A stretch of DNA of 64,000 nucleotides from NCBI GenBank assembly GCA_021798745.1, contig JAJZBW010000001.1:1188-65187 (forward strand). The letters are read 5' to 3'. The notes below the pieces were generated by a model. That model had not been told where the DNA came from and made no database searches. It saw nothing but the letters and a program-made list of their open reading frames with translations. This stretch comes from Actinomycetes bacterium (lineage in GTDB: Bacteria > Actinomycetota > Acidimicrobiia > Acidimicrobiales > Bog-793). Numbering within the stretch: position 1 is the first letter of the stretch; each line of letters opens with the position of its first letter. The translations under genes and the position numbers were made by a program. Shown here piece by piece: positions 1-64,000 of the stretch.

Positions 1-181
1 AGCGCTTCTCGCGATCGAGGAGCTCGAGCTCGCACAGTCGCAGCAGGTAGGTGAGGTGATCCGCGTTGTCCGTGGCCGCCTGGGCGGCCACCTTTTCGGC
101 CTCTTGACCCATGGTCGGGAGGCGGAGCGCCTTCAGATGGTGCCGCAGCAGCAGCATCTGCTTGGTCTCGAGTGCGTTCAT
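1..181 (-). CDS. istB: IS21-family helper ATPase IstB, N-terminal part only (continues off the left edge)
   Basis: A minus-strand ATG at 181..179 lies 3 nt after the istA stop. It translates to MNALETKQMLLLRHHLKALRLPTMGQEAEKVAAQAATDNADHLTYLLRLCELELLDREKR, a typical IstB N-terminus. Confidence 0.8.
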   Translation of the reverse strand, partial: MNALETKQMLLLRHHLKALRLPTMGQEAEKVAAQAATDNADHLTYLLRLCELELLDREKR

Positions 182-184
182 TGG

Positions 185-1687
185 TCATGCGCCTTTCTCG
201 GTGAGGGCCGCGTACGCAGTGAGGTCGGGTGCTTCGATGGCGACGGAGCGGAGGTGCGGGTGGCCGTCCAGGCTGAACAGTCCGACGGGACGCTCGGCCC
301 GATGCGCGAGGACGAGCCCGATCGCGTCCGCTCCCGTTGCGCCGATCGAAAGCGCGACCTCGATGGCCGCGGTGAGCTCGGCGAGCGTCGCATGCTCCAT
401 GAAGCGGAGCACCTTGATGAACTCGCGCGTGCCGGACGACCCGAGATCGGCCTCGAGCCGCCGGCGCAACAGCGCGAAGCAGCTCGGCAGCTCCCATCCC
501 TCGAGGGGCCGGGCGAAGTCGAATGCACCGGGCTTTCGTTCGAGAAGCGCCAGGTAGTGGCGCGGGTCGTAGGTGATGTGCTCACGGCCCCACCATCGGG
601 GGTGGGTGGCGACGAGCTCTGGTCCGAGAGAGATCGCGACCTCCTCGATCCCGCCGGCGACCGTCACCTCGTGGTGCGCGTAGGCGGTCGGGACCGAGTA
701 GTCGTTCTGGTCGAAGCGGACGAGGCTGAGCGAGCTCGCCCTCCGGTGCTCGATCCGACGCGGCTCGAAGACGGCACCGGGCAGGGCGAGCATCGCGGCC
801 CGGTCGTCTTCCAGGCGCTCAGCCTTGGTCTGTGCGTTGCCGCGGGTCCTGCGTGAGAGGTCGGCGAGGCACCGCTCGGCGAGGTGGACGTTCAGCTCGG
901 AGAACGACGAGAAGGACGGGACCGGGACGAGGAAGTTCCTCCGTCCATACCCGACGAGGTTCTCGACGTGGCCCTTCTCGTTTCCTCGCGCCACCCGGCA
1001 GAAGCGGTGGGTGAACAGGTAGTGGCTTTCCAGGCGGAGGAACTCCCGCGTGAGGTTCCGCTCTCTTCCGACGATCTTCGACACCGCGATCGAGGTGTTG
1101 TCATACGCGGTCTTTCTGGGGACGCCGCCGCAAAAGGAGAACGCGGCGACATGGCCGGCCTGGAAGGTCTCGGTGCACTCTCTCGGATAGGCCGAGACCG
1201 AGAACGCGTCGGAGTGCGGAAGCGTCATCACCGCGAGCGCGGCCTTCACCCGGTCACCTCCGATCTCGACGGTCGCCTCGCCGAAGTCGAACTGGGCCTC
1301 GCCGGGCGGCTGTGAGAGCGGGACGAAGACTTCGGCACTGTGGCGCCGGTACTCGGCGACGTAACGACGGACCGTCACCTCGCTGCCCACATAGCCGTGC
1401 TCGTCGCGCAGCCGGTCGAAGATCCGCCGAGCGGTGTGGCGCTGCTTCCTTGGTGTCGTGGGATCGGCGTCGCCGATGAGGATCTCGTCGATGTTCGCGA
1501 TGAACGGGCCGAGCTTGGGCTGGGTCTGGTGGGATCGGGCCGAATAGCCCGGCGGCTCGGGGTGGGCAAGCATCTTCTCGAGCGTCCACCAGCCGACGCC
1601 GTAATCCCTACAGATCGCCCGCTTCGAGACGCCCTCGACGAGCACCTTTCGCCGGATCTCGTTCCACTGCTCCATGTCGGTATGCAC
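185..1687 (-). CDS. istA: IS21-family transposase IstA
   Basis: This is a 500-aa ORF. It has an N-terminal HTH (VSKRAICRDYGVGWWTLEKML), a DDE-type core and the canonical istA-istB gene order. Confidence 0.9.
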   Translation of the reverse strand: MHTDMEQWNEIRRKVLVEGVSKRAICRDYGVGWWTLEKMLAHPEPPGYSARSHQTQPKLGPFIANIDEILIGDADPTTPRKQRHTARRIFDRLRDEHGYVGSEVTVRRYVAEYRRHSAEVFVPLSQPPGEAQFDFGEATVEIGGDRVKAALAVMTLPHSDAFSVSAYPRECTETFQAGHVAAFSFCGGVPRKTAYDNTSIAVSKIVGRERNLTREFLRLESHYLFTHRFCRVARGNEKGHVENLVGYGRRNFLVPVPSFSSFSELNVHLAERCLADLSRRTRGNAQTKAERLEDDRAAMLALPGAVFEPRRIEHRRASSLSLVRFDQNDYSVPTAYAHHEVTVAGGIEEVAISLGPELVATHPRWWGREHITYDPRHYLALLERKPGAFDFARPLEGWELPSCFALLRRRLEADLGSSGTREFIKVLRFMEHATLAELTAAIEVALSIGATGADAIGLVLAHRAERPVGLFSLDGHPHLRSVAIEAPDLTAYAALTEKGA

Positions 1688-1759
1688 CCTTCTCCCGTCC
1701 TGTTCGCTGGTCCTTCGAGGGAGCCTCGGGGATCGGTGAGGAACAGACGGGGATGGTCA

Positions 1760-1815
1760 GGTGCTGCCGTTTTCGATGATCACAAACCGGTCACGGGTGC
1801 TGCCGTTTTCGATGA
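1760..1815. repeat. Two perfect 20-nt direct repeats, GGTGCTGCCGTTTTCGATGA, with a 36-nt period; a degenerate third copy lies at about 1829-1839
   Basis: Read directly from the sequence (1760-1779 and 1796-1815). The position upstream of istA fits the multiple transposase-binding repeats known at IS21-family ends. Confidence 0.7.
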
Positions 1816-1964
1816 GCGTTTACAGAAGCTTCTCGATGACCGAGCCCGGCTCCGGGGATACGTCGGTCGAAGATCCCTCAGGCGTCATCAGACGCCCTCA
1901 ACCTCGGGCTGTCGTCGGACGTGCGGCCGTGAGCCGTCGGCAAACCCAACGCTGACGCTTGAAG

Positions 1965-2567
1965 TCATCCTCCTGACCTGCCGCTGTCGGGGAGTCCCGC
2001 GGGGATGAGTTGCTGGCAGATCTGCTGGGCGTGCATGAACTTCGCCGACTGGGTGTCAATGCTGGAGGGGACGTCGAAGTGGACAGTTCCGCCGGAGAAG
2101 GTGGGGTCAGGGAAGTTGGGGAAGCCGTGTGAGCGCAAGCAGGAAGCGGCCTTGAGGTAGTCCTGCTGGTCTTGGGCGGTGATCGTCTCGGCAGGCTGTC
2201 CACTCAGCCCGCCGGCGGGCATCAGGTTGTTGCAGGCATTCTGGGCCGCCTTCGCCTGCGAGCTGCTTACCGCCTGGAGCGCGTTGATCAAAGCTTGCTT
2301 CGGGATCCCTCCGCTGCCATCGGGGTCGGGGAAGTTCGGGACGCCGTGGGAGCGCATGCAGGAGGCGTAGGCCAAGAGTCCCGTTCCTTGCGTCCCGTGG
2401 CTACTGCCACCGGTCGAGCCGGTGGCTGCGCCAGGCGTCGGCGACCCACCACCGCAGGCAGCAAAAGTGACGCCAACCGCGAGGATTCCGGCCGCCATCA
2501 ACGCGGCGCGGCCCACCCGGGTCCGTCGTATCGGCCTGGGGTGGGTGGGGGCATCCAGATCGCCCAT
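1965..2567 (-). CDS. Secreted lipoprotein with an internally duplicated C-x-RSHG-x-P-x-FPDP module, function unknown (copy 1)
   Basis: It has a signal peptide and lipobox (RRTRVGRAALMAAGILAVGVTFAAC). Two repeats (SCMRSHGVPNFPDP and SCLRSHGFPNFPDP) are each followed by a second Cys. The start at M55 of the ORF is uncertain; an alternative ATG lies at 2615. Confidence 0.75.
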   Translation of the reverse strand: MGDLDAPTHPRPIRRTRVGRAALMAAGILAVGVTFAACGGGSPTPGAATGSTGGSSHGTQGTGLLAYASCMRSHGVPNFPDPDGSGGIPKQALINALQAVSSSQAKAAQNACNNLMPAGGLSGQPAETITAQDQQDYLKAASCLRSHGFPNFPDPTFSGGTVHFDVPSSIDTQSAKFMHAQQICQQLIPAGLPDSGRSGG

Positions 2568-2713
2568 CGACGGATCGGCCGGATGGTCGTGGCGAGTGCG
2601 AATCAGGGGAAGCATGTCGGCCAGTGTGTGCGGCCGGGGCGGCGTGACATATCGGCCACCGGAGCGGTTTGTAGACCCCTCGTTGGAGGGACTGCGACTC
2701 CCTCTTTGGAGGG

Positions 2714-4264
2714 ATGTCGTGGCAGCCAACCGGAGGTAGCGTCCGAAGCGTGTTGGAGCAGGTCGGACGCAGACTGTGGGGCATCTTCCGTCGGTTGATC
2801 GCGTCCTATGTCCTGGTCACGGTCGTGGTCGTGGTGCTGGTCGAGGCCTTCGTGCTCGGCTACCAGGTGCCCCGAATGGTGAGCGACACCCAGCTACACA
2901 CCCAGGTCCAGGAAACCGCGGCAAGCTACTGGGGCCAGCTCGTCCAGCGTTACCCCAGCGGCGTGCCGACCGGGGCCCTGCTCGGCGAGACCGGTCAGCG
3001 CCCGGAACCGGGCACCGCCCAGACGGCACCCGACGCCAGCACGCTCATCGTCCCGGCTGTCGCCGGCACGGTCAACAGCGACAAGGCGTTGACCGCGGTC
3101 GTAGCAATCGGGCAAGACGGCACGATCGTCGCTTCGTCGGCCCCGTCTCGCTACCCGCCCGGGCAACCTGCGGCAAGGTATCTGCCCGGCGGCGCCTCGG
3201 CGGCGATCCACGCCGGGCTCCTCAAGGGCGTTGGCGGCGGCATCGGATCGACTCCCTACGGCAGCGTCGCATGGACGCTGTACGGAGGGCGGAACCCTGT
3301 CAAATCTTCAGCCAGCGGCCCGGGCGGGACCTACCTCTATGTCCAGGCCCCTCACTCGACCGGGCTCGTCAACCCGATCCGAGCCTGGGACGAATTGGGC
3401 CAAGTTTCCGGCAACAGCCTGCTGTCCACCATCCTCTACGTTCTGCTGCTCGTCATCGTCCCCGTCGGCGTGCTGTTCGGGGTGCTCGCCTCTCGCCGGG
3501 TGGTGCGCCGGGTCCGCCGCTTGGAGCGAGCAACGGTGGCGGTCGCCGATGGCGACTACACCGTCGCCCTGCCTACCTCCGGTCGGGACGAGGTGGGGCG
3601 GCTCGAAGCGAACGTCGCCACGATGGCCCACCAGCTCAACTCCGCCCTCGCTGCCGAGCGCGAACGCGTCACTAGCGAAGCGCGTGCTGCCGAGCGGTCC
3701 CGGATCGCCCGGGAGATCCACGACGCCATCTCCCAACACCTCTTCGGCCTGCGCATGATCGCCTCGGGGATGCGCCGGGCCGACCCGCAGAACGAGCAGG
3801 TCCAGGCCATCGAACGCATCACCGAGGAGGCACTGCGCGACATGCAGATGCTGCTGCTCGAACTACGCCCCGCCGGCCTCGACGGTGCCGGCCTCGGCCC
3901 TGCCTTGGAGCAGATCTGCGCGGCTTACCACGACCGCCTCGGCGTGACCGTCGACGCCGACCTCGCCGACATCACCCTCCCCGAACCGGTCGAGGACGCC
4001 CTGTTGCGTGTCACGCAGGAGGCATGCACCAACGCCATCCGCCACGGCAACGCCCACCGGCTCGCCGTGTCCATGACCCGCCAGAACGGGCAGGTCGAGC
4101 TGGCCGTACGCGACAACGGGACTGGCTTCGACCCAGCCGCCTTGCACACCGGCTCCGGGCTGCGACACATCCACGACCGGGTCACCGAGCTCGGCGGCAC
4201 GGTGGACATCGACAGCGCACCGGGAGCGGGCGCCGCGGTCACCGTGCGCGTGCCAGCACCATGA
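2714..4264 (+). CDS. Sensor histidine kinase, NarL/HisKA_3 type, with HAMP
   Basis: It has two TM segments and a HAMP-like linker (DEVGRLEANVATMAHQLN). The H-box is REIHDAISQHLFGL and a HATPase_c C-terminus is present (DNGTGF...GSGLRHI). Confidence 0.9.
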   Translation: MSWQPTGGSVRSVLEQVGRRLWGIFRRLIASYVLVTVVVVVLVEAFVLGYQVPRMVSDTQLHTQVQETAASYWGQLVQRYPSGVPTGALLGETGQRPEPGTAQTAPDASTLIVPAVAGTVNSDKALTAVVAIGQDGTIVASSAPSRYPPGQPAARYLPGGASAAIHAGLLKGVGGGIGSTPYGSVAWTLYGGRNPVKSSASGPGGTYLYVQAPHSTGLVNPIRAWDELGQVSGNSLLSTILYVLLLVIVPVGVLFGVLASRRVVRRVRRLERATVAVADGDYTVALPTSGRDEVGRLEANVATMAHQLNSALAAERERVTSEARAAERSRIAREIHDAISQHLFGLRMIASGMRRADPQNEQVQAIERITEEALRDMQMLLLELRPAGLDGAGLGPALEQICAAYHDRLGVTVDADLADITLPEPVEDALLRVTQEACTNAIRHGNAHRLAVSMTRQNGQVELAVRDNGTGFDPAALHTGSGLRHIHDRVTELGGTVDIDSAPGAGAAVTVRVPAP

Positions 4265-4926
4265 CGATCCGGGTCGTGATCGCCGACGACCACCGCGTCG
4301 TCCGTGACGGACTGCACTACCTGCTCAGCCAAGAATCCGACGTCGAGGTAGTCGGGGAAGCCGAGGACGGCACGCAAACGCTGCGCGTCGCGGCCGCAAC
4401 CAACCCCGACGTGCTGCTGCTCGACCTCTACATGCCCAAGCTCGACGGGCACGGGGTCCTCGCCGCGCTACGCGACGCGGCGCACCAGCCGGCGGTCGTG
4501 GTGCTCACCTCGGCCACCGACGACGAGCACCTCGTCCGTGCCGTCCAGGCCGGCGCGACGTCCTACCTGGTCAAGACCGCTGCCGCCGAGGACGTCGTCG
4601 CTGCCGTGCGCGGCGCCGCCACCGGCGAAGCGAATCTCAGCCCCGATCTGGTGACTCGGCTCACCCGCGCCCTCCGCCGCCCACCGCCACCAAACCCGCT
4701 CCAACCCCTCTCGGCGCGCGAACGCGAAGTCCTCGACCTCATCGCCAGCGGTCACAGCAACCGCCAAATCGCCCGTGAGCTCATCATCAGCGAGCAAACC
4801 GTCAAGACCCACGTCAGCAGTATCCTCGCCAAACTCGATCTCCAAGACCGCGTCCAGGCTGCGATCTTCGCCCTCCGACATCGAGCAGACGAGGTCCAGT
4901 ACCGACCGCCGCACTCGTCGAAGTAA
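4261..4926 (+). CDS. Response regulator, NarL/LuxR family
   Basis: It begins MTIRVVIADDHRVVRDGL. A REC domain and a LuxR HTH (LSAREREVLDLIASGHSNRQIARELIISEQTVKTHV) are present. An ATGA overlap joins it to the kinase stop. Confidence 0.92.
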   Translation: MTIRVVIADDHRVVRDGLHYLLSQESDVEVVGEAEDGTQTLRVAAATNPDVLLLDLYMPKLDGHGVLAALRDAAHQPAVVVLTSATDDEHLVRAVQAGATSYLVKTAAAEDVVAAVRGAATGEANLSPDLVTRLTRALRRPPPPNPLQPLSAREREVLDLIASGHSNRQIARELIISEQTVKTHVSSILAKLDLQDRVQAAIFALRHRADEVQYRPPHSSK

Positions 4927-5089
4927 AGCGCTTTGACCAAGGGGCGAGGAGACCTCCGATCCGCTACACGACCAGCCCCTTCATCCGTTCCCGCAGGTCA
5001 GGGAAGTTTGAATAGGAGATCGTCTTCTCCACTCCGAGGTCTTCACGTTTGGACCTCACCCATCTTCGCTCGTCGGCGTGACACCGCCC

Positions 5090-5114
5090 GAACGGCCCCC
5101 GCAGGGGGCCGTTC
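5090..5114 (+). terminator. GC-rich hairpin (GAACGGCCCCC-gca-GGGGGCCGTTC), a possible terminator downstream of the response regulator
   Basis: A perfect 11-bp inverted repeat was read from the sequence. It has no U-tract and lies about 165 nt after the stop at 4926. Confidence 0.4.
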
Positions 5115-5601
5115 GTCGCGTTCCGCCCCCTTTCGAGGCGCGTGGCGATCCGAGCCGGCCAGGACGCGCACGGGCCCGGCGGGCGACTGCGGCGGCGCGT
5201 GTGCGCCGGAAGCGGCGAGGTCCGCGAGAGTGCTCCGGCGTCGAGGCCGGGGTCGCGGCACCGGTGCTGTGCTTCGGCGGGGGTCCTCGGTCCCGCGTGC
5301 GACGAAAGCGTCGACGAGGCCGAAGTCCACGACGGCGCACGAGCAGGCGAGGAACGGGCCGAACGGTGTGACGCCCGTTCCGACCTTTGGGGGTGCCGTG
5401 TGCCCATCATCTGCGGAGGTCCGGCCCGGCGCGCATGGCATATCCGGAGGCACCCCTTGGCCTGCCAGACGACCGGAGGGACCGGATCGTGCCTCGGCGG
5501 CTGCGCGCGCGCCGGCCCCGACGCCTCTGCGACGGCCGCAGGATCTAGCCTGCGGCGTGGCGACCAGCGCTCTGTCCACGTCGTCCCCGAAGGGAGTGTT
5601 C

Positions 5602-5991
5602 ATGATCGGCGAGAAGGTGCAGCACTTCCAGAACAAGGGCACGGATCTCGGCGAGCTCGAAGGGAAGATCGAGAGCTACCTCACGTCCGAAGGCTTCTCC
5701 GTCCAGACCTCGTCGCCCAGCACGCAAGGCCTCGTCCTCCAGGCGAAGAAGGGCGGGTTTCTCCGGGGCGTGGTCGACGCGGATCGCGCGCTTTCTATCG
5801 TCATCTCGGGCAATCCGAGTGATTTCACGGTCCGCATCGGGATCGGCAAGTGGCTGCAGGACTTCGGCGTCGCGGTGCTCGAGACGTTGCTCCTGTCGGA
5901 TCTCTTCCTCGTCGTCGACGTCGCCGAGTCCGCGTGGAACATCGAGATCGAGGACAAGCTCGCCAAGAAGATCGAGTCCTTCATCGAGTAG
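5602..5991 (+). CDS. Hypothetical protein (129 aa)
   Basis: An ATG is preceded by GAAGGGAG. The composition looks protein-like (MIGEKVQHFQNKGTDLGELEGKIESYLTSEGF...), unlike the Arg/Pro-rich upstream part of the 352-aa ORF. I recognise no family. Confidence 0.6.
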   Translation: MIGEKVQHFQNKGTDLGELEGKIESYLTSEGFSVQTSSPSTQGLVLQAKKGGFLRGVVDADRALSIVISGNPSDFTVRIGIGKWLQDFGVAVLETLLLSDLFLVVDVAESAWNIEIEDKLAKKIESFIE

Positions 5992-6471
5992 GGGGCCGGT
6001 AGGTCCGAGCCTCTGCCGAGAGGTGCCCGGCGCCCCTCGCATCTCACCGCAGGCACGTCGGAAGCCGCCGGTCCCCGCGCCGGTCCCGCCCAGGAGCACG
6101 ACGGCCCCGGACGGTGTCGACCAACGCGGCACCCGCACGTCGTACCCGGCGGGCACGTTCGGCTGCGTGATGCGCTCGGAAGACGCTTCGGAGCCGGCAC
6201 TCCCGAAGGATCCTGGCCGGGAGGTCCCGGCCGTGGGCGGTCCGGATCCGCCTGGGCTCGACGGAGACCCGGGCTATCGGAGTCCAACGAGTCGCTGATG
6301 CACCTCGACAGTGCCTGCATCCGCTCGCCAGAGAGCGACTCGGGCAGCGTATGCGCCTCGAAGGCGCGGAGACAGTCCTCGGTCGACGCCTCGGACTTCG
6401 CGACGTCGGCTCCGACCGGGGAGAGCTGTTCCTCGACGACCGGGTGTTGCCGCGGAGCCGAGGGATCTTCC

Positions 6472-6951
6472 TCAGGGCTGCGGGTCGGTGAAGCGCTCTT
6501 CGGAGTCGGCGGCGGCGATCTCGCAGTGGAAGCGCTGATGGACCCAGTGCCGCTCGTCGAGCAGCGCCAACTCGGCCCGTCGACCGGACACCGGGCCGAG
6601 CCGGGTGTGCCGGGGCAAGGTGCCCACCAACGAGACGGGTCTGCCACCCCCGGACAGCTTGGTGCTGTTCACGACGTAGACGGCGTCGTGGGTGACCGCC
6701 ACGCAGCGGTGCTTGATCCAGGACATGGTGAGGCCGGTTGCATACGTGATCAGGAAGGAGGCGAAGTTGGGCGCGCTCGGGCCGATGAACGCGTGCCGGA
6801 TCTCGCTGCCCGGTGGCAGGGACGGCGCCGCTCTTGCCACGAAGTCAGGTCGTGGCGTCACGTCAGCCGCCCGTCCAAGCGCACGGGTCACCGTAGGTCG
6901 GACACGTCGACGCGCCGCGCCACACGCATGGCCGCCGGACAAGCCCATCAC
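6472..6951 (-). CDS. Hypothetical protein (up to 159 aa; start uncertain)
   Basis: The central and C-terminal sequence looks genuinely protein-like (FASFLITYATGLTMSWIKHRCVAVTHDAVYVVNSTKLSGGGRPVSLVGTLP). Local GC is lower. No family assigned. Confidence 0.5.
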   Translation of the reverse strand: MMGLSGGHACGAARRRVRPTVTRALGRAADVTPRPDFVARAAPSLPPGSEIRHAFIGPSAPNFASFLITYATGLTMSWIKHRCVAVTHDAVYVVNSTKLSGGGRPVSLVGTLPRHTRLGPVSGRRAELALLDERHWVHQRFHCEIAAADSEERFTDPQP

Positions 6952-7118
6952 GCGCCCGTCGTCACGTGGGGCACCCTCGGTGCGACAGCGACGACTCGTC
7001 GAAGACGTGCTCGTAGACGCCCTCCAACTCGGTCGTGCCGACGAGCTCGGCGAGCCGGTGGATCGCCGCGGGCGCGAGCCGACGACGAGCGGGGCGAGGT
7101 CCCGTCTCGCGCTCCCTG

Positions 7119-7551
7119 ATGAGCCGAGCGCACCACGAAGCGAAGATCGCCATCGAGGACCTTCGCGGTACCGTGCGCGGCATCCGTCCCTCCGTGCTCG
7201 ACGGGCGGGGAGTCGACGCCTCCCTGTCCGCCCTCGCGGGTAGCTGCCCGATCCCGGTGAGCCTGCGCCTTGACCCCACCGAGAGACCCGGTCCCATCCG
7301 CGAATCCACCGCGTGCTACGTCGTCGCCGAGTCCGTTCCCGACGCCCACAAGCGTGCCGCGGCCAGCAACGTCGCCGGCGAGGTGCGACTGGACGAAGGC
7401 CGGCTCGTCGTCCTGGTCGAAGACGACGGGAACGGCGGCGCGCAGCTCGAAGCTGGAGGCGGACTGCCCGGAATCGCCGCCCGCGTCCAGTCCATGGACG
7501 GCGCCTTTGCCGTCTGGGGCCCGTCCGGAGGACCTACGCGGATCGAGACGT
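7119..7551 (+). pseudogene. Relic of a HisKA_3-type histidine kinase (C-terminal catalytic part only, degenerate N-box)
   Basis: The frame reads ...AIEDLRGTVRGIRPSVLDGRGVDASLSALA...YVVAESVPDAHKRA...VLVEDDGNGG...GLPGIAARVQSMDGAFAVWGPSGGPTRIE. This matches the post-H-box through HATPase_c layout. No sensor, TM or H-box lies upstream, and there is no partner regulator. Confidence 0.5.
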
Positions 7552-8063
7552 ACGGGCCCGACGAGGAACGCTGTGTACCCGAGCTGCTCGCCGATAGCAC
7601 CGAGAAGGTCGGCTGCCTCCCCAAGCACCGAATCTCCGACGTTGCCGACTTCACCGAAGCAGCTCACCGTCTTCGATCCGCTCGCCTCCCGGGCGCGACG
7701 ACTCGCCGCCTGCACCGGGGCCGACGGTCTCGCCGAGGTCCGGCGGCTCGACCGGGCGACCTGACGGCTGTCGCCGTTGCACCTGCGAGCCCGGCCGACA
7801 ATGTCCACCGGTCGCCGCGTGGGGCTGCTCGTGGTCCGCATCTACCTCGTGGCGTCCGCGCTCCTCGCGGAGGTCGAGGTCGTCAGCGCCTTCGTGCACC
7901 GAGCCCGGGGGTCTCCTGCTCTGCGTCGGCTGTCCCGAAGCGTCGTAGATGGCGGGCAACGGTGGCCACCGGCTCGTGCGGACGGCAGAGAGGAGTGACG
8001 GCGGCGCGCGGCGGAGCGCGTCCTGCCGGGAGACGGGCGTCGCGCTCGGTGTCGTGCGGAGCC

Positions 8064-9431
8064 TCAGCGGACGCCGGATGGTCGGTCGGCTGGCGGCGCG
8101 CCCGGCGAGTGGTGGGCACGCCACCACCCGGCAGCGGTGTAGAGGGACGCGGGAACGAGGGCCCGGGAGACTGCGGTCGCGCCTGCCGCGGCGAGGGCGA
8201 TCGGCACGAGGAGGGAGAGGCCGCTGTGGGTGAGCTCGACCACGAGCGCCACCGAGGCGATCGGGCTCTGCATCGCCCCGGCGAGGAGCGCCGCCGCGCC
8301 GATGAGCGCGAACCCGGCAACCGGTCCGGCCGGGAGGATCACCGCCCAGGCTCGCCCGGCGAGGGTCCCCACGAGGGCGCCGACGGCGAGCGTCGGGGTG
8401 AACAGCCCGCCGACTGCCCCCGCGCGCAGGCAGGCGGCGGTGGCAAGGGGCCGTGCCACCACGATGACGGCGACGAGGGGGAGGCTGAGCGCTCCGGAGA
8501 AGGCCAGCTGGGCCACGTCCTTGCCGTTGCCGAGCACCTCGGGGAGACCGATCGCGACCACGCCGAGCGCACCGAAGGCGACCGCGACCGTGCCCGCGGC
8601 CCGCGTCCCCGTGGTCGCCCTCGCCTTTGCCCACCCGACGGCCACGACGAGGCCCGCGCCGATCAGCCCGGCAAGCAGGCCGAGGAGCACGGCCCACAAG
8701 GTGAGCGAGGCGCTGACCGGGAGGTGGCCGACGTCGTAGGTGGGGCGGTCGGGGAGCAGCAGCCAGGAGACTCCGGTCGCCACGCCTGCGGTGGCGAGGG
8801 CGGGGAGGACCGCCGGAAGCGCCAAGGTTCCGAGCAGCACCTCGGCCGCGAACAGGGCGCCGCCGAAGGGGACGTTGTAGACGGCGGCCATGCCGGCTCC
8901 GGCCCCGCAGGCGACGAGGACCTGGCGCTCCGTCGCGCTGAGCCCGGCCCGATCGCACAGGCTGCTCGCCAGCCCGGCGCCGAGCTCTTTGGGGGCGCCT
9001 TCCCGGCCCAGGGTCGCACCGACTCCGACCGCCACGATCTGCAGGAGTGCGTTCGCCGCGGTGTCGAGGGGCCGTAGCCGTCCCTCGTGCTCCCAGACCG
9101 CCTCGTCGAGCCCCCGTACCGGGCCGCCGAGCTTGCGCAGCAGGACCCACGCCGTGCCGAGGGCGATCCCGGCGCCGGCCAGCACCGCGAGGGGGCGCCA
9201 GGGTGGCGCGTGGCGGACGCCGGTCTGGAAGTCGCCGTGGCGGTAGCCGTACGCGAGGTGCTGGACGGCGTGGAGGATCGCCATGAGAACCCCGGCGCCG
9301 AGCCCCGCCCCGACGCCAGCAAGGACGACGACCAGCCAGAGCCGCCACGAGCGCAGGGAGAGGTCCGACGCGTCGCCATCGAGCGGCAGGTTGGGCTGGC
9401 GCGGCCCCCGCCCGCGTGCGGCGGCCGCCAC
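8064..9431 (-). CDS. ClC-family voltage-gated chloride channel / H+-Cl- antiporter
   Basis: It is polytopic and carries the ClC signatures GREGP (GATLGREGAPKE), GAGMAAVYNVPFGGALF and GGLFTPTL. I chose the GTG at 9431, just after the upstream stop. The ORF itself extends to 9566. Confidence 0.85.
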   Translation of the reverse strand: MAAAARGRGPRQPNLPLDGDASDLSLRSWRLWLVVVLAGVGAGLGAGVLMAILHAVQHLAYGYRHGDFQTGVRHAPPWRPLAVLAGAGIALGTAWVLLRKLGGPVRGLDEAVWEHEGRLRPLDTAANALLQIVAVGVGATLGREGAPKELGAGLASSLCDRAGLSATERQVLVACGAGAGMAAVYNVPFGGALFAAEVLLGTLALPAVLPALATAGVATGVSWLLLPDRPTYDVGHLPVSASLTLWAVLLGLLAGLIGAGLVVAVGWAKARATTGTRAAGTVAVAFGALGVVAIGLPEVLGNGKDVAQLAFSGALSLPLVAVIVVARPLATAACLRAGAVGGLFTPTLAVGALVGTLAGRAWAVILPAGPVAGFALIGAAALLAGAMQSPIASVALVVELTHSGLSLLVPIALAAAGATAVSRALVPASLYTAAGWWRAHHSPGAPPADRPSGVR

Positions 9432-9435
9432 GACG

Positions 9436-9750
9436 CTAGCGGGCGAGCTGTCGCCGGGAGAGGTGCCGTTGCCCGTGCAGCGCGGTGACGAGCATCGCCG
9501 AGCCGGCGACGGCGACGGCGGACCGGACCACGAGCCCCGCGCCGACGGCGAGACCGGCTGCCCCACCGATGAAGGACCCCACGATGCGGACCATCATCGT
9601 CGCAGCGAGGTCCATCCCCGCGTGGTCGGGCGCCACGAGACGTCCGGGGCCGCCGATGGCGAGGGCGCCGAGAGCCGCGAAGACCGGCGAGCCGAGCACC
9701 ATGGAGCAAGCGTAGGCCCGATGTCTCCCCGCCCGGCGGTCGGCGGCCAC
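9436..9750 (-). CDS. Small hydrophobic ORF, possibly the last piece of a decayed transporter gene
   Basis: It reads MVLGSPVFAALGALAIGGPGRLV...IVGSFIGGAAGLAVGAGLVV, which looks like a TM segment. Neighbouring frames upstream also carry plausible fragments (see findings). Confidence 0.3.
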   Translation of the reverse strand: MAADRRAGRHRAYACSMVLGSPVFAALGALAIGGPGRLVAPDHAGMDLAATMMVRIVGSFIGGAAGLAVGAGLVVRSAVAVAGSAMLVTALHGQRHLSRRQLAR

Positions 9751-10379
9751 CCGGGGCGGTTCGGGCCGATGACCTCGTCACCGGTGCCGACCGGCACGCC
9801 CCGCGAGCGCCTGCCGGCCGCGGTGGCGAGCGCGTTCTGGCCGACGACGCTGGCCGACAGCAAGACGAGCTGGAGGAAGTCCCGGGAGACCCGCGAGGCG
9901 AGCGTGAGCACGCTGTGTGGGGTGGACGCCTCGGGGAGCCCCACGAGGGCAGGTGCGGCGAAGGCGAGGCGTGCGCGCACCACATGGTGCCCACCCCGTT
10001 GGTCACGTTCGTGGCGAGCCATGAGTTGAACCGGGCGGCGGCGCCGTCCCGCGGCAGAGGATCGCTCGCCCTCACGGGTCGAGGCGTGTGCCCGAGCGTC
10101 TCGTTCGTGACGTGGTGCGGAGCGTGGTCGTAGATGCGTGGTCGTAGATGGAGCGACGATCCGTCGAATGCTCCTCCCGGTGGGACGGCGGCGGGGCCAC
10201 GTCGTGCCCGCTCCTGTCGCGGGCGCGCCACCGCGGGGCGGTCACGAGCGGACGCCGACCCGACGCGTCGAGCCTTGCGGGATCGGAGCCGACGGCGTGA
10301 CCCCGACCGACGCTCCTGTGCTGGCAAGATCGACGGCGACCCCCGACCCGGCCGTTGCCGACCGCGAGGAGCCCGCCCG

Positions 10380-12218
10380 ATGGACCACGCCGACTCGACG
10401 AGCGACACGAGCGCGCCGGCCTCCAGCGCCGGGACGGGAGCCGGGGCCGGCGGCGAGCTCGCCGAGGAGATCACCAGCCTCGAGGGGATCCCTGCGCTCT
10501 CGCTCGACGCGATCAGCTCGGTGGCCTACGGGCCCGAGGCGATGCTGGCGGTGCTGGCGACCGCCGGGGCGGGGGCGCTGGCCAAGATCGAGCCGATCAC
10601 CGTGGCCATCGTGCTGCTGCTCGTGATCCTGGTGCTCTCCTACCGCCAGGTGATCCGGGCCTATCCCGACGGTGGCGGCTGCTACGCCGTGTCCAAGGCC
10701 AACCTCGGCCATCGGGCCAGCCTGCTGGCGGGGGCGTCGCTCATCGTCGACTACGTGCTCACCGTGGCGGTGTCGATCGCGGCGGGCGTCGCCGCGTTGG
10801 TGTCGGCCTTCCCGGGCCTCGCCCCCGACAGCCTGCCCATCTCCCTCGGCGTCCTGGCAGTGCTGACCGCGCTCAACCTGCGGGGGTTGGCGACGAGCGC
10901 CCGGGCGCTGTTGTTGCCGACCGCCGTGTTCATCGTGGGGATCTACGTCGTCATCGTGGCCGGGCTGTTCCGTTCGCATCCGCTTCCCGGGGCGGAGATC
11001 CACGTCTCGGTCCCCACCGCGGCGGCTGCGGTCGGCGTGCTGTTGCTCTTGAAGGCGTTCGCGGCGGGCTGCAGCGCGCTGACCGGGGTGGAGGCCATCG
11101 CCAACGACGTGCCCATCTTCCGGGCACCCAAGGTGCGCCGGGCCATGCGCACCGAGGTGCTCCTGGGGGGGATCCTCGGCACGATGCTGCTCGGCCTGTC
11201 GGTGCTCACCGTCCGCTTCCACATCGCTCCGGAGGCCTCGCAGACGGTGCTCAGCCAGATAACCGGCGCGTCGGTCGGGCGGGGGGCCATCTACTACGTG
11301 GTCGACCTCTCGACCACCGCCATCCTGGCCATCGCCGCCAACACCTCCTTCGGCGGCCTGCCGGTGCTCGCCAGCCTGCTCGCCCGGGACAACCTGCTCC
11401 CGCACGTCTTCGGCCTGCGCGGGGATCGCCCCGTCTACCGCTACGGAGTGGTGGTGCTCGCCGCGCTCGCCGGTGTGCTGCTCGTCGCTGTCGATGCCAA
11501 CACCAACGCCCTCATCCCCCTCTTCGCCATCGGGGTGTTCACCGGCTTCACCCTCTCCCAGACCGGCCTCGTGCGCCACTGGCTCCACGAGCGGCCGGGG
11601 CGCTGGTGGGCCCGGGCCGGCCTCAACGGTCTCGGGGCGGCGATGACCGCGGTCGCGACCGTCATCTTCGTCGTCACCAAGTTCGCGGCCGGCGCCTGGG
11701 TGGTGGTGATAGCGATCCCTGCCCTGATCGTGCTCTTCTCCCGCATCGACGCCTACTACCGAGGCGTCGCCGACGAGATCGGCCTCGGCACGCTGCCTCC
11801 CGCCCCGGTGGCGGAGAGGAGCCTCGTAGTGGTCGCCGTCACCGCCGTCTCGAAGATGACCGCGGCCGCCCTCACGGCGGCGCTCTCGCTCGCCGACGAG
11901 GTTGTGGCAGTCAGCGTGCAGTTCGACGACCAACGAGCGGCATCGCTCCGATCCGACTGGGACAGATGGAACCCCGGGGTGCCGCTCACGGTCCTGCGCC
12001 CACCCACTCGCTCGATCACCAAGCCCATGCTTGCCCACCTGGACGACCTGATGCACCAGGACTGCTCCCAGGTGCTCGTGCTCATCCCCGAGGTGGAGCC
12101 GAGGAAGTGGCGCCACCAGCTCCTCCAGAACCAGCGCGGCATCCTCCTCGCCAATGACCTGCGCCGACACTGCGACGTCAACGTCGCCCGGATGCCGTTC
12201 CGCCTCGCCAAGATGTAG
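10380..12218 (+). CDS. APC-superfamily amino acid/cation permease with a C-terminal cytoplasmic domain
   Basis: It starts at MDHADST and is 612 aa. About 12 TM segments are present (SLDAISSVAYGPEAML..., AANTSFGGLPVLASLLARD), followed by a soluble tail. Confidence 0.85.
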   Translation: MDHADSTSDTSAPASSAGTGAGAGGELAEEITSLEGIPALSLDAISSVAYGPEAMLAVLATAGAGALAKIEPITVAIVLLLVILVLSYRQVIRAYPDGGGCYAVSKANLGHRASLLAGASLIVDYVLTVAVSIAAGVAALVSAFPGLAPDSLPISLGVLAVLTALNLRGLATSARALLLPTAVFIVGIYVVIVAGLFRSHPLPGAEIHVSVPTAAAAVGVLLLLKAFAAGCSALTGVEAIANDVPIFRAPKVRRAMRTEVLLGGILGTMLLGLSVLTVRFHIAPEASQTVLSQITGASVGRGAIYYVVDLSTTAILAIAANTSFGGLPVLASLLARDNLLPHVFGLRGDRPVYRYGVVVLAALAGVLLVAVDANTNALIPLFAIGVFTGFTLSQTGLVRHWLHERPGRWWARAGLNGLGAAMTAVATVIFVVTKFAAGAWVVVIAIPALIVLFSRIDAYYRGVADEIGLGTLPPAPVAERSLVVVAVTAVSKMTAAALTAALSLADEVVAVSVQFDDQRAASLRSDWDRWNPGVPLTVLRPPTRSITKPMLAHLDDLMHQDCSQVLVLIPEVEPRKWRHQLLQNQRGILLANDLRRHCDVNVARMPFRLAKM

Positions 12219-12236
12219 CAACGAAGATGTAGCAAC
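12210..12236. repeat. Tandem duplication AAGATGTAGCAAC-g-AAGATGTAGCAAC spanning the permease stop codon
   Basis: Read directly from the sequence. The TAG stop at 12216-12218 lies inside copy 1. Confidence 0.8.
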
Positions 12237-12419
12237 AGGGCCGAACCGTCAACCCCGGGCATCGAGCACGGCCCGGAGCCGCGTCGACGCCGAGCCCGTG
12301 CGACGGCGCGTCATGCAGGTGGGCAGCGCCCGACTGGCGGGAGCGCGAGACGAGGAGACCCTCGCCACAGACCTCGGCGACGTCGAGCGGGCGCAGGACC
12401 GTGGCCCGAGCGACCGCGC

Positions 12420-13232
12420 TCAGGGCCGACAGACGATCTCGCCGTGGGGGATCGTGATCCAACCGGTGTCCGAGCGCGCCCAGCGGAGCCACGCGTCGGC
12501 CATTGCCGCGAGCTCGGCGTCCGTCGCACCGCCCTGGGAGCGCGCACCGTCGGCGAACGCCGAGCGGGTGACGCGCTCGCTCCAGGAGGCCCCCCACCAC
12601 CGGCGCTCCTCCGCGCTCGCGTAGACCCACGAGCTCGCCGAGGCGGTGATCTCCGAGAATCCCGCCTCCCGCGCCCACGGGACGAGCCACCGCCCGCCGC
12701 GCGGCTCGCCTCCGTCGGTTCGCGCGACCGTGAGGTACAGCTCGAGCCACCGGTCGAGCACGGGGTCGGGTGGCGTCCAGAGGAACCCTCCGTAGTCCCC
12801 GTCCCGCGCCGCGACGACGCCCCCCGCACGGCACACGCGGCGCATCTCGCGAAGAGCGGCCACCGGGTCGGCCAGGTGCTGGAGCACCTGGTGGGCGTGG
12901 ACCACGTCGAAGGACCCGTCCTCGTACGGCAGCGCGAGCACGTCGGCCTGCTCGATCAGGACCGTCTCTGCCCCCTGCGCGGCGACCGTGGCACGGGCCT
13001 CTGCGAGGATGCCCCCTGCGGCGTCGACGCCGACGACCGTGCCCGGAGCGACGAGAGACGCGAGACCGGCCGTGATCGTGCCCGGACCGCAGCCGACGTC
13101 GAGGACCCGCTGGCCGGGGACGAGGTGGGGGATCAGGTAGGCGCACGAGTTCGCCGCGGTCCGCCACCGGTGGGACTGGAGGACGCTCTCGTGGTGCCCG
13201 TGGGTGTAGCGCCTCCCCGAAGTGTCGGTCAT
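12420..13232 (-). CDS. Class I SAM-dependent methyltransferase (UbiE/COQ5-like)
   Basis: The SAM motif VLDVGCGPGTIT is present, with motif II DGSFDVVHAHQVLQHL. The start is MTDTSGRRYTHGHHESV. Confidence 0.85.
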   Translation of the reverse strand: MTDTSGRRYTHGHHESVLQSHRWRTAANSCAYLIPHLVPGQRVLDVGCGPGTITAGLASLVAPGTVVGVDAAGGILAEARATVAAQGAETVLIEQADVLALPYEDGSFDVVHAHQVLQHLADPVAALREMRRVCRAGGVVAARDGDYGGFLWTPPDPVLDRWLELYLTVARTDGGEPRGGRWLVPWAREAGFSEITASASSWVYASAEERRWWGASWSERVTRSAFADGARSQGGATDAELAAMADAWLRWARSDTGWITIPHGEIVCRP

Positions 13233-13324
13233 CGCGACATCATTGGCCTCGCCGGCGCGATCCACAAACAGATAATCCGTACGTAGCTCATAAGCTTTTC
13301 GGATGTCGCCGGGTAGCATCGCAG

Positions 13325-14320
13325 GTGATGGCGCGGTCGGAGTGGCTTCGGACGTTCGTCGCGGTGTACCGCGCCGGGTCCGTGACCGCCGGCGCGCGCC
13401 AGCGCGGCCTCTCCCAGCCGGCCGCGAGCCAGCAGCTCGCGGCGCTGCAGCAGCGAGCGGGAGGCCCGTTGTTCACGCGAACTCCCGCCGGGGTCGAGGC
13501 GACCTCACGCGGGCGCGAGCTCTACGGACGGGTCGCGGACGCCCTCGACCGCCTCGAGGGCGTGCTCGCGGCGCTCGACGGCGGCAGCATCCTCGAGCCG
13601 GCCGTCGTCCGCGTCGGGGCCTCCGCAGAGTACGCGGCGCTCCGGCTCGTTCCCGCGCTCGCCGGCACCGCGGCAACCGTCCGGCTGCGGTTCGGGGACG
13701 ACTCGGACCTCCTCGGTCTCCTCGTCTCGGGAGAGCTGGAGGTGGCGTGCCTCTCGCGCGTCCCGGAACGCCGCGACCTCTCCGTCGTCCCGCTCCCGAC
13801 GGAGCCCTTCGTCCTCGTGTCCGCCCCGGAGCTGGCCCCGTCCGCCCGTGTGGCCGCGGACCCGCTCCGGCTCGGCGCGTGGCTCGCCGGGCGCCCGTGG
13901 GTGGCCGTCACGGTCGAGCTCCCGCGCACGCGACGACTCTGGTCGGAGGTGCTCGGCCGACCGTTCGCGGGTGACCTCCGGCTCGTGGCGCCCGACCGAC
14001 GCGTCGTCTCCGCCGCGGTCGCCGCGGGCATGGGGACCAGCCTCCTCCCGCGCTACGCATGCGAGGTGGCGCTCGCGACGGGTGCGGTCGTCCCCCTCGG
14101 GACGGTCGGAGACCGCGTCCCGCCCGAGCCCTGGTTCGCCTCGACGCGCGCGCCTCGGAGCGAGACGGTCGCGACCGTCGTCGACGCGGTGCGTGCCCGT
14201 GCGGGCGCCGCGCCGCGGCCCCGGGCGGGCCCGGGGCACGGGACGGGCGGTGGGGACGCTGCAGACGGGCGGGCGGAGCAGAGGAGCGGAGCGACATGGC
14301 CGACGAGTACTCGCTGGTGA
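13325..14320 (+). CDS. LysR-family transcriptional regulator
   Basis: The N-terminal wHTH reads LRTFVAVYRAGSVTAGARQRGLSQPAASQQLAALQ. It is divergent from the methyltransferase. The 3' end overlaps the cutA start by 25 nt. Confidence 0.85.
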   Translation: MMARSEWLRTFVAVYRAGSVTAGARQRGLSQPAASQQLAALQQRAGGPLFTRTPAGVEATSRGRELYGRVADALDRLEGVLAALDGGSILEPAVVRVGASAEYAALRLVPALAGTAATVRLRFGDDSDLLGLLVSGELEVACLSRVPERRDLSVVPLPTEPFVLVSAPELAPSARVAADPLRLGAWLAGRPWVAVTVELPRTRRLWSEVLGRPFAGDLRLVAPDRRVVSAAVAAGMGTSLLPRYACEVALATGAVVPLGTVGDRVPPEPWFASTRAPRSETVATVVDAVRARAGAAPRPRAGPGHGTGGGDAADGRAEQRSGATWPTSTRW

Positions 14321-14610
14321 CCATCGCGGCGCCGGACGGGGAGTCCGCCCGGCGCATGGCGGACGATCTCCTCGCGGGCAGGCTCGCGGCGTCCGTCCAA
14401 CTGCTCCCGATCGAGAGCCACTACGTGTGGAAGGGCGAGGTCGTCCACCGGGAGGAGGTGCTCCTCCTCGTGACCACGCGGACGGCGCTCTACCCGGCCC
14501 TCGAGACCGCCGTCGCCGGGTCCCACGAGTACGAGGTCCCCGAGATCGTGCGCATCCCCGTCGCGGCGGGGCTCCCCGCGTACCTGGACTGGATATCGGC
14601 GGTCACCTGA
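14296..14610 (+). CDS. cutA: Divalent-cation tolerance protein CutA
   Basis: It begins MADEYSLVTIAAPDGESARRMADDLLAGRLAASVQLLPIESHYVWKGEV, which is typical of CutA1. A GAGGAG RBS lies upstream. Confidence 0.85.
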   Translation: MADEYSLVTIAAPDGESARRMADDLLAGRLAASVQLLPIESHYVWKGEVVHREEVLLLVTTRTALYPALETAVAGSHEYEVPEIVRIPVAAGLPAYLDWISAVT

Positions 14611-15307
14611 GGGGCGCCTGTGCCTGCGACTGGCCGAGCGGGCGGTCGTCCCGTGCGATCCGGTAGCCGACGTTCGCGACGGTCTCTACGACGGTCGGCT
14701 CCCCGAGCTTGCGCCTGAGGCGGCTGATCGTCACGAGGACCGCGTTCGTGAAGGGGTCGGCGTGCTCGTCCCAGACCTGCTCGAGCAGGTCCTCCGCGCT
14801 GAGCACCGACTCGCCCGCGTGGAGGAGCGCCTCGAGGACGGCGAACTCCTTGGCGGACAGCTCGACGACCCGGCCCGCGCGAGTGACGCGGTGGGCGACC
14901 GTGTCGAACTCGACGTCCGAGGAGCGGAGCACGCACGGGCGCACGCCGGGCTGCCGTCGCGCGAGCGCCCGGACGCGAAGGACGAGCTCGGGGAAGTGGA
15001 AGGGCTTCGCGAGGTAGTCGTCGGCCCCCGCACCGAGCCCGCTGACCCGGTCCTCGGGGGACCCCGAGGCGGTGAGCATGAGCACCATCGCGCGTCCCTC
15101 GGAACCGGTGATCGCCCGGCACAAGACGTCACCGTGGGTCCCCGGCAGGTCGCGGTCGAGCACGACGACGTCGTAGGAGCTGATCGCGAGCTTGCGTGCC
15201 GCCTCGTCACCGTCGCGCGCGACGTCGACGGCCATGGCCTGGTCCCGCAGGCCCTCCGCGACGACCTCGGCGAGCCGGGTCGAGTCCTCCACGACGAGCA
15301 CCCTCAC
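14603..15307 (-). CDS. Response regulator, OmpR/PhoB family
   Basis: It begins VRVLVVEDSTRLAEVV. A REC domain and a winged-helix output (LSAKEFAVLEALL...VANVGYRI) are present. The GTG start overlaps the kinase stop (GTGA). Confidence 0.9.
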   Translation of the reverse strand: MRVLVVEDSTRLAEVVAEGLRDQAMAVDVARDGDEAARKLAISSYDVVVLDRDLPGTHGDVLCRAITGSEGRAMVLMLTASGSPEDRVSGLGAGADDYLAKPFHFPELVLRVRALARRQPGVRPCVLRSSDVEFDTVAHRVTRAGRVVELSAKEFAVLEALLHAGESVLSAEDLLEQVWDEHADPFTNAVLVTISRLRRKLGEPTVVETVANVGYRIARDDRPLGQSQAQAPLR

Positions 15308-16629
15308 GGCCGCGCCGCCCCTCCGGTGCCCTCCGGGAGAGCGCGCGCGGGGCGCGCCGCGAGCGGGAGGTCGACCTCGACTCGCAGCCCGCCCTCCGCG
15401 ATCGCCGTGAGAGCGAGCGACCCGCCGTGCGCGTCGGCGACGGCCGCGACGATCGAGAGCCCGAGCCCGAACCCCCCGTCCGACCCCGTGCGCTCCGTCC
15501 CCGCCCTCCGGAACGGCTGGACGAGGTCGACGACGCCGTTCCCGTCGAGCACCTGGCCGGAGTTCTCGACCACGAGCACGGCGGTGGAGCCGCGGGTGCC
15601 CGTGCGCACGCGCACGAATCCGCCGGGCTCGTTGTGCCGAACCGCGTTGTCGAGGAGGTTCTCGACCAGCTGGGTGAGAAGCGTCGCGTTGCCCGAGACC
15701 CAGGCGTCCGCGCAACCGGGCGCGTCCACGGCGAGCCCGAGCCTCGTGACCGGGCGCTCACGACGCGCGATCGCGGACGCCACGAGCTGGTCGAGCGCGA
15801 GGGGGGTGTCGAGGCCGGCGGGCCCCCTCTCGGCCCGTGCGAGCACGAGGAGCCCCTCGAGCAGGCGGTCGACCCCGTCGAGCTCGACGCGGAACCGCTC
15901 GGCGAGGGTCGCGAGAGGAGGGGGGACCGGTCCGGGCTTCGCGACCGCGACGTCGAGAGCCGCCCGCATCGTCGCAAGCGGGGTGCGGAGCTCGTGGGAG
16001 GCGTTCGCGACGAAGAGGCGCTGGGCCTGGAACGACCTCTCGAGCCGTTCGAGCAGCCCGTCGAAGGTGTCGCCGAGCTGCTTCAGCTCGTCGTCGGGAC
16101 CGGCGAGCGCGAGGCGCTCGTGGAGGTTGCTCGCGGAGATGTCGCGCACGCTGTTCGTGATCGCGCGCAGTGGTCGCAGCACCCGCCCCGCCGAGACCCA
16201 CCCGAGCGCGGCTGCGAGGACGACCGTCAGCGCGAGCGCGATCCCCGAGTAGAGGAGCAGCTGGTGGAGGTCCGAGCTCTGTTGGCCTGCGGCAACGATC
16301 CGGAGCTGCTCGGTGACCTTCCGGAGGACCTCGACGGGCGGGACACGCGGCAGTCCTGCCCGAGCCGGCCCGCCGAGCGCCGGGCTGACGCCTCCCGGCG
16401 GCACGAGCCCGAGCGCGACCGCCCCGGCCGCGGTGATGTCGATGATCCGCGCCGGCACCCTTGCGGAGACGGCGACACGCGTGCTCGTCGCACGCCCCCA
16501 CAGCAGGGCCGTCAGGACGACCAGGGCGGCTACCGACCCGAGGAACAGCGCCCCGTAGGAGGTCGCGAGCCGAGCGCGGACCGTCCGTCGGGAGCCTTCG
16601 CGCCCGTGTGCCGCTCCCTTGCGTCCCAT
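15304..16629 (-). CDS. Sensor histidine kinase (HAMP-HisKA-HATPase_c)
   Basis: The H-box is FVANASHELRTPLATM. The N, G1 and G2 regions are present (LLDNAVRHN, GFGLGLSIV). It has two TM segments and HAMP. Confidence 0.9.
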   Translation of the reverse strand: MGRKGAAHGREGSRRTVRARLATSYGALFLGSVAALVVLTALLWGRATSTRVAVSARVPARIIDITAAGAVALGLVPPGGVSPALGGPARAGLPRVPPVEVLRKVTEQLRIVAAGQQSSDLHQLLLYSGIALALTVVLAAALGWVSAGRVLRPLRAITNSVRDISASNLHERLALAGPDDELKQLGDTFDGLLERLERSFQAQRLFVANASHELRTPLATMRAALDVAVAKPGPVPPPLATLAERFRVELDGVDRLLEGLLVLARAERGPAGLDTPLALDQLVASAIARRERPVTRLGLAVDAPGCADAWVSGNATLLTQLVENLLDNAVRHNEPGGFVRVRTGTRGSTAVLVVENSGQVLDGNGVVDLVQPFRRAGTERTGSDGGFGLGLSIVAAVADAHGGSLALTAIAEGGLRVEVDLPLAARPARALPEGTGGAARP

Positions 16630-16808
16630 GGGTCACCTCGTGTGGCTCGTGCCCGCCGGCGTGCCAGGAGCCGGGACCCCCTGTCGCTCTCCGGTCGCGG
16701 CCGCGAGCGGACGCCCGAGCGCTCGGCCTTCCGGGCGTCGCCGCGCGAGCCTCGCCCGGCCGTGCGTCGCGCGCGCCGTCGCTCCGCCAACGGCGAACCA
16801 TAGGCGCG

Positions 16809-16838
16809 CGCCCGTTCTCGTGACGCCCGTTCCCGTGA
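16809..16838. promoter_or_regulatory. Tandem 15-nt direct repeat CGCCCGTTC(T/C)CGTGA x2, about 180-210 nt upstream of the OmpR-type HK/RR operon
   Basis: Read directly from the sequence; the two units differ at one position. OmpR-family regulators bind direct repeats, so function here is inferred only. Confidence 0.3.
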
Positions 16839-16981
16839 GGCCCATCTCCTCCGGAGCCGCGGGTGCGCGAGGTCCGGGTGGGCGCGGGGGCCGGATGCGC
16901 CTCGGGCGCGCGATCCGCGTCCCCTCGCGGCGTTGCACCCGGGAGCCGACGTGTCGCCCTCCTCGTCTCGCGCCCCCGCGC

Positions 16982-18190
16982 TCAGATCGACCACAGGGCT
17001 TCCGTCGGCGAGAGGCGCGCGGCCCGGAGCGCCGGGAGGAGCCCCGCGACCGCGCCGATCACGAGCGCCGCTCCGAGCCCTCCGCCCCAGGCGAGAGGCG
17101 GGACGACGATCGTCCATCTCTTCGTCGAGGCGTACACGGCCGTCGAGACCGTGCCGAGGACCACCCCCGTCGCGCCGCCGAGGAGGGAGAGCAGGACCGC
17201 CTCCGCGAGGAACTGGGTCCGGATGTGGCTCTTCGTCGCGCCGAGCGCGCGCCGCAGCCCGATCTCCGAGCGCCGTTCGAGCACGGAGATCACCATGATG
17301 TTCGCGACACCGACGGCCCCGACGAGCAGAGCGACGCCTCCGAGCCCGAGGAACAGCCCGTTGAGAGCGGCCTGCGCGTCGGCTTCCGCGACGAGGGCGG
17401 ACGAGGGCTGGGACACGTTGACCTGGTTCGGAGCTTCCGGGTTCGCGGTCGCCCCGAGGACCGCGTCGACCGCGTCGACCTCGCTCGTCGCGGCGCGGAC
17501 GTAGATCTCGGACGGGTGCCCGTCGAACCCGAGGTAGGTCTCCGCGGCGGGGAACCCGACGAGCACGGAGCTGTCGATCTCCGGGGTGAGGGGCGCGGGG
17601 TTCAGGATCCCCGTTACGTAGAACCACATGTTCCCGAGCCAGATCCTCTCTCCCGGGAAGACCCGGTCTATTCCGAGCCGCTGCGCCGCGGCAGCGCCGA
17701 GGACCGCGACGGGCTCGGTCGCCGTCGCGGGGTTCAGGTAGCGCCCGGAGGCGAGGGACGTCCCGACGTCCGACGGGAGGGCGAGGCTCGAGGCGGCCAC
17801 GCTGAGGGCGTTCGTGTCGATGCTCGGCACGAGCGGGCTCCTGTAGACGTTCACGTTGCCCACCGCACCCGTGTACTGGACCTCGGTCACGGGCCCGATC
17901 CGGCCGATCATCCCGGGCGCGGCGACCGGGAGTTCCGCGGGCTGACCGAACAGGCTCTCGCCGTTCGTGACCGTGAGGAGGTTCGTCCCGAGCCGGTTGA
18001 TCTCGGCGAGAAGGCCCGCCTCCGACGAGGAGGAGAGACCGAGGACGGCGACGATCGCCGCGACCCCGATCGCGATCCCGAGAGCGGAGAGCCCGGCCCG
18101 GAGCTTGCGGGTCCGGAGCCCGACGACCGCGACCCTCCAGAGGTCGCCCGGAGCGAGGGCGCCCGCGGAGGGCGACGCCTTCCCCGTCAC
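16982..18190 (-). CDS. ABC transporter permease, FtsX/MacB type
   Basis: It has an N-terminal TM, a large extracytoplasmic domain and a C-terminal FtsX region (ERRSEIGLRRALGATKSHI). A GTGA overlap joins it to the ATPase. Confidence 0.9.
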   Translation of the reverse strand: MTGKASPSAGALAPGDLWRVAVVGLRTRKLRAGLSALGIAIGVAAIVAVLGLSSSSEAGLLAEINRLGTNLLTVTNGESLFGQPAELPVAAPGMIGRIGPVTEVQYTGAVGNVNVYRSPLVPSIDTNALSVAASSLALPSDVGTSLASGRYLNPATATEPVAVLGAAAAQRLGIDRVFPGERIWLGNMWFYVTGILNPAPLTPEIDSSVLVGFPAAETYLGFDGHPSEIYVRAATSEVDAVDAVLGATANPEAPNQVNVSQPSSALVAEADAQAALNGLFLGLGGVALLVGAVGVANIMVISVLERRSEIGLRRALGATKSHIRTQFLAEAVLLSLLGGATGVVLGTVSTAVYASTKRWTIVVPPLAWGGGLGAALVIGAVAGLLPALRAARLSPTEALWSI

Positions 18191-18978
18191 CCGGTCACCG
18201 CGTCCCCGCGGTCCCCGTCCGCTCCCCGGGGCGGGGCGGGCGCCCCGCGGACAGGACCTGCCGCGCCGGCGGGCGGACCTCCGGCCGAGGACCTGTCCTC
18301 GACGACCCTGCCGTCCAGGACCTGCACCTGGCGCGGCAGCCGGTCGGCGATGGCCCGCTCGTGGGTGATCACGACGATCGTCGCCCCGCCGTCGTGGAGC
18401 TCCTCGAGGAGCGAGAGGATCGCCTGGCTGTTCGCGCTGTCGAGGTTCCCGGTCGGCTCGTCGGCGAGCACGATCGCGGGCCTCCCGACGAGGGCGCGGG
18501 CGATGGCGACGCGCTGCCGCTCCCCGCCCGACAGCTGGGTCGGCCGCGCGGAGCCACGGTGGCCGAGCCCGACGCGCGTGAGCGCCGCGGCCGCGGCGTC
18601 CCGACGCTCCGCGAGCGCGACGCCCGCGTAGAGGAGCCCGTCGGCGACGTTGTCGAGGGCTCGCTCGTGCTCCGCGAGGAAGAACTGCTGGAACACGAAC
18701 CCGATCCGGGTCGCCCGGAGCGCCGAGAGCTCACGGTCCGACATGTCTGCGACGTCGAGCCCCGTCACGCGCACGGAGCCGGTCGTCGGCCTGTCGAGCG
18801 TCCCCATGAGGTGGAGGAGCGTCGTCTTCCCCGATCCCGACGGGCCCACTATCGCGACGAGCTCGCCCTCGCCGACGACGAAGCTCACGCCCCGGAGCGC
18901 CTCGACGGGCGGCTCGCTCGGATAGGTCTTGGTCACGGACTGGACCTCGAGGACGGGCGTCGCCACGGTCGCGCTCAC
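18187..18978 (-). CDS. ABC transporter ATP-binding protein (MacB/LolD-like)
   Basis: Walker A is GPSGSGKTT, the signature is LSGGERQRVAIARAL and Walker B is VLADEPT. A GTGA overlap joins it to the adaptor stop. Confidence 0.92.
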   Translation of the reverse strand: MSATVATPVLEVQSVTKTYPSEPPVEALRGVSFVVGEGELVAIVGPSGSGKTTLLHLMGTLDRPTTGSVRVTGLDVADMSDRELSALRATRIGFVFQQFFLAEHERALDNVADGLLYAGVALAERRDAAAAALTRVGLGHRGSARPTQLSGGERQRVAIARALVGRPAIVLADEPTGNLDSANSQAILSLLEELHDGGATIVVITHERAIADRLPRQVQVLDGRVVEDRSSAGGPPAGAAGPVRGAPAPPRGADGDRGDAVTG

Positions 18979-20966
18979 GTGCCTGGCGTCACGACGCGGT
19001 CCCCCGCGGCGATCCCCGAGCCGGAGACCTGCACGAGCCCGTCCGCGTCGTCGAACAGCCCGAGAGAGACCGCGGCGAGATGATGCACACCATGTGATAT
19101 GAGCTCGAGAGCGTACCCTCCGTCGGCGAGCGCGAGGAGCGCGTCGACGGGGACCACCAGGACGTCCGAGACCGTCGCGGTCGTGATCGAGACGTTCACG
19201 GGCGCCTGGTCGAGGCCCGCGGTCGCGCGCAGGTGCGTCGGGGCGACGAGCACCGTGATCGTCGGCGAGGAGCTCCCGCCCCCCGCGGAGCTGCTCGGCA
19301 CCGTCGCGACCGTCCCGACCGAGGTCACGGTCCCGGGCGTCGTCGAGTTGTCCGGGAGCGTGATCGTCACGGGGTCGCCGACCTTCACGTCGGACTGGAG
19401 GGACGCGTCGAGCCCGATCGTCACGACGAGCGACGTCGACGTCGCCGTCAGGATCGCGAGGCCGGGGGTGGCAGCGACCCCGTCGGCGGCCGACACGGAG
19501 GCGACGGCGATCGGCCCCGGCTCGACGACCACGTCTCCGAGCGCGACGATCCCGGTCGGCGGCGCGCCGGTGGACCGCTGCCACGCCTCGACCGCCGCCT
19601 TCGTCGAGGGGCCGAAGTGGCCGTTCGGGACCAGTCCCCGTCCGAACCCGAGAGCGACGAGGTTCCTCTGGAGCTGCGCGACGTCGGCGCCGTCTCCGAC
19701 TCCCTCGGAGAGAGCGCGGTACGGGGTGACGGACCCGTAGAGGAGCGGAACCTCTCGGCCGTCGAGCCCGTACACGGCGCCGCCGCGGCGGACGACCTGG
19801 CCGGCGGTCGGCAGGGCGGTCACGCGCGCCCCGGGGTTCACCGCCTGCTCGGCGTCCGCCGCGAACGTGCTCTGCGCCACGCGGAGGGCGCTCTCGTCCC
19901 CTGCGAGGGTCTGCGCGTCCTGCGCGACCGCCGCCCCCGACCCCGCACGGTCCGCGGCGACCGAGTCGCTCGCGACCGCCAGCGCCTCGGTGTCCGCTGC
20001 GACGACGACCGCCTCCGCCGTGCACGACGACGTCGGGATCTGGAACGTCTGGATCGCACCCGTCGCGGTCCCTCCCGCGTTCGTCGCGACGAGGGTGAAG
20101 TCGTACGTCGTTCCCGGGACGAGACCGGTCACGGTCGCGCCGACGGGCACCGATGTCGCGCCCGATCCCGCGCTCTCGACGGTCGTGCTGCCTCCGTACG
20201 CCGCGCTCACGCCGTACTCGAACCTGTAGCTTGTGTCCGACCCGTTCGGATCGACGCTGCCCGAGAGGGAGACGCTCTCCGACGCGCTCACCGCCGCGGA
20301 CCCCGTCGTGACCGTCGGACGCAGCGGGGTCGGCACGGTGCTCGCCCCCGGGACGACCCTCCGTACGTGCGCCGCGGCGCCCGCGGCGCCGGATCCCGCG
20401 TTCCCGGCGCCTGCCCCGGTCCCGGTCCCGGTCCCCGTCCCCGTCCCCGTCCCCGTCCCCGTGGCCGTCGTGACCGTCGCGGCGGAGGAGGACGGGCAGC
20501 CGAGCCGCTCGTCCGTCGCGAGCTGCGTGTTGGCCTGCGAGAGAGCCGTCGTGTCGGCGCTCTCGGCCGCGAGCGCTCCGAGAATCGTCGCGGCGTCCTG
20601 GGCTCGTCCTGTCGCCCGCGCGCGCCCGAGGGCGGCCGTGTCGGCAGCGACCTTCGCGCGGTCGGCCTGGAGCGCCGTCCGGTCCGCGGCCATCGTGGCG
20701 GCGGAGGTGCCCGTCGGGAGCGACACCGAGTAGCTCCCCTCGTATCCGAGGGTCGCGCTCACCTCCGTCTCGGAGGAGAGGTTCTGTCGCGTGACGGTCG
20801 CCGTCGACGTCGGGTACGCGTTGTCGAGGGCGCTCCCCGGTGCTCCCGTCGAGGCGAACGGGTCGGTCGCGGCGAGCGCGGCCCCCGCTGCGGCGACGAC
20901 GGCCACGCCCGCCGCGGCGAGGCGTCGACGGCGCGTGCCGAGCAGGCGCGCCGCGTGCGGGCTCAC
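18975..20966 (-). CDS. Membrane-anchored periplasmic-adaptor-like protein (HlyD/MacA-like) with a peptidoglycan-binding domain and an inserted FN3-like domain
   Basis: It starts VSPHAARLLGTRRRRLAAAGVAVVAAAG (TM anchor). Ala-rich coiled-coil arms flank a (TG)n linker and an FN3-like segment (VDPNGSDTSYRFEYGVSAAYGG...GTTYDF). The PG_binding_1 motif is GADVAQLQRNLVALGF...GPSTKAAVEAWQ. A C-terminal beta-barrel region follows. Confidence 0.8.
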   Translation of the reverse strand: MSPHAARLLGTRRRRLAAAGVAVVAAAGAALAATDPFASTGAPGSALDNAYPTSTATVTRQNLSSETEVSATLGYEGSYSVSLPTGTSAATMAADRTALQADRAKVAADTAALGRARATGRAQDAATILGALAAESADTTALSQANTQLATDERLGCPSSSAATVTTATGTGTGTGTGTGTGTGAGAGNAGSGAAGAAAHVRRVVPGASTVPTPLRPTVTTGSAAVSASESVSLSGSVDPNGSDTSYRFEYGVSAAYGGSTTVESAGSGATSVPVGATVTGLVPGTTYDFTLVATNAGGTATGAIQTFQIPTSSCTAEAVVVAADTEALAVASDSVAADRAGSGAAVAQDAQTLAGDESALRVAQSTFAADAEQAVNPGARVTALPTAGQVVRRGGAVYGLDGREVPLLYGSVTPYRALSEGVGDGADVAQLQRNLVALGFGRGLVPNGHFGPSTKAAVEAWQRSTGAPPTGIVALGDVVVEPGPIAVASVSAADGVAATPGLAILTATSTSLVVTIGLDASLQSDVKVGDPVTITLPDNSTTPGTVTSVGTVATVPSSSAGGGSSSPTITVLVAPTHLRATAGLDQAPVNVSITTATVSDVLVVPVDALLALADGGYALELISHGVHHLAAVSLGLFDDADGLVQVSGSGIAAGDRVVTPGT
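20412..20464. repeat. Hexanucleotide tandem repeats (CCGGTC/CCCGTC units) encoding TGTGTGTGTGTGTGAGAG within the adaptor gene
   Basis: Read directly from the sequence. About 8 in-frame 6-nt units are present. Confidence 0.8.
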
Positions 20967-21610
20967 CCCCCGCCCTCGGCCTGCTTCGAGTAGGGGAGAC
21001 CCGCGGGGATGAGCGCCTCGCAGATCTGGCGCGCCCGGAGGAACGACGTCGAGCTCGGGCTCATCCCCGTCGGGATCGGGAAGCTCACCTGGCCGCCGTT
21101 GAAGACCGGGTCGGGGAAGCCGACGATCCCGTGGGACCGCATGCACGCCGCCGCCTTCAAGTAGTCCGCCTGCTGCGCCGGCGTGATGGTCGCGGCGTGC
21201 GCGCCGCCGCCCGCAGGGAGGTACTTGCGGCACTCGCCCTGCGCGGACACGAAGGACTTCGAGCCGGGGTCGACGCCGCTGCCCGGAGCGATCTTGATCC
21301 CGACGCCCTTCCCGTTGCTCGAGATCGTGGGCTGCGGGAAGCCGGGCACCCCGTGCGAGCGCATGCAGGCGGCGAACCTGAGCACGTCTGAGTAGACGGC
21401 GCCCGGGCTCCCCGCGGGCGCGGGAGCCCCGCTCGGTGCGGGAGCGGTCGTCGAGGTCGTCGTGGAGCCGAGGCTCGCGACGCCGGCGGACGGGCTGCCC
21501 CCGCACGCGGCCGCGAAGGCGACGACGCCCGTCAGGGCCGCCCCGACCGCGAGACGCCGCGCCGCGCTCCGGGGAGGCCGCTCCTTTCCTGCATGCTCAG
21601 TGACCGTCAC
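20963..21610 (-). CDS. Secreted lipoprotein with duplicated C-x-RSHG-x-x-FP-x-P module (copy 2; paralog of 1965..2567)
   Basis: It has a lipobox (LTGVVAFAAAC) and repeats ACMRSHGVPGFPQP and ACMRSHGIVGFPDP, each followed by a second Cys. The GTG start at 21610 is tentative. The stop overlaps the adaptor start (GTGA). Confidence 0.75.
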   Translation of the reverse strand: MTVTEHAGKERPPRSAARRLAVGAALTGVVAFAAACGGSPSAGVASLGSTTTSTTAPAPSGAPAPAGSPGAVYSDVLRFAACMRSHGVPGFPQPTISSNGKGVGIKIAPGSGVDPGSKSFVSAQGECRKYLPAGGGAHAATITPAQQADYLKAAACMRSHGIVGFPDPVFNGGQVSFPIPTGMSPSSTSFLRARQICEALIPAGLPYSKQAEGGG

Positions 21611-21941
21611 CGTCGTACCGTCCCCACCATCCGACCGCGGCCGGAGAGCTCGCACTGGTCGCCAACTAGATACGGAGTATCCTACTCGAGCGCCGCCTCC
21701 CGCGCCGACGCCGTCCCTTCGCGTGACAGAAGTACCCGGACGGGGGTAACAGGGGCCTAACAGGCGCGCCCGGGTGGACCGCGCCGGAGGTGCGTGCACG
21801 GGGCCGTCCGGCCGCCAGCGGCCGGGCCACCCGCCCGTGACGCCGCGCACCGCGACCGGGTCCCTACACTTCACGGCGTCTGGGGCGCCGGGCCCCGGAT
21901 CCGCCCGGGGAGGCGGGCGCGCTCGGGAGGTCGTCGGGAGA

Positions 21942-23063
21942 ATGGGACAGCGCGGCCGGCTCCCGATGCCCGAGCGCCGCCGGCCTCCGGTCGCCGTGCT
22001 CGCCCGGCGCTGGGCGGTGCTCGTCGCAGTCGTCGTCGTGGTGGTCGTCGGAGTCCGGGTCGCGACCGGCGGCCGTGCGCCGGCGCGCGCCACGACCCGT
22101 GCGGCGGGGGCCGGCACGTCCGCCCCGCGTCCGCGCCCTGCGGCCGGGCACCTCGTGGTCTCTCTCGCACCGTGGCGGCTCGGCGCACCGGTGTCCCGTT
22201 CGGCGGTCGTCCCGTACGGGTCGGACTTCCTCGTCCTCGGCGGGCTCGCGACGGGCGACACCTCGACGGCCGACGTGTGGAAGGTGGACCCGGCGCGCGG
22301 GACCGCGACGCTCGTCGGGTCGCTCCCCTCCGCCGTGCACGACGCGGCCGGTGGGTTCCTCTCCGGGCGCGCCGTCGTGTTCGGGGGGGGATCCTTCTCG
22401 ACGGTCGCGGCGGTGCAGGCGTGGTCGCCGAGCTCGGGGACCGCCTCGGTCCCGGGCGCGCTCCCGGCGCCACGCTCGGACCTGTCGGCCGCGGTGCTCG
22501 GCGGGACGGCGTACGTGCTCGGCGGGTACGACGGGACGTCGCTCTCCCCGACGATCCTCGCGACCTCCGACGGGGTCCACTTCCGCACCGTGGGTCGTCT
22601 CGTGCAGCCCGTCCGATACGCCGCGGTCGCCGCGGTCGGCGGATCGGTGCTCGTCGTGGGAGGGGACCTCGGGGCCGGCACGGCGAGCGCCGCGAGCAGG
22701 CAGACCAGCGAGATCCAGCGCTTCGACCCGCGCACGGGCAGGACCACCGTCGTCGGCCACCTGCCCGTCGTCCTCGGGGACGCCTTCGCGGTCGCGCTCG
22801 GGGGCGAGCTGTACGTGCTCGGCGGGCGGACCGGGAACGTGCTGTCCCGTGCGATGTGGCGCGTCGACCCGGCGACCGGAGCGGTGTCTCCCGCGGGGAC
22901 GCTCACGTACCCGAGGAGCGACGCGGGGGTCGTCGTCGTCGCAGGTCGCGCCTACGTCGTCGGCGGCGAGACGACCGGGCCCCTCGCCCCGCTCGACTCG
23001 GTGCTCGAGGTCCGGCTCGCGACCGGACGGCCGCGGACCGCGACGCGTGGGACCGCCGCCTGA
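21942..23063 (+). CDS. Membrane-anchored Kelch-repeat protein
   Basis: The start MGQRGRLPMPERRR is followed by a TM (WAVLVAVVVVVVVG). Repeated Kelch-like blades follow (LVLGG, AVVFGGG, AYVLGGYDG, VLVVGG, LYVLGGR, AYVVGG). Confidence 0.8.
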   Translation: MGQRGRLPMPERRRPPVAVLARRWAVLVAVVVVVVVGVRVATGGRAPARATTRAAGAGTSAPRPRPAAGHLVVSLAPWRLGAPVSRSAVVPYGSDFLVLGGLATGDTSTADVWKVDPARGTATLVGSLPSAVHDAAGGFLSGRAVVFGGGSFSTVAAVQAWSPSSGTASVPGALPAPRSDLSAAVLGGTAYVLGGYDGTSLSPTILATSDGVHFRTVGRLVQPVRYAAVAAVGGSVLVVGGDLGAGTASAASRQTSEIQRFDPRTGRTTVVGHLPVVLGDAFAVALGGELYVLGGRTGNVLSRAMWRVDPATGAVSPAGTLTYPRSDAGVVVVAGRAYVVGGETTGPLAPLDSVLEVRLATGRPRTATRGTAA

Positions 23064-23254
23064 ACGAGCCGCCCGCGTCGGCCTCGAGAAGGCCGCGCCC
23101 GTCCGGGGCGGACCCGGCCCGGAGACGCCGCCGACCGGCCCGGTCGAACCACGGCGGCAGAGATGGGCCCTCCGGCCGAGTCGTTCGCCCCTGTTGCGAT
23201 CGAGCCGCGCGCGGCATCGTGTCCCCAGATCGTTATCTACGAGAGGAGCACGAG

Positions 23255-23860
23255 ATGCGACGCAAGGTATTCGATCTCCTGGCAAGCGCAGTGGGGGCAG
23301 TGATCGTGGTGGTGCTTCTCGTCGCCGGGTCCTTGCTCTTGTGGGGCAACAGCTTCGCGACGTCGAACGTGCACAACCAGCTCGCGCAGCAGCAGATCTA
23401 CTTCCCGACCAAGGCGGCGTTCGCGCACGCGAAGCCCGGGACCGAGATCACGCCCTCGATGAAGCCGTACCTGTTGCAGTACGCGGGCCAGCAGCTCACG
23501 ACGGGCGCGCAGGCCGAGGCGTACGCGGACCACTTCATCGCGGTCCACCTGTCCGAGATGCCCTACGGCGGCGTCTACTCGAAGGTGAGCGCGGCATCGA
23601 TGGCGAACCCGAAGAACGCGGCGCTCGCGGCCGAGGTCCAGACGACCTTCCGCGGCACGACGCTCCGGGGTCTGCTGCTCGAGGCGTACGGGTTCTCGCA
23701 GTTCGCCGAGATCGCCCTCTGGGCAGCCGTCGCCTCGTTCATCCTCGCCGGTGTCATGGCGCTGCTCGTCGGCCTCGGGTTCTGGCACGCTCGCAAGGTG
23801 CCGGAGAGCGTCGAGCTTCTCGCCCATGCCGCGGCGCAGCGGGAGCTGACGACAGTCTGA
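23255..23860 (+). CDS. Hypothetical membrane protein (two TM segments flanking an extracytoplasmic domain)
   Basis: MRRKVFDLLASAVGAVIVVVLLVAGSLLLW is the first TM and AEIALWAAVASFILAGVMALLVGLGFW is the C-terminal TM. A GAGAGGAG RBS precedes the start. Confidence 0.75.
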   Translation: MRRKVFDLLASAVGAVIVVVLLVAGSLLLWGNSFATSNVHNQLAQQQIYFPTKAAFAHAKPGTEITPSMKPYLLQYAGQQLTTGAQAEAYADHFIAVHLSEMPYGGVYSKVSAASMANPKNAALAAEVQTTFRGTTLRGLLLEAYGFSQFAEIALWAAVASFILAGVMALLVGLGFWHARKVPESVELLAHAAAQRELTTV

Positions 23861-23894
23861 CCCCCACCAGGCTCGCCGGCTCCTGGCGAGACCG

Positions 23895-23926
23895 CTGCCC
23901 GGTCCGGAGGTCCTCGGGCCGGGCAG
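23895..23926. terminator. Hairpin between convergent genes (CTGCCCGG.CCG ... CGG.CCGGGCAG)
   Basis: An imperfect inverted repeat was read from the sequence between the stops at 23860 (+) and 23947 (-). Confidence 0.4.
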
Positions 23927-23946
23927 TGGCGCGTCCCGGACCGGGC

Positions 23947-25798
<1,852 letters not shown>

Positions 25799-25807
<9 letters not shown>

Positions 25808-25819
25808 ACCAGTCCCGAG
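25799..25819. promoter_or_regulatory. Candidate DosR-box-like site TTCGGCTAGACCAGTCCCGAG, upstream of the USP gene
   Basis: The right half, AGTCCCGA, matches the published DosR consensus TTSGGGACTWWAGTCCCSAA well. The left half matches only in TTCGG and carries one extra nt. The site lies 74-94 nt upstream of the USP start. Confidence 0.3.
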
Positions 25820-25892
25820 GGGCGAACAGGTCCGAAAGGCCCTACTGCCCTCCTCGGGGCGATGCGAACATCACGCGCGGAGGTGGTCCGCC

Positions 25893-26354
25893 GTGGACGT
25901 GGCAGCGAGACAGCGAGAGGGCAAGGGGCGCGCCGCGGGACCGGTCGTCGTCGGGGTCGACGGTTCGAAGGCGTCCGACGCGGCGCTCGAGTGGGCGGCG
26001 GAGGAGGCGCGCATGCGCGGTGCGACCCTCCGGGTCGTGCACTCGTGGTCGCTCCCGACCTGGAGCTACTCCGCGTACCTCCCTCCCGTCGCGTTCGAGG
26101 AGGTGGAGCCCGCGGCCCGAGAGGACCTCGACCGCCAGGTCGCCCAGGTGCTCGGTCCGAGCCCGGACGTGCGCGTCGAGAAGGAGCTCCGCGAAGGACC
26201 GGCCGCCGAGCAGATCCTCGACGCGGCGGCGGACGCGGCACTCGTCGTCGTCGGCTCCCGTGGGCGCGGGGGATTCGCGGGCCTCCTGCTCGGATCGGTC
26301 AGCGCCCAGGTCGTGCAGCACGCGCACTGTCCCGTGACGATCGTCCGGACCTGA
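25893..26354 (+). CDS. Universal stress protein (UspA family)
   Basis: The motifs VVVGVDGSKASDAALEWAAEEA and the ATP-binding region VVGSRGRGGFAGLLLGSVSAQVVQHAHCPV are present. Confidence 0.9.
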   Translation: MDVAARQREGKGRAAGPVVVGVDGSKASDAALEWAAEEARMRGATLRVVHSWSLPTWSYSAYLPPVAFEEVEPAAREDLDRQVAQVLGPSPDVRVEKELREGPAAEQILDAAADAALVVVGSRGRGGFAGLLLGSVSAQVVQHAHCPVTIVRT

Positions 26355-26361
26355 GCGTCAC

Positions 26362-26847
26362 GTGGCGAGCGAGGGGGGTGGCCCGCACGTGTTCGTCCTC
26401 GACTCCGAGGTCGTCGACCAGGCGTTCGAGACGATCGTCGCGCGTGTGCGGACGGACGCGGACCTCCTTCTCGGCGGCGCTCTCGACTCGGCGCGCGCCG
26501 AGGGCGAGCGGCTCCGGGGGCGCGTCGGACCGCCGGGCTGGCCGGTCGCGTTCGCGAAGGAGGTCGAGATCGAGCGCGGCCCCGTCCGGGTCCTGCACGA
26601 CCACGTGCTCCTCGCCTTCTCCTGGACCGCGACCGCCGCCGCCTCGCTCTTCCCCCAGCTCGACGCGGACCTCGAGATCGCCCCGTACGGGCTCGCGCAG
26701 ACCGAGGTCCTCCTCCGCGCCCGGTACGAGCCGCCCGGCGGGACGATCGGGCGGGGGGTCGACCAGCTCCTCCTCCGGCGGGTCGCGGAGTCGACGCTCC
26801 GGGCGTTCCTCGCGCGGATCTGCGACCAGCTCAATCGGGATGCGTGA
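26362..26847 (+). CDS. Hypothetical protein (161 aa)
   Basis: The composition looks protein-like and the gene is tightly packed after the USP gene. It has a GTG start. I recognise no family. Confidence 0.55.
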   Translation: MASEGGGPHVFVLDSEVVDQAFETIVARVRTDADLLLGGALDSARAEGERLRGRVGPPGWPVAFAKEVEIERGPVRVLHDHVLLAFSWTATAAASLFPQLDADLEIAPYGLAQTEVLLRARYEPPGGTIGRGVDQLLLRRVAESTLRAFLARICDQLNRDA

Positions 26848-26880
26848 CGGTCCGTTAGGAGCGCCCGAGGAGGGCGACCG

Positions 26881-27978
26881 ATGGACCAAAACGACCTGGA
26901 CACCGTTCTCGGCAAGCTCGTGAAGGCCGAGGGGTCCGACCTTCACGTCAAGGCCGGCTCTCCGCCGCGCATGCGCGTGAACGGGATCCTTCGCCGCATG
27001 ACCGACCAGCGCGTCATCGACGGGGGCGACCTCGAGCTCCTCGCACGGGCGATCATGCACGAGCGCGTGTGGCAGCGGTTCGAGACGACCTCCGAGGCGG
27101 ACTTCGCGTACTCGGTGTCCCAGCTCGGCCGGTTCCGAGTGAACGCGTTCCGCCAGCGCGGGACCGTGTCCATGGTCTTCCGGCACGTCCGCCCGGGGAC
27201 GCAGATGCTCGCGGAGCTCGGGCTCCCCGACGCCGTGAGACGGCTCGCCGAGGAGCCGCGGGGGATCGTCCTCGTCACCGGTCCGACCGGGTGCGGCAAG
27301 ACGACGACGCTCGCCGCGATGATCGACCACCTGAACAAGACGCGCGAGTGCCACATCGTGACCATCGAGGACCCGATCGAGGTGCTCCACCGCGACAACC
27401 TCGCCTCGATAAGCCAGCGGGAGGTCGGGTTCGACACGGACAGCTTCAACGTCGCTCTGCGGTCCGCGCTCCGGGAGGACCCGGACGTGATCCTCGTCGG
27501 CGAGATGCGGGACCCGGAGACCGTGGAGACGGCGCTCACCGCGGCGGAGACGGGGCACCTCGTGCTCTCCACGCTCCACACGGGGGACTCGGTCGAGACG
27601 GTGAACCGGATCATCGACTTCTTCCCCCCGAGCCAGCAGCGACAGGCGCGCCTGTCGCTCGCGGGCGCCCTCCGGGGCACGATCTGCCAGCGTCTCGTGA
27701 CGACCGCGGACGGATCGGGTCGGGTGCCCGCGCTCGAGATCATGGTCGTGAACGGGCGGATCCAGCAGTGCATCGTCGAGCCCCAGCACACGAGCAACAT
27801 CGCCGAGATCGTCGCCGAGGGCGACTACTACGGGATGCAGACGTTCGCGCAGTCCCTCATCGGGCTGCTCCGCGAGGGGACGATCGACGTCGAGGCCGCG
27901 ATCGCGTCGGCTCCGAACTCTCACGACCTGCGCATCATGCTCCAGCGCCAGGGGATGGCCCAGTCCGTCCTCGGCTGA
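26881..27978 (+). CDS. PilT/PilU-family type IV pilus ATPase (PilU-like: lacks the AIRNLIRE motif)
   Basis: Walker A is GPTGCGKTT. The Asp/His boxes are present (DPDVILVGEMRD, TGHLVLSTLHT). At the position of the PilT signature it reads GRIQQCIVE. Confidence 0.88.
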   Translation: MDQNDLDTVLGKLVKAEGSDLHVKAGSPPRMRVNGILRRMTDQRVIDGGDLELLARAIMHERVWQRFETTSEADFAYSVSQLGRFRVNAFRQRGTVSMVFRHVRPGTQMLAELGLPDAVRRLAEEPRGIVLVTGPTGCGKTTTLAAMIDHLNKTRECHIVTIEDPIEVLHRDNLASISQREVGFDTDSFNVALRSALREDPDVILVGEMRDPETVETALTAAETGHLVLSTLHTGDSVETVNRIIDFFPPSQQRQARLSLAGALRGTICQRLVTTADGSGRVPALEIMVVNGRIQQCIVEPQHTSNIAEIVAEGDYYGMQTFAQSLIGLLREGTIDVEAAIASAPNSHDLRIMLQRQGMAQSVLG

Positions 27979-28036
27979 CGCCCGGCGGCTCCCGCCGTCT
28001 CGCCGCGGCGACGCGCCCGGCCTCGCGCGCTCGCGC

Positions 28037-28990
28037 TCACCCGAGCCACGCGTGCGCGAGGTCCCGGCCGAACAGGACCGCGGCGAGCGTGCCGAACGCG
28101 AGGAAGGGGCCGAACGCGATCCGCGTCTTGCGCGTGACGCGGCCGGCCGCGATCAGGACCACCGCGACGAGGCCCGCCGCGACGAACCCGACCACGAGAC
28201 CGACCGCCGCGACGCGGTAGCCGAGCCACCCGAGGAAGCTCCCGCAGAGAGCAGCGAGGCGCACGTCGCCGAAGCCGATCCCACGCGGCGACACGAGGAA
28301 CACGAGCCCGAGCAGAGCGAACCCGACCGCTCCGGCGACGGGCACACGGACGAGCCCGGACCAGTCGTGGGTTGCCGCAGCGGCGAGGAGCAGCAGAGGA
28401 AGGCCGACGGCCCCCGTCGTGACGACGATCGGGGTCGGCAGGCGGAAGCGCTCGAGGTCGACGACGGTCAGCGCGACGAGCCCTGCGGCGAGCACGCAGT
28501 ACGAGGGGGCCGCCCAGTGGGTGGGGACGCGTGCGACGACCGCGCCGAAAAGCACCGCCGTGGTCAGCTCCGTCGCCGGGTAGCGCAGGGGGATCGGCTC
28601 CGAGCACGACCGGCATCGGCCCCGGCGGAGCACGTAGGAGACGACGGGGACGTTGTCGACGGCGCGGATCGCCGTCCCGCACGACGGACAGCGCGACCCC
28701 GGTGACACGACGGACCGACCCTCGGGGACGCGGGCCGTCACGACCGTGAGGAACGAACCGACGACCAGCCCGAACACGCCGGCCACGACGACCGCGATCA
28801 CGACCGGGGCTCCGGGCGGGGCCGGGAGGAGATCGTGTTCAACCCGCGGCTCGGGGCTGCCGTCAAGATCACCAGGAGGCGCACCGTGTCCCTTGTTGTC
28901 GACCAGACGCCGAGCGTGCCGCGGCGACGCTACTACGCGTCGCGCCCGCCGGTCCTCACTCTCACGGCTGCTCTCCTGACGAGCGCGCAT
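28037..28990 (-). CDS. pilD: Prepilin peptidase / N-methyltransferase (A24 family)
   Basis: CPSCG...CRSC Zn-finger-like pairs are present. The catalytic Asp motifs are GFGDVRLAA and a C-terminal FGPFLAFG region. It has multiple TM segments, and about 55 aa of N-terminal extension comes from the only ATG. Confidence 0.85.
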   Translation of the reverse strand: MRARQESSRESEDRRARRVVASPRHARRLVDNKGHGAPPGDLDGSPEPRVEHDLLPAPPGAPVVIAVVVAGVFGLVVGSFLTVVTARVPEGRSVVSPGSRCPSCGTAIRAVDNVPVVSYVLRRGRCRSCSEPIPLRYPATELTTAVLFGAVVARVPTHWAAPSYCVLAAGLVALTVVDLERFRLPTPIVVTTGAVGLPLLLLAAAATHDWSGLVRVPVAGAVGFALLGLVFLVSPRGIGFGDVRLAALCGSFLGWLGYRVAAVGLVVGFVAAGLVAVVLIAAGRVTRKTRIAFGPFLAFGTLAAVLFGRDLAHAWLG

Positions 28991-29043
28991 CGGTCGCCCG
29001 CGCCGAGCCCCGGGGGGTCGCGCCGGGACGCGGAGCGCTGACG

Positions 29044-31581
29044 GTGGCGATGGCCGACGGGGACGTCGCGGAGGCGGGCTTCCCGGCGGTGTCGTTCGCG
29101 ACCGACGACGTCGACGCGACGCTGCTCGCCGAGGACATAGCGCGCGCGCGTGAGGCCGCGGTCCAGGCCGGCTTCGACTTCGTCGACCTCGAGCTGTTCG
29201 AGCTCGACCCGACCTCCGCGGACGTGCTGCCGGAGGACCGGGCGCGACGCGACCGTGCGGTCGCGGTCGGGTGGCGGTACGGCCTTCCCGTCGTGGCGGT
29301 CGCGAGCCCGGAGAACCTGTTCCTCCTCGACGACATCTACCTCGCCGCGGGACGTGACGTCCACATCGTCGTCGCGAGCGGCATCCAGATCGACCGGTGG
29401 ATCGAGCGTGTCTACGGGGGCTCGGCGCGCCGGTCCTCGTCGCCCGTCGCGTCCCCGCGTCGAGCCGCTCCCGCCGCGGGCCCCTCCGAGCTCGTCCCGA
29501 CGGGTTCGGACTCGATCGACGAGTGGACCGCCGCGGGGGCGGCCGCGCTCGTCGGGGACCTCACGACCTCCGACGCGGAGGAGCCCGCCCCGGATGACGG
29601 CGTCTCTGCCGGGGCGACGGGCCCGGAGACGGTCGAGGAGGACCTCTCCGACGCGGGCTCCCCCGGCGCGGGCGCTCCGGGCGCCGAGCTCCTCGACGGT
29701 GGCGTGCTCGCGGCGACCCCGCTCGACGCCGCCCCGCTCGACGTGACGCTCTCGATCGGCCTCCCCGTGCGAGGTGAGGGCGACACGGGCACCCCGCTCG
29801 GCCTCCTCGCGGCCTTCCCGGAGGGAGACCTCCCGGCCGCGCTGCTCGAGGAGCCCGAGGACCTCGTCGGGCCCGTCGACCTGAGCGGCCCGAAGCTCGC
29901 GCTCGGCGAGGTCCTCCTCGAGTCCGGGTCCATCAGCCCGGCGGACCTCGAGACCGCCGAGCGGCACCAGCAGTCCTCTGGCCGGGCGCTCCGGGAGATC
30001 ATCGCCGAGCTCGGCGTCGTGAACGAGGTGGACCTCCAGCGCGCCATCGCGAGAGTGGAGGGCGTCGAGTTCCTGGACCTCAACAGCTGGGCGATCGACC
30101 CGTCCGCGGCGAGCCTCCTCCCCGAGTCCCTCGCTCGCCGCTACCGGATCCTCGCGATCGGGTTCCGCGGCGATCGGCCGGTCATCGCGATGGTGAACCC
30201 GACGGACGTGTTCGCGCTGGACGACGTCCGGACGATGCTCGGGCGCGACGTCGTCACGGTCATCTGCACGGCGCGTCAGGTCGAGGAGTACCTGTCGCGC
30301 ACCTACCGGCACAGCGACGAGGCGAACGTCGCGGCTCGCAACGCGGCGCTCTCGGCCGCAGCGTCGGAGGCGACGCAGCTCGGGGAGCTCACGGACCTCC
30401 ACGCGGTCGTCGAGGACGCCCCGATCGTCAAGTTCGTGAACCTCATCTTGCGCCAGGCGCTGAACGAGCGCGCGTCGGACGTGCACATCGAGCCGACCTC
30501 GGACGACCTGCAGGTCCGCTTCCGGATCGACGGCGTCCTCCACGAGGTGACGAGCGCGCCGAAGGCGATCCAGGGCGGGGTCACCTCGCGCCTCAAGATC
30601 ATGGCGGACCTCGACATCGCGGAGCACCGTGTCCCCCAGGACGGGCGCCTCTCGCTCAACGCCGGTGGCCGCGAGATCGACCTTCGCGTCGCGACCCTCC
30701 CGACCGTGCACGGCGAGAAGGTCGTGCTGCGGGTCCTCGACAAGTCGACCGCCCCACTCGACCTCGCGCGCCTCGGCTTCCTCCCCGAGGTGCTCTCGCG
30801 CTACGAGGAGTGCTATCGCAAGCCATCGGGGACCATCCTCGTGACGGGCCCGACCGGGTCGGGCAAGTCCACGACCCTGTACGCGACCCTCAACAAGCTG
30901 AACAGCTCGGAGCGGAACCTCATCACGGTCGAGGACCCCGTCGAGTACCAGCTCCGCGGCGTGAACCAGGTCCAGGTGAACCCTCGCGCCGGGCTGAGCT
31001 TCGCGAGCGCGCTCCGGTCGATCCTGCGCTCGGACCCCGACGTCGTGCTCGTCGGGGAGATCCGGGACCGGGAGACGGCGACGATCGCCGTGGAGGCCGC
31101 CCTCACCGGCCACCTCGTGCTCTCGACGCTGCACACGAACGACGCCGCGAGCACCCCGCTCCGTCTCGTCGAGATGGGCGTCGAGCCGTTCCTCGTGTGC
31201 TCCGCTCTCGACTGCGTCCTCGCGCAGCGACTCGCTCGCCTCCTCTGCGACGTCTGCTCCGATCCCTACGAGCCGACCTCCCAGGAGCTCGTCGCCGCCC
31301 GCTGGGTGGAGGCGGACACCCCCGAGTCGGGCGATGTCCAGTTCCGCCGTGCCGTCGGATGCCAGGCCTGCAGCGGGACCGGGTACCGAGGCCGTCTCGC
31401 GATCCAGGAGGTGCTCCCTGTGACCGAGGAGGTCGAGCGGGCGATCCTCGCGCGGGCCTCGACCGAGGACATCAAGCGCCTTGCGATCTTCGAGGGGATG
31501 ACGACGATGCACCGGGACGGCCTGAGGAAGGCCGCCATGGGGCTCACGAGCCTGGAAGAGATCCTGAGGGTGGTCGTATGA
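29044..31581 (+). CDS. pilB: Type IV pilus assembly (extension) ATPase PilB/GspE family, long form (845 aa)
   Basis: Two T2SSE_N-like N-terminal domains are separated by an acidic, Pro-rich linker. Walker A is GPTGSGKSTT. The tetracysteine motif is CDVC...CQAC. Confidence 0.92.
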   Translation: MAMADGDVAEAGFPAVSFATDDVDATLLAEDIARAREAAVQAGFDFVDLELFELDPTSADVLPEDRARRDRAVAVGWRYGLPVVAVASPENLFLLDDIYLAAGRDVHIVVASGIQIDRWIERVYGGSARRSSSPVASPRRAAPAAGPSELVPTGSDSIDEWTAAGAAALVGDLTTSDAEEPAPDDGVSAGATGPETVEEDLSDAGSPGAGAPGAELLDGGVLAATPLDAAPLDVTLSIGLPVRGEGDTGTPLGLLAAFPEGDLPAALLEEPEDLVGPVDLSGPKLALGEVLLESGSISPADLETAERHQQSSGRALREIIAELGVVNEVDLQRAIARVEGVEFLDLNSWAIDPSAASLLPESLARRYRILAIGFRGDRPVIAMVNPTDVFALDDVRTMLGRDVVTVICTARQVEEYLSRTYRHSDEANVAARNAALSAAASEATQLGELTDLHAVVEDAPIVKFVNLILRQALNERASDVHIEPTSDDLQVRFRIDGVLHEVTSAPKAIQGGVTSRLKIMADLDIAEHRVPQDGRLSLNAGGREIDLRVATLPTVHGEKVVLRVLDKSTAPLDLARLGFLPEVLSRYEECYRKPSGTILVTGPTGSGKSTTLYATLNKLNSSERNLITVEDPVEYQLRGVNQVQVNPRAGLSFASALRSILRSDPDVVLVGEIRDRETATIAVEAALTGHLVLSTLHTNDAASTPLRLVEMGVEPFLVCSALDCVLAQRLARLLCDVCSDPYEPTSQELVAARWVEADTPESGDVQFRRAVGCQACSGTGYRGRLAIQEVLPVTEEVERAILARASTEDIKRLAIFEGMTTMHRDGLRKAAMGLTSLEEILRVVV

Positions 31582-31609
31582 ACCGGAGGGCTTCGGAGAA
31601 GGTGGCTGC

Positions 31610-33394
31610 ATGAGCATTGCAACGACACCGGTGTCGGAGTGGTCGCGGCGCCTCGCGGAGGCGCTCGTGTCGAACGGCCAGCTCGACGCGGAGGCGGCGC
31701 GTGCCGCGCTCGCGCGCTCGGCCTCGAGTGGGACACCCGTCGCCGTGCTGCTCTCTCGCGAGGGCCTCGTCGAGAGCTCCGAGTCGCTCGAGTGCCTCGC
31801 CGCGATCTCCGGGCTTCGCGCGGTGGACCTCGACAGGGACCCCCCGACGCTCGCCGCCGCCGCCGCCGTCCCGCTCGGCGTCGCCCGCTACCACCGGGCG
31901 ATCGGCCAACGGCTCGAGGACGGGTACCTCGTGCTCGCGTGCTCCGAGCCTCTCGCGGCGGACCACCTCCAGTCGATCGCATCGGCCATCGACTGCGGGA
32001 TCGCGGGGTGCGTCCTCGGCGACCCCATCGTGATCGACAGGCTCATCGCACACGCAGGCGCGCCGCCGAGCACGCGTGCCGCCGACGAGGAGGACACCGT
32101 GAAGCTGCTCACGCGCGCGTCGACCCGCGACGCCCCGTCACCGGCTCGTGCCGGATCGTTCGCCTCGGGGTCCGCCGACGACCTCTTCGGGAGCGGGTAC
32201 GTGCTCGCGGACCGTGAGGAGCCGTCCACCCGGGTCGTGCTCGACCTCGGCCCCGCGTCGCCCGAGCGGGCGCTGCCCGACGGGACCTCCCCGACGGACC
32301 GTCGCCCCGGACCGTTCGGACGCCCGTTCGCGAGCGACGTGAACGACCTCTTGACCTTCGCTGTCGAGCACGGCGCGTCCGACCTGCACCTCGCTGCCCG
32401 GTTCGCGCCCGCCGTGCGCATCGACGGTTCGATCCGCCCCATCGAGGACCTCGAGCCGATGGAGCCGCTCGCGCTCCGGGACATGATCTTCCAGATCCTT
32501 CCCCAGTCGGTCCGGGAGCGGTACGAGGCGACGAAGGAGCTCGACACCTCCTACGAGATCCCCGACCTCGGGAGGTTCCGGCTCAGCGTGTTCCAGCAGC
32601 GCGGAGCCGTCGGGGCGGTGTTCCGGACGATCCCCCCGACGATCCCGACGCTCGAGTCGCTCGGCCTGCCGAGAGCGCTCGCGTCCTTCGCGGAGCTCCG
32701 CCGAGGTCTTGTGCTCCTCACGGGCCCGACGGGGTCGGGCAAGTCCACGACCCTCGCCGCCGTCGTCGACCGCATCAACGCGACGAAGCCCCTCCACATC
32801 ATGACCGTCGAGGACCCGATCGAGTACCACCACGAGCACAAGCGCTCGATCGTGAACCAGAGGGAGATCGGCCAGGACACCTCGTCGTTCGCCGAGTGCC
32901 TCCGTCACGTCCTTCGCCAGGACCCCGACGTGATCCTCGTCGGCGAGATGCGCGACCTCGAGACCATCTCGACCGCCCTCACGGCGGCCGAGACGGGCCA
33001 CCTCGTGTTCGCGACTCTCCACACCCAGGACGCGCCGCAGACGATCGACCGGGTGATCGACGCGTTCCCGACGAACCAGCAGGACCAGGTGCGCGTGCAG
33101 CTCGCAGGCGCGCTCGAGGCTGTCGTGACCCAGCAGCTCGTCATCGCCGAGGGGGGCGTCGGGCGCGTGCCGGTCGCCGAGGTGATGGTGTGCACGCCCG
33201 CGATCCGGAACCTCATCCGGTCGGCGAAGACCCACCAGATCTACTCCCTCATGCAGACCGGCGGGTCGAGCGGGATGCAGACGATGGACCAGGCGCTCGC
33301 CGACGCGGTGCGGGACCGCAAGATCAGCGAGAACGTCGCGTTCGACCGGGCGCACGACCCGAAGCAGCTCCTCGACTACCTGAAGGGCTCGTGA
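31610..33394 (+). CDS. pilT: PilT-type retraction ATPase with an about 240-aa N-terminal extension containing a T2SSE_N-like domain
   Basis: The C-terminal 350 aa form a canonical PilT: GPTGSGKSTT, DPDVILVGEMRD and the signature PAIRNLIRS. The N-terminus resembles GspE/PilB N-domains (LAEALVSNGQLDAEAARAAL...VLACSEPL). Confidence 0.88.
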   Translation: MSIATTPVSEWSRRLAEALVSNGQLDAEAARAALARSASSGTPVAVLLSREGLVESSESLECLAAISGLRAVDLDRDPPTLAAAAAVPLGVARYHRAIGQRLEDGYLVLACSEPLAADHLQSIASAIDCGIAGCVLGDPIVIDRLIAHAGAPPSTRAADEEDTVKLLTRASTRDAPSPARAGSFASGSADDLFGSGYVLADREEPSTRVVLDLGPASPERALPDGTSPTDRRPGPFGRPFASDVNDLLTFAVEHGASDLHLAARFAPAVRIDGSIRPIEDLEPMEPLALRDMIFQILPQSVRERYEATKELDTSYEIPDLGRFRLSVFQQRGAVGAVFRTIPPTIPTLESLGLPRALASFAELRRGLVLLTGPTGSGKSTTLAAVVDRINATKPLHIMTVEDPIEYHHEHKRSIVNQREIGQDTSSFAECLRHVLRQDPDVILVGEMRDLETISTALTAAETGHLVFATLHTQDAPQTIDRVIDAFPTNQQDQVRVQLAGALEAVVTQQLVIAEGGVGRVPVAEVMVCTPAIRNLIRSAKTHQIYSLMQTGGSSGMQTMDQALADAVRDRKISENVAFDRAHDPKQLLDYLKGS

Positions 33395-33401
33395 GCGCGC
33401 C

Positions 33402-34634
33402 ATGTCCATGACGACGTACGAGTACCGGGTCCGCGACAACGCGGGCAAGGTCGTGAAGGGCAGGATCGACGCGGACAACAAGTCGCTCGTCGCGACACGG
33501 CTTCGCGAGATGGGGTACCTTCCCATCGAGATCAAGGCGACGTCCGCGCTCGACCTCCACCGGGACATCCGGATCCCGGGCCTGAGCGACCGGGTGAACC
33601 TGAAGGAGATCTCGGTGATGAGCCGCCAGCTCGCGACGATGGTCGCGTCGGGGCTCACTCTCGTGCGGGCGATCGCCGTGCTCTCCGCCCAGGTCGAGTC
33701 CAAGCCGCTCCGCACCGTGCTCGTCGCCGTGCGCAGCGACGTCGAGCACGGAAGCTCGTTCTCCGCCGCCCTCGCGAAGCACCCGAAGGTCTTCGACCGC
33801 CTCTACGTGTCCATGGTGCGCGCGGGCGAGGTCGGTGGGCAGCTCGACGTCGTGCTCTTGAAGCTCGCGTCCTCGATCGAGAAGCGGGTCGAGCTGCGCT
33901 CCAAGGTGCGCTCGGCGTTCACCTACCCGGTCGTCGTCGTGTGCGTCGTCGTGCTCGTGATCACCGCGATGATGCTGTTCGTCGTCCCGACCTTCAAGCA
34001 CCTCTACGGGAGCCTCCACGGCACGCTCCCGCTCCCGACGCGCATCGTCATCGGCATCTCGAGCGTCGTCGCGAGCGTCTGGGCGCTCGCGGTGGTCGCT
34101 GTCGTCGCCGGCGTCGTCCTCGCTGCCCGCTGGTGGGTGTCGACCGAGAAGGGGCGACTCACCTGGGATCGTGTCCGGCTCCGTGCACCCGTGTTCGGCC
34201 CGCTCATGTTGAAGGTCGGCCTCTCCCGCATGCTCGCGACCCTCGCGACCCTTCTCTCCTCGGGCGTCGGCATCATCGAGTCCCTCGAGATGGCCGCGGA
34301 CAACGTGAGCAACCGGATCGTGAGCAACGCGGCCCGCGGGGCGATCGTGGGCGTGCGCGACGGGCGCTCGCTCGCGTCGGCGCTCGCCGAGCACCCGGTC
34401 GTCCCCCCGATGGTCCTCCAGATGGTCGAGACCGGCGAGGAGTCGGGCGCGGTGAGCGACATGCTGGAGAAGGTCGCCCAGTTCTACGACAACGAGATCG
34501 ACGCGACGGTCGGGAGCCTCACGTCGCTCCTCGAGCCCGCGCTCATCGTGTTCATGGGCATCTGCATCGGAGCGATCGTCATCAGCCTCTACCTGCCGAT
34601 GTTCGACTACGTAAAGCTCCTCCAGCCGTCGTAA
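33402..34634 (+). CDS. pilC: Type IV pilus platform protein PilC (GspF family)
   Basis: It has two T2SSF repeats, three TM segments and the typical C-terminus (LLEPALIVFMGICIGAIVISLYLPMF). Confidence 0.92.
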   Translation: MSMTTYEYRVRDNAGKVVKGRIDADNKSLVATRLREMGYLPIEIKATSALDLHRDIRIPGLSDRVNLKEISVMSRQLATMVASGLTLVRAIAVLSAQVESKPLRTVLVAVRSDVEHGSSFSAALAKHPKVFDRLYVSMVRAGEVGGQLDVVLLKLASSIEKRVELRSKVRSAFTYPVVVVCVVVLVITAMMLFVVPTFKHLYGSLHGTLPLPTRIVIGISSVVASVWALAVVAVVAGVVLAARWWVSTEKGRLTWDRVRLRAPVFGPLMLKVGLSRMLATLATLLSSGVGIIESLEMAADNVSNRIVSNAARGAIVGVRDGRSLASALAEHPVVPPMVLQMVETGEESGAVSDMLEKVAQFYDNEIDATVGSLTSLLEPALIVFMGICIGAIVISLYLPMFDYVKLLQPS

Positions 34635-34685
34635 GGAGATGGGTCCGGTGCACCGTTGCGAAGGGCGTGAGAAGGGGCGGGCGAC

Positions 34686-36395
34686 ATGACGCGGCGAATC
34701 GGCATCGAGGTGACCGCCACCTCGGTGCGGGCTGTCGAGGTGGAGAGCGGCGGCGCGCGCTCGAAGGTGCTGTCGTTCGGGGAGGCGGCGCTCCCGAAGG
34801 GCGCGGTCGCCGACGGGGCGATCCTCGACCGCGCGGCCGTGAAGCGGACGGTCGCCTCCTGCCTCAAGAACGCCCACCTCGAGCGGCGGAGGTTCGGTGC
34901 CCCGCCCGAGGTGTGGCTCGCGGTCGCGGGCCTCCGGGCCATCAGCCGGGAGATCGTGATGCCGAGCGTCCCCGACGCGGACCTCGACGCGGCGGTCCGT
35001 CTGCAGGCGCTCGACATCATCCCGTTCCCCGAGGACGAGACCCTCCTGTCGGCACGGACCCTCGGGACCGTGACGTCCCCGGACGGGACCGAGCTCGTGC
35101 GGGTCCACCTCGCGGCTGCGCACCGGGCGCTCGTGGAGCCGTTCGTCGACGTGCTCGCCGAGTCCGGTCTCGTCGTGAAGGGCGTGGACCTCGCGTCGTC
35201 CGCCCTCGTGCGGGCGCTCGCGGGAGCGGACCTCGGGGTGGAGGCGATCGTCGCGATCGGCGCGGACCTCACGACCATCGTGATCCACGAGCACGGCGAG
35301 CCGCACTTCGTCCGGACGATCGCGGGCGGCGGGAACGCCGTGACTCGGGCCATCTCGGCGGCGCTCGACATCCCCGCGCCCGACGCGGAGCAGATAAAGA
35401 TCCGGCTCGGGTGGTCGCCGACCGACGCGGGGAGGCTCCCGGCGGAGGCCGTCGCTGCGGCGCGTGACGGCTCCGCCCCGCTTCTCGGGGAGATCCGGAG
35501 CTCGATCGACTACTTCGCGACGCTGCCCGGGCTCCCGGAGGTGTCACGTGTGCTCGTGACCGGCGGAGGCTCCCGGCTCGCGGGCTTCGTCGAGAGGCTC
35601 GAGTACCAGGTGCGCGTGCCCGTCACGACGGGGAGCTGGCTCGAGAACGTCGACACGGGACGCCTCGGCGTCGACCGCATCCACCTCGACACGGTCGGAG
35701 CGGTCGCCGCGGGCGCCGCCATGACGGAGCCCTCGGGTCGGAAGGCGCTCGACCTCCTCCCGCCCGAGGTCCTCGTCGAGCGACGCCGGGCGCGCACGAC
35801 GCGGGCGATCCAGAGCGCCGCAGTCGTGCTCGTCGTCGCGCTCGTCGCGGGCGGGGCGCTCCGCTTCCTCCAGGTCCGCAACGCCGAGCACGGCGTCGGG
35901 AACATCCAGGGCGAGATCTCGTACCTCGAGAGGCAGCTCCCCGCCTACGACAAGGTCCAGCAGCAGGACAACGCGATCCTCACGGACTCCCACATCGGGA
36001 TGCCGATCGTGAGCCACGAGGTGAACTGGCCTGCCGTGCTCGCCGCTCTCGCGCGGTACACGCCCTCGTCGGTCAGCGCGAGCGGCTTCTCGGGCTCGAC
36101 GACCGTCGCCCCGACGGCGGCGACGAGCGTGACGACCGGCCACCCGGTCGCTCCCCCGTCCGCCCTGCCCGCCGCGACCGACACGGTCGGGACGGTGAAC
36201 CTGTCCTTCTCCGCCCCCCAGTACCCCTCGTTCAAGGAGTGGTTCGACGCGATGGTCGCATCCGCGAGTTTCGAGATCGTCCAGTACTCCGGCGTGTCGA
36301 GCAGCGGGCACGGCGTCGACTTCACCGCGCAGCTCGCGGTGACGGGGAGGATCCACACGGACCGCCTCGCCGAGTTCGAGGTTCCGAAGCGATGA
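34686..36395 (+). CDS. pilM: PilM-PilN fusion protein (actin-like ATPase fold, then a TM and a PilN-like periplasmic domain)
   Basis: The N-terminal 350 aa are PilM-like (IGIEVTATSVRAVEV..., VLVTGGGSRLAGF). Then comes LDLLPPEVLVERRRAR, the TM AAVVLVVALVAGGAL, and about 200 aa beyond it. Confidence 0.85.
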   Translation: MTRRIGIEVTATSVRAVEVESGGARSKVLSFGEAALPKGAVADGAILDRAAVKRTVASCLKNAHLERRRFGAPPEVWLAVAGLRAISREIVMPSVPDADLDAAVRLQALDIIPFPEDETLLSARTLGTVTSPDGTELVRVHLAAAHRALVEPFVDVLAESGLVVKGVDLASSALVRALAGADLGVEAIVAIGADLTTIVIHEHGEPHFVRTIAGGGNAVTRAISAALDIPAPDAEQIKIRLGWSPTDAGRLPAEAVAAARDGSAPLLGEIRSSIDYFATLPGLPEVSRVLVTGGGSRLAGFVERLEYQVRVPVTTGSWLENVDTGRLGVDRIHLDTVGAVAAGAAMTEPSGRKALDLLPPEVLVERRRARTTRAIQSAAVVLVVALVAGGALRFLQVRNAEHGVGNIQGEISYLERQLPAYDKVQQQDNAILTDSHIGMPIVSHEVNWPAVLAALARYTPSSVSASGFSGSTTVAPTAATSVTTGHPVAPPSALPAATDTVGTVNLSFSAPQYPSFKEWFDAMVASASFEIVQYSGVSSSGHGVDFTAQLAVTGRIHTDRLAEFEVPKR

Positions 36396-36982
36396 GCGCC
36401 CCGGCCCGCAGCCTCGTGCAGCGCCCGGCGGTGCTCGTCTCGGTCGTCGGCGTCCTCGTGCTCGCTCTCGCGTGGTGGTTCGCGTGGATGGCGCCGGAGG
36501 GGACGAAGCTCGCGGGGATCCGCCAGCAGCAGGTCACCGCGCAGCAGACCGAGACGCGCCTCGACCTCCGGCTCGTCCAGCTCCGAGCGGAGGCCAAGCA
36601 GGTCCGGGCCGCCGCCCCGTTCCTCGAGCACTTCGCCCAGGCGATCCCGCCGGTCCCCGACGCCCCGGACCTCGTCGTCCAGGTGTACCACCTCGCGGTC
36701 GCGAACGGCGTGAGCCTGCAGAGCGTGACCGACGACTCCGTGCAGACCACGGGGCTCGGGTACTCGACGATCCCCGTCTCGCTCAGCGTCGCGGGGCCCC
36801 ACGACCAGCTCCTCGCGTTCGTCTCCGGCCTGTACAGGCTGACCCGCCTTCTCACGATCCAGTCCGTGAGCCTCTCCGGCAACGGCAACCTGAACGCGTC
36901 GAGCTTCTCGAACTACACGGCCTCGATCAGCGCGACCGCGTACACGACGTCGGCGCCGAAGGCCCCGGCGGGCGCGTCCTGA
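36392..36982 (+). CDS. pilO: PilO-like pilus assembly protein
   Basis: An ATGA overlap joins it to pilMN. It has an N-terminal TM (VLVSVVGVLVLALAWWF), a coiled coil and a PilO-type C-domain (IPVSLSVAGPHDQLLAFVSGLYRLTRLLTI). Confidence 0.8.
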   Translation: MSAPARSLVQRPAVLVSVVGVLVLALAWWFAWMAPEGTKLAGIRQQQVTAQQTETRLDLRLVQLRAEAKQVRAAAPFLEHFAQAIPPVPDAPDLVVQVYHLAVANGVSLQSVTDDSVQTTGLGYSTIPVSLSVAGPHDQLLAFVSGLYRLTRLLTIQSVSLSGNGNLNASSFSNYTASISATAYTTSAPKAPAGAS

Positions 36983-36990
36983 GCGAGACG

Positions 36991-38556
36991 ATGGCCGCGA
37001 CACCGTGGTCTCGTCGCGCTCGCGCCGACGCGCGCCGCGCGTGCGCCGGCGCGCCCCTCGACGACGGGTTCTCCCTCGTCGAGGTGCTCGTCGCGCTCCT
37101 CGTGCTCGCCCTCGTCGTGCTCCCCCTCACGCTCGTGCTCATAACGACGCACAGCTCGGCGAACACCCTGCACCGTAGAGCCGAGGCGGCGGACCTCGCG
37201 ACCCAGGCCCTCGAGACGGCCCAGTACCAGGCGGCCGCGGGCGCGCCGCTCGCGACCGGGGCGACGACGTCGACCCAGATGTCGGGGAGCGACCAGTTCC
37301 GCGTCTCGCTCGACCTCTCGATCCTCCCGCAGTCCGGGGTCGGCACGTTGTGCACGGCCCCTCCCGGGGCGACCTCGACCGAGGTGTGGCAGGCGACCGC
37401 GTCCGTGAGCTGGGGGTCGTCGGGGTCGAGCGGGAGCTCGGTCGTCGAGCGCGCGCTCATCTCGCCCGCGCAGGCCGACCTCGCGAACGTGAGCGCGGGC
37501 GAGATCGCCGTCCCGGTCTACACGACCGTCGCGTCCTCCATGTCGACGACCACGACGACGTCCTCCCCCGGCTCGCCCGCGGCGCTCCCGACGACGCTCG
37601 AGACACAGACCCCGATATCGGTGACCGTGACGGGCCGCTGCACCCTCGCATCCTGCGCGCAGCCCTCGGGCACCCCCCTGCCCGTGACGACGGAGACCGA
37701 GAACACAGGGTCGACCGGGTGCGCGGTCTTCCCGAACCTCTGGGCAGCGACGGGGTGGCTCTACACCGTGACCGTCTCCGGGAACGCGGGATGGGTCGAC
37801 CCGAGCGAGCTCTCGGACTCGGCGACCGCGACGGGCGTCCCGACGCTCGCGCCGATGGCGATCACTCCCGACTCCGTCACCCAGCCGACCGGCCAGATCG
37901 TCCTCGACCAGGGAGCGGCGGTCACGGTCGACTTCTCGGACACCGTGAACAAGTCGGCGGTGCCAGCTCCGTTCCTCCCCGTGACCTTCGTGAGCCCCGG
38001 GGCGTGCGGGAGCGCGGGCCTGTGCGTGCTCGGGAACGCGACGACTGCGTTCGCGACGGTGGCGTCCTCGGCGCAGACCGCCCTGCTCTTCCCGTTCCCC
38101 TCGGCCGGCGCCAACTACACGGTGTACGCGGGAGGGACGTCCGACGCGGACCCGAGCGCCGCGTACTACGGGACGGGCGGGACGGTCACGCGTCTCACGG
38201 CCGGCGCCGCGGGATCGGCGACGGTCACGCTGCCGCTGTACCCGCTCTCGCTGACGGCGACCGTGAAGAGCGACGCGGGCTCCGTCATCCAGCTCCTCGC
38301 GAAGGACTCGGCGGGGAACACGATCGACCTCAACTACGCGGGCGGGACCGGGGCGAGCCTCACGAGCCTTCCGCTCGGGGAGTACGAGATCGGGGCGACC
38401 GTCTCGGGCTCGAACTCGAACGTCACGTACTCGGGTGGGACCGCGTACATGTGGGTCACACCGACGGGAGTCTGCCCCTCCACGTCGCCGCTCTCCCCGG
38501 GGACCTCCGTGTGCTCGTCGCCCTCGACGTCGCAGATCGCGGTGACCGTCGGATGA
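36991..38556 (+). CDS. Large minor pilin (521 aa) with a prepilin N-terminal cleavage/methylation motif
   Basis: The class III signal is ...APLDDG|FSLVEVLVALLVLALVVLPL, with Glu5. A long Ser/Thr-rich beta-rich C-terminal region follows. Confidence 0.85.
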   Translation: MAATPWSRRARADARRACAGAPLDDGFSLVEVLVALLVLALVVLPLTLVLITTHSSANTLHRRAEAADLATQALETAQYQAAAGAPLATGATTSTQMSGSDQFRVSLDLSILPQSGVGTLCTAPPGATSTEVWQATASVSWGSSGSSGSSVVERALISPAQADLANVSAGEIAVPVYTTVASSMSTTTTTSSPGSPAALPTTLETQTPISVTVTGRCTLASCAQPSGTPLPVTTETENTGSTGCAVFPNLWAATGWLYTVTVSGNAGWVDPSELSDSATATGVPTLAPMAITPDSVTQPTGQIVLDQGAAVTVDFSDTVNKSAVPAPFLPVTFVSPGACGSAGLCVLGNATTAFATVASSAQTALLFPFPSAGANYTVYAGGTSDADPSAAYYGTGGTVTRLTAGAAGSATVTLPLYPLSLTATVKSDAGSVIQLLAKDSAGNTIDLNYAGGTGASLTSLPLGEYEIGATVSGSNSNVTYSGGTAYMWVTPTGVCPSTSPLSPGTSVCSSPSTSQIAVTVG

Positions 38557-39605
38557 CCGCTCCGTCGCGCCCGAGCGCCCCGCACCTCGGCCGTCCCCTA
38601 CGCCGCGCACGCAGGGGGGACGGAGGGTTCACGTTCATCGAGCTCCTCGTCGCGATGGCCGTCCTCGCGATCATCGTGCCCGTCATCTACGGGCTCATAG
38701 GGAACCTGAGCCAGCAGAGCGTCGACCTCCACGACACGATGCTCGGGCTGAAGCAGGACCAGACCGCCGGCAACGCGCTCCTCGAGTACCTGCACGGCGC
38801 GGTCACGGTCCTGCCGGGGTCGACCCCGACGACGCTCATCGCCTCGATCGAGGCGGGCTACAACACGACCACCGGGACCCAGGACATCGCGACGCTCGAA
38901 GCCCAGCTCGTGCCGCCGAGCGGCTCGAACGCCGACGCGTCCTTCGTCGTGTCCATCACCCCGCAGGGCGGGACGCCGCACCCCATCGGGACGTACTACG
39001 TCGTGAACGGCGCGAACCCCTTCACGTACTACTACTACGCGGCTGCGGGAACTGCAGCTCCCTCGTGCGGAGCGACGACCCCGACGACCACGACCAACCC
39101 GCCGGACGCGACCGGCCAGGAGCTCGTCGCGGTCCACGACCCGTGCGCCGTGCTCGCGAACGTCGTCGCGGTCGGGGTCGACGTCACGTTCCTCGCCGGG
39201 CCGCAGAAGCCCCTCCAGGGCTTCCAGGCAATCCAGCCGACGACGTTCCAGACGACCGTGTACCTCCAGAACGCGAACGCCCCCGCCCCGACGACCGCGA
39301 CGGCCGTGACCTACCCGAACATCTCGCCGACCTACGGGACCACGGTGGCGTTCACCGTCACGGTCACTCCCGCGCCCGACGGGGGCACGGTCACCGCGGT
39401 CGTCACGTTCGGGGGCTCGACGATCTCGAACTCCTGCTCGGGCGCCACGACGCTCTCGGCGACCGGTCAGGCGTCGTGCTCGTTCTTCGCGTCCTACCGC
39501 GGCACGTACACGGTCACCGCGACCTACTCGGGCGCGACGAGCCCACCCGCTGCCTCGGCCTACACCGCGTCGACCTCGGCGGGCACGCCGGTGAACGCGT
39601 CGTGA
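38553..39605 (+). CDS. Minor pilin (350 aa) with a C-terminal Ig-like domain
   Basis: An ATGA overlap joins it to the upstream gene. The signal is ...RRGDGG|FTFIELLVAMAVLAIIV. The C-terminus resembles a bacterial Ig-like fold (TTVAFTVTVTPAPDGGTVTAVVTFGGSTI...GTYTVTATYSGA). Confidence 0.85.
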   Translation: MTAPSRPSAPHLGRPLRRARRGDGGFTFIELLVAMAVLAIIVPVIYGLIGNLSQQSVDLHDTMLGLKQDQTAGNALLEYLHGAVTVLPGSTPTTLIASIEAGYNTTTGTQDIATLEAQLVPPSGSNADASFVVSITPQGGTPHPIGTYYVVNGANPFTYYYYAAAGTAAPSCGATTPTTTTNPPDATGQELVAVHDPCAVLANVVAVGVDVTFLAGPQKPLQGFQAIQPTTFQTTVYLQNANAPAPTTATAVTYPNISPTYGTTVAFTVTVTPAPDGGTVTAVVTFGGSTISNSCSGATTLSATGQASCSFFASYRGTYTVTATYSGATSPPAASAYTASTSAGTPVNAS

Positions 39606-41980
39606 GCGCGCCCCGCACGCTCCGGCGCCGGGCGCGCCGAGGGGTCGCGTCGGCGCTCCACCGGCGGCTCGAGGCCGTGCGCCACGGCCGGGACGACTCG
39701 GGCCAGATCATCGTGATCATCGTGATCCTCGTCGTGCTCCTCTCGGTCCTCGGCCCGCTCATGGCGTCTCAGATCACGAGCGACGCCCCGCTCGTCGTGC
39801 TCTCCACGAACAAGCACGCTGCTCTCGCCGCGGCGGAGTCCGGGATCGAGTGGTACCGGAACCACCTCGACGCGAACCCGAACTACTACCTCTACAGCGC
39901 CTCGAACCCGCCGTCCCCCGCGGACCCGGCGATGCTGGCGAACGGGTGGTGCTCGTCCGCGTGCGACCTCGGGGGAACGAGCCCGAGCGAGGCGTTCCAC
40001 TACGTCCCGAACGACTCGACCCTGTTCGCGACCTCCGGGACGAACGCGGGGCGCGTCGTGCTGACCGTGACCGGCCGGGGTGGCTCCGCGGGGAGCTACG
40101 TGTACGTGACCGCACGTGCGAGCTTCACCGCGAGCTCGATCCTCGCGAACGCGTACTTCTCGAACACCGAGGTCCTCGACCCCCTCTACCCCGACGAGCA
40201 GCAGACGGGCGTCTCGGTGACCGGGCTGAGCGCTCCCCAGGGGATCACGACGTACCCCGTGACGTACCCCGTGAACGGGACCGACACGACGACCTCGCTC
40301 TGGAACGCGCTCTGCGGCTACCAGACGTACCAGGCCAACACCTTCCTCGACTGGCTCGGCCAGACGCAGAACACGCAGATCGACGCGGAGAGCGCGACGA
40401 ACCCGAGCAACGTCACCGTGCAGGCGTACACGCCCACGCACCCCTACTACGGCCCCTACTACGGGGTCCAGGGGTTCAGCTTCACGAACGGCAACGGCGA
40501 GACCGTGAGCGTCCCGGGCATCGCGTGCGGCGGGACGTTCGACTTCAACACCGGCGAGAGCTTCGCGGGCCCCGTGTACTCGAACGACCAGCTCCACGTG
40601 TGTGGCTCGCCGACGTTCTCGGGGTCGCCCATCTCCTACACCTCGGGGGTCTCCTCGAACGTCGCCTACGCCTACGACTGGCTCGGCTCGGTGGAGGTCA
40701 CGCCGAAGACGGGCTCCCCCTACTACGCACCGGACGGAACGACCGTCGACCCCGTCCAGGGGTACTGCGGGCGGGGCGCGGCGCCGAACTTCGTGCACGG
40801 CTCGAGCCTGAACGGGAGCCTCGTCCTCCCGAGCTGGAACACCCAGCTCGCGTCCGCCGCGGCAGCCGGAGGGTGCCTGTTCACGGGACCGACGATGATC
40901 GCGCTCGTGACCTCGTCGACAGGAACGACGATGAACGTGTGGAGCCCGCTCTCAGGAGGCGCGAACGCCCCGGCCGCCGCGTGCAGCACGGGGAAGAGCC
41001 CGACCGGTGCGTCGCTCACGTCGTTCGGCCAGAGCTTCTCGGGGAGCTCGGGCCCGTACATCACGGGAATCCCGCTCCCCTCGAACGGCGTGGTCTTCGT
41101 CCAGAACGCAGGGGCGGCCGCGAGCGCCCCGACGGTCCAGGACGGCCTCAACAGCACGAACTCCGGGTGCATCAACCCGTACGTGAACCTCACGCAGGCG
41201 AACAACCCGATCCTGCCGACGGTCACGAAGACCTCCGCGACCTGCCTCGAGGGTGACGCCTTCGTGGAGGGAGAGCTGAAGGGCGAGCTCACGATCGGGT
41301 CCGCCGCGAACATCATCATCACCCGCGACCTCACGTACGCGTGCGCAGACGGGACGAGCGGGCCCGCGTCCCGGTCGGACCCGTCCTCCGTCGCCGCGTG
41401 CACGACGGGGACCACCCCGGACGTCCTCGGGCTCGAAGCCTTCGACAACGTCCTCATATCGCACCCCGTGAGCTCCCCCTACTCGGCCGCCCAGATGGCG
41501 AGCGGCACCCTCACGAACAACGGCGTGTCGATGTGCACCTACGACGGCACGGCCGCGACCGCTGCGACGCTCGCGGGGGGGACCTCGGGCGACCCCACGA
41601 GCGGGAAGACGATCGGCGAGCCCGTCGCGGTGTGGCCGAGCTGTGACATCGCGAACCCGATCGTCGACGCCGCCGTGATCTCGCTGAACGGCGCTCTCGG
41701 CGTCGAGTTCTGGGACCAGGGCTCCCCGCAGGCCTCGAACGGGGTGTTCCTGAACGGCGCGGACATAAGCCAGTACCGGGGACCTTTCGGGCTGATGAGC
41801 CCGTACTACGGAACCTGGGGGTACGACAAGCAGTTCAGCTTCGACAGCCGCCTCCAGTTCCTCCAGCCCCCCGACGCGCTCCAGTCGGCCGTGACCTCCT
41901 GGCAGGACCTCGGGTACGTCGTGTGCGGCAACGCGAACATCGCGACCGAGCCGACCCCCGTGTGCCCGCCGCTCGGCTAG
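39602..41980 (+). CDS. PilX-N-like, membrane-anchored large pilus-associated protein (792 aa, Cys-rich), a putative tip or adhesin component
   Basis: A GTGA overlap joins it to the upstream gene. The N-terminus DDSGQIIVIIVILVVLLSVLGPL resembles PilX_N and has no Glu5. I count about 16 Cys. The rest belongs to no family I recognise. Confidence 0.75.
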   Translation: MSAPRTLRRRARRGVASALHRRLEAVRHGRDDSGQIIVIIVILVVLLSVLGPLMASQITSDAPLVVLSTNKHAALAAAESGIEWYRNHLDANPNYYLYSASNPPSPADPAMLANGWCSSACDLGGTSPSEAFHYVPNDSTLFATSGTNAGRVVLTVTGRGGSAGSYVYVTARASFTASSILANAYFSNTEVLDPLYPDEQQTGVSVTGLSAPQGITTYPVTYPVNGTDTTTSLWNALCGYQTYQANTFLDWLGQTQNTQIDAESATNPSNVTVQAYTPTHPYYGPYYGVQGFSFTNGNGETVSVPGIACGGTFDFNTGESFAGPVYSNDQLHVCGSPTFSGSPISYTSGVSSNVAYAYDWLGSVEVTPKTGSPYYAPDGTTVDPVQGYCGRGAAPNFVHGSSLNGSLVLPSWNTQLASAAAAGGCLFTGPTMIALVTSSTGTTMNVWSPLSGGANAPAAACSTGKSPTGASLTSFGQSFSGSSGPYITGIPLPSNGVVFVQNAGAAASAPTVQDGLNSTNSGCINPYVNLTQANNPILPTVTKTSATCLEGDAFVEGELKGELTIGSAANIIITRDLTYACADGTSGPASRSDPSSVAACTTGTTPDVLGLEAFDNVLISHPVSSPYSAAQMASGTLTNNGVSMCTYDGTAATAATLAGGTSGDPTSGKTIGEPVAVWPSCDIANPIVDAAVISLNGALGVEFWDQGSPQASNGVFLNGADISQYRGPFGLMSPYYGTWGYDKQFSFDSRLQFLQPPDALQSAVTSWQDLGYVVCGNANIATEPTPVCPPLG

Positions 41981-42152
41981 CGGTCGCGCGTCCGCGGACG
42001 GAGCCGCCGGCGGCGCCGGCGGGCGCACGCGTGCCACGAGTCGTGGTCGACGAGCGCGCCCGACGGGGGAGGGTCCGGACTTTCGCCTCAAGGAGGTGTC
42101 ACGTCGCGCCGTTGTAACCGAGAGCCGAGCGTCGGCGCGATCCCAAGGAGGA

Positions 42153-42755
42153 ATGGAAGAGTTGCGAACCCATCTCAAGCGGCATCTCTCGAAGATGTCC
42201 GAGGGCGCCGATGAGGGATTCACGCTCATCGAGCTCCTCGTCGTCCTGTTGATCCTCGGCATCCTGCTGGCGATCGCGATCCCCACGTTCCTCACGGTGA
42301 CGAAGAGCGCGACCAACACAGCGGTGACGTCGAACCTTCAGACCGCCCTCACGGGTGCGGACACCTACTACACGCAGAACAACGGGAGCTACACCTCCCT
42401 CGTCGGCGCGACGTCGGTGTCGGACATCACCCAGGAGGGGACGGGTCTCTCGTTCCCGGCCAAGACGGACGGCTCGGCGGCCTCGACCAGCTCGAAGGTC
42501 GTCAGCCTCGACGTCATCGACTCGAACGACCTCGTGCTCGCGGCGTGGAACGGGAGCAACCGCTGCTACGCGATCGCGGACCAGAAGTCGCAGGGGGTCA
42601 TCTCGACGACCTTCACCAGCCTCCCGAAGGCAGTCGGGACCTACTACGGCTGGTACAAGGCGACGACGAACGCGACCTGCACGTCGGCGGGCGCGACGGC
42701 CGTCACGGCGACCGGACCGGGCGCGTGGACGAACACGGGCGGCTTCCCGGCGTAG
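42153..42755 (+). CDS. pilA: Major type IV pilin
   Basis: AAGGAGG lies 5-6 nt upstream of the ATG. The leader MEELRTHLKRHLSKMSEGADEG precedes |FTLIELLVVLLILGILLAIAIPTF. An alternative ATG at 42195 would give an 8-aa leader. A strong hairpin follows the stop. Confidence 0.9.
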   Translation: MEELRTHLKRHLSKMSEGADEGFTLIELLVVLLILGILLAIAIPTFLTVTKSATNTAVTSNLQTALTGADTYYTQNNGSYTSLVGATSVSDITQEGTGLSFPAKTDGSAASTSSKVVSLDVIDSNDLVLAAWNGSNRCYAIADQKSQGVISTTFTSLPKAVGTYYGWYKATTNATCTSAGATAVTATGPGAWTNTGGFPA

Positions 42756-42782
42756 CACCACGAGAGGTGACGTGAATCGAGC

Positions 42783-42819
42783 CCTCGGTCGTGGCGCTCC
42801 TCGAGCGCCACGACCGAGG
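42783..42819. terminator. Strong bidirectional hairpin (15-17 bp stem: CCTCGGTCGTGGCGC...GCGCCACGACCGAGG) after pilA
   Basis: A perfect inverted repeat was read from the sequence between the convergent stops at 42755 (+) and 42918 (-). Confidence 0.7.
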
Positions 42820-42917
42820 CGAGGTGCAGGGGCCCCGGTCGGCGCATCCGGCCGGGGCCCTTCGCCGTCCGGGGCCCGCCCGTCGTGCCCGGTCGCCCGG
42901 GGCCCCGGCCGACCCGC

Positions 42918-44687
42918 TCAGCGCGTCCCGCCGAGCTGGGCCAGGAGCTGGTGCGCGGGACGGTAGCCAGGTGCGGTCGCGAGCGCGCGGCGGAGGAGCA
43001 CGACGGCCTCCGTGCTGTGCCCCTCGTGTGCCTCGACGCGGGCGAGCCCGACGAGCGCCTCGGTCGCGAACCGGTCGAGACGGAGCGCGGTGCCGTACTC
43101 GGCGGTCGCGGCGCGCAGGTTCCCGAGCTCCGCGTCGGCGCCCGCGAGACCCGTCCACATCTGGGTGTCCGTCGGGTTGCGGCTCACTGCGACCGAGTGC
43201 CAGTAGCGGGAGAGACGGAGCCAGTGCGTCCCGTCCGCGAGGGCGACCGAGCGGTTCGTGGCGACCTCGGCGGGCACGAGCGCCGCGTCGGCCCACACCG
43301 CGAGCGCCCGTGCTCCGGCCGTCGCGACCGGGTAGTCGAACCGGAGGAGAGCGACGTTGAGCTCGTAGTCCCCGTAGAGCATGACGGCGGACGCGCCGAG
43401 CGCGACGAGCGTGAGCGCTGCCGTCGCCGCGTGGCGCGCCCGGCCGCGGCTCGGGCCGCCCGAGAGCGCCGTCCCCGCACCGGCCGCTCCGAGCGCGAGG
43501 AACGCGATCGGCGTGACCCCGACGTTGAGGGGCTCGACGAGCTCGACCGCGACCGCCATCACGGCGACGCCGAGGAGCGCTCCGGAGGCGCCCCGGAGCG
43601 CGAGAAGCCCGAACGCGGCGAACGCGAGGATCCCGAGGATCCCGGTCGTGATCGCGACCTCGACGAAGATGTCGTGCGCGTCCGTGAAGTACGTCGCGAC
43701 CGGGAGGCGCCGCGCGAGCGCCGCCGACTCGAACGCGGTCGACGCCTGGAGGGTCTGGCCCGGGCCGAAGCCGATCAGCGGCCGATGCTCGAACGCATGG
43801 AGGAGCACCTTCCACAAGGTGGGACGCGGGTTCGAGACGACGCTCTGCGCGATGCGCTCGTGGACGAGCGCGCTCGAGAGCCCGTAGGTCACGGCGTAGC
43901 CCGCCGCGAGCGACGCGGCGAACAGGGCGGCGAAGCGGTCCCGGTGGACGACGAGCGCCCACGCGGCGAGGAGCGCGAGGAGGGCGATCGCGAACCGCTC
44001 GCCGCTGAGCTCGAGCGACGCGGAGAGCAGGAGGGCGAGGAGCGACCACCTCCACCTCCCGGAGCACGTGCGCACGAGAACGACCGCGAGCGCTCCGAGC
44101 TCGATGCTCTCGAGGAAGATCGGGTTCCCCATGAGCCCGTCCGCCTGCGTGCCCTGGTAGAGGCCGAGGACCGGGCTCGCGAGCTGGAAAGCCTGCTGGA
44201 CGATCGCCACGAGGGCGTTCACGACGGCGCTCGCGACGAGACCGGCCACGACGAGCTCCCGGCCGCGCGGGCCGGTCGAGCGACCGATCGCCCACGCCCC
44301 GACGACGCCGCACCAGAACACCCACCCGGTCCCGGTGAGGTACCCCCCGAAGAACCCCGACAGCACGCTCCCGGAGGACGCGGCCGAGGCGAGCCCGACG
44401 GCGAGGAACGCGGCCGCCGCCCACGCGGCGCGGTCCCGCGCGCGGCATCGACGTGCGAGCTGAGGCAGCCCGACGGCCGCGACGACGAGCAGGACCGCGA
44501 GCTTCGGCGTGAACGTGTAGGAGCCCATGACCGGGGAGATCGCGACGGGGAGGAGGAACGCGACGATCGCCGCGAACACGTCGAGGGCTCCCGCTCCCTC
44601 GAGCCACTCCGGCACGGCGAAGCGCGAGGTCGGCGCGGCACCGGTGATTGAATTGGTCACGGTGGCGAGGTCAGCGCGGTGGCTCAT
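42918..44687 (-). CDS. O-antigen ligase/polymerase-like (Wzy_C) polytopic membrane protein with C-terminal TPR repeats
   Basis: The Wzy_C-type loop reads HRPLIGFGPGQ...DAHDIFVEVAITTGILGIL. It has more than 10 TM segments. The C-terminus looks TPR-like (AELGNLRAATAEYGTALRLD...). The start is uncertain (44687, 44660 or 44615). Confidence 0.8.
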   Translation of the reverse strand: MSHRADLATVTNSITGAAPTSRFAVPEWLEGAGALDVFAAIVAFLLPVAISPVMGSYTFTPKLAVLLVVAAVGLPQLARRCRARDRAAWAAAAFLAVGLASAASSGSVLSGFFGGYLTGTGWVFWCGVVGAWAIGRSTGPRGRELVVAGLVASAVVNALVAIVQQAFQLASPVLGLYQGTQADGLMGNPIFLESIELGALAVVLVRTCSGRWRWSLLALLLSASLELSGERFAIALLALLAAWALVVHRDRFAALFAASLAAGYAVTYGLSSALVHERIAQSVVSNPRPTLWKVLLHAFEHRPLIGFGPGQTLQASTAFESAALARRLPVATYFTDAHDIFVEVAITTGILGILAFAAFGLLALRGASGALLGVAVMAVAVELVEPLNVGVTPIAFLALGAAGAGTALSGGPSRGRARHAATAALTLVALGASAVMLYGDYELNVALLRFDYPVATAGARALAVWADAALVPAEVATNRSVALADGTHWLRLSRYWHSVAVSRNPTDTQMWTGLAGADAELGNLRAATAEYGTALRLDRFATEALVGLARVEAHEGHSTEAVVLLRRALATAPGYRPAHQLLAQLGGTR

Positions 44688-45981
44688 ATCGGGCCTGACG
44701 GTAGCCGTCGTGGTCGCGCTCGGCGAGGCTCACGCACATCTCGTCGGGCACTACCGGTTCACCGCGTTCCCGCGCTTCGGATGGCTCGTCGTGTTCACGG
44801 CCCTCCTTCTCGTGTCCTTCTACGCAGCAGGGCTCCCCGAGTCGGCCCGCCGCTTCTCCGGTGCGCTCGTCCGATCGTTCGCGGCGGCCCTCGTCGCGGC
44901 AGGGACCGTGTCGGTCATGGCGCTCGTCGTCGGGGAGCCCCTCCTCCCGCGCTTCGTGGTGTTCCTCGCCGTGGCGCTCCTCACCCCCCTCGTCGCGCTG
45001 CTCGCGAGGCTGACCTCCGGGGTGGGCGGCCGACGCGACGCGGCCGAACGCGTGCTCGCGGTCGTCGGTCCGGCCGAGGCGGGGGCGCTCGCGGCCGACC
45101 TCAGGGTCGCCCGCGAGCGGCCCGCGTTGCTCGTGGCGAGCGCGCTCGCGCAGGACGTCCGGTCCAGCGCGTCACGCCCGCGGCCGCTCGCGGAGCTCGT
45201 CACGGCGCACCAGGCGACTCTCGTCGTGCTCTCGCGCGAGGCCATCTCGGACGAGGACGTCGTCGTGCAGGCGGCGGAGCTCCACCGTAGGGGGTGCAAG
45301 GTCCGCACGCTCGCCCTGTTCTACGACCAGTGGCTCGGCAAGCTCCCGCTCAGCGAGCTCGAGCGGTCCGCGCTCCTCTTCGACATCCACGAGATCCACA
45401 ACCCCGCGTACGCGCGCACGAAGCGAGCGGTCGACGTGCTCGCCTCGCTGTGCGCGCTCCCTCTCCTCGCGCTCGCCGCGGTCCTCGTCGTGGTCGCGGA
45501 CCTCGCCGGGAACCGCGGTCCGTTGCTCTACCGACAAGAGCGCGTCGGGAAGGACGGGAGGATCTTCACGATCCTCAAGTTCCGGACGATGGCCCCGCTC
45601 TCGGGCGAGCCGACCTGGACGAGCGTGGACGACCGCCGTGTCGGCCGGGTGGGGCGCGCCATGCGCAAGACCCACGTCGACGAGCTCCCCCAGGTCCTGA
45701 ACGTGCTCCGTCGCGAGCTGTCCATAGTCGGCCCCCGTCCCGAGCAGCCCCGATACGTCGCCGAGCTCGCACGGAGGATCGACTACTACGACCTCCGCCA
45801 CCTCGTGCAGCCGGGGATCACCGGCTGGGCACAGGTGAACTTCGACTACGGCTCGAGCGGGTTCGACGCGCTCGAGAAGCTCCAGTACGAGTTCTACTAC
45901 CTGCGCCACCAGAGCCTCCTCCTCGACGCGCGCATCGTGGGGCGGACGCTCCGCTCGATCGTCGGTCGCACGGGCCGTTAG
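44662..45981 (+). CDS. Polyprenyl-phosphate glycosyl-phosphotransferase (bacterial sugar transferase, WbaP/EpsB-like)
   Basis: The motifs are GKDGRIFTILKFRTM, DELPQVLNVLRRELSIVGPRP and GITGWAQV. The start is uncertain (GTG at 44662, or later at about 44710). Confidence 0.88.
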   Translation: MARSARWLISGLTVAVVVALGEAHAHLVGHYRFTAFPRFGWLVVFTALLLVSFYAAGLPESARRFSGALVRSFAAALVAAGTVSVMALVVGEPLLPRFVVFLAVALLTPLVALLARLTSGVGGRRDAAERVLAVVGPAEAGALAADLRVARERPALLVASALAQDVRSSASRPRPLAELVTAHQATLVVLSREAISDEDVVVQAAELHRRGCKVRTLALFYDQWLGKLPLSELERSALLFDIHEIHNPAYARTKRAVDVLASLCALPLLALAAVLVVVADLAGNRGPLLYRQERVGKDGRIFTILKFRTMAPLSGEPTWTSVDDRRVGRVGRAMRKTHVDELPQVLNVLRRELSIVGPRPEQPRYVAELARRIDYYDLRHLVQPGITGWAQVNFDYGSSGFDALEKLQYEFYYLRHQSLLLDARIVGRTLRSIVGRTGR

Positions 45982-45987
45982 CCCCTC

Positions 45988-47463
45988 ATGCGCGCGGCGC
46001 CGCTCGTCGAGCGAGACAGGCTCTCGGGGCGCTCGCTCGTGTCGGGCTCCGCGGTGCAGATGGGCGGGCGGGCCGCAGCCATCGTCCTCCAGGCGGCGAG
46101 CGTCGCGCTTCTCACGCGTCTGCTCGGCCAGGCGCGCTTCGGGGACTTCTCCGCCGGGCTCGCGACGGTCGGGATCGTGGCCGCGGTGGCCGAGTTCGGG
46201 CTCACCGCGATGGCCGTCGTCCGGATGGGGAGAGGGGAGGCGGCGCGCTCCGTCGTCCGCTCGTGCGCGCTCGCGTCGCTCGTGACCGGGCTCGTGGGCC
46301 TCGCGATCGCGGTCCCCACGTCGTTCGCCCTGTTCGACGCGTCGAAGAGGCTCGCGCTCTGGGTGCTCCTCCCGGGGACCGCCGTCGAGCTCGGTGGGAT
46401 CGGGCTCGTCGCGTACTGGCAGCACCGCCTCGCGTTCGCCCGGAACGCCCTCGCGTCCGCGGCCGGGCAGGCCGTCGGGTGCGCGCTGGTCGCCGTCGTC
46501 CTTCTCGACGGGCGTCGGCTCGGCGAGAGCGCGCAGTTCCTCGCGGTCGGCGGTGCGATGCTCGCAGCGTCGGCCACGGTCGTCGCGCTCCTCGTGCCGC
46601 GCGGCCCCGACAGGCTCGCTGGCGCCCCGCGTTCCCCGGCCGCACGTGACGTGCGCTCCCTCCTCCTCGCGGCACTCCCGCTCGGGCTGGCGGGCTCCCT
46701 GTCCCTCATGCACATGCGCGCCGACCAGGTGATCCTCGCGGCCCTCGGCTACAGGAGGAGCCTCGCGAGCTATGCGATCGCCTACCAGGTGCTCCAGGGA
46801 GTCGTCGTCGCGGTCGGGTCGGTCGGCGCGGTCGGGTTCAGCTTCATGGCAGCGAGCAGCTCCGGTGACCGCGCGCGCCACGCGCGACGTTCCGCCGCGC
46901 TCCTGTGCGACCTCGGGGTCGTGGCGTCCGCCGGGGTGGCGCTCCTCGCGCCGGTGGCCGTGTACCTGCTCGGGGGGTCTTCCTACGACGGGGCGCTCCA
47001 CGTGAGCAGGCTGCTCGCGCCCGTCGTGGTGCTGTCCGTCGGCAACACGATGGCAGGGCGCGTCCTCATCGTCGAAGGGCGCGCGCGGTCCCTCGTGTAC
47101 GTCGCGTCCGGCGCGCTCCTCGTGAACGTCGCGCTGTGCCTCCTCCTCATCCCCCGCTACGGGATCGGCGGGGCCGCCGTCGCGACGGTGTCCTCCGAGG
47201 CGCTCGGGGCCGCCCTCGTCGTCGCGATCGCCGAGCGTGCCGTTCCGACGAGCCAGCCGGTCGCGATCCTCGTCGTGGCGGCGGTGGGCTCGACTGCCGC
47301 GGCTCTCACGAGCGCCTCGTCGTCGGGGGGCGTCCCCGTGTCACTCGGCCTGTGGGCCGCGACGCTCGTCGGGTGCCTCCTTCTCTCCCGAGAGGCCTGG
47401 AGCCGACGTGACCCGCTCCGGGCCGGCGCGCCCTGCGCGCTCGAGGAGCCGGACGCGCGCTGA
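45988..47463 (+). CDS. Polysaccharide biosynthesis protein / Wzx-like flippase (MOP superfamily)
   Basis: It is a 491-aa polytopic protein of about 12-14 TM segments, sitting in a glycan cluster. No sharp motif supports the call, only topology and context. Confidence 0.6.
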   Translation: MRAAPLVERDRLSGRSLVSGSAVQMGGRAAAIVLQAASVALLTRLLGQARFGDFSAGLATVGIVAAVAEFGLTAMAVVRMGRGEAARSVVRSCALASLVTGLVGLAIAVPTSFALFDASKRLALWVLLPGTAVELGGIGLVAYWQHRLAFARNALASAAGQAVGCALVAVVLLDGRRLGESAQFLAVGGAMLAASATVVALLVPRGPDRLAGAPRSPAARDVRSLLLAALPLGLAGSLSLMHMRADQVILAALGYRRSLASYAIAYQVLQGVVVAVGSVGAVGFSFMAASSSGDRARHARRSAALLCDLGVVASAGVALLAPVAVYLLGGSSYDGALHVSRLLAPVVVLSVGNTMAGRVLIVEGRARSLVYVASGALLVNVALCLLLIPRYGIGGAAVATVSSEALGAALVVAIAERAVPTSQPVAILVVAAVGSTAAALTSASSSGGVPVSLGLWAATLVGCLLLSREAWSRRDPLRAGAPCALEEPDAR

Positions 47464-48228
47464 GGCCACGAGGTCGAGCGCGATCCCCTCGACGAGCGCC
47501 CTCGGGGTGACGACCTCGGGCCACCGCCTCCTCGCGCCCCGGTGCACCGCGAGCAGCGAACGGACGGGGAGCGAGTTCCGCGAGCCTCCCTCGTGCCGGC
47601 GGTAGCCGAGCCAGGTGTCCGGGACCGGCACCCCCGTCGCCCCGCGCGAGAGGGCGGCGACCCAGAAGGCCCAGTCCTCCATCCCGGTGCGATCGAACCC
47701 CGCGTCGAACCCGCCCACCTGCTCGAAGAGCTCGCGGGTGAACATCGCCGACCCGTTCACGAAGTTCGCCCTCGCGAGCCTCCGGGGGTCGAAGGGCCGC
47801 GCGGGCCAGGACCCGGAGCGGCTCCCGAAGTAGCGGACGCCGCTGTAGGCGAAGGACGCCTCGGTCCCGACGAGCCGCGCCTCGAGCGCCTCGAGGTAGT
47901 TCGGTGCGACGACGTCGTCCGCGGAGAGGATCACGACGAGCTCCCCACCCGTGGCGCGCACCCCGTCGTTGAAGGTCGCGACCGCCCCGCGTGCGGGCGC
48001 GCGGGAGAGCACGCCGCAGGCGGGCCATCGCTCGGCGAAGGCGCGGGCGACGTCGAGCGTCTCGTCGGCGCTCCCGTCGTCGACCACGAGGACCTCGTCG
48101 GCGGGTCGCGTCTGCGCCGCGATGCTCCCGAGCGCGTCCGGGAGGAACCGCCCGTAGTCGTGGCAGGGGACGACCACGCTCAGCGTCCGCACGCCCCCGG
48201 GGATCGCCGCGCGCAGCGGAGCGCTCAC
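47341..48228 (-). CDS. Glycosyltransferase family 2
   Basis: The motifs LSVVVPCHDYGRFLPDALGSIAAQT...VLVVDDGSADET and SADD are present. Its 3' end overlaps the flippase 3' end by 123 nt (convergent). Confidence 0.85.
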   Translation of the reverse strand: MSAPLRAAIPGGVRTLSVVVPCHDYGRFLPDALGSIAAQTRPADEVLVVDDGSADETLDVARAFAERWPACGVLSRAPARGAVATFNDGVRATGGELVVILSADDVVAPNYLEALEARLVGTEASFAYSGVRYFGSRSGSWPARPFDPRRLARANFVNGSAMFTRELFEQVGGFDAGFDRTGMEDWAFWVAALSRGATGVPVPDTWLGYRRHEGGSRNSLPVRSLLAVHRGARRRWPEVVTPRALVEGIALDLVASARVRLLERAGRAGPERVTSAPGLSGEKEAPDERRGPQAE

Positions 48229-48274
48229 GTCACCACGCTACCGACGGGTGCCGGCGGGCCGGTAGCGTCGGTCC

Positions 48275-49141
48275 GTGGCGACGGGAGACGCTCGACGGAC
48301 ATCGGCCGTCGTCGTGAACTTCAACGCCGGCCCCTCTCTCCTCGAGTGCGTCGCGAGCCTGCGGCGCGAGCAGGTCTCCGAGGTCGTCGTCGTGGACAAC
48401 TCCTCGATCGACGGCTCTCCCGCGGCGCTCGCACGCGCCGACCCGGGCGCGGACCTTGTCGCGGCCGGGGGGAACCTCGGGTACGGGGCGGCCGTGAACC
48501 TCGGGGCGGGGAGGACCGCGTCGGAGTTCCTCCTCGTCTGCAACCCCGACACCTCCCTCGAGCCCGGAGCGCTCGCGGCCCTCGAGAGCCGCCTCGTGCA
48601 CGACCCGTCGCTCGCCGTCGTCGGTCCGGCCCTCGTCGCCCCGGACGGGGCGAGCAGTCGCTCGGGCGGGGCGTTCCCCACGGTCCGTGGCTCGCTCCTC
48701 CCGGCCGCGCTCGGGGTCCTCTCCCCACGGGGCCGCTACAGCACGCGCCACCGCGCCGCGAACGCGGCGCGCACCGAGTCCGGGGTCGTGGACTGGGTGA
48801 CCGGCGCGTGCATGCTCATCCGTCGGTGCGCGTTCGACGAGGTGTCGGGCTTCGACCCCGGGTACTTCATGTACGTCGAGGAGGTCGACCTCTGCTGGCG
48901 CCTCGCGCAGCGGGGCTGGCGCACGGGCTACGAGCCTCGAGCACGGGTCGTGCACCTGGCCGGGCTCTCCGCAGGGACCCGCCCGTACCGGATGCTCGTC
49001 GCGCACCATCGGTCCCTGTGGCGCTTCGCCCGTCGATCGGCCCGCGGCCCAGAGGTCGTCCTCCTGCCTGCCGTCGCCGTCGGGGTCGTGCTCCGCTGGG
49101 CGGTCGCGTCGGCCCGCAGGGCCGTGCTCGGGCGGAGCTGA
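48275..49141 (+). CDS. Glycosyltransferase family 2 (rhamnosyltransferase-like)
   Basis: The motifs are AVVVNFNAGPSLLECVASL...VVVVDNSSIDGS, NLGYGAAVN and FMYVEEVDLCWR. Confidence 0.85.
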   Translation: MATGDARRTSAVVVNFNAGPSLLECVASLRREQVSEVVVVDNSSIDGSPAALARADPGADLVAAGGNLGYGAAVNLGAGRTASEFLLVCNPDTSLEPGALAALESRLVHDPSLAVVGPALVAPDGASSRSGGAFPTVRGSLLPAALGVLSPRGRYSTRHRAANAARTESGVVDWVTGACMLIRRCAFDEVSGFDPGYFMYVEEVDLCWRLAQRGWRTGYEPRARVVHLAGLSAGTRPYRMLVAHHRSLWRFARRSARGPEVVLLPAVAVGVVLRWAVASARRAVLGRS

Positions 49142-49183
49142 GCACCTCGGCGACGGCGGGCAGGAGCCGACGTACGGGAGCTC

Positions 49184-50119
49184 TCAGCGCGGGCGACGGG
49201 CGGCGCGAACGAGCCCGCGCACGAACCCCGCACCCCAGGACGCGTGCATCGTCGGGAGCGAGACGGCGAGCCACGGCGCCGCTGCCGGGTCGCGCGCCGT
49301 CTCGAGAGCGGCTCGGCCCGCGACGAGCGAGGAGTACGTGAGCAGCACGGCACGGCGCCACGGGCTCGCGAGGCCGACGAGGAGGAGAGGGACGGCGAGC
49401 TGGCGGGGGGAGAGGGACGCGGGGTGCTTCACGACGGTCCCCGCGCGGGCGCTCCCGTACCGGAAGTACTGGGACGCGAGCTCGCGTGGCCCGCCCCTCA
49501 CGGCGTAGCAGGAGCGTATGGACGGGTCGATCCACACGCCGCCCGCGGCCCGCGCCCGGTGCGCGAGCTCGGCGTCCTCGTTCCCCCCGAACTCCTCGTC
49601 GTAGCCTCCGAGGGCGAGCACGGTCTCGCGGCGGAACGCCCCGAGGTACACGGTGTCCACGAAGCGCGCCGGGCCGGACGCGCGGCGGAACGCCGCCGGG
49701 CCACCGCCGACCCGCGACGTCATCGCGGCGCGGATCCCCCGCTCGCGCGCCGTCTCCGCCCCGAGCCGCATCGGCCCGCCGACGATCGCCGCGCCCGATC
49801 CCGCGAGCGCGTGCACGCACCGTTCGAGGTAGTCCGGCGCGATCGTGGTCCGGACGTCGACGCGGACCACGACCTCTCCTCTCGCCTCGCGAAGTGCGAC
49901 GTTCATCGCCGCGGGACGGCTCCGACGCGGGTTGTCGATCACCCGGACTCGGGGGTGCCGAGCGGCGATCTCGCGGGTGCGGTCCCGGGAGCCCCCGTCG
50001 ACGACGAGCACCTCGACGTCGCCGTCGTAGGCCTGGTCGTCGACTGCGGCGATGCATCGCTCGATCTGGCCCTCCCCGTCGAGCACGGGTATCGCGACCG
50101 TCACGGACGGATGCGGCAC
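49184..50119 (-). CDS. Glycosyltransferase family 2 with a C-terminal membrane segment
   Basis: The motif VTVAIPVLDGEGQIERCIAAV...VLVVDGGSRDRT is present. I chose the GTG at 50119, 10 nt after the upstream stop and preceded by GAGGCGGGG. An alternative start lies at 50140. Confidence 0.8.
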   Translation of the reverse strand: MPHPSVTVAIPVLDGEGQIERCIAAVDDQAYDGDVEVLVVDGGSRDRTREIAARHPRVRVIDNPRRSRPAAMNVALREARGEVVVRVDVRTTIAPDYLERCVHALAGSGAAIVGGPMRLGAETARERGIRAAMTSRVGGGPAAFRRASGPARFVDTVYLGAFRRETVLALGGYDEEFGGNEDAELAHRARAAGGVWIDPSIRSCYAVRGGPRELASQYFRYGSARAGTVVKHPASLSPRQLAVPLLLVGLASPWRRAVLLTYSSLVAGRAALETARDPAAAPWLAVSLPTMHASWGAGFVRGLVRAARRPR

Positions 50120-50129
50120 CGTCCCCGCC

Positions 50130-50636
50130 TCACCCGTCACGGTCGCCGTGCTCCGCGAGCACCCAGCGGTTGTTTCGGCTCGTGCGCGCCTCGGCGGTCG
50201 ACTCGATGGCCCCGTCGGCCTCGAGCATCCGGAGCCACCGGAGCACGCCTTCCCGGCTGATCCCGAACCTGTCGGCGAGCTCCTGAGCGGACGCCGGCCC
50301 CTGTCGGAGCTGCTCGACGATCTCGCCCCGGCGGTCCCTGCGAAGCGGCAGCCGGTCGGCTCCCGGTCGCCTCCCACGCGGGCCGCGGCCGCGTCCTCCG
50401 GGCGCAGCGCCCGTACGGTCCCCGTCCGCCCTCGCGGGCGGCTCCCCGCCGGCGCGCCCCGGCACCTCCGGCACCTCCGGCACGTCGCGCGCCCCGTCGG
50501 CGTCGCGTGCGGAGGCGGCACGCGCGGCGGCGTCACGCCGGGAGGAGTCGAGCCGCGCGTACCCGTCGAGGAAGTCCGGGCGCACGAGCTGGTGGAGGAG
50601 GTCGTCGTGCGACCCGCCGCTCAACTCCTCGCTCAT
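50130..50636 (-). CDS. Winged-helix DNA-binding protein (ArsR/MarR-like HTH) with a disordered N-terminal half
   Basis: The C-terminal part reads EIVEQLRQGPASAQELADRFGISREGVLRWLRMLEADGAI. Confidence 0.65.
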   Translation of the reverse strand: MSEELSGGSHDDLLHQLVRPDFLDGYARLDSSRRDAAARAASARDADGARDVPEVPEVPGRAGGEPPARADGDRTGAAPGGRGRGPRGRRPGADRLPLRRDRRGEIVEQLRQGPASAQELADRFGISREGVLRWLRMLEADGAIESTAEARTSRNNRWVLAEHGDRDG

Positions 50637-50740
50637 CGGCTCGCCTTCCCCGGACCGGCCGGCATCGCGCGCCCGATCCTACAAGCGGGCCGTCCCGCCG
50701 AGCCGCCTCGCCCGCCGGCCAGTGGCCCGACGGCGAGCGG

Positions 50741-51592
50741 TCAGCCACGGTGCGCAGCGGGCCGGAGCGACTCGAGCTCCGCGACGACCTCGTCGGGCAC
50801 GGCGAGGTCGCCCGTCCCGGTCCCGACGGAGAGGTCGGGCTTGTAGCTCCCGTGGAAGTCCGACCCCCCGGTCGCCACGAGCCCACATCGCCGAGCGGCC
50901 GCGGCGAGGTCCGCGCGTGTCGCGGGGTCGTAGCGCCCGTAGTGGCACTCGACGCCTGCGAGCCCGAGCTCGGCGAGCCTGCGGAGCTCGGGCTCGAGGC
51001 CCGCGGGGGACAGGCCGAGCGAGAGCGGGTGCGCGAGGACCGCGACGGCCCCGGACCTGCGGGCGAGGTCGACGACGGAGGCGACCTCGACGCGAGCCTT
51101 GCTCACGTACCCGGGCGCTCCCTTGCCGAGGTAGGAGCCGAATGCCTCCTCGACGCTCGAGACGACGCCCTTTCGCACGAGCACGGACGCGAAGTGGGGA
51201 CGGCCGACCCCGAGGCCGCCGGCCTCCGCGACGACCTCCTCGTACGTCACGGGGAGCCCGAGGTGCGCGAGCGTGCGTGCCATCTCCTCGTTGCGACGGT
51301 CCCGGTCGTCCCGGAGCCGCGCGAGCTCCTCCTGGAGGAGCCCTCCCGACGTCGGCACGAAGTAGCAGAGCACGTGCATAGTTCCCGGCTCGTAGGCGCA
51401 GGAGACCTCGCATCCAGGAACGAGCCGGATCCCGAGCGACGCGGCGCGCGCACCCGCACGGTCGAGGCCGCCGGTCGTGTCGTGGTCGGTGAGCGCGACG
51501 GTCGAGCACCCGGCGTCCGCGGCCAGCTCCACGACCCGCTCGGGGCTCTCCGAGCCGTCCGAGACGTCCGAGTGGCTGTGGAGGTCGATCAT
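50741..51592 (-). CDS. PHP-domain phosphoesterase (TrpH/YciV-like)
   Basis: It begins MIDLHSHSDVSDG. The motifs VALTDHDT and GGSDFHG are present. Confidence 0.88.
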   Translation of the reverse strand: MIDLHSHSDVSDGSESPERVVELAADAGCSTVALTDHDTTGGLDRAGARAASLGIRLVPGCEVSCAYEPGTMHVLCYFVPTSGGLLQEELARLRDDRDRRNEEMARTLAHLGLPVTYEEVVAEAGGLGVGRPHFASVLVRKGVVSSVEEAFGSYLGKGAPGYVSKARVEVASVVDLARRSGAVAVLAHPLSLGLSPAGLEPELRRLAELGLAGVECHYGRYDPATRADLAAAARRCGLVATGGSDFHGSYKPDLSVGTGTGDLAVPDEVVAELESLRPAAHRG

Positions 51593-51650
51593 CCGCCCCA
51601 GGGTAACTGCCGGGGCGGGGGGGCCACGGTGCGTCGCGGACGATGGCACA

Positions 51651-53096
51651 ATGGGCCAGGTGAAAGAGGCGTGCGGCGTTTTCGGCGTGTACGCGCGCGA
51701 CGTGGACGTCCCCCACCTCGTGTTCGACGGGCTGTTCGCCCTCCAGCACCGCGGGCAGGAGTCCGCGGGGATGGCCGTGAGCGACGGGGACACGGTCACG
51801 GTCGTGAAGGACATGGGCCTCGTCACGTCCGTGTTCGACCAGCGGACGCTCTCCTCGCTCCAGGGGCACGTCGCCCTCGGGCACGTGCGCTACTCGACGA
51901 CGGGGCCGAGCACGTGGCAGAACTCGCAGCCCGTGTACCGCTCGGTCGGGAACGCGGGCTTCGCGCTCGGCCACAACGGGAACCTCACGAACGTCGAGGA
52001 GCTCGCGGAGGCCGCCGGGATGCTCCCCGGGATCGTCGCGTCGGACAGCGAGCTCGTCGGAGAGCTCCTCGCGCGCGCCTACCCTGCAGTCGACCGAGTC
52101 GGCGGCGAGGCGGACACGGACCTCGAGCAGGCGCTCCTCGAGGTCCTCCCGAGGCTCGAGGGCGCGTTCGCGTTCGGGCTCCTCGACGCGACGCACCTCG
52201 TCGGGGTGCGTGACCCGAACGGTTTCCGCCCCCTGTGCCTGGGCCGGATCGACCCGACTCCCGGGGCGCCCGAGGGGGGCTGGGTGGTCGCCTCGGAGAC
52301 CCCCGCCCTCGACATCGTCGGAGCGGAGCTCGTCCGGGAGATCGAGCCGGGCGAGATGGTCGTGATCGACTCGGATGGCCCCCGGTCCTACCGTCCGTTC
52401 GCGCCGGAGCGCATCGACCCGAGGCTGTGCGTCTTCGAGTTCGTCTACTTCGCCCGCCCGGACTCCCGCCTCCTCGGGCGCGAGGTCCACGCGGCGCGCC
52501 ACCGCATGGGGGAGCGTCTCGCGCTCGAGTCCCCCGCGGACGCGGACCTCGTGATCGGGGTGCCCGACTCCGGCGTGCCCGCCGCGGAGGGGTTCGCGGC
52601 GCGCAGCGGGCTCCCGTTCGGCCAGGGGCTCGTGAAGAACCGGTACATCGGGAGGACCTTCATCGCCCCGACCCACGAGGCCCGAGTCGACGGGGTGAGG
52701 CGCAAGCTCAACCCGCTGCGGGAGAGCGTCTCGGGACGGCGGCTCGTCGTCGTTGACGACTCCATCGTGCGCGGCACGACGACGCGCCAGATCGTGCGGA
52801 TGCTGCGCGACGCGGGAGCCCGCGAGGTCCACCTCAGGATCTCGTCCCCGCCGTTCCGCTGGCCCTGCTACTACGGGATCGCCACCCCCGACCGGAGCGA
52901 GCTCGTCGCCGCGGGGATGCCCGTCGACGAGATCGCGGGGCACCTCGGCGCGGACTCCGTCGGGTACCTGTCCCTCGACGGTCTCGTCGGCTCCGTCGGG
53001 GCGGGGGACGCAGGGTTCTGCACCGCGTGCCTCACGGGTCGGTACCCGACCCGTGTTCCCTCGGCGCGCGAGCCCGTCGCCTCCGCCCACCGCTGA
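51651..53096 (+). CDS. purF: Amidophosphoribosyltransferase
   Basis: A short propeptide precedes the Cys nucleophile (MGQVKEACGVFGVY). The PRTase motif is VVVDDSIVRGTT. Cys ligands fit the Fe-S type (CVFEFVYF, WPCYYG, CTAC). Confidence 0.93.
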   Translation: MGQVKEACGVFGVYARDVDVPHLVFDGLFALQHRGQESAGMAVSDGDTVTVVKDMGLVTSVFDQRTLSSLQGHVALGHVRYSTTGPSTWQNSQPVYRSVGNAGFALGHNGNLTNVEELAEAAGMLPGIVASDSELVGELLARAYPAVDRVGGEADTDLEQALLEVLPRLEGAFAFGLLDATHLVGVRDPNGFRPLCLGRIDPTPGAPEGGWVVASETPALDIVGAELVREIEPGEMVVIDSDGPRSYRPFAPERIDPRLCVFEFVYFARPDSRLLGREVHAARHRMGERLALESPADADLVIGVPDSGVPAAEGFAARSGLPFGQGLVKNRYIGRTFIAPTHEARVDGVRRKLNPLRESVSGRRLVVVDDSIVRGTTTRQIVRMLRDAGAREVHLRISSPPFRWPCYYGIATPDRSELVAAGMPVDEIAGHLGADSVGYLSLDGLVGSVGAGDAGFCTACLTGRYPTRVPSAREPVASAHR

Positions 53097-53140
53097 GGCC
53101 GCCGGGGCGGGCGTCGCTCCGGTCGGGCGTCATCTCGACG

Positions 53141-53180
53141 AGAGATCTTACATATTGGTATTTTCTATTTTACAGATGTC
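53141..53180 (+). promoter_or_regulatory. Isolated AT-rich tract with a promoter-like arrangement TTACAT-N17-TACAGA
   Basis: AGAGATCTTACATATTGGTATTTTCTATTTTACAGATGTC stands out against the GC-rich background. It lies 30-70 nt upstream of the 53210 ORF. Confidence 0.35.
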
Positions 53181-53209
53181 TCCTGCATGCCGATACTGGA
53201 GGTGAGGAA

Positions 53210-53680
53210 GTGCCCGGGGCAGGACCACCGGGCAGGAGCGAGGAGGCGACCGTGAGCATCTCCGCAGACGAGCTCGAGCGCACGCAGGGCGTCAGCTGGT
53301 ACGTGTCGCGGCGGGTCGACGTCGAGTCGTCGGACCTGTCCGAGGTCTCGCTCCCGTCGGAGGTCTCCGGCGGCGGAGGGGTGACGCTCGTGATCCTCGG
53401 CCCGCGCTACGTCGACGACGAGAGGTACCGGAGCTTCTCGGGCGTGCTCACCCTGCCCGGGATAGTCGGGGCGCGCATGCGGGTCGAGGTCGACCTCAAC
53501 CCGTACAGCTCGCGGCACGCGGAGATCGGGCTGCGCCCGGCGGGACGCGCGCCCCGCTACCGGGTGGCTCCGGAGCGCTACTTCGACGCCGCGTGGAGAG
53601 CGCTCGACGCGCTCGCCGAGGCCGTCTCGCCGGCGTCCCGCGCCGAGCGGGCGAACGACGAAGGGGGCGCGGCGGCCTGA
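53210..53680 (+). CDS. Hypothetical protein (about 142-156 aa)
   Basis: The GTG at 53210 follows GGAGGTGAGGAA. An alternative GTG at 53252 follows GAGGAGG. The sequence looks protein-like, but I recognise no family. Confidence 0.55.
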   Translation: MPGAGPPGRSEEATVSISADELERTQGVSWYVSRRVDVESSDLSEVSLPSEVSGGGGVTLVILGPRYVDDERYRSFSGVLTLPGIVGARMRVEVDLNPYSSRHAEIGLRPAGRAPRYRVAPERYFDAAWRALDALAEAVSPASRAERANDEGGAAA

Positions 53681-53739
53681 CGGCGCGAGCCGTCTGCGCT
53701 CGACGTGTCCGGGGCGCGTCGTCTCGCGGGACGCGTCGG

Positions 53740-54843
53740 TCAGGAGCGGAGCAGGACCCGCGTGCCGACGGGGACGAGCTCGACCCACGTCCGGCCCGGG
53801 GCGAGCGCCACGGCGGCGCCGGACGCGTCCGTGAACGTCGTCGGGTCCGACGCGGCGGGGCGGTGCCAGGTCACCGCGACGGACCTCTCGTCGCGGAGCA
53901 CGTAGCCCGTCCCGCTGCCGGTCGTCTGGCTCTCCACGTCGCCCGTGCTTCCCGGGCTCTCCACGTACGGGCCGAAGCTGTAGTGGACGACCTCCACGAC
54001 GACGTTCGTCGCGGTGACCGGCTTGCCCGTCGCGGCGTCGACGTCGGGTACGCCGGAGTACGTGTGGAGCCACCCGTGCGCAGCGGAGTCCCACTTCCAC
54101 ACGACGTCGGTCCCGTAGGAGAAGTCGATCTCGACGGACGTCGTCGGTCGCGCCGAGCGCGGCGGCGAGCTCGAGAAGGTGAACACCGGCTTCGGCGGTC
54201 CAGTCGCCGTGCGGAACATCGAGTAGAGCGCGGACGTGCTCGTGTAGAGGTTGTCCGGAGGGACCCGGTCCGTCGTGCGCACGGCGGCCGCCTGGGCCCC
54301 CTCGAGGAGGTTCGCGGGGTGGAGCCACCCGAGCGACGTCACGGTCGCGACGTCGGGCTCGATCCCCCCGGCGAACGCGAGGATCGGGTGCCCGAACTCC
54401 GCCATGACGTGCCAGTCGACCCACCGGAGCGAGCGGGTCGGGCCGACGCTCGCGGCGTCGTCGCACTGGTACACGGCTATGTAGCGCATGACGAACCCCT
54501 CGGCCGGCGTGTCGAACACGACGTCGGCCGCGTCGAGCCCGCTCTGTGGGCGCGCCCCTTCGGGCTCGTTCCCCACCTTGATCGCGAGAGCCGGTCGGTC
54601 GGGGACGCCCCCGGGGGCCGGGAGGTCCGTGAGGGGGCAGCGCGGCACGGGCGGAGACGTCGTGGACGTCGTCGAGGTGGTCGTCGTCGGCGCGGGCTCA
54701 GGTGTGGCTCGCGGCGCTCCTGCCACGAGCGAGAGCGCGACGCCCGTCCCGGCGAGGATCGCGCCCCCGGCCAGCGTGGAGACCGCGCGACGCCGTCGTG
54801 CCTCGGGCGAGACCGTCCTCCGGTGCGCGCTCCGCCGAGCCAT
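53740..54843 (-). CDS. DUF3048-family secreted protein/lipoprotein (YerB-like)
   Basis: It has a signal/TM, a Thr/Pro-rich linker and then a DUF3048-type core (PALAIKVGNEPEGARPQSGLDAADVVFDTPAEGFVMRYIAVYQ). Confidence 0.8.
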   Translation of the reverse strand: MARRSAHRRTVSPEARRRRAVSTLAGGAILAGTGVALSLVAGAPRATPEPAPTTTTSTTSTTSPPVPRCPLTDLPAPGGVPDRPALAIKVGNEPEGARPQSGLDAADVVFDTPAEGFVMRYIAVYQCDDAASVGPTRSLRWVDWHVMAEFGHPILAFAGGIEPDVATVTSLGWLHPANLLEGAQAAAVRTTDRVPPDNLYTSTSALYSMFRTATGPPKPVFTFSSSPPRSARPTTSVEIDFSYGTDVVWKWDSAAHGWLHTYSGVPDVDAATGKPVTATNVVVEVVHYSFGPYVESPGSTGDVESQTTGSGTGYVLRDERSVAVTWHRPAASDPTTFTDASGAAVALAPGRTWVELVPVGTRVLLRS

Positions 54844-56590
54844 CCGGGTCAGGGTAGCCGGGGGCCAGCTGGCGGCGGCGCTCCGCCGCGAGGAAGCGGC
54901 CGATCACGGGAAGCTCCCAGAACGACTCGGCGCGTGCGATCGCGATCGCGATCGCGGGGAGGTGCGCCGGAGAGCGGTACACGACGTGCCGGGGGAGCCA
55001 GCGGGGGTGGTACTTCGCGGTGAACCGCCAGAGGGACTCGATCTGCATGGAGCGGGAGAGGCGGCGGAGCGCCGACCGGGCGAGGCGGTGCGCGAGCCCC
55101 TCGCCGTCCTCGCCCGCGACGACCGCGCGCAGGGCCGCGAAGTTGAGCGCGAGCGACTCCATACCTTCGGAGCGGAGGCGGTCGATCGTCGAGACGATCA
55201 CGAAGTCGACGAGCCCGTTCGGGTGGTCGCCGTCGTCGCGTCGCATGAGGTCGAGCGAGTACCCGCCGACGCCCGGAGCGGGGACGAACTGGCAGAAGGC
55301 GACGGGCTCGCCGTCGGGAGCGTGCGCGACCGCGAGGAGGAGACCCGTGTCCTCGGGGTCGAGGACGCGTCCGAGCGTCATCGAGAAGCCGCGCTCGCGC
55401 TCGCCGCGCCGGCTCTTCGCCATCACCCGGACGAGCGCAGACGAGAGCGAGGGGTCGCAGTCCCGAGGGTCGTGGAACGTGACCGTGTACCCGTGCCGTG
55501 CGATCCGGTTCACGGCCTGCCGGAGCCCCTTGCTCCTCCCGCCCCGCAGGTCGAAGTCCGCGAGGTCGACGATCGCCTCGTCTCCCACGTAGAGGTCGCG
55601 CAGCCCGGCCTCCCGGTAGGTGGCGAGCCACTCCTGTCCTGCGCCGAGCACCGCGACCGTCCAGCCCCGCGAGTCCGCGAACCGGGAGAAGCGCGCCCAG
55701 GCCCGCGCCCGGTCGCACGCGGGCCCGATCGGGTCCGGGGAGACGAGGCACACCCCTCCGTAGACCGCGTAGGTCACGAGCGTCTCGCCGTCGAAGAAGT
55801 GCTGCTTGTCGTCGCGGAGCGCGAAGTAGTCGAGCGTCCCGACCCCGTGCCGGGACACGAGGTCCCGCGCGCGGCGCCTCGACCCGTTCCCCGCGCCGCG
55901 CCGGCGCACGACGACCGGCCGCGACACGAGCGCGAGCGTGAGCGCCGCTAGCGCGAGCCCGGAGGCGAGAAGGCTCGGGGAGAGGAACTCGTCGAGGCGC
56001 TCGGGGAGGGGGATCGAGCGCACGCCGACGAGACGCTCGGTGACCGCCGCGATCGCCCGGGCGGGCGGGATCGGGAAGCGGTCGGGGTCTAGCGCCAGCC
56101 ACACCTCCACCGCGAGAGTCGCGAGAGCGGTCGTGAGCGCGAGGCCTGCGACGAGAGCGCGCGCGGCGAGCGCCTGCGAGGGACGGTCGACGGCCGTCGC
56201 GAAGGACCTCCGGTGCGCGACGAGCCAGGCGAGCGCCGCGGCGCAGAGGAGCGACCCGGCGACCTCCACGCCCTTCACGAGGTGGAGCACCGCCGCACCT
56301 CCGAGCAGCACGTTCGAGACGAGCCACGCCTGTCGCTGCCCGCGACGCACCCCGTGGGCGAGCGCGAGGAGCACGAGCGCGGCGAGCGCGCCGAGCGCGG
56401 CGGCGGCCTGGGACACGACGAGGGGCTCGAGCTCGAGCACCAGGTGGAGGCCGGTCCCGGTCGGAGGGGTCGTGGCGGACACGAGGTTCGCCGCACCCGC
56501 GACGAACACGAGCGCGGACGCGACCCGCCGGGTGCGCCGCAGGCGCGCGGCGTCGGCGATCCCCGCGGGTGCGTCGGACACGGCCGCCAA
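54698..56590 (-). CDS. MprF-like protein: N-terminal membrane domain plus a DUF2156/lysyl-PG-synthase-type C-terminal domain
   Basis: The C-terminal domain motifs are TLDYFALRDDKQHFF, GYSLDLMRR and ESLWRFTAKYHPRW. TTG or GTG starts lie at 56590/56581. The open frame runs 146 nt into the next gene. Confidence 0.8.
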   Translation of the reverse strand: MAAVSDAPAGIADAARLRRTRRVASALVFVAGAANLVSATTPPTGTGLHLVLELEPLVVSQAAAALGALAALVLLALAHGVRRGQRQAWLVSNVLLGGAAVLHLVKGVEVAGSLLCAAALAWLVAHRRSFATAVDRPSQALAARALVAGLALTTALATLAVEVWLALDPDRFPIPPARAIAAVTERLVGVRSIPLPERLDEFLSPSLLASGLALAALTLALVSRPVVVRRRGAGNGSRRRARDLVSRHGVGTLDYFALRDDKQHFFDGETLVTYAVYGGVCLVSPDPIGPACDRARAWARFSRFADSRGWTVAVLGAGQEWLATYREAGLRDLYVGDEAIVDLADFDLRGGRSKGLRQAVNRIARHGYTVTFHDPRDCDPSLSSALVRVMAKSRRGERERGFSMTLGRVLDPEDTGLLLAVAHAPDGEPVAFCQFVPAPGVGGYSLDLMRRDDGDHPNGLVDFVIVSTIDRLRSEGMESLALNFAALRAVVAGEDGEGLAHRLARSALRRLSRSMQIESLWRFTAKYHPRWLPRHVVYRSPAHLPAIAIAIARAESFWELPVIGRFLAAERRRQLAPGYPDPDGSAERAPEDGLARGTTASRGLHAGRGRDPRRDGRRALARGRSAASHT

Positions 56591-56685
56591 TCATCGCAGG
56601 TGCGCGGGCGCTCCGCGGGGCGGCGGTCGGCGTGCCGCGTCGGCCGAGGGTGGACGGGTCCGCCGCGGTCGGTCGCGCGCGGGCC

Positions 56686-57300
56686 ATGATCGTTCCCGTG
56701 CGCTCCGTATGTGTGTACTGCGGGTCCAACCCCGGCGGGCGTCCCGAGTACGCGCAGGGGGCCGTCGAGCTCGCGCGGGCGATCGTCGGTCGCGGGGCGC
56801 GCGTCGTCTACGGAGGTGCCCGGGTCGGGATGATGGGAGCGCTCGCGGACGCCGCGCTCGACGCGGGCGGAGAGGTCGTCGGGGTCATCCCCGACCACCT
56901 CGTCGGCGCGGAGGTCGCGCACGGGGGGTTGAGCGAGCTCCACGTCGTGCGGTCGATGCACGAGCGCAAGGCCCTCATGGCCGAGCTGTCCGACGGGTTC
57001 GTGGCCCCCCCGGGGGGGATCGGAACGCTCGAGGAGTTCGCCGAGGTAGCGACGTGGTCGAAGCTCGGGATCCACGCGAAGCCCACCGGGCTGCTGAACG
57101 TGCTCGGCTACTACGACCGCCTGCTCGGCTTCCTCGACCATGCGGTCTCGGAGCGGTTCCTGCGCGACGAGCACCGCCGGATGGTGATCTCGGAGCCTCG
57201 CCCCGACGCTCTCCTCGACGCGATGGACCGGTGGGTCCCGCCGACGGGCGCGCGCTGGCTCGACTCCGACGGTCGCGCCTACGACCCCGGGAGGCCGTGA
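56686..57300 (+). CDS. LOG-family (TIGR00730) nucleotide phosphoribohydrolase
   Basis: The motifs are VCVYCGS, YGGARVGMMGA and PGGIGTLEEF. Confidence 0.88.
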   Translation: MIVPVRSVCVYCGSNPGGRPEYAQGAVELARAIVGRGARVVYGGARVGMMGALADAALDAGGEVVGVIPDHLVGAEVAHGGLSELHVVRSMHERKALMAELSDGFVAPPGGIGTLEEFAEVATWSKLGIHAKPTGLLNVLGYYDRLLGFLDHAVSERFLRDEHRRMVISEPRPDALLDAMDRWVPPTGARWLDSDGRAYDPGRP

Positions 57301-58892
57301 GCCCGCGCGGACGTGGAGCGCGCGACGACCTCGTCGAGGTCGATCCCGAGGTCGCGGAGGATCACCCTCGCGGCGTTGCGTCCCGGGGCGCCCGACACCG
57401 ACCCCCCGGGGTGCGTGGTCGATCCCGTCTGGTACAGGCCCGGGATCGGCATCCGGTGCGTCGCCCATCCGGCGGCGGGTCGGAGCGCTCCGGACTGGGC
57501 GGGTCCCGAGTCCCCTCCGTGGCACGATCCGTGCCAGTTGTGCGCGTTCGCGCGCTCGAGGTCGAGCGGGCTGTGCACGCTCCTCGCGAGGATCGTCTCG
57601 TCCGTGAGGTCCGGGGAGTAGCGACGGAGGTGACGGAGGTGCGCGTCGGAGACCTCCTCGGCGATGTCGTCCCAGCGCGCGGCCCCTCCCTCGACGTCGT
57701 AGGGATGGAAGCCGACGACCTTGAGCACGTGCCTGGCCTCGGGCGCGCGGCTCGCGTCCACGGCCGTCGGGCAGAGGACGAGCAACGGCGGGTCGTCGAG
57801 GGCGACCCGGCCGCGACGGACGTCGACCTCGACGTCGCGCAGGCGCGACGTCGAGACGGGGATCCCGGACGCGAGCGGCCGCAGGGCGCCGCCCTCGCCC
57901 GGGTACTCGAGCGGGGCGGAGAGCGCGTAGTGGGTCACGAACATCCCGATCCCGGGCTTCCAGGAGTCGACCGAGTAGCGGAACGACTCGTCCCACAGCT
58001 CGGACGGTGCCATCTCGACGAGGTGCTTCACGTGGATCGTCGAGAGGACGGCCCGCGTCGCGTCGTAGCGGGCGCCGTGACCGGTCTCCACCCCGACGCA
58101 GCGCCCGTGCTCGAGCCGGAGCGCCACGACCGTCTCGCCCGTGCGGACCTCGCCTCCTGCGGCCTCGACGACCCGGACGAGCGCGGCGGGGAGCGCGCCC
58201 GACCCCCCGCGCGGGACGACCCAGCTGTGCTGCTGGCGACCGTAAACGAGGGAGTACGCGTTGAGCCCCGTCCCGGGCTGCTCGAGCGGCTGGACGGTCG
58301 TGAAGGCCATCCAGGCCATGAAGGCGCGGACGTGCTCCTCCTCGAAGGTCGCCGCGATCTCGTCCCACGCGCTCGCCGCCGCACGGCGCACCCACTTTGC
58401 CCCGTCGGGGGCCGCGAGGAGCGCGTCGGCGAGAGCGGGCCCCCATCCGATCGGCGTGTAGCGCCAGGCGCCGACCACCGGAGCGACCGCGGAGTACCGG
58501 TCGACGAGGTCACGGTACGCGTCGGCGTCCCGGCGCGAGAAGCGCGCGAGCTCCGCGCACGTGCGATCGAGCTCCCTCCACTGGGTGATCGAGGACCCGT
58601 CGGGGAACGGCACGTGCACGACGGGGTCCGGATAGAGGTACTCGAGCCCGAGGGCCGAGAGCCCGAGCTCGTCGCGGCGAAGCGTCGGGGAGGACTGGAT
58701 GAGGTTGTGGGACGTCGAGCAGCTGTCGTGGAGGAAGCCCGGGAGCGTGAGCTCCTCGGTCGCCGTGTCCCCGCCGGCGACGGCCCGCGCGTCCACGACC
58801 AGGCAGCGCATGCCCGCGGTCGAGAGATAGGCGGCGGCGATCAGGCTGTTGTGGCCGGCGCCTGCGACGACGACGTCGAACGCCTCGCTCAC
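57279..58892 (-). CDS. FAD/NAD(P)-dependent oxidoreductase, phytoene-desaturase (CrtI)-like family
   Basis: The start VSEAFDVVVAGAGHNSLIAAAYLSTAG carries a GxGxxG dinucleotide fold. A GTGA overlap joins it to the decarboxylase stop. It is 537 aa. Confidence 0.8.
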   Translation of the reverse strand: MSEAFDVVVAGAGHNSLIAAAYLSTAGMRCLVVDARAVAGGDTATEELTLPGFLHDSCSTSHNLIQSSPTLRRDELGLSALGLEYLYPDPVVHVPFPDGSSITQWRELDRTCAELARFSRRDADAYRDLVDRYSAVAPVVGAWRYTPIGWGPALADALLAAPDGAKWVRRAAASAWDEIAATFEEEHVRAFMAWMAFTTVQPLEQPGTGLNAYSLVYGRQQHSWVVPRGGSGALPAALVRVVEAAGGEVRTGETVVALRLEHGRCVGVETGHGARYDATRAVLSTIHVKHLVEMAPSELWDESFRYSVDSWKPGIGMFVTHYALSAPLEYPGEGGALRPLASGIPVSTSRLRDVEVDVRRGRVALDDPPLLVLCPTAVDASRAPEARHVLKVVGFHPYDVEGGAARWDDIAEEVSDAHLRHLRRYSPDLTDETILARSVHSPLDLERANAHNWHGSCHGGDSGPAQSGALRPAAGWATHRMPIPGLYQTGSTTHPGGSVSGAPGRNAARVILRDLGIDLDEVVARSTSARAHGLPGS

Positions 58893-60304
58893 CGGCCACC
58901 CTCGCGCGCGCCGCCGGAGCGGCGCACGGACGCGGCCGCTCGCGCGACCGCGTCGAGGGAGCGAGCGACGTCGCGGTCGTCCGTCGTCCAGTTGCTGACC
59001 GAGACGCGAAGCACCCGACGACCGCGCCAGAGGGACCCGGACATCCAGGTGATCCCGTCCGAGAGGATCCGGTCGGTCACCGCACGGGTCGTGTCGTCGT
59101 CGTCGAACGCGACGCACACCTGGGTGTAGACGACCTCGTTCTGCACCGCGGCCCCCTCGACGCGGCCGAGCCCCTCGGCGAGGGCGCGCGCGTTGCGGGC
59201 GAGCCCCTCGACGAGCCCCGCGACCCCGGAGCGACCGAGCGCGCGGAGGGCGGCCCACACCGGGACGCCCCGCGCGCGGCGCGAGAGCTCCGGGACGTGG
59301 TCGAGCGGGTCGCCGACGCCTGCGTCGTCCGCCACGAGGTAGCTCGCGTGCACCCCGAGGGCGCTGCGCATGACCGCCGGGTCCGCGACGATGGCGATCC
59401 CGCAGTCGTACGGGACGTTGAGGGTCTTGTGCGCGTCCGTGGCCCAGGAGTCGGCCCGCTCCATCCCGTCCGTGAGCGGGGCGAGCGAGGGGGAGGCGGC
59501 CGCCCACAGCCCGAACGCGCCGTCGACGTGGACCCACGCGTCCCGGGCGTGCGCGAGCTCGACCGCCTCGCGGAACGGGTCGAACGCGCCGGAGTGCAGG
59601 TTGCCCGCCTGGAGGCAAACGATCGTCGGGCCGTCTCCCGACGACAGAGCATCGTCGAGCGCGTCGAGTCGGATCCTTCCCTCCTCGTCGGCGGCGACGG
59701 CCGTCGGGGCGCCGAGTCCGAGGTAGCGGAGGGCGACGTCCACCGAGTCGTGCCGCTCCTCCCCGACGAGGACGCGGACCGCCGGTCCGCCCACGAGACC
59801 GTCGCGTGCCACGTCCCGGCCGGCACGCGCGAGGACGGCCGTCCTCGCCGACGCGAGGCACGAGAAGTTCGCCATCGTGGCTCCCGTGACGAACCCGACG
59901 CCCGACCCGGCGGGGAGACCGAGGAGCTCGAGCACCCATGCGCCTGCGGCCTCCTCCGCGGCAGCGCACGCCGGCGTCGCGTACCGCATGGCCGCGTTCT
60001 GGTCCCACGCGCTCACGAGCCAGTCGGCGGCGAGCGCCGCGGGGAGGGTCCCCCCGATGACCCATCCGAAGAACCGTCCCGAACCGAACGCCATGAGCCC
60101 GGGCTCGGCGAGCGCGGCCAGGAGGTCGACGACGTCCGACGCAGCGCTCGGGCCGTCGGGGAGCGGGCCCGCGAAGCCCGCCCGGAGGGCGTCCGCCGTC
60201 TCGCGAGGCGGGAGCGGGCGAGTGCCGACGGTCCCGAGCCAGGAGCGCGCGTGGGCGACCGCGCGTGCGAGCGCCTCGTCGTACGCGTCACGCTGCACCG
60301 ACAT
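58889..60304 (-). CDS. PLP-dependent group II (aromatic-amino-acid/glutamate-type) decarboxylase-like enzyme
   Basis: It starts MSVQRDAYDEAL. The PLP-lysine motif is SWATDAHKTLNVPYDCG. It is 471 aa. Confidence 0.8.
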   Translation of the reverse strand: MSVQRDAYDEALARAVAHARSWLGTVGTRPLPPRETADALRAGFAGPLPDGPSAASDVVDLLAALAEPGLMAFGSGRFFGWVIGGTLPAALAADWLVSAWDQNAAMRYATPACAAAEEAAGAWVLELLGLPAGSGVGFVTGATMANFSCLASARTAVLARAGRDVARDGLVGGPAVRVLVGEERHDSVDVALRYLGLGAPTAVAADEEGRIRLDALDDALSSGDGPTIVCLQAGNLHSGAFDPFREAVELAHARDAWVHVDGAFGLWAAASPSLAPLTDGMERADSWATDAHKTLNVPYDCGIAIVADPAVMRSALGVHASYLVADDAGVGDPLDHVPELSRRARGVPVWAALRALGRSGVAGLVEGLARNARALAEGLGRVEGAAVQNEVVYTQVCVAFDDDDTTRAVTDRILSDGITWMSGSLWRGRRVLRVSVSNWTTDDRDVARSLDAVARAAASVRRSGGAREGGR

Positions 60305-60603
60305 GTCCGACCCCCTCGTCGTGTCGTCGGGCGTGAGCCTTGCATCCGCCGTGCGCGTACGCCAGCGCGACGAGCGCCCTCGAGGGGTCGGCGAGCCCCG
60401 TGGGCCCGCGACCGCCCCGGCGGCCCGCTCGGAGCCGCGCGCCGGCAGGACGAGGTGGTCGTGCCCGAACGCGGCGGGCACGTCGCAGCGACGGCCTCGG
60501 AGACGAACCTCCCGCGTCGCATCCGGGGCGCGGGGGTCGGCCACTAGGGTCCTCCGGAGTCGCGTCCGTCACGCCCGCCCCCCCGGAGAGCACCCGACCG
60601 AGC

Positions 60604-61800
60604 ATGCCCGACCATCTCGCGACCGTCGACCCTCGGGTGCTCCGAAGATGGCGGAGGACGGTCACCGGAGCGTTCGCGCTCGGGGGGATCGCGACGTCCG
60701 CGTGGGGCCCCCGTCTCCCTGCGGTGAAGGCGGACCTTCGAATCGGGACCGCCACGATCGGGGTCGTCCTCGCCGGGGCGACCGCGGGCGCGCTCGGAGG
60801 ACTTCTCGCCGCGAGCCCGCTTCTCGGGCGATTCGGGAGCCGGCGGAGCGTCGCGGGCGCGCTCGTCGCCGTCGCGGCCTCCCTCGCGCTCGTCGGCGCC
60901 GGGCTCACGCTCGGCTCCCTCCCGCTCGTCGCCGCTGCCTTCGTCGTGGTGGGTGCGGGCATCGGGACGCTCGACGTCGCGATCAACGTGGAGGGGGCGG
61001 CCATCGAGCGCGCCTCGGGCCGCACTCGGATGCCGATGATGCACGCCGCATGGTCGATCGGGGTCGGAGTGGGCTCGGGGATCGGCGCCGCGTGCGCGGC
61101 GGCGGGCGTCGACCCCGCGGCGCAGTTCGCGGCAGAGGCGGCCGCCATCGCCCTCGTCGCGCTCGTGACTGCGTCGGGGATCCCGGCGGGGCGCCGAGCG
61201 GTGGCGGAGCTCGCCGTGCGGCGCTCCGCCCGTGTGCGACGCTGGCTGCGCGGCTGGCTGGACGGCCGGCTTCTCCTCATCGGGCTCGTCCTGTTCGGGG
61301 TGGAGCTCGGCGAGGGCTCCGCGAACAGCTGGCTCGCCCTCGCGGCGCGGGCCGGTCACGGCGAGCCCGTGGCGGTCGCGGCGGCGTTCCTCACGGTGTT
61401 CGCGGCCGGGGAGGCCCTCTCGCGGCTGTTCGGGGGGCCGGTCGTGGACCGGCTCGGACGGGTCGCGACCATCCGCGTCACGACCGCGCTCGGTGCCGTC
61501 GGGGTCGTGCTCTTCGTCGAGGGGAGCGGCCTCGTGGTCGCCCTCACCGGGGTCGTGCTGTGGTCGGTCGGGGTGTCGATGGGCTTCCCGCTCGGGATGT
61601 CCGCCGCGGCGGAGAGCGGGCCCGATCCCGCCTCACGAGTGAGCGTGGTCGCGTCCGTCGGCTACTTCGCGGGCCTGGCGGGCCCGCCGGTGGTCGGCGC
61701 CCTCGCGCAGGAGACGAGCCTGCTCCACGCGCTGCTCCTCGTCGCCGCGTCCCTGCTCGCGGCGTTCGCCGTCGCGGGCTCGCTGCGCACGCGCCGCTGA
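60604..61800 (+). CDS. MFS transporter
   Basis: It is 398 aa with about 12 TM segments. An MFS-like loop (GRFGSRR) is present. It is divergent from the decarboxylase operon. Confidence 0.8.
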   Translation: MPDHLATVDPRVLRRWRRTVTGAFALGGIATSAWGPRLPAVKADLRIGTATIGVVLAGATAGALGGLLAASPLLGRFGSRRSVAGALVAVAASLALVGAGLTLGSLPLVAAAFVVVGAGIGTLDVAINVEGAAIERASGRTRMPMMHAAWSIGVGVGSGIGAACAAAGVDPAAQFAAEAAAIALVALVTASGIPAGRRAVAELAVRRSARVRRWLRGWLDGRLLLIGLVLFGVELGEGSANSWLALAARAGHGEPVAVAAAFLTVFAAGEALSRLFGGPVVDRLGRVATIRVTTALGAVGVVLFVEGSGLVVALTGVVLWSVGVSMGFPLGMSAAAESGPDPASRVSVVASVGYFAGLAGPPVVGALAQETSLLHALLLVAASLLAAFAVAGSLRTRR

Positions 61801-61828
61801 GGGGCGGTGGGCGCCCGAGCGGGCCCTG

Positions 61829-61880
61829 CGGTGGTCGGGACCGGCGTCGATCCGGTGACCTCGCGCTTCTCATTCGCGCT
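61829..61880 (-). repeat. Duplicated 3' part of tRNA-Phe (att-type direct repeat); not a functional tRNA
   Basis: Positions 61829-61868 are identical to 63377-63416, covering the acceptor 3' strand, the T-arm and part of the anticodon stem. Similarity continues with mismatches to about 61880. No D-arm or 5' acceptor strand lies upstream. Confidence 0.85.
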
Positions 61881-61986
61881 GGGGTCGCGTCGCGCCGGCT
61901 CCTCGTGGACCATCAGGGACGTGCCATCGCAGGTGAAAGGCCATTCTTGAGGTGATGGACACGACCGAGAGCTGCCGGGATTGACC

Positions 61987-62022
61987 GTGGCGTGCCACCC
62001 GATGTGGCACGAAAGTGGCACG
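61987..62022. promoter_or_regulatory. Cluster of GTGGCACG-type motifs (GTGGCGTGCCAC inverted pair, then GTGGCACG twice)
   Basis: Read directly from the sequence, about 120-190 nt inside the left att repeat. They are candidate recombinase arm-type or Xis sites. Confidence 0.35.
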
Positions 62023-62134
62023 GTGCTCGGAGTCGGCGGCATGGCCTGCGAGCCCTCATGAGGGGCCTGCCCGCTTGCGGCCCGTTGCCAGGCCATCCGC
62101 GGGCGCGGTCGGATGAGCACAGCAACGTGCTCCT

Positions 62135-62545
62135 GTGAGCTCCGTCGAGCGGGCCTTCACCTCCGACGAGGTGACCCGGTTCACGAGCGTCAGCCGTCGG
62201 CGGCTGGCGCACTGGCTGGACAAGGGGGTCCTCAGCGCCGACGTCGACGAGGCGCGCGGTCGTGGGCGTGCGCGCCTCTGCTCCTTCGCCAACCTGGTGG
62301 AGGTTCGGGTTGCCCTCTGGCTGCGAGCGCACGTCTCCGTGCAGCTCCTCCGTGAGGTCGTTGCCGCCCTTCGACGGCGTGGCCTCGCCTATCCGCTCGC
62401 CGAGGTCAGCGCGGCCGTCGTCGACGGGCCGATTCGCTCCCGTGTGCCTGTCCTCATGGCGGACGGGTCGTGGGAGGAGCCGCTCACGGGACAGATCGTG
62501 ATGGAGCTCGTCGTCCCGGTCGGACAGCTGTCGGCGTTCAAGTAA
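62135..62545 (+). CDS. MerR-family/excisionase-like HTH DNA-binding protein
   Basis: It has a GTG start. The N-terminal HTH reads FTSDEVTRFTSVSRRRLAHWLDKGVL. It is 136 aa and lies inside the element relic. Confidence 0.6.
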   Translation: MSSVERAFTSDEVTRFTSVSRRRLAHWLDKGVLSADVDEARGRGRARLCSFANLVEVRVALWLRAHVSVQLLREVVAALRRRGLAYPLAEVSAAVVDGPIRSRVPVLMADGSWEEPLTGQIVMELVVPVGQLSAFK

Positions 62546-62704
62546 TCCCGCAGCTCAGCGGGTCGGCGTTCAAGCTATCCAGCACCTCGACGTTCACGTA
62601 ATCCCGCACTTTCGAGGCGGGGCATCCACCACCTCGGCTCCTTGATCAAGTAGCTGCTTCTCGTTCCCAAGCGAGAGGCACCGATGACAAGGAGAAGCTT
62701 CACC

Positions 62705-62912
62705 ATGATCGACATCGTCGAGATCCTCACGCACTGGCACGCCGGACGGAACAAGGCCGAGGTCGCCCGAAGCCTCGGGGTGGACCGGGGCACCGTCGCC
62801 AAGTACATCGCGAAGGCCGAGGCCGAGGGCTACGTGCCCGGCAGCGAGCCGCTCAGCCCCGAACGGTGGTCAACGCTCGTGCACGGCTGGTTCCCCGAGC
62901 TCGTCGACCTGT
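62705..62912 (+). pseudogene. Truncated IS21-family istA (N-terminal about 70 codons only)
   Basis: MIDIVEILTHWHAGRNKAEVARSLGVDRGTVAKYIAKAEAEGYVPG...WFPELVD is an IstA-type N-terminal HTH. Recognisable sequence stops at about 62912. Confidence 0.7.
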
Positions 62913-62928
62913 CCCGATGTCGGCATAG

Positions 62929-63063
62929 GTCGACGATGACGAGCTCGAAGCGGAGCAGCTGCTCGATCGTTCTTCCGACCGAGCTGTCGGCCGTCGCGCG
63001 ATAGAGCGTCTCGACGAGCTCGGCCGCGCAGAAGTAGCGGACGCGGATGCCCGCCTCGACCGC
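62929..63063 (-). pseudogene. Internal fragment of IS21-family istB (about 45 codons), inverted relative to the istA stub
   Basis: AVEAGIRVRYFCAAELVETLYRATADSSVGRTIEQLLRFELVIVD matches the IstB region between Walker A and Walker B. Confidence 0.65.
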
Positions 63064-63204
63064 GCGAGCCCGAGGGCGGCGATGATCTACCAGCACGCCG
63101 CCGACGACCGGGACCGGCTGATCGCCGACGGGCTCGATGCGATGGCGGCCGAGGCCGACCTCGCTCCGGTGGTCTCGCTGGAGGAGCGGTCGACACGCCG
63201 CTGA
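63064..63204 (+). pseudogene. C-terminal stub (about 47 codons) of a tyrosine recombinase/integrase
   Basis: ASPRAAMIYQHAADDRDRLIADGLDAM... matches the conserved integrase tail (the catalytic Tyr context ..IYQHA..DRD..IA). It ends at the TGA at 63202-63204, about 175 nt from the tRNA-Phe 3' end. Confidence 0.65.
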
Positions 63205-63300
63205 GGCGGCGGGGGCACCTGCCCGGGCCCCGACACCGACCGGCCGCTGGCCCGTGCGTGCCCTCAGAGGCCGCCGGCGACCGTGGCTGCCCGTTGCGCT

Positions 63301-63319
63301 GTGGCACGCTCGTGGCACG
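63301..63319. promoter_or_regulatory. Two further GTGGCACG motifs (11-nt spacing) between the integrase stub and tRNA-Phe
   Basis: GTGGCACGCTCGTGGCACG was read directly from the sequence, 60-80 nt from the tRNA 3' end. Confidence 0.35.
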
Positions 63320-63379
63320 CCGATCGGGGCTCGACGGGGGTCCTCGCGGGAACACCCCGCCTGAGCTGGGGAGATTCGG

Positions 63380-63452
63380 TGGTCGGGACCGGCGTCGATC
63401 CGGTGACCTCGCGCTTTTCAGGCGCGCGCTCTGCCAACTGAGCTACCCGACC
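63380..63452 (-). tRNA. tRNA-Phe (anticodon GAA)
   Basis: The reverse complement is GGTCGGGTAGCTCAGTTGGCAGAGCGCGCGCCTGAAAAGCGCGAGGTCACCGGATCGACGCCGGTCCCGACCA, which folds as a cloverleaf. The anticodon loop is CTGAAAA. Only the CC of CCA is encoded. Confidence 0.93.
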
Positions 63453-63531
63453 TCGCCGGCTACCGCCGACCGACCGAATATACGAGCCGGAGACGGAACT
63501 CGCGGCACGCCGGCCGGCCGGCGCTCGCCGG

Positions 63532-63609
63532 TGGCGGACCTGACGGGATTTGAACCCGCGACCTCCGGCTTGACAGGCCGGCGTGCACTCCGAGCTGCAC
63601 CACAGGTCC
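63532..63609 (-). tRNA. tRNA-Asp (anticodon GTC), CCA encoded
   Basis: The reverse complement is GGACCTGTGGTGCAGCTCGGAGTGCACGCCGGCCTGTCAAGCCGGAGGTCGCGGGTTCAAATCCCGTCAGGTCCGCCA. The anticodon loop is CTGTCAA. Confidence 0.93.
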
Positions 63610-63801
63610 TCGCAGGGGCCGACGTCCACGCGGCGCCCGTCGGCGCGACACCGGCCCGGTGAGGCGACCACGGATACTAGGCGATCGACGGCCGAGCCGT
63701 GACCAGGGACGCTGCCGACGACGCGCTCCGGCGTCGGCCCCGGGTCGCTGCGGAGCGTCTCCGCTACGATCGTCCGGAGCGGCGGGCACCCGCGCGGTCC
63801 G

Positions 63802-63874
63802 CACCCCCAACGGGATTCGAACCCGTGTTACCGCCTTGAAAGGGCGGCGTCCTCGGCCGCTGGACGATGGGGGC
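63802..63874 (-). tRNA. tRNA-Glu (anticodon TTC)
   Basis: The reverse complement is GCCCCCATCGTCCAGCGGCCGAGGACGCCGCCCTTTCAAGGCGGTAACACGGGTTCGAATCCCGTTGGGGGTG. The anticodon loop is CTTTCAA. The first acceptor pair is G1-U72, and no CCA is encoded. Confidence 0.88.
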
Positions 63875-64000
63875 TCGGGGCGCGCCCGGAGCCCGACACT
63901 ACCAGCGGCGCGATCGGCGACCGCCGGGAACGCGAGGAGGACACGTGACGGTCGACTCGACGCGCCAAGGAGACGGGGAGGCGCGCGGCGCCCCGCAGGA

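Follow-up and report, generated by a model that had tools for sequence, protein, structure and literature searches.

Two lipoprotein genes and their surroundings

We analyzed a stretch of 64,000 nt of actinobacterial DNA (the window), in which a six-frame HMM search found only two members of one lipoprotein family, copy A and copy B. Copy A (1965–2567) starts with ATG and codes for 200 residues; copy B (20963–21610) starts with GTG and codes for 215 residues. Both genes are located on the minus strand, where the initial annotation had placed two open reading frames with a lipobox. The start of copy B is identical to the NCBI call, and in the NCBI annotation of the same MAG copy A starts 16 codons earlier, at 2615, which results in a protein of 216 residues.

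A BLASTP alignment of the two proteins gave 43% identity (E 4e-39). An internal duplication of about 60 residues, suspected from the first reading of the sequence, is real: the halves are 45% identical in copy A (E 7e-15) as well as in copy B (E 1e-15). The module follows the pattern C-x-R-x-H-G-x3-F-P-D-P ... C over about 60 residues, and with two modules per protein there are four near-invariant cysteines. In copy A the motif reads ASCMRSHGVPNFPDP in one module and ASCLRSHGFPNFPDP in the other, in copy B AACMRSHGVPGFPQP and AACMRSHGIVGFPDP. These sequences agree with the motif (A/S)C(M/L)RSHG...FP(D/Q)P originally written for them, and the four cysteines are essentially invariant in the relatives. 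The context Q-x-x-C-x-x-L, given at the same time for the second cysteine, matches three modules (QNACNNL, QQICQQL, RQICEAL) but not module 1 of copy B (QGECRKYL), where the leucine follows one residue later.

Judged by sequence, both copies carry a positively charged N-terminal region, a hydrophobic stretch and a lipobox cysteine, as expected of lipoproteins. The lipobox region reads ...RRTRVGRAALMAAGILAVGVTFAAC-GGG in copy A and ...RRLAVGAALTGVVAFAAAC-GGS in copy B. Position −3 is occupied by Ala or Phe and not by Leu, so that the permissive and not the strict lipobox pattern is matched. In copy A the lipobox FAAC is followed by a Gly/Ser/Thr/Pro tether and two predicted helical modules stapled by cysteines. 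Because of the lipobox and the tether, the family is almost certainly extracytoplasmic.

Copy B is the first gene of a pump operon on the minus strand. Its stop codon overlaps, as GTGA, the GTG start of a gene for a peptidoglycan-binding adaptor-like protein of 663 residues (18975–20966, minus strand) with a PG_binding_1 domain and a weak fn3 match as its only domain hits. An ABC ATPase of the MacB/LolD/FtsE type (18187–18978, minus strand; ABC_tran, E 7e-32) overlaps the stop of the adaptor gene by 4 nt. Its best NCBIfam models are LolD, MacB and FtsE, all under their equivalog cut-offs. The next gene codes for a MacB-type (type VII) ABC permease (16982–18190, minus strand) with a MacB_PCD periplasmic domain (E 4e-17) and an FtsX C-terminal domain (E 2e-22). 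Both the permease and the cognate ATPase characteristic of a type VII ABC system are therefore encoded in the operon. A sensor histidine kinase (15304–16629, minus strand; HAMP, HisKA, HATPase_c) lies 352 bp downstream of the permease gene and is followed by an OmpR-type response regulator (14603–15307, minus strand; Response_reg, Trans_reg_C). The earlier description of copy B as the head of an ABC operon upstream of an OmpR-type kinase/regulator pair is confirmed, with all genes on the minus strand. About 137 nt upstream of the start of copy B we found the direct repeat CCTGTTA-N4-CCTGTTA with a period of 11 bp (21747–21764, minus strand), a candidate binding site for an OmpR-type regulator that resembles the GTTWCR-N5-GTTWCR boxes found elsewhere.

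Copy A is divergent from a NarL-type two-component system, again as first described. The kinase (2714–4264, plus strand; alternative start possible at 2750) has two transmembrane segments, an extracytoplasmic loop of about 190 residues and HAMP, HisKA_3 and HATPase_c domains. Its stop is overlapped by the start of the NarL/LuxR-type response regulator (4261–4926, plus strand; Response_reg and GerE). The divergent intergenic region contains two 15-nt palindromes CCCTC-N5-GAGGG (2677–2691 and 2700–2714), 23 bp apart, which may serve as operator of this regulator. Directly downstream of copy A lies an IS21-family transposase (185–1687, minus strand; rve and Mu-transpos_C_2). Both longer public contigs with copy A end inside the IS21 element, and any downstream partner genes of copy A are therefore interrupted or out of view. 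Scans for sigma-70 promoters and intrinsic terminators around the two loci returned no sites, as expected in a high-GC actinobacterium.

Copy B represents the canonical, operon-heading form of the family, and copy A is a paralogue beside a NarL-type system, with its downstream genes probably cut off by the IS21 element. Three orthologues about 60% identical to copy A follow a gene for an ABC-2-related permease; a GntR gene lies upstream in two of these cases, an ABC ATPase gene is present in two, and none has an adjacent kinase.

A family of duplicated cysteine modules

The lipoprotein family comprises 8,389 clusters at 50% identity. All four cysteines are present in 336 of 402 aligned relatives; 57 of the others show a gap at the first cysteine only (-CCC), which we attribute to truncated gene calls of this analysis. 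Conservation in the same alignment is 96–98% for the arginine, about 98% for the glycine, about 97% for the aromatic position (Phe, Tyr or Trp) and 90–94% for the histidine, with Asn as the next commonest residue. The P-D-P positions range from about 85 to 100%, the lowest being the Asp of module 1 (85%, or 94% together with Glu). The lipobox cysteine is found in 286 of the 289 relatives whose sequence covers this region. The conservation of CxRxHG...FPDP is very high, unlike the expectation for a surface binding diverse antimicrobials, and in this respect speaks against the exporter-linked role proposed below. It may be structural or may reflect binding of a conserved partner.

An AF2 model predicted a two-module helical structure with high confidence (pLDDT ~90 over residues 59–196). 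The family architecture consists of a signal peptide with lipobox, a flexible tether of 25–40 residues and two helical modules of about 60 residues each. In the model each cysteine of a pair is located in a helix of the same module, and there is probably one disulfide per module, giving two per protein.

A search against Pfam returned no family for the lipoprotein, even at E ≤ 10, and the precomputed column for its 120 best homologues holds no Pfam assignment. NCBIfam gave noise only (best score 17 bits, cut-off 100), and no relatives in the PDB were found by sequence or with Foldseek. All names given to family members by the sources read "hypothetical protein". The statement that the family has no recognized function is thus borne out by Pfam, NCBIfam and the PDB for this very large actinobacterial family. 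Full-text literature searches returned analogous systems, but no description of the lipoprotein family or of a module made up of lipoprotein, peptidoglycan-binding adaptor, FtsX and two-component system. This is a new protein family inside a known kind of module.

Two candidate assignments were rejected. A degenerate PG_binding_1 domain was excluded by an hhalign comparison of 300 modules with 50 PG_binding_1 segments of neighbouring adaptors (probability 0.2%). A class I cytochrome c does not fit either, since the motif is C-x-R-x-H and not CXXCH (the fourth position is not Cys) and no cytochrome appeared among the Foldseek matches; a weak NCBIfam match to c551 (E 0.024) covers only the signal peptide and the tether.

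Genomic context of the family

For the context analysis, genes were called with a GC3-based caller of our own, and the HMMs were derived locally from the window's proteins. In 80 genome loci, which are the best matches to the family and not a random or phylogenetically corrected sample, two-component genes make up 47% of the genes within 1 kb of a family member and about 3% at 5–10 kb. The linkage to two-component systems and FtsX-type ABC genes that the initial annotation proposed is far beyond chance in these loci and in an adaptor-centered sample; a scattered family with no such enrichment, which had been named as the opposing outcome, was not what we found.

The canonical map of the 80 loci is '<HK <RR(OmpR) LIPO> [LIPO>] PGB> ABC> FtsX>'. 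Operons for an HlyD-family, peptidoglycan-binding adaptor and a MacB/FtsX-type (type VII) ABC transporter nearly always begin with a family gene, and such a pump operon adjoins a two-component system that is usually OmpR-type and divergent. Leaving other family members aside, the nearest upstream gene is a divergent regulator for 68 of 150 family genes, and the nearest downstream gene is the adaptor for 54 of 150. In an adaptor-centered sample of metagenome loci, a family gene with the same orientation lies at most 1.5 kb upstream of the adaptor in 50 of the 52 that were informative. Stop/start overlaps of the type A/GTGA were observed at 26 of 93 lipoprotein/adaptor junctions elsewhere. Among 43 alignable homologues of the adaptor, PG_binding_1 was detected in 37, HlyD_3 in 17 and HlyD_D23 in 2.

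The promoter region shared by regulator and lipoprotein often contains direct repeats spaced by 11 bp. GTTWCR repeated at exactly this distance (GTTWCR-N5-GTTWCR) was found in 22 of 72 intergenic regions, and none of the shuffled controls had even two GTTWCR copies.

Additional paralogues are found singly next to other two-component systems, or they follow ABC-2 exporters under GntR control, and tandem arrays of 2–4 lipoprotein copies occur. A two-component gene is directly adjacent to 75 of 111 gene runs and within three genes of 87; 38 of the 111 have a two-component system and no transporter gene within three genes. Loci with more two-component pairs also have more lipoprotein copies (rho 0.40, p 2e-4); the copy number per locus shows no significant correlation with the number of adaptors (rho 0.17). 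In the recurring map '<HK <RR LIPO> RR> HK> LIPO> PGB...' each system has its own lipoprotein copy, and one distinct subfamily is always located between two two-component systems ('<RR LIPO> RR>').

Full-length fusions of an ABC-2 permease to the lipoprotein form at least 19 clusters with 53–92% identity. An AF2 model of one natural fusion (P0197) had a pTM of 0.31 and was uninformative on docking.

The neighbouring kinases have two transmembrane segments, a median loop of about 72 residues and no recognized sensor domain. Their loop lengths are bimodal, with about 50–95 residues in OmpR-type (HisKA) and about 190–250 residues in NarL-type (HisKA_3) kinases. These are not kinases of the intramembrane-sensing type, and we treat loop length as neutral with respect to the need for an accessory sensor.

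All sampled genomes belong to Actinomycetota, and the association spans Acidimicrobiia, Thermoleophilia and Actinomycetes. The same architecture was observed in Streptomyces chartreusis and Nonomuraea gerenzanensis, where the context comes from our own gene calls on unannotated plasmid records. Given this spread and the many rearrangements of the surrounding genes, a lipoprotein gene that merely hitch-hikes in a syntenic block is very unlikely: some gene order within one phylum will be inherited and not selected, but the association recurs in the independent adaptor-centered sample and is accompanied by stop/start overlaps and gene fusions.

Proposed role of the lipoprotein

Based on these data we propose, with a probability of roughly 0.45, that the lipoprotein, under the control of a regulator and tethered to the membrane, acts outside the cell as an effector or partner of ABC exporters. 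Four observations favor this role. The gene is typically divergent from the two-component system and co-directional, often translationally coupled, with the adaptor and ABC genes. The adaptor gene is almost never without a lipoprotein gene upstream (50/52 loci). Close orthologues of copy A are located in GntR–ABC–ABC-2 operons with no adjacent kinase, and natural fusions to ABC-2 permeases are conserved.

The mechanism could be as follows. The phosphorylated regulator would bind the direct repeats and thereby induce the lipoprotein-adaptor-ABC operon. On the outer leaflet, the lipoprotein would bind an envelope-active compound or the extracytoplasmic domain of the exporter. Lipoprotein and exporter together would then shield the membrane or hand over a substrate, a logic like that of LanI with LanFEG under LanRK and of type VII ABC machines with their dedicated periplasmic partners. 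The lipoprotein might also feed back onto the kinase, but in a secondary role.

LanI lipoproteins occur together with LanFEG exporters and LanRK systems, for example NisI/NisFEG/NisRK, and can act with or without the transporter, according to PMC4828448 and PMC5786555. Our loci likewise contain, next to the genes for an ABC exporter and an OmpR-type two-component system, one for a small extracellular protein with a lipid anchor. NisI consists of two similar domains, a further likeness to our family. The resemblance is limited to operon logic, however, as there is no similarity in sequence or fold (Pfam gave no match, and the Foldseek matches in the PDB included no LanI structure). LanI is β-rich, whereas our lipoprotein is predicted to be helical with two cysteine pairs, and in place of LanFEG a MacB-type (type VII) pump is the family's main exporter, with an HlyD adaptor that carries a peptidoglycan-binding domain. 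The neighbourhood of the lipoprotein loci showed no lantibiotic genes.

The initial annotation had suggested a co-sensor or ligand-presenting partner of the kinase. In its explicit form, the lipoprotein would bind the extracytoplasmic loop of the kinase and activate or inhibit it, with or without a ligand, to form a three-component system. We regard this as a tentative alternative. Precedents are LpqB-MtrB, QseG-QseE and HbpS-SenS, in which an exported or lipid-anchored protein is encoded beside a two-component system, as described in PMC5487470, PMC12691602 and PMC4991794. As is usual for our family gene, hbpS is divergent from the two-component operon. The close adjacency to two-component genes, the provision of one copy per system, the subfamily between two systems and the modest loops of kinases that have no recognized sensor domain all speak for such a role. 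The 38 runs with a two-component system only and the copy number that tracks two-component pairs count against an exporter partner, and a kinase-centered role explains them at least as well.

CpxP-CpxA and ZraP-ZraS likewise have the genes cpxP and zraP divergent from their own two-component operons. CpxP, which contains an internal repeat, belongs to the regulon and also acts as a feedback element. The family shows no homology to any of the kinase accessory proteins. In contrast to LpqB and QseG, its gene as a rule lies outside the transcript of the kinase and is often coupled translationally to the adaptor gene. It also occurs in kinase-free GntR/ABC-2 operons, those of the copy A orthologues among them, and in conserved ABC-2 permease fusions. 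Moreover, the loops of adjoining HisKA and HisKA_3 kinases differ greatly in length (~50–95 and ~190–250 residues), which argues against one conserved kinase-binding interface. The co-sensor proposal is thus supported in part and is not the best fit to all data.

Type VII ABC systems each work with a dedicated periplasmic partner, as in MacAB-TolC, LolCDE-LolA, FtsEX-EnvC and YbbAP-TesA (PMC5985334 and PMC12646458). The copy B system resembles them in its MacB_PCD/FtsX permease, its MacB/LolD/FtsE-like ATPase, a putative adaptor with relatives in the HlyD family, to which the adaptor of MacAB belongs, and a specific co-encoded extracytoplasmic protein (50 of the 52 adaptor-centered loci). It differs in that the partner is a new lipoprotein family, that the adaptor carries a PG_binding_1 insert, often along with Ig-like or fn3 inserts, and that the hosts, compared with those of MacAB-TolC, have no TolC. 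All scores against the named equivalog models fall far short of the cut-offs, so none of the four E. coli systems is orthologous to it. A more far-reaching and rather doubtful idea is that lipoprotein, peptidoglycan-anchored HlyD adaptor and MacB-type transporter form an unrecognized wall-spanning type VII machine of monoderm Actinomycetota. The lipoprotein would then be a mechanically driven partner like EnvC, LolA or TesA, moved or released by ATP-driven mechanotransmission, or a flux sensor that relays transporter activity to the kinase, and in the double CxRxHG/FPDP module a new fold would recognize a conserved envelope molecule.

It is improbable that the lipoprotein is the cargo of the pump. 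The MacB-type machine would extract it from the membrane as LolCDE does, a published precedent, and pass it via the peptidoglycan-anchored adaptor to the wall or surface. Its near-obligatory position as first gene would fit, and each of the 2–4 copies in a tandem array could be a separate cargo. Besides MacB, the LolC/E and LolD models also match the permease and the ATPase below threshold, but these Lol scores fall far short of the cut-offs, and for the permease MacB is the better-scoring model. Copies behind ABC-2 exporters, copies beside two-component systems that have no pump, and the permease fusions would be left unexplained, as a fused domain cannot be released.

A metal-binding or redox module appears quite improbable. 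The cysteine pair and the histidine would bind Cu or Zn, or form a thiol-disulfide switch, and would report or buffer metal or oxidative stress for kinase and exporter. The four invariant cysteines and the histidine four residues past the first cysteine of each module, often with a Met beside it, would suit this role. The histidine is replaced by Asn, Ser or Arg in 6–10% of the sequences, however (the Nonomuraea homologue has Asn in its two modules), and the Met is not conserved (Leu in module 2 of copy A). For an exported actinobacterial protein with an even number of cysteines, structural disulfides are the simplest explanation. The OmpR-type kinase gives a sub-threshold match to the heavy-metal sensor kinase model (CztS/SilS/CopS; 157 bits, cut-off 293), but this match is generic, with VanS and BaeS models scoring similarly. 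Foldseek against the PDB yielded no fold match to known metallochaperones. The nearest analogue would be NosL with NosDFY, a small lipoprotein that works with an ABC-2-type complex on the external side of the membrane (PMC8457098). Some sources call the ABC-2 permease partners "multi-copper enzyme maturation permease" or give those adjoining or fused to the family a NosY-type COG name; the label is generic. The family has no similarity to NosL, no nos genes are nearby, and its His is not invariant.

Taken as an effector or partner of ABC exporters, the family probably supplies an extracellular component that was missing from a widespread module for envelope stress or detoxification. Modules of two-component systems and ABC exporters are a main Gram-positive route to sense and resist cell-envelope antibiotics and antimicrobial peptides, and how MacB-type pumps act in cells that have no outer membrane is poorly understood. 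The family poses the question whether its lipoprotein serves as pump partner, shield or co-sensor, and for experiments there is now a defined unit of six genes, with GTTWCR-N5-GTTWCR as a candidate regulator box. Thousands of members carry no annotation, yet they are a nearly constant component of the module in Acidimicrobiia, Thermoleophilia and Actinomycetes, including Streptomyces and Nonomuraea. The family therefore merits a database family model, which would end the "hypothetical" labels.

Two paralogous members of a large lipoprotein family

As described in the initial annotation, the window contains two lipoprotein genes, both on the minus strand. Copy A (1965..2567) encodes 200 aa with an ATG start; the NCBI annotation of the same MAG (M0Z33_06455, "Actinomycetota bacterium") places its start at 2615, resulting in 216 aa. 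Copy B (20963..21610) encodes 215 aa with a GTG start, in exact agreement with M0Z33_06540 of the NCBI annotation. The proposed paralogy was confirmed by BLASTP (43% identity, E = 4e-39), as was the internally duplicated module: the halves of each protein are 45% identical (E = 7e-15 for copy A, 1e-15 for copy B). A six-frame HMM search of the window yielded no third copy.

An alignment of 402 relatives bore out the proposed motif, the four conserved cysteines and the lipobox. The four cysteines are essentially invariant, and the lipobox cysteine is kept in 286 of the 289 sequences that span it. Conservation within the motif amounts to 96–98% for Arg, ~98% for Gly, ~97% for the aromatic residue and, depending on the position, ~85–100% for P-D-P, where the lowest value is that of the module-1 Asp (85%; 94% with Glu counted). 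The motif His is present in 90–94%, with Asn as the next commonest residue. In a homologue from Nonomuraea gerenzanensis (L082:8770-9390) Asn replaces His in both modules (CVRENGVPDFKDP, CMRDNGVPSFPDP). The family can thus do without the histidine, an argument against metal binding as its universal role.

An AlphaFold2 model built from 24 homologues is confident for residues 59–196 (pLDDT ~90), with residues 1–58 disordered. The lipobox is followed by a Gly/Ser/Thr/Pro tether of 25–40 residues and two helical modules. Module 1 comprises helices 58–73, 90–98 and 102–115; module 2 consists of a helix (131–146), a short hairpin (156–163) and a second helix (175–185). In each module the first helix carries the first cysteine close to its end, directly ahead of the H-G-x3-F-P-D-P loop, and the second cysteine lies within the last helix. 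These positions make one disulfide per module plausible.

The family is real, very large and unannotated. A profile run against 1.84 billion representatives retrieved 8,389 clusters (50% identity) at E ≤ 1e-3 and 4,067 at E ≤ 1e-10. Most members are ~200 aa long and "hypothetical protein" is their only name in any source. Taxonomically, the 80 best genome loci belong to Acidimicrobiales, Solirubrobacterales and other Thermoleophilia, Gaiellaceae and several Actinomycetes; the family also occurs in Streptomyces chartreusis and Nonomuraea gerenzanensis. Literature searches found no published account of the family or of the six-gene module.

Two-component systems and the pump operon

Genes in the 80 loci were called with a GC3-based caller validated on the window beforehand; it shortened some N-termini and overlooked the family gene at four loci. 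Neighbours were classified with HMMs that had been grown from the corresponding proteins of the window (kinase, regulator, ATPase, permease and adaptor) and were cross-checked against Pfam on subsets only. The lipoprotein genes are strongly enriched beside two-component systems, in line with the association claimed initially: two-component genes make up 47% of the genes within 1 kb of a family member and ~3% of those 5–10 kb away in the same loci, counted without regard to kinship in the 80 best-scoring loci, several of which share a genome. The nearest upstream non-family gene is a divergent regulator for 68 of 150 family genes and a kinase for 28; the nearest downstream one is an adaptor for 54. 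Among 111 gene runs, 49 have both two-component and transporter genes within three genes, 38 two-component genes only, 15 transporter genes only and nine neither.

The commonest map places a divergent OmpR-type regulator and its kinase on one side of one or more lipoprotein genes and a peptidoglycan-binding adaptor, an ABC ATPase and an FtsX permease on the other. In a frequent variant of Solirubrobacterales, a further co-directional regulator/kinase pair and a second lipoprotein gene are inserted ahead of the adaptor. Position correlates with sequence subfamily: one subfamily lies between two regulators, another between kinase and adaptor.

Domain matches confirmed the described neighbours of both copies. 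Copy B is the first in a series of minus-strand genes and is followed by those for a PG_binding_1 protein, an ABC ATPase, a MacB-type permease (MacB_PCD and FtsX), a HisKA kinase and an OmpR-type regulator. In order to avoid circularity, we also sampled 80 metagenome loci centred on the adaptor. A co-directional family gene lies at most 1.5 kb upstream in 50 of the 52 loci with at least 700 bp of upstream sequence (six-frame HMM search); of the other two, one has copies elsewhere and one has none. The lipoprotein gene is a near-obligatory head of the PG-binding adaptor/MacB-type ABC operon. Stop and start codons of copy B and the adaptor overlap as GTGA (20963-20966), and such A/GTGA overlaps, open into the adaptor frame, occur at 26 of 93 junctions elsewhere. 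PG_binding_1 was found in 37 and HlyD_3 in 17 of 43 adaptors, indicating membrane-fusion-type adaptors with a peptidoglycan-binding insert; the window's adaptor has PG_binding_1 and a weak fn3 match only.

Nineteen related loci (e.g. L002:14109-15377, L023:6830-8599, L044:12751-14079, L053:16253-17524) contain an extra gene between ATPase and permease; in the five that were scanned, its product has 340–590 aa and bacterial Ig-like (Big_1) domains. The window operon lacks this gene; its adaptor has the weak fn3-like insert instead. A conserved gene for a ~388-aa SpoIIE/PP2C-type phosphatase directly follows the permease gene, co-directionally, in the three loci scanned with Pfam (L034:8347-9507, L041:15372-16538, L045:15430-16596). 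In another five Acidimicrobiaceae-type loci an equally long gene occupies this position. The module may have a second signalling output.

Copy A lies back to back with the genes for a HAMP/HisKA_3 kinase and a LuxR-type regulator, which are transcribed in the opposite direction. This arrangement recurs in L011, L012, L028 and the Nonomuraea locus L082, and adaptor, ABC and FtsX genes follow in L012 and L082. Directly downstream of copy A lies an IS21-family element (2..1687, minus) with a transposase (185..1687, minus; rve and Mu-transpos_C_2); a short ORF (2..181) may represent the beginning of the helper gene. The element probably interrupts or hides the operon of copy A: the two longest public contigs carrying this copy end inside such an element, so that downstream partners, if any, are not visible.

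A third signalling cluster (23947..26354) comprises a GAF/HisKA_3 kinase (23947..25512, minus), a receiver/LuxR-type regulator identified by eye within the ORF 24704..25807 (plus) and a universal stress protein (25893..26354, plus). It appears to resemble mycobacterial DevS/DosT-DevR-Usp dormancy loci. Type IV pilus/type II secretion-like genes follow (26881..31581): a PilT-like ATPase (26881..27978), an A24 prepilin peptidase (28037..28801, minus) and a PilB/MshE-like ATPase with MshEN domains (29044..31581).

Candidate regulator sites

OmpR/PhoB-type sites are usually tandem direct repeats one helical turn apart. GTTWCR repeated at exactly 11-bp spacing was found in 22 of 72 divergent regulator/lipoprotein intergenic regions (e.g. 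CGGTTTCAGCACGGTTTCG, GGTTACAGCGCGGTTACA), 25–90 bp from the regulator start; shuffled controls contained not even two GTTWCR copies. The tandem box GTTWCR-N5-GTTWCR, with its 11-bp period, occurs in L009, L032, L033, L035, L038, L042, L044, L049, L066, L071, L073, L074, L077, L116, L133, L136, L142 and L148. It comes in three flavours (GGTTTCA/GGTTTCG, GTGTTTCA/CTGTTTCG and GGTTACA/GGTTACA), and L033, L038 and L073 have two different boxes each; within a locus, different flavours seem to accompany different paralogous two-component systems.

In the window, CCTGTTA-N4-CCTGTTA (21747-21764) lies ~137 nt upstream of copy B; a GTTW-containing 7-nt repeat at 11-bp offset occurs in only 0.27% of random 331-bp stretches of window sequence. 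The intergenic region with this candidate box is shared with a divergent gene for a Kelch-repeat beta-propeller (21942..23063, plus, 373 aa). Upstream of copy A, two CCCTC-N5-GAGGG palindromes 23 bp apart (2677-2714) form a plausible candidate NarL-type operator. Judged by sequence pattern, all three kinds of element are candidate regulator sites.

A proposed exporter partner or co-sensor

The family is also associated and fused with ABC-2 exporters independently of a kinase. Three orthologues ~60% identical to copy A directly follow an ABC-2-related permease (PF26999), with a GntR gene ahead of it in two, an ABC ATPase in two and a 4-nt overlap in one; an adjacent kinase is absent in at least one. 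Several of the 80 loci have an ABC gene, a ~350-aa gene and a lipoprotein gene in tandem (with an ABC2_membrane_2 match in L001), and in L029 a duplicated FtsX permease gene precedes the lipoprotein gene. Full-length fusions of the PF26999 permease and the lipoprotein domain form at least 19 clusters at 90% identity (523–581 aa, mutually 53–92% identical), with the former signal peptide placed so as to act as an extra transmembrane helix. An AlphaFold2 prediction of one natural fusion (pTM 0.31) carries no docking information. In other clusters the permease is fused to a subtilase (Peptidase_S8) or secretory lipase (PF03583) domain (P0331, P0377, P0382, P0401 (~850 aa), P0404 (879 aa)); it seems to be a platform for different extracytoplasmic domains.

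We infer that the lipoprotein is tethered to the membrane, under the control of a regulator, and serves ABC exporters as an extracytoplasmic effector or partner. One such interpretation accommodates all four settings: first in the pump operon, by itself next to a two-component system, downstream of a GntR/ABC-2 exporter, and as a permease fusion. A serious rival is the initial proposal of a co-sensor of the kinase. The number of lipoprotein copies in a locus correlates with that of two-component pairs (rho 0.40, p = 2e-4) and not significantly with that of adaptors (rho 0.17), one run in three has a kinase and no nearby transporter gene, and LpqB, QseG and HbpS are precedents. Several features nevertheless argue against this role: the gene orientation is divergent, the gene is coupled to that of the adaptor, some contexts are free of a kinase, the domain is fused to permeases, and the family is paired with two unrelated kinase classes of very different loop lengths. 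A Lol-like cargo of the pump is possible, but accounts for less of the evidence; the same holds for a metal/redox module.

As an exporter partner, the lipoprotein would resemble LanI, an immunity lipoprotein that works with the ABC exporter LanFEG under the two-component system LanRK (PMC4828448, PMC5786555). It would likewise resemble the dedicated periplasmic partner which PMC5985334 and PMC12646458 assign to every characterised type VII (MacB-type) ABC machine. The lipoprotein represents a new protein family, and a candidate for a new fold, within a type of system that is already known: an ABC exporter module under two-component control that includes an accessory lipoprotein. With its function read from context alone, it provides a solid lead that can be tested and that extends over a broad phylogenetic range.

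Follow-up and report, generated by a model that had tools for sequence, protein, structure and literature searches.

Gene content and organization of the locus

The window (the whole stretch of DNA analysed, 64,000 nucleotides) comes from a high-GC actinobacterial metagenome genome and carries on its minus strand, at 14603–21610, a six-gene cell-envelope cluster (Table 1). The genes encode, in order of transcription, a lipoprotein, a membrane-fusion adaptor, an ABC ATPase, a permease, a sensor histidine kinase and a response regulator. All six were backed as real by a third-position GC of 0.90–0.98, and the start of the lipoprotein gene at 21610, giving 215 aa, agrees with the public annotation (P0001, 100 % identity). 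A CutA1 gene (14296–14610) is convergent with the response regulator gene. A long ORF at 20963–22906 was rejected: it runs antisense to a Kelch-repeat gene (21774–23063, divergent from the cluster) and is an artefact of the high GC content.

Table 1. Features of the cluster (all on the minus strand of the window)
Feature	Position	Strand	Basis
OmpR/PhoB-type response regulator, 234 aa	14603..15307	-	Pfam Response_reg, Trans_reg_C
Sensor histidine kinase, 441 aa	15304..16629	-	Pfam HAMP, HisKA, HATPase_c
Permease–kinase spacer, 352 nt, non-coding	16630..16981	-	Codon-position GC without bias
MacB/FtsX-type permease, 402 aa	16982..18190	-	Pfam FtsX E 2e-22, MacB_PCD E 4e-17
ABC ATPase, 263 aa	18187..18978	-	Pfam ABC_tran E 7e-32
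Membrane-fusion (periplasmic adaptor) protein, 663 aa	18975..20966	-	AF2, Foldseek and Pfam
PG_binding_1 domain of adaptor, aa 426–474	19545..19691	-	Pfam PF01471, 46.2 bits vs cut-off 23
fn3-like β-sandwich at adaptor hairpin tip, aa 218–309	20040..20315	-	AF2, Foldseek, weak Pfam
Lipoprotein, 215 aa	20963..21610	-	GC3 0.92–0.98
Putative response-regulator operator, CTGTTAGGCCC CTGTTAC, 11-bp-spaced direct repeat	21746..21763	-	Sequence pattern, conservation

A sequence-only reading of the same DNA had described an envelope module around a MacB/FtsX-type ABC transporter, followed by an OmpR-type two-component system (TCS). Both were borne out by Pfam, which returned the domains predicted (FtsX and MacB_PCD, ABC_tran, PG_binding_1, HAMP/HisKA/HATPase_c, and Response_reg with Trans_reg_C). 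The seventh gene that it had also counted was not recovered, as the gap between permease and kinase lacks codon-position bias; the sole ORF of this spacer (16633–16938) has a flat GC content over the three codon positions and was rejected as a gene. The spacer contains two tandem repeats, one of 15 bp (2.3 copies, 16809–16843) and one of 29 bp (2.2 copies, 16712–16776), and gave no Rfam match and no consensus promoter or terminator.

GTGA start/stop overlaps were confirmed on the minus strand at all four junctions for which they had been proposed (20963–20966, 18975–18978, 18187–18190 and 15304–15307). The reading of these junctions as strict translational coupling within a complex of four proteins is overstated, because such overlaps are ordinary in this genome (11 four-base NTGA overlaps between coding-like ORFs in the window, four of them in the cluster) and because the lipoprotein–adaptor overlap is not kept in relatives, being present in two of 37 loci. 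The ATPase–permease NTGA overlap was found in nine of 35 loci. The only conserved overlap was the 4 bp adaptor–ATPase junction, kept in 36 of the 38 loci of relatives.

The transporter and its adaptor

All motifs expected of an active ABC ATPase could be read intact from the translation: Walker A (GPSGSGKT), signature (LSGGERQR), Walker B (LADEPT) and H-loop (ITHE). The permease has four transmembrane (TM) segments by hydropathy, with an extracytoplasmic MacB_PCD domain of ~230 aa between TM1 and TM2–4. Orthologues of the ATPase in related loci were 65–80 % identical; across three actinobacterial classes (Acidimicrobiia, Thermoleophilia and Actinomycetes), both permease and ATPase were 69–80 % identical. 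For a pump handling diverse xenobiotics less conservation would be expected, and the values may point to horizontal spread or to an endogenous substrate that is itself conserved.

Pfam identified in the 663 aa protein the PG_binding_1 domain (E 5e-12), a weak fn3 match (E 4e-4; 21.1 bits, under the cut-off of 25) and nothing else. The AF2 model (pLDDT 85.2) contains an N-terminal TM anchor, an α-hairpin of ~66 residues per helix, a lipoyl domain and a β-barrel/membrane-proximal domain, and places PG_binding_1, in the form of a bundle of helices, as an insertion that separates the lipoyl from the β-barrel part. When searched against the PDB with Foldseek, this model matched BesA, MexA, ZneB, CusB, MacA, AcrA and Spr0693 (probability 1.0, E down to 2.5e-10). 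Because the predicted structure matches solved adaptors in this way, the protein is, on the evidence of the model, a genuine membrane-fusion protein; these fold matches together with PG_binding_1 uphold the adaptor with a peptidoglycan-binding domain that had been proposed. Residues 218–309, at the hairpin tip, were modelled as β strands (pLDDT 78–95) with FNIII matches by Foldseek, and are accompanied by a disordered (Thr-Gly)8 linker. This fn3 region is variable or missing among homologues.

The lipoprotein family and its genomic context

The lipoprotein consists of a signal peptide with lipobox FAAAC (Cys36), a Thr/Pro-rich linker and two homologous repeats of ~70 aa with the pattern C-M-R-x-H-G-V-x-x-F-P-D-P ... 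C. The repeats are 45 % identical to each other (E 2e-15), indicating an internal duplication, and AF2 modelled residues 62–210 with a pLDDT of about 90. No match was found in Pfam, NCBIfam or the PDB. The family is nevertheless large, comprising about 9,700 clusters at 50 % identity. Cys36, C82, C127, C156 and C197 were invariant or nearly so among 60 homologues, and the cysteine pairs fit disulfides. Across the wider family neither Met nor His is a conserved part of the motif, with CMRENG/CMQKNG in the distant Streptomyces protein and CLRENG/CLRQNG in the equally distant one from Chloroflexota.

A lipoprotein-family gene lay directly 5' of the adaptor gene in all 59 evaluable adaptor-centred metagenome loci, and the same arrangement was found in Streptomyces globisporus, a Chloroflexota MAG and a Mycobacteriales MAG; the dedicated lipoprotein thus withstood the neighbourhood comparison proposed for it. 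Loci of relatives contain one to four tandem lipoprotein paralogues upstream of the adaptor. When genome loci were instead centred on the lipoprotein, the whole pump was present in 37 of 79, a further 11 had the lipoprotein and a TCS without the pump, and 17 had neither. Since the family also occurs at loci lacking a pump, it is, judging by this distribution, not exclusively a pump subunit. A TCS was encoded in 35 of the 37 pump-bearing lipoprotein-centred loci, in varying order and orientation, and was absent from the sequence covered in 10 of the 36 evaluable adaptor-centred loci. No biosynthetic gene, hydrolase-domain gene or CutA1 gene was found in the conserved neighbourhood of the relatives' loci.

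The two-component system and a putative operator

The kinase is composed of TM1, an outside loop of ~80 aa, TM2, HAMP, HisKA and HATPase_c. The outside loop is 24 % identical to that of orthologues, compared with 59 % for TM2 and HAMP. The response regulator is 65–68 % identical to those of related Acidimicrobiaceae loci. The placement of the TCS genes downstream of the permease, as given in the sequence-only reading, holds for the window and not for relatives, most of which have them on the 5' side of the lipoprotein gene and in divergent orientation; the order in the window is, by gene-order comparison, a local rearrangement.

The putative operator is the single match of its kind in the window (expected 0.02) and lies ~136 nt 5' of the lipoprotein start codon, a distance that is ~25–70 nt in most relatives. 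Related loci totalling 2.67 Mb, scanned on both strands, contained 34 occurrences of the pattern TGTT-N6/7-TGTTAC, almost all of them in the intergenic region between TCS and lipoprotein genes, and each related locus possessing it encodes a regulator at least 60 % identical to that of the window. Solirubrobacterales, whose regulators are more divergent, have a CGGTTTC-N4-CGGTTTC repeat at the corresponding place. We infer that the TGTTAC direct repeat is an operator of the regulator.

Proposed function and alternatives

The best reading of these results is a wall-anchored pump for detoxification or export in which the lipoprotein would be the fourth subunit. That the cluster encodes a MacAB-like envelope pump (Type VII ABC) which has four subunits, is inducible and is controlled by its own TCS has, in our estimate, about an even chance of being correct. 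The kinase would be activated by an envelope-acting compound or by envelope damage and, because its outside loop is poorly conserved, would probably rely for sensing on the membrane or on a partner, for instance the transporter or the lipoprotein. Phosphorylated regulator bound to the TGTTAC repeats would then switch on the genes from lipoprotein to permease and, in the window, possibly also those of the kinase and regulator by read-through over the spacer. ATP hydrolysis would drive mechanotransmission in the outside domain of the permease, expelling substrate from the outward-facing side of the membrane into a hexameric adaptor tube held on the wall by its PG-binding domain, with the ~100 Å hairpin reaching into or through the wall zone. 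The lipoprotein would act as a membrane-tethered subunit in substrate capture or assembly, with YknW of YknWXYZ as a parallel. By analogy, an antimicrobial peptide or a lipid-II-binding antibiotic is the best guess for the substrate.

An overlapping explanation, which we consider unlikely, makes the lipoprotein chiefly a signalling accessory (co-sensor or feedback modulator) of the kinase, with the pump as one regulated output, by analogy with CpxP for CpxA, CseA for CseC and LpqB for MtrB. It would account for the 11 loci where lipoprotein and TCS occur without the pump, whereas lipoprotein and pump occur without a TCS at a single locus, and for the gene order in most relatives, in which the lipoprotein gene is the first to be transcribed away from the TCS and the putative operator lies in the gap, as in cpxP-cpxRA. 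The variable kinase loop, which suggests partner dependence, and the Solirubrobacterales, in which the lipoprotein copy closest to that of the window adjoins the first TCS and not the adaptor, point in the same direction. The constant position of the lipoprotein gene against the adaptor 5' end, even though over a quarter of evaluable adaptor-centred loci showed no TCS in the sequence covered, argues against this role, as do its translational overlap with the adaptor in the window and the paralogues that accompany other ABC exporters with a PadR regulator and no TCS.

It is improbable that the machine handles no toxin but exports or releases a component of the cell's own envelope, either by Lol-like extraction of the co-encoded lipoproteins from the membrane for delivery to the wall or, in the manner of DevBCA, by exporting a polymer, lipid or glycolipid. 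A housekeeping substrate would fit the very close similarity of permease and ATPase between classes, the tandem lipoprotein paralogues are potential cargo, and LolD was the best NCBIfam match of the ATPase, though under cut-off; Type VII ABC systems, moreover, often act on envelope components via dedicated partners (PMC5985334; PMC12646458). Against this, the NCBIfam models LolC/E (29 bits vs 362) and DevC (17 vs 290) scored far below cut-off, the dedicated TCS and putative operator suggest an inducible stress response, conserved biosynthetic genes are missing from the cluster, and the lipoprotein paralogues also occur where the pump is absent.

We regard as quite improbable an FtsEX-like mechanotransducer that transports nothing, ATP switching the wall-binding adaptor and the lipoprotein so as to control peptidoglycan remodelling. 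The FtsX fold of the permease, the PG_binding_1 domain and the long coiled coil of the adaptor, which recalls EnvC or PcsB, would suit such a role, but neither the adaptor nor the lipoprotein nor any conserved neighbour contains a hydrolase domain, NCBIfam scores fell short for FtsX (29 bits vs 250) and FtsE (207 vs 265), and the adaptor has the complete β-barrel/lipoyl fold of channel-forming adaptors. It is highly improbable that the cluster serves metal efflux or sensing, with copper or zinc bound by the C-M-R-x-H motif, a CopRS/CusRS-like TCS and an adjacent CutA1: heavy-metal kinase and regulator models were among the better matches (TIGR01386, E 9e-46; TIGR01387, E 2e-47), the adaptor resembles CusB and ZneB and the CutA1 gene converges on the regulator gene, but the model scores were far under cut-off (157 bits vs 293 and 161 vs 279), only the cysteine pairs of the lipoprotein are invariant, and CutA1 is outside the conserved neighbourhood.

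Comparison with known systems

The four-subunit pump favoured here shares with Spr0693-0694-0695 of Streptococcus pneumoniae and YknWXYZ of Bacillus an ATPase encoded as a protein of its own, a MacB/FtsX permease that combines four TM segments and an outside domain, a membrane-anchored adaptor and the lack of an outer-membrane duct. The pump type given in the sequence-only reading stands, but a MacB pump and adaptor without an outer-membrane partner in a monoderm is not in itself surprising, since both of these systems precede it; published examples include monoderm pumps of this type that protect against peptides, and adaptors that touch peptidoglycan (PMC5985334, PMC5768738). In YknWXYZ the first gene of the operon encodes an accessory protein, the fourth component, and peptidoglycan is bound by YknX (PMC5985334). 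Spr0693 is a structural match of the adaptor described here, and its hexamer has been proposed to take substrate as far as the wall layer (PMC5768738). The cluster differs from both in the dedicated PG_binding_1 domain inserted in its adaptor, in the fn3 domain at the hairpin tip and in its genetically linked cognate TCS. Its hairpin, with ~66 residues per helix, is also much longer, Spr0693 having a 56 Å barrel, and its fourth component is a two-repeat lipoprotein rather than a polytopic membrane protein of the YknW type.

The BceAB-BceRS systems of Firmicutes likewise show genetic linkage of an FtsX-family ABC transporter to an OmpR-type TCS, the two apparently being co-inherited. Their kinase, too, has hardly any conserved sensing domain on the outside, and the transporter operon is preceded by a direct-repeat operator, putative in the window (PMC5985334). 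BceAB-type permeases, however, have ten TM segments, TM7 and TM8 flanking the outside domain, and the cluster adds an adaptor, a lipoprotein and a kinase with HAMP and an outside loop of ~80 aa. MacAB-TolC, LolCDE-LolA, FtsEX-EnvC and YbbAP-TesA share the Type VII transporter fold, the extracytoplasmic partner defining function (PMC5985334, PMC12646458). For the lipoprotein of the window, by contrast, no relationship to LolA, EnvC, TesA or YbjP, a lipoprotein that binds TolC, could be detected in either sequence or fold.

In MtrAB-LpqB, CseABC and the divergent cpxP-cpxRA the TCS genes likewise have a neighbour that encodes a lipoprotein or periplasmic protein and is often the first of the genes under their control. 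The TCS of the window scored under the NCBIfam cut-offs for MtrA, MtrB and CseB, and its lipoprotein has no sequence similarity to LpqB, CseA or CpxP and differs in being tied to an ABC pump as well. Pumps of this type are known already; such a lipoprotein partner is not.

Gene organization of the module

The G+C content of the window is about 73 % and long spurious ORFs are therefore found throughout; genes were called by codon-position GC. In this way six minus-strand genes were identified in the module, encoding a lipoprotein, an adaptor, an ABC ATPase, a permease, a histidine kinase and a response regulator. The sequence-only reading had counted seven genes, but the 352-nt stretch between the permease and kinase genes carries no coding signal: the ORF at 16633–16938 showed no codon bias and was not coding-like. 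An Rfam search of this gap gave no match. The ORF at 20963–22906, which would encode a 647-aa protein, was also rejected, being antisense to a Kelch-repeat gene and of low complexity in its N-terminal translation.

Features of the module, of the surrounding window and of two related loci (positions are those of the window unless a locus is named)
Feature	Position	Strand	Remark
LysR regulator gene	13325–14320
CutA1 gene	14296–14610		Convergent with response regulator gene
Response regulator gene	14603–15307	−
Histidine kinase gene	15304–16629	−
Spacer repeat, 29 bp × 2.2	16712–16776
Spacer repeat, 15 bp × 2.3	16809–16843
Permease gene	16982–18190	−
ATPase gene	18187–18978	−
Adaptor gene	18975–20966	−
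Hexanucleotide array	20415–20462		CCCCGT × 8 on plus strand, ACGGGG on coding strand
Lipoprotein gene	20963–21610	−
Putative operator	21746–21763	−
Kelch-repeat gene	21774–23063	+	429-aa β-propeller protein, divergent from module
Histidine kinase and universal stress protein genes	23947–26354		GAF-HisKA_3 kinase on minus strand
Type IV pilus-like assembly cluster	29044–36982	+	Two PilB-type ATPases with MshEN domains, PilC-type platform protein, PilM, PilO
Further envelope genes	42918–47463 and 54698–56581		Wzy_C-domain protein, Bac_transf sugar transferase, Polysacc_synt flippase-like protein, MprF-like protein
PadR–ATPase–permease–lipoprotein–peptidase set	L084 (=L004), 2066–7978
Insert between ATPase and permease genes	L062, 16271–17587		438-aa secreted protein

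The four GTGA overlaps claimed for the module were all confirmed (20963–20966, 18975–18978, 18187–18190 and 15304–15307); coding-like ORFs in the whole window share 11 NTGA junctions, of which these are four, and overlaps of this size are thus nothing unusual in it. Conservation differed between junctions, the adaptor–ATPase overlap being kept in 36 of 38 related loci, ATPase–permease in nine of 35 and lipoprotein–adaptor in two of 37. Tight coupling thus looks like a conserved trait of the adaptor and ATPase, and not one of the four genes together, for which it had been proposed.

The non-coding spacer between the permease and kinase genes contains two tandem repeats, of which the 15-bp unit reads TCACGGGAACGGGCG TCACGAGAACGGGCG on the minus strand, unlike the TGTTAC site upstream of the lipoprotein gene. 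As an internal promoter or operator, these repeats could serve the kinase and regulator genes. A scan of this 75 % GC region for consensus promoters and terminators found none.

The genes flanking the module are unrelated to it. The Kelch-repeat gene, whose start is 11 nt from the putative operator, sits where related loci have the two-component system (TCS). Elsewhere in the window, a GAF-HisKA_3 histidine kinase gene adjoining a universal stress protein gene forms a signalling unit separate from the module, and a pilus-like cluster and further envelope genes are present. The latter comprise a polysaccharide set and a protein with a lysyl-phosphatidylglycerol synthase C-terminal domain (MprF-like); lysyl-phosphatidylglycerol synthesis of the MprF type is a known route to cationic-peptide resistance.

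The lipoprotein family

By its N-terminal sequence the 215-aa product of the first gene is a bacterial lipoprotein with predicted lipidation: a hydrophobic segment (residues 20–38) carries the lipobox F-A-A-A-C36-G-G, whose Cys36 is invariant in 60 homologues, and is followed by a Thr/Pro-rich linker. It is identical to the public protein P0001, from an ‘Actinomycetota bacterium’ MAG and annotated as hypothetical only, and its closest relatives, when one genome per species was scanned, came from Acidimicrobiales MAGs. The protein contains two repeats of about 70 aa each (mutual identity 45 %, E 2e-15), with the motif C-[ML]-[RQ]-x-[HN]-G-x-x-x-[FMV]-P-D-P and a second invariant cysteine per repeat, a pairing that fits one disulfide in each repeat. 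The predicted structure was confident over residues 62–210 and mostly helical.

Neither the window protein nor any of the 60 relatives searched matched a Pfam-A 2025 model, NCBIfam 20.0 gave no match for the protein, and comparisons with PDB sequences and, by Foldseek with the model, with PDB folds gave nothing significant. Longer family members possessed no added Pfam domain, i.e. no domain fusions were found. The lipoprotein profile nevertheless retrieved 9666 sequences at E ≤ 1e-3 (5229 at E ≤ 1e-10) from 1.84 billion cluster representatives at 50 % identity.

Adaptor, permease and ATPase

Pfam searches with the 663-aa adaptor gave PG_binding_1 and, below threshold, fn3, and no match to HlyD/membrane-fusion proteins was found in Pfam, NCBIfam or PDB sequences, so that its identity was settled by predicted structure alone. 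An AlphaFold2 model built from 56 homologues (pLDDT 85.2) starts with an anchor at the N-terminus and beta strands; a 66-residue helix then leads through a disordered linker into a beta-sandwich (residues 218–309), after which come two return helices, beta strands again, the small helical bundle of PG_binding_1 and a C-terminal all-beta region. Foldseek matched this model, with probability 1.0, to BesA, MexA, ZneB, CusB, AcrA, MacA, EmrA and pneumococcal Spr0693 in the PDB, on the strength of which the protein is modelled as a genuine membrane-fusion adaptor with hairpin, lipoyl and β-barrel domains. In the model, an insertion separating the lipoyl from the barrel part is formed by the wall-binding PG_binding_1 domain, and the fn3 domain is placed at the hairpin tip. 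With its long hairpin helices and fn3 cap, the adaptor tube could reach well into an actinobacterial wall. Within the family it is the hairpin/fn3 region that varies, being missing in some homologues of about 385–400 aa and enlarged in others of about 780 aa.

An almost perfect hexanucleotide array in the adaptor gene encodes (Thr-Gly)8 in the disordered linker at the hairpin tip. As the 6-nt unit preserves the reading frame, slippage could vary linker length.

The 402-aa permease matched Pfam MacB_PCD (63.5 bits, cut-off 27) and FtsX (79.7 bits, cut-off 25.5). Its four transmembrane (TM) segments (about 34–52, 286–304, 327–349 and 366–390), with a large extracytoplasmic MacB_PCD domain between TM1 and TM2 and a C-terminal FtsX domain, fit the Type VII ABC architecture. 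The ATPase matched ABC_tran (111 bits), and the Walker A, signature, Walker B and H-loop motifs are legible in its translation. The two proteins are not MacB orthologues: the E. coli MacB model NF007826 (cut-off 966 bits) scored 104 bits with the permease and 215 with the ATPase, and the two genes are split, unlike the fused ATPase-permease of that model. Scores were also below cut-off for LolC/LolE (TIGR02212, 29 bits against 362), LolD (TIGR02211, 220 against 308), FtsX_actino (29 against 250) and FtsE (207 against 265). No NCBIfam equivalog was reached by the module proteins, the MacB, LolCDE, FtsEX, VanRS-O and heavy-metal TCS models all lying well below cut-off.

The permease and ATPase are 65–80 % identical between Acidimicrobiia, Thermoleophilia and Actinomycetes. 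When the window was compared with related loci, the outside domain of the permease was 68 % identical, against about 40–57 % for the lipoprotein and 31 % for the adaptor hairpin. The tight conservation of permease and ATPase may reflect strong constraint or horizontal transfer.

Conservation of the gene neighbourhood

A lipoprotein-centred scan with one genome per species yielded 79 loci, from Acidimicrobiales, Solirubrobacterales, Streptosporangiaceae and one Microbacteriaceae MAG, and ±10 kb was examined where the contig allowed. Lipoprotein gene(s), adaptor, ATPase and permease occurred in that order on one strand in 37 loci, 35 of which also had the kinase/regulator pair. The lipoprotein was accompanied by the TCS without the pump in 11 of the 79 loci, and by neither within the sequence examined in 17. 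One to four tandem lipoprotein paralogues can precede the adaptor. Placement of the TCS varied: most loci have it upstream in divergent orientation, locus L016 upstream and the window downstream, in both cases on the strand of the pump genes. That content is conserved while order varies speaks for functional linkage over inherited synteny.

The reciprocal, less biased test was an adaptor-centred metagenome scan, in which a 12-sequence alignment served as query (a 56-sequence alignment had no stretch conserved enough). This gave 80 loci, with the adaptor N-terminus inside the locus in 65. A lipoprotein-family gene lay directly upstream on the same strand in 59 of these, the remaining six having too little upstream DNA; no evaluable locus (0/59) was without one. 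The TCS was present in 26 of 36 evaluable loci. Distant adaptors in the Streptomyces globisporus locus JODW01000017 and in one MAG each of Chloroflexota and Mycobacteriales likewise had an adjacent TCS and an upstream protein matching the lipoprotein profile (E 1e-21 to 4e-46). A lack of co-occurrence between the lipoprotein and the ABC/adaptor genes, which the sequence-only reading had named as one refutation, was thus clearly not observed: the lipoprotein gene preceded the adaptor in all 59 evaluable loci and in three distant lineages.

Lipoprotein paralogues were found in other contexts. In L084 (=L004) one directly follows genes for a PadR regulator, an ABC ATPase and an 846-aa FtsX-domain permease and precedes a 450-aa S8-like peptidase gene; a matching ATPase arrangement upstream is seen again in L002, L006, L020 and L028. 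Another follows a different ATPase and a 337-aa protein without Pfam match, possibly the permease of that ATPase. Members of the family thus accompany ABC exporters of at least two architectures.

Solirubrobacterales versions of the module carry an extra 0.8–1.5 kb (approximately) between the ATPase and permease genes (L043, L044, L048, L053, L056, L059–L063, L065–L069, L074–L076 and L078); in L062 the insert encodes a protein with weak Big_1-type Ig-like repeats. In most of them a second regulator/kinase pair, of more divergent sequence, also separates lipoprotein copies.

Two-component system and putative operator

The regulator (Response_reg and Trans_reg_C) and the kinase (HAMP, HisKA and HATPase_c) matched their Pfam models above cut-off and form an OmpR/PhoB-family TCS. 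The best NCBIfam match was VanRS-O, below cut-off (regulator 230 bits against 505, kinase 163 against 720). The outside loop of the kinase, of about 80 aa, is 24 % identical among orthologues, compared with 59 % for the TM2-HAMP region, a difference suggesting that signal reception does not depend on a conserved, folded sensor domain.

Upstream of the lipoprotein gene lies a putative operator, CTGTTAGGCCC-CTGTTAC (the CTGTTAGGCCCCTGTTAC site), which is an 11-bp-spaced direct repeat and the sole such site in the window (0.02 expected). OmpR/PhoB regulators bind 11-bp-spaced direct repeats. Acidimicrobiaceae loci whose regulators are 65–68 % identical to that of the window have four half-sites (TAACAG twice, then TGTTAC twice) between the divergent TCS and the lipoprotein gene, and where another gene is inserted a second copy of the site stands directly before the lipoprotein gene. 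TGTT-N6/7-TGTTAC occurs 34 times in 2.67 Mb of related loci (both strands), nearly always in those TCS–lipoprotein intergenic regions, and the regulators of all loci with it share at least 60 % identity with that of the window. In Solirubrobacterales (regulators 55–60 % identical), CGGTTTC-N4-CGGTTTC is found at the same place. This co-variation of repeat and regulator supports, without proving, direct control of the lipoprotein–pump operon by the linked regulator.

Proposed function and comparison with known systems

The best-supported reading is that the module would form an inducible, wall-anchored MacAB-like pump with the lipoprotein as a fourth subunit. A simple xenobiotic pump fits poorly with the very high conservation of permease and ATPase across classes, at 69–80 % identity, and with the presence of the lipoprotein beside the TCS alone, and these two findings lead us to retain two rivals. 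The lipoprotein could be a co-sensor, as its occurrence with the TCS but without the pump would suggest; alternatively, the pump could carry an endogenous cargo, with which the strong cross-class conservation of permease and ATPase is consistent. Metal binding through C-M-R-x-H, with a CopRS-like TCS and CutA1, was rejected, as distant members do not keep the Met and His and CutA1 falls outside the conserved neighbourhood.

ABC transporter, adaptor and TCS are each members of a known superfamily, and MacB-adaptor pumps of monoderms are already known. To our knowledge, such pumps in bacteria without an outer membrane are a recognised puzzle for which two systems have been studied. Our literature search found general work on MacB, Ykn, Spr0693, Bce and YbbAP, and no paper on the actinobacterial module or lipoprotein family, on a PG_binding_1 insertion with an fn3-capped hairpin, on the unannotated lipoprotein partner or on the conserved operator. 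Three features of the module bear on the role of adaptors in monoderms, namely the peptidoglycan anchor, the variable fn3-capped hairpin and the lipoprotein partner. The last, apparently obligate, belongs to a large family (about 9700 clusters at 50 % identity) without annotation, curated model or solved structural relative. The module may play a part in intrinsic resistance, or may help antibiotic-producing actinomycetes to protect themselves. Homologous modules occur in Streptomyces and the system is therefore genetically testable, with the conserved putative operator as a ready reporter for the inducing signal.

Among studied systems, YknWXYZ and Spr0693-0695 come closest to the module. Their adaptor hexamers are proposed to pass peptides on from the surface of the membrane to the wall; peptidoglycan binding is known for YknX, and the LL-37 MIC falls when the pump is lost (PMC5985334; PMC5768738). 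The helical barrel of Spr0693 is 56 Å high, whereas the hairpin helix of the module adaptor, of about 60–66 residues, would measure roughly 90–100 Å and bears an fn3 cap in addition. BceAB-BceRS resembles the module in that an ABC transporter is linked genomically to an OmpR-type TCS. However, the BceB permease has ten TM segments with a large outside domain between TM7 and TM8, compared with four in the module permease. Bce kinases are intramembrane-sensing and lack an outside sensor domain; the module kinase has an outside loop of about 80 aa, though a poorly conserved one, and a HAMP domain. A bolder and rather unlikely proposal is that the two-repeat, four-cysteine lipoproteins are a new class of extracytoplasmic partner of Type VII and other ABC exporters in Actinomycetota and Chloroflexota, physically coupling the wall-anchored pump to its kinase with pump load or substrate capture as the signal; if true, this coupling would give actinobacteria an equivalent of Bce-type flux sensing whose components are unrelated to those of Bce.

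Follow-up and report, generated by a model that had tools for sequence, protein, structure and literature searches.

What does the long helical hairpin of a membrane-fusion adaptor do in a bacterium without an outer membrane, and what role could a globular domain have at its tip? In Gram-negative adaptors, the hairpin tip is the part that contacts TolC. The occurrence of adaptors in Gram-positive bacteria, and above all their retention of long hairpins, is unexplained according to reviews (PMC4446572). The locus considered here lies in the window (the whole stretch of 64,000 nucleotides of actinobacterial DNA that was analysed). It encodes an adaptor tipped with an FN3 domain, and bears on the role of hairpins in bacteria that lack an outer membrane. 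The close relatives of this adaptor all come from Acidimicrobiales or Acidimicrobiaceae MAGs. Acidimicrobiales organisms are Gram-positive; the monoderm state of the uncultured host lineage is assumed from taxonomy, and a TolC-family channel is expected to be absent, given the Acidimicrobiales affiliation and general knowledge. In such an envelope, the FN3 tip would project into the cell wall.

The adaptor and its operon

The genes at the locus are the following.

20963..21610, minus strand: small Cys-containing putative lipoprotein gene; probable GTG start at 21610, stop overlapping the adaptor start (GTGA)
18975..20966, minus strand: adaptor (membrane-fusion protein) gene, 663 aa in translation, GTG start at 20966
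18187..18978, minus strand: ABC ATPase gene (ABC_tran, E=6.8e-32); GTG start overlapping the adaptor stop (GTGA)
16982..18190, minus strand: MacB-type permease gene (MacB_PCD 4.4e-17, FtsX 2.3e-22); start overlapping the ATPase stop (GTGA)
16629-15304, minus strand: histidine kinase gene (HAMP, HisKA, HATPase_c), downstream on the same strand
15307-14603, minus strand: OmpR-type response regulator gene (Response_reg, Trans_reg_C), completing a two-component unit (14603..16629) downstream of the operon

The operon thus runs from the lipoprotein through the adaptor and ABC_tran to the MacB_PCD/FtsX gene, with a GTGA overlap at every junction. A permease with MacB_PCD and FtsX matches, together with an ABC ATPase, identifies in Pfam a MacB-type (type VII) ABC transporter. 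No outer-membrane-factor domain was found in a Pfam scan of five operon and neighboring proteins (adaptor, ATPase, permease, kinase and regulator), and neither a second adaptor nor a further FN3 of the same type was found within the window. The GTG start of the adaptor agrees with the alignment of homologues and with the GTGA overlap onto the stop of the upstream gene. An extension of this reading frame up to 21506 was judged to be non-coding for three reasons: it is rich in Arg, a common feature of off-frame sequence in high-GC DNA; the conserved lipoprotein gene runs through it in another frame; and homologues begin at the position that corresponds to 20966.

The neighborhood of the adaptor is conserved. 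Of 80 genome loci, almost all have homologues of the operon genes near the adaptor, and where a related locus extends far enough, ATPase and permease homologues are nearly always found downstream of it. In most of the 80 loci, a homologue of the lipoprotein is found near the adaptor and a homologous kinase/regulator pair within 5 kb of it. The putative lipoprotein carries a CMRSHG..FP.P motif in duplicate and is homologous to two small genes upstream of the adaptor in the related locus L001 (tblastn 2e-29), where homologues of the operon genes are also present near the adaptor. The conserved two-component system at its side suggests that the operon is induced in response to a compound acting on the envelope.

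Based on its modelled fold and sequence relationships, the 663-residue protein is a membrane-anchored adaptor of a MacB-type ABC exporter from an Acidimicrobiales-like actinobacterium, with export itself being predicted. The original prediction had called it an adaptor, and this assignment holds: its best PDB fold matches are all membrane-fusion proteins, its homologue P0047 passes the Pfam HlyD_3 model, and its gene is GTGA-coupled to ABC and MacB genes. The best Foldseek match of the AlphaFold2 monomer model in the PDB is BesA (E 1.6e-10), followed by MexA, ZneB, CusB, MacA, AcrA and EmrA, and the top 43 PDB matches are adaptors without exception. The hairpin-less BesA of Borrelia burgdorferi (4kkt, TM-score 0.51 on the target) matches the non-hairpin part of the protein and serves an RND pump in a diderm, whereas the window adaptor has a long hairpin and an FN3 domain. 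Direct sequence comparison is less informative. The Pfam HlyD models, to which the original prediction had looked, miss the window adaptor: Pfam and NCBIfam scans gave no HlyD-family match, with only PG_binding_1 and a sub-threshold fn3 in Pfam, and weak SleB and PG-binding matches in NCBIfam. Likewise, a sequence search of the PDB found no adaptor, the similarity being too low for direct detection. The hairpin-less P0047, however, is 53% identical over the C-terminal 42% of the window adaptor and scores 29.3 bits with HlyD_3 against a cut-off of 22.2, indicating that the Pfam miss reflects divergence and not a different fold.

In the model, an alpha-hairpin (helices 89-154 and 314-373) splits a lipoyl domain, with strands 53-82 before it and strands 381-410 after it, and the beta-rich C-terminus holds the beta-barrel and membrane-proximal domains. 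The protein also has a membrane anchor at its N-terminus and is genetically linked to a transporter. Its parts, other than the hairpin tip, are as follows.

20868..20933, minus strand: Arg-rich stretch, then hydrophobic membrane anchor (about aa 12-33), reading RRRRLAAAGVAVVAAAGAALAA; modelled as a helix at 18-32 with low pLDDT
20703..20819, minus strand: N-terminal beta strands (aa 50-88; strands 53-57, 59-75 and 78-82, pLDDT >90), by analogy with other adaptors, first lipoyl/barrel-sandwich half plus the beta-barrel edge
20505..20702, minus strand: ascending hairpin helix, arm 1 (aa 89-154), modelled as a single 66-residue helix with block pLDDT 87-97
19848..20027, minus strand: descending hairpin helix, arm 2 (aa 314-373), 60 residues, modelled as helices 314-342 and 345-373 with a kink at 343-344
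19707..19847, minus strand: second lipoyl/barrel-sandwich half (aa 374-420; strands 381-384, 397-401 and 404-410)
19533..19706, minus strand: PG_binding_1 domain (PF01471; aa 421-478, helices 427-438 and 453-465), between the lipoyl half and the beta-barrel
18978..19532, minus strand: beta-barrel and membrane-proximal domains (aa 479-663), beta-rich with pLDDT around 95 and adaptor fold matches

The arms of about 60-66 residues correspond to roughly 9-10 nm. The second lipoyl half is the most conserved stretch of the family and includes G389, L408, G411 and R417. PG_binding_1 is detected well above threshold (E=5e-12, 46.2 bits against a cut-off of 23, aa 426-474), and this region also weakly matches the PG-binding repeat of a Streptomyces muramoyl-pentapeptide carboxypeptidase (1lbu). 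The C-terminal region (aa 479-663) corresponds by sequence position to the part of P0047 that passes HlyD_3.

The FN3 domain at the hairpin tip

Between the two arms lie the features that set this adaptor apart.

20496..20498, minus strand: Cys157, first cysteine of the tip bracket (motif LGC-P-x-S-S)
20319..20495, minus strand: low-complexity tether (aa 158-216), 59 residues, Thr/Gly/Ala/Ser-rich, pLDDT <50 at 170-212
20415..20462, plus-strand reading: hexanucleotide microsatellite (CCCCGT)x8 (Tandem Repeats Finder: period 6, 8.0 copies, 97% matches), coinciding with the (Thr-Gly)n part of the tether
20040..20318, minus strand: FN3 domain (aa 217-309), a 7-strand sandwich in the model, also recognized by segment profile, Foldseek and Pfam fn3
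20022..20024, minus strand: Cys315, second cysteine of the bracket (motif S-S-C), a conserved column 5 residues past the FN3

The original prediction had proposed an FN3-like segment at 20035..20290 (aa 226-311), which lies within the modelled FN3 domain and its short junction (strands 218-309). The sequences that it quoted are present in the translation of 18975..20966 on the minus strand: ADRTALQ of arm 1 starts at aa 94, QANTQLATDE at aa 144, the (TG)n/Gly-Ala linker at aa 169, SGSVDPNGSD at aa 235 (nt 20264), TNAGGTATG at aa 295, and AEAVVVAAD, the start of the second arm, at aa 317. Taken alone, the window sequence gives a weak FN3 signal, yet one that exceeds chance: Pfam fn3 (PF00041) scores 21.1 bits (E=3.8e-4), under the curated 25-bit cut-off, and the best PDB sequence match is FN3con (E=1.3e-3). 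Homologues sharpen this picture. Many orthologues carry a precomputed PF00041 match, and a profile of 20 homologous segments retrieves only FN3-containing proteins from the PDB (titin at 2.8e-27, PTPRD, contactins and fibronectin), FN3con among them at 1.1e-5 over profile positions 8-84. AlphaFold2 models a high-confidence beta-sandwich (block pLDDT 87-96), in which DSSP assigns seven strands of at least 3 residues (218-228, 231-239, 245-252, 264-267, 273-280, 287-296 and 299-302), the seven-stranded arrangement of an FN3 fold, followed by a short strand at 306-309. Foldseek matches this sandwich to the FN3 of Ihog (2ic2, E 1.2e-4) and to the RsgI4 sensor (7cg5, 1.4e-4). Sequence profile, predicted structure and structural comparison together put the FN3 assignment on firm ground.

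The predicted position of the domain at the hairpin tip is likewise supported. The elements follow each other as helix 89-154, FN3 218-309 and helix 314-373, and homologues with a hairpin but no FN3 join the same two helices by a short Cys...Cys loop exactly at the FN3 insertion point. The tip is not replaced by the sandwich, as had been thought: the hairpin is intact, and the FN3 and its tether are inserted in the Cys-bracketed loop. C157 and C315, which flank this loop, are the only two cysteines of the window adaptor. The pair occurs in all hairpin-bearing members except one, P0087, which lacks the first cysteine; hairpin-less members have no cysteine aligned there, and the ascending helix is missing from them. 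The spacing of C157 and C315, the antiparallel pairing of the two helices and the orientation of the FN3 rest on topology and comparative rules. A C157-C315 disulphide would clamp the hairpin tip.

The two sides of the FN3 are connected very differently. Across 80 proteins, the junction from the last FN3 to the second cysteine is 5 residues long in 63, while the tether from the first cysteine to the FN3 ranges from 21 to 240 residues. The shortest tether observed rises with the number of FN3 domains, from 21 residues for one and about 48 for two to 79 for four and 117-144 for five or six. Identity between orthologues in the FN3 is 47-61% in nine of ten comparisons and 40% in the tenth, against 40-68% in the core domains, 29-46% in the arms and 24-36% in the tether, which argues for purifying selection on the FN3 comparable to that on the core domains. 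The same FN3 subtype is very common and makes up large secreted proteins of many repeats, in one of which as many as 40 stretches were matched. Such multi-FN3 proteins dominated a full-protein search of 1.84 billion representatives, which suggested, as a rough impression, that only a small number of 50%-identity clusters are similar to the window adaptor along its full length.

Recurrence in two adaptor families

The original prediction raised the question of whether an FN3 at the hairpin tip recurs in actinobacterial adaptors, and it was found again in two adaptor families of Actinomycetota. In the family of the window adaptor, members have no, one or two FN3 domains, or giant hairpins, and their alignment forms a series from no hairpin (members of 366-412 aa) through a hairpin to a hairpin with one and with two FN3 domains. 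The members with one or two FN3 domains from a GTDB species scan (L003-L014) are named Acidimicrobiales or Acidimicrobiaceae, with one labelled Actinomycetota only. Two others (L016 and L026) have the same Cys...Cys loop on a giant hairpin, whose arms measure roughly 220-270 residues. The second family comprises 45 clusters of YknX-type adaptors that match the Pfam YknX-type barrel and C-terminal models and carry one to six FN3 domains at the same site, most with the same Cys bracket; one of them, P0081, is located in an adaptor/ABC/MacB operon. A YknX-type subclade with three or four FN3 domains has no cysteines, indicating that the design does not depend on a disulphide clamp. The named sources of FN3-bearing adaptors are all Actinomycetota. 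Full-text searches of open-access papers found no description of such an adaptor, and the FN3 on an adaptor hairpin tip is apparently a recurrent, undescribed design.

All adaptors whose neighborhoods were examined adjoin MacB-type transporters, and the transporters beside hairpin-less, plain, FN3-bearing and giant-hairpin members are closely related, with 65-84% identity. There is thus a natural series at one site (no hairpin, plain hairpin, one to six FN3 domains, giant hairpin) on closely related transporters, which makes the question of the role of the hairpin testable. Among adaptors in general, hairpin length differs, as in EmrA and HlyD-type proteins, and apparently sets reach (PMC4446572). 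EmrA is among the fold matches of the window model, and the extended hairpins of this group have their counterpart in L016 and L026. In EmrA and HlyD-type adaptors, however, length is gained by coiled coil only and the tip meets an outer-membrane channel, unlike in the window adaptor.

Possible functions of the tip domain

The preferred reading, which comes close to an even call, is that the adaptor forms an exit duct across the wall and that FN3 modules or hairpin length set how far it reaches. Because an FN3 has its two termini at opposite poles, the domain would stand end-on on the descending helix and make the hairpin about 4 nm longer along its axis, with the tether running back to the ascending helix. 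In a hexameric tube like that of MacA or Spr0693, should the adaptor form one, six FN3 domains would make up a distal crown. With no outer-membrane channel for docking, this crown would extend the exit duct into or through the peptidoglycan and hold it there, PG_binding_1 would fasten the adaptor to the wall lower down, and exported compounds would be released away from the membrane. Reach would then be a tuned property, for which relatives provide no hairpin, a plain hairpin, one or two and up to six FN3 domains, or giant arms. The PG_binding_1 domain itself sits near the membrane-proximal half; were the wall to start there, a distal spacer would be less necessary, which speaks against this reading.

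In the MacA-MacB-TolC system of Escherichia coli, the hairpin tip of MacA docks on TolC. The window operon shares with it the adaptor fold (Foldseek matches 5nik, 9qgy, 3fpp and 4dk0), a MacB_PCD/FtsX permease and an ABC ATPase, but its adaptor bears a tethered FN3 at the tip and an additional PG_binding_1, and its ATPase and permease are separate polypeptides. Closer in organization are two MacAB-like pumps of monoderms, Spr0693-Spr0694-Spr0695 of Streptococcus pneumoniae and YknX-YknYZ of Bacillus. As in the window operon, these combine a membrane-anchored adaptor of hairpin, lipoyl, beta-barrel and membrane-proximal domains with a separate ABC ATPase and a four-helix MacB/FtsX-type permease, and have no outer-membrane partner; unlike for the window adaptor, no FN3, Cys-bracketed tip loop or PG_binding_1 has been described for them. 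Spr0693 is a Gram-positive adaptor that forms a hexameric tube; in the modelled assembly, a duct of about 154 A extends to the peptidoglycan (PMC5768738).

Extended to the phylum, it is possible, though rather doubtful, that the MacB-type adaptors of Actinomycetota are length-adjustable, wall-crossing conduits of modular reach, with either a hairpin of 0 to roughly 220-270 residues per arm, or one to six end-on FN3 domains on a disulphide-clamped tip. If this is true, the hairpins of Gram-positive adaptors would serve as a molecular ruler that fits the thickness of the envelope, and the FN3 crown would take the place of the missing outer-membrane docking partner.

The FN3 could instead be a specific binding module at the distal mouth. 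Candidate ligands are a glycopolymer of the wall, the Cys-rich lipoprotein encoded in the operon, a secreted enzyme, and the substrate that is exported. This we regard as somewhat unlikely. FN3 is a generic binding module, and on that count a specific ligand is as plausible as a duct. The domain is as conserved as catalytic-core-like domains, its subtype occurs in multi-repeat proteins typical of surface-binding arrays, and the lipoprotein gene is translationally coupled to the adaptor here and has a homologue close by in most related loci. No binding-site signature has been identified in the FN3, however, and the presence of one to six copies at one site, with a longer coiled coil in some relatives, fits a length function better than a single ligand.

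Not all MacB-type permeases transport; some are mechanotransmitters, such as FtsEX with its coiled-coil partners. By analogy, ATP hydrolysis would move the adaptor, which would act on or sense the wall through PG_binding_1 and FN3, with the two-component system in the same circuit. The peptidoglycan-binding domain and the kinase/regulator pair adjoining the operon in most loci would suit such a role, but we consider it improbable. FtsEX acts at the peptidoglycan through EnvC, PcsB or RipC, so that a MacB-type ABC component is likewise paired with an extracytoplasmic coiled-coil protein. These partners are hydrolases or hydrolase activators without lipoyl and beta-barrel domains, whereas the fold of the window protein is that of a complete adaptor of the duct-forming type, unlike EnvC or PcsB, and the Pfam scan revealed no hydrolase domain in the adaptor, ATPase, permease, kinase or regulator. 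FtsEX-PcsB is also mentioned in connection with Spr0693 (PMC5768738).

It is more improbable still that the FN3 is a tolerated passenger without a role of its own, shuffled from abundant genomic FN3 arrays into a tip loop flexible enough to accept it. In Spr0693, the hairpin turn is indeed flexible or disordered and in this sense permissive (PMC5768738), the tether is hypervariable and partly microsatellite-encoded, and hairpin-less and FN3-less relatives adjoin homologues of the same transporter genes. A passenger is nevertheless difficult to reconcile with purifying selection comparable to that on the core domains, with a nearly invariant 5-residue junction, and with the persistence of the arrangement in two adaptor families, across many 90%-identity clusters. 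Finally, it is scarcely plausible that the FN3 domains gate the duct, blocking the far end of the helical barrel and giving way when substrate or ATP-driven movement pushes them aside. The long tether on one side would permit movement and the duct would have no other distal gate without an outer-membrane channel, but the rigid junction leaves the domain little room to swing on the descending helix, a plug is difficult to picture where up to six FN3 domains stand in an array, and known adaptors gate at the lipoyl-loop ring (PMC5768738).

Independently of its function, the arrangement may provide a rule for protein engineering, by which a domain with termini at opposite poles is inserted in a helical hairpin via a rigid 5-residue junction and a return tether.

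The operon and the fold of the adaptor

The window has a G+C content of 72-75%, and four of its minus-strand genes, encoding a small putative lipoprotein, the adaptor, an ABC ATPase and a permease, are coupled by GTGA start/stop overlaps.

Genes of the operon and its neighbourhood in the window
Probably 21610-20963, minus strand: small putative lipoprotein; its stop overlaps the adaptor start
20966-18975, minus strand: 663-aa adaptor; GTG start at 20966
18978-18187, minus strand: ABC ATPase (Pfam ABC_tran)
18190-16982, minus strand: permease (Pfam MacB_PCD and FtsX)
16629-15304, minus strand: histidine kinase, after the permease on the same strand
15307-14603, minus strand: OmpR-type regulator, after the histidine kinase on the same strand

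The longer open reading frame 18975..21506 was rejected as fully coding, because homologues begin at the equivalent of GTG 20966 and the conserved lipoprotein gene occupies another frame across its 5' part. The putative lipoprotein (20963-21610, minus strand) carries a lipobox-like AFAAAC/GG and a duplicated internal motif, (Y/A)xxCMRSHG(V/I)xxFP(D/Q)P...C. No family was recognised for it among those looked at, and it may serve the pump as an accessory subunit. A paralogue lies elsewhere in the window (1965-2729, minus strand), adjoining a 500-aa open reading frame with a helix-turn-helix-like N-terminus (185-1687, minus strand) that resembles an IS21-type transposase. In the related locus L001, two tandem lipoprotein genes (4777-5996) are found directly upstream of the adaptor.

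Among the family sequence models, PG_binding_1 alone passes its threshold on the window protein (aa 426-474, 46.2 bits). The 43 best PDB matches found by Foldseek are all membrane-fusion or periplasmic adaptors, including BesA (E 1.6e-10), MexA, ZneB, CusB, MacA, AcrA and EmrA, and a hairpin-less close homologue (protein cluster P0047) is above threshold for Pfam HlyD_3. The modelled adaptor fold is thus unambiguous, and the identity that the original prediction gave the host protein holds. In their source annotations, some relatives are called "peptidoglycan-binding protein" and others "HlyD family efflux transporter periplasmic adaptor subunit".

Domain order of the window protein in the AlphaFold2 model (input of 94 family members; mean pLDDT 85.7)
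18-32: membrane anchor helix
53-82: strands
89-154: single 66-residue helix
170-212: disordered stretch (pLDDT <50)
218-309: FN3
314-342 and 345-373: two helices
381-410: strands
After strands 381-410: PG_binding_1, two main helices
To residue 661: beta-rich C-terminal region

As modelled, this is the canonical adaptor topology, with a hairpin-split lipoyl domain, plus two insertions: the FN3 between the two hairpin helices, and PG_binding_1 between the lipoyl half and the β-barrel. The latter (19533-19706, minus strand; aa 421-478) is separate from the FN3 and occurs in most family members, hairpin-less ones included; no description of such an insertion was found in the adaptor reviews consulted.

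The sequence motifs from which an FN3-like domain had been proposed are all found in the translation of the adaptor, where the original prediction placed them. In the Pfam scans, PG_binding_1 was above threshold, and fn3, searched with the window protein alone, was marginal and below its cut-off of 25 bits (21.1 bits, E 3.8e-4). The best FN3 match of the single protein in a PDB sequence search was the designed protein FN3con (E 1.3e-3). A profile of 20 homologous segments, searched against 177,635 PDB sequences, matched exclusively FN3-containing proteins, among them titin, receptor tyrosine phosphatases, contactins, fibronectin and, over profile positions 8-84, FN3con. In the AlphaFold2 model, residues 218-309 form a β-sandwich with seven strands of at least three residues (DSSP; block pLDDT 87-96), and Foldseek matched this part to the FN3 structures of Ihog and the RsgI4 sensor domain. 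By these three independent tests, the FN3-like fold of the segment is firm.

The hairpin tip and its cysteines

The family alignment locates the FN3 at the hairpin tip, as had been claimed. In members of 366-412 aa, about 6 residues join the two lipoyl halves without a hairpin. In those of ~490-560 aa both helices are present and a short loop (...C-A-G-S-G-A-S...S-A-C...) closes them at the FN3 insertion site, and this tip loop holds one FN3 in members of 588-690 aa and two in those of 750-805 aa. C157 and C315, the sole cysteines of the window protein, flank it. The pair is kept at the aligned columns in every hairpin-bearing member except cluster P0087; nearly all hairpin-less members are without any cysteine, and none has one aligned to the bracket columns. 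As the pair is conserved together with the hairpin, in an extracytoplasmic actinobacterial protein, a C157-C315 disulphide clamp at the tip is likely on sequence grounds.

Recurrence in Actinomycetota

The exact window protein is absent from a collection of 15 billion proteins, its best relatives being 55-59% identical. When each GTDB species was scanned through a single genome, 548 relatives emerged. Among the best 80, which were examined, 12 loci (L003-L014) bear FN3, all named Acidimicrobiales or Acidimicrobiaceae except one labelled merely Actinomycetota. The plain-hairpin forms are mostly from Solirubrobacterales or Gaiellales, with one from Nocardioides. Two Acidimicrobiales loci, L016 and L026, have no FN3 and carry giant hairpins with the same Cys...Cys loop, each arm being roughly 220-270 residues long. 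These hairpins (~aa 140-600 of the L016 open reading frame, ~aa 110-610 of L026) have arms of repeated helical units of ~30-40 residues, e.g., ...VASTKTHNAQS.QTAQSQLTAAQ.ALTTAEQG...

Downstream of almost every adaptor in the 80 loci are homologues of the window's ATPase (65-81% identical) and permease (68-84%), and most loci have a Cys-containing lipoprotein homologue near the adaptor and a kinase/regulator pair within 5 kb. Conservation is far higher in the transporter than in the adaptor (about 50%), as would fit an adaptor that is the component adapting to the envelope. In L015, L017-L024 and many other Solirubrobacterales/Gaiellales plain-hairpin loci, the permease match begins ~1-2.5 kb past the end of the ATPase match, so that the permease may be longer there or a further gene may lie in between.

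The FN3 at the hairpin tip recurs among actinobacterial adaptors, not only in the 12 loci of its own family but in a second family of YknX-type adaptors, in which Biotin_lipoyl_2 and HlyD_D23/HlyD_3 domains can be recognised. There, one to six FN3 lie between the N- and C-terminal halves in 45 clusters, most of them with the bracket LxCPxxS...SSC. One cluster, P0081, has five FN3 and additional matches to the Pfam models for the YknX-type barrel and C-terminal regions; ABC_tran and MacB_PCD/FtsX genes come after it. In BLASTP, the window protein aligns with another, P0112, over aa 138-398 (38-41% identity) and not beyond, a stretch that runs from the end of the first arm through the FN3 and second arm and reaches into the second lipoyl half. 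Two adaptor families therefore have the hairpin-plus-FN3 cassette in common, whether through descent or through exchange. A YknX-type subclade (P0113, P0135, P0144, P0146, P0148-P0158) has three to four FN3 and no flanking cysteines, LGFPAST replacing LGCPAST, so the presumed clamp is dispensable in some lineages.

Extra domains are known in some adaptors (CusB N-terminal, SilB C-terminal), a hairpin-less adaptor, BesA, and varied hairpin lengths are on record, and hairpin retention in Gram-positive adaptors has been stated to be unexplained (PMC4446572). The first 300,000 characters of a large Chem Rev review make no mention of fibronectin or peptidoglycan-binding domains, and full-text literature searches of open-access papers for adaptors and fibronectin type III returned nothing relevant. 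FN3-bearing adaptor proteins are already public in databases under generic names; the novelty lies in recognising their architecture and the rules it follows, and not in the sequences.

Junction geometry and a possible wall-spanning duct

Junctions were compared in 80 proteins, a few of them non-adaptors, whose FN3 array has cysteines on both flanks. Five residues separate the last FN3 from the second cysteine in 63 of the 80 (consensus TFQxxxSSC), and a low-complexity tether of 21-240 residues joins the first cysteine to the first FN3, its observed minimum rising with FN3 number.

Shortest tether by number of FN3 domains
One FN3: 21 residues
Two FN3: about 48 residues
Four FN3: 79 residues
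Five to six FN3: 117-144 residues

An FN3 domain has its N- and C-termini at opposite poles. Together with the 5-residue junction and the growing minimum, this is the pattern expected of an FN3 rod standing end-on on the descending helix and pointing away from the membrane, with the tether returning along the rod to the ascending helix.

Spr0693 of Streptococcus pneumoniae forms a hexameric tube and stimulates a MacB-like transporter; its hairpin turn is disordered, and the assembly has been modelled as a ~154 A duct reaching the peptidoglycan (PMC5768738). For the mechanism, as distinct from the anatomy shown above, we prefer, by analogy with MacA and Spr0693, an exit duct that would span the wall and have its distal reach adjusted module by module. 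In this reading the duct mouth would be held inside or past the peptidoglycan by the FN3 crown, and the adaptor base would be anchored by PG_binding_1. Counting ~1.5 A per residue for helices of ~60-66 residues and allowing for the lipoyl, barrel and membrane-proximal layers as well, we estimate that the window protein would stand ~17-18 nm high; one FN3 would add ~4 nm, six FN3 >20 nm, and giant hairpins ~30 nm or more.

Against ten orthologues, the FN3 of the window protein is mostly 47-61% identical (40% in one), the lipoyl half and PG_binding_1 40-66%, the barrel region 62-68% and the hairpin helices 29-46%. The FN3 is thus near the folded core and above the helices, indicating that it evolves as a folded, constrained part. 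A specific ligand-binding role for the FN3 ranks below the wall-spanning duct, as do an FtsEX-like device for mechanotransmission or sensing, an FN3 that is a neutral passenger, and an FN3 serving as a distal gate. The architecture is of moderate interest to efflux and cell-envelope specialists, and of higher interest if the length tuning proposed for the wall-spanning duct is true.

The tether of the window protein is poorly conserved, at 24-36% identity to those of its orthologues. The longest seen, in L011 (aa 134-373 of the open reading frame), comprises 240 Ser/Pro/Gly-rich residues before a single FN3. In the window, the (Thr-Gly)n part of the tether falls on a microsatellite, (CCCCGT)x8 at 20415-20462; with a repeat period of two codons, slippage there could alter tether length in frame.
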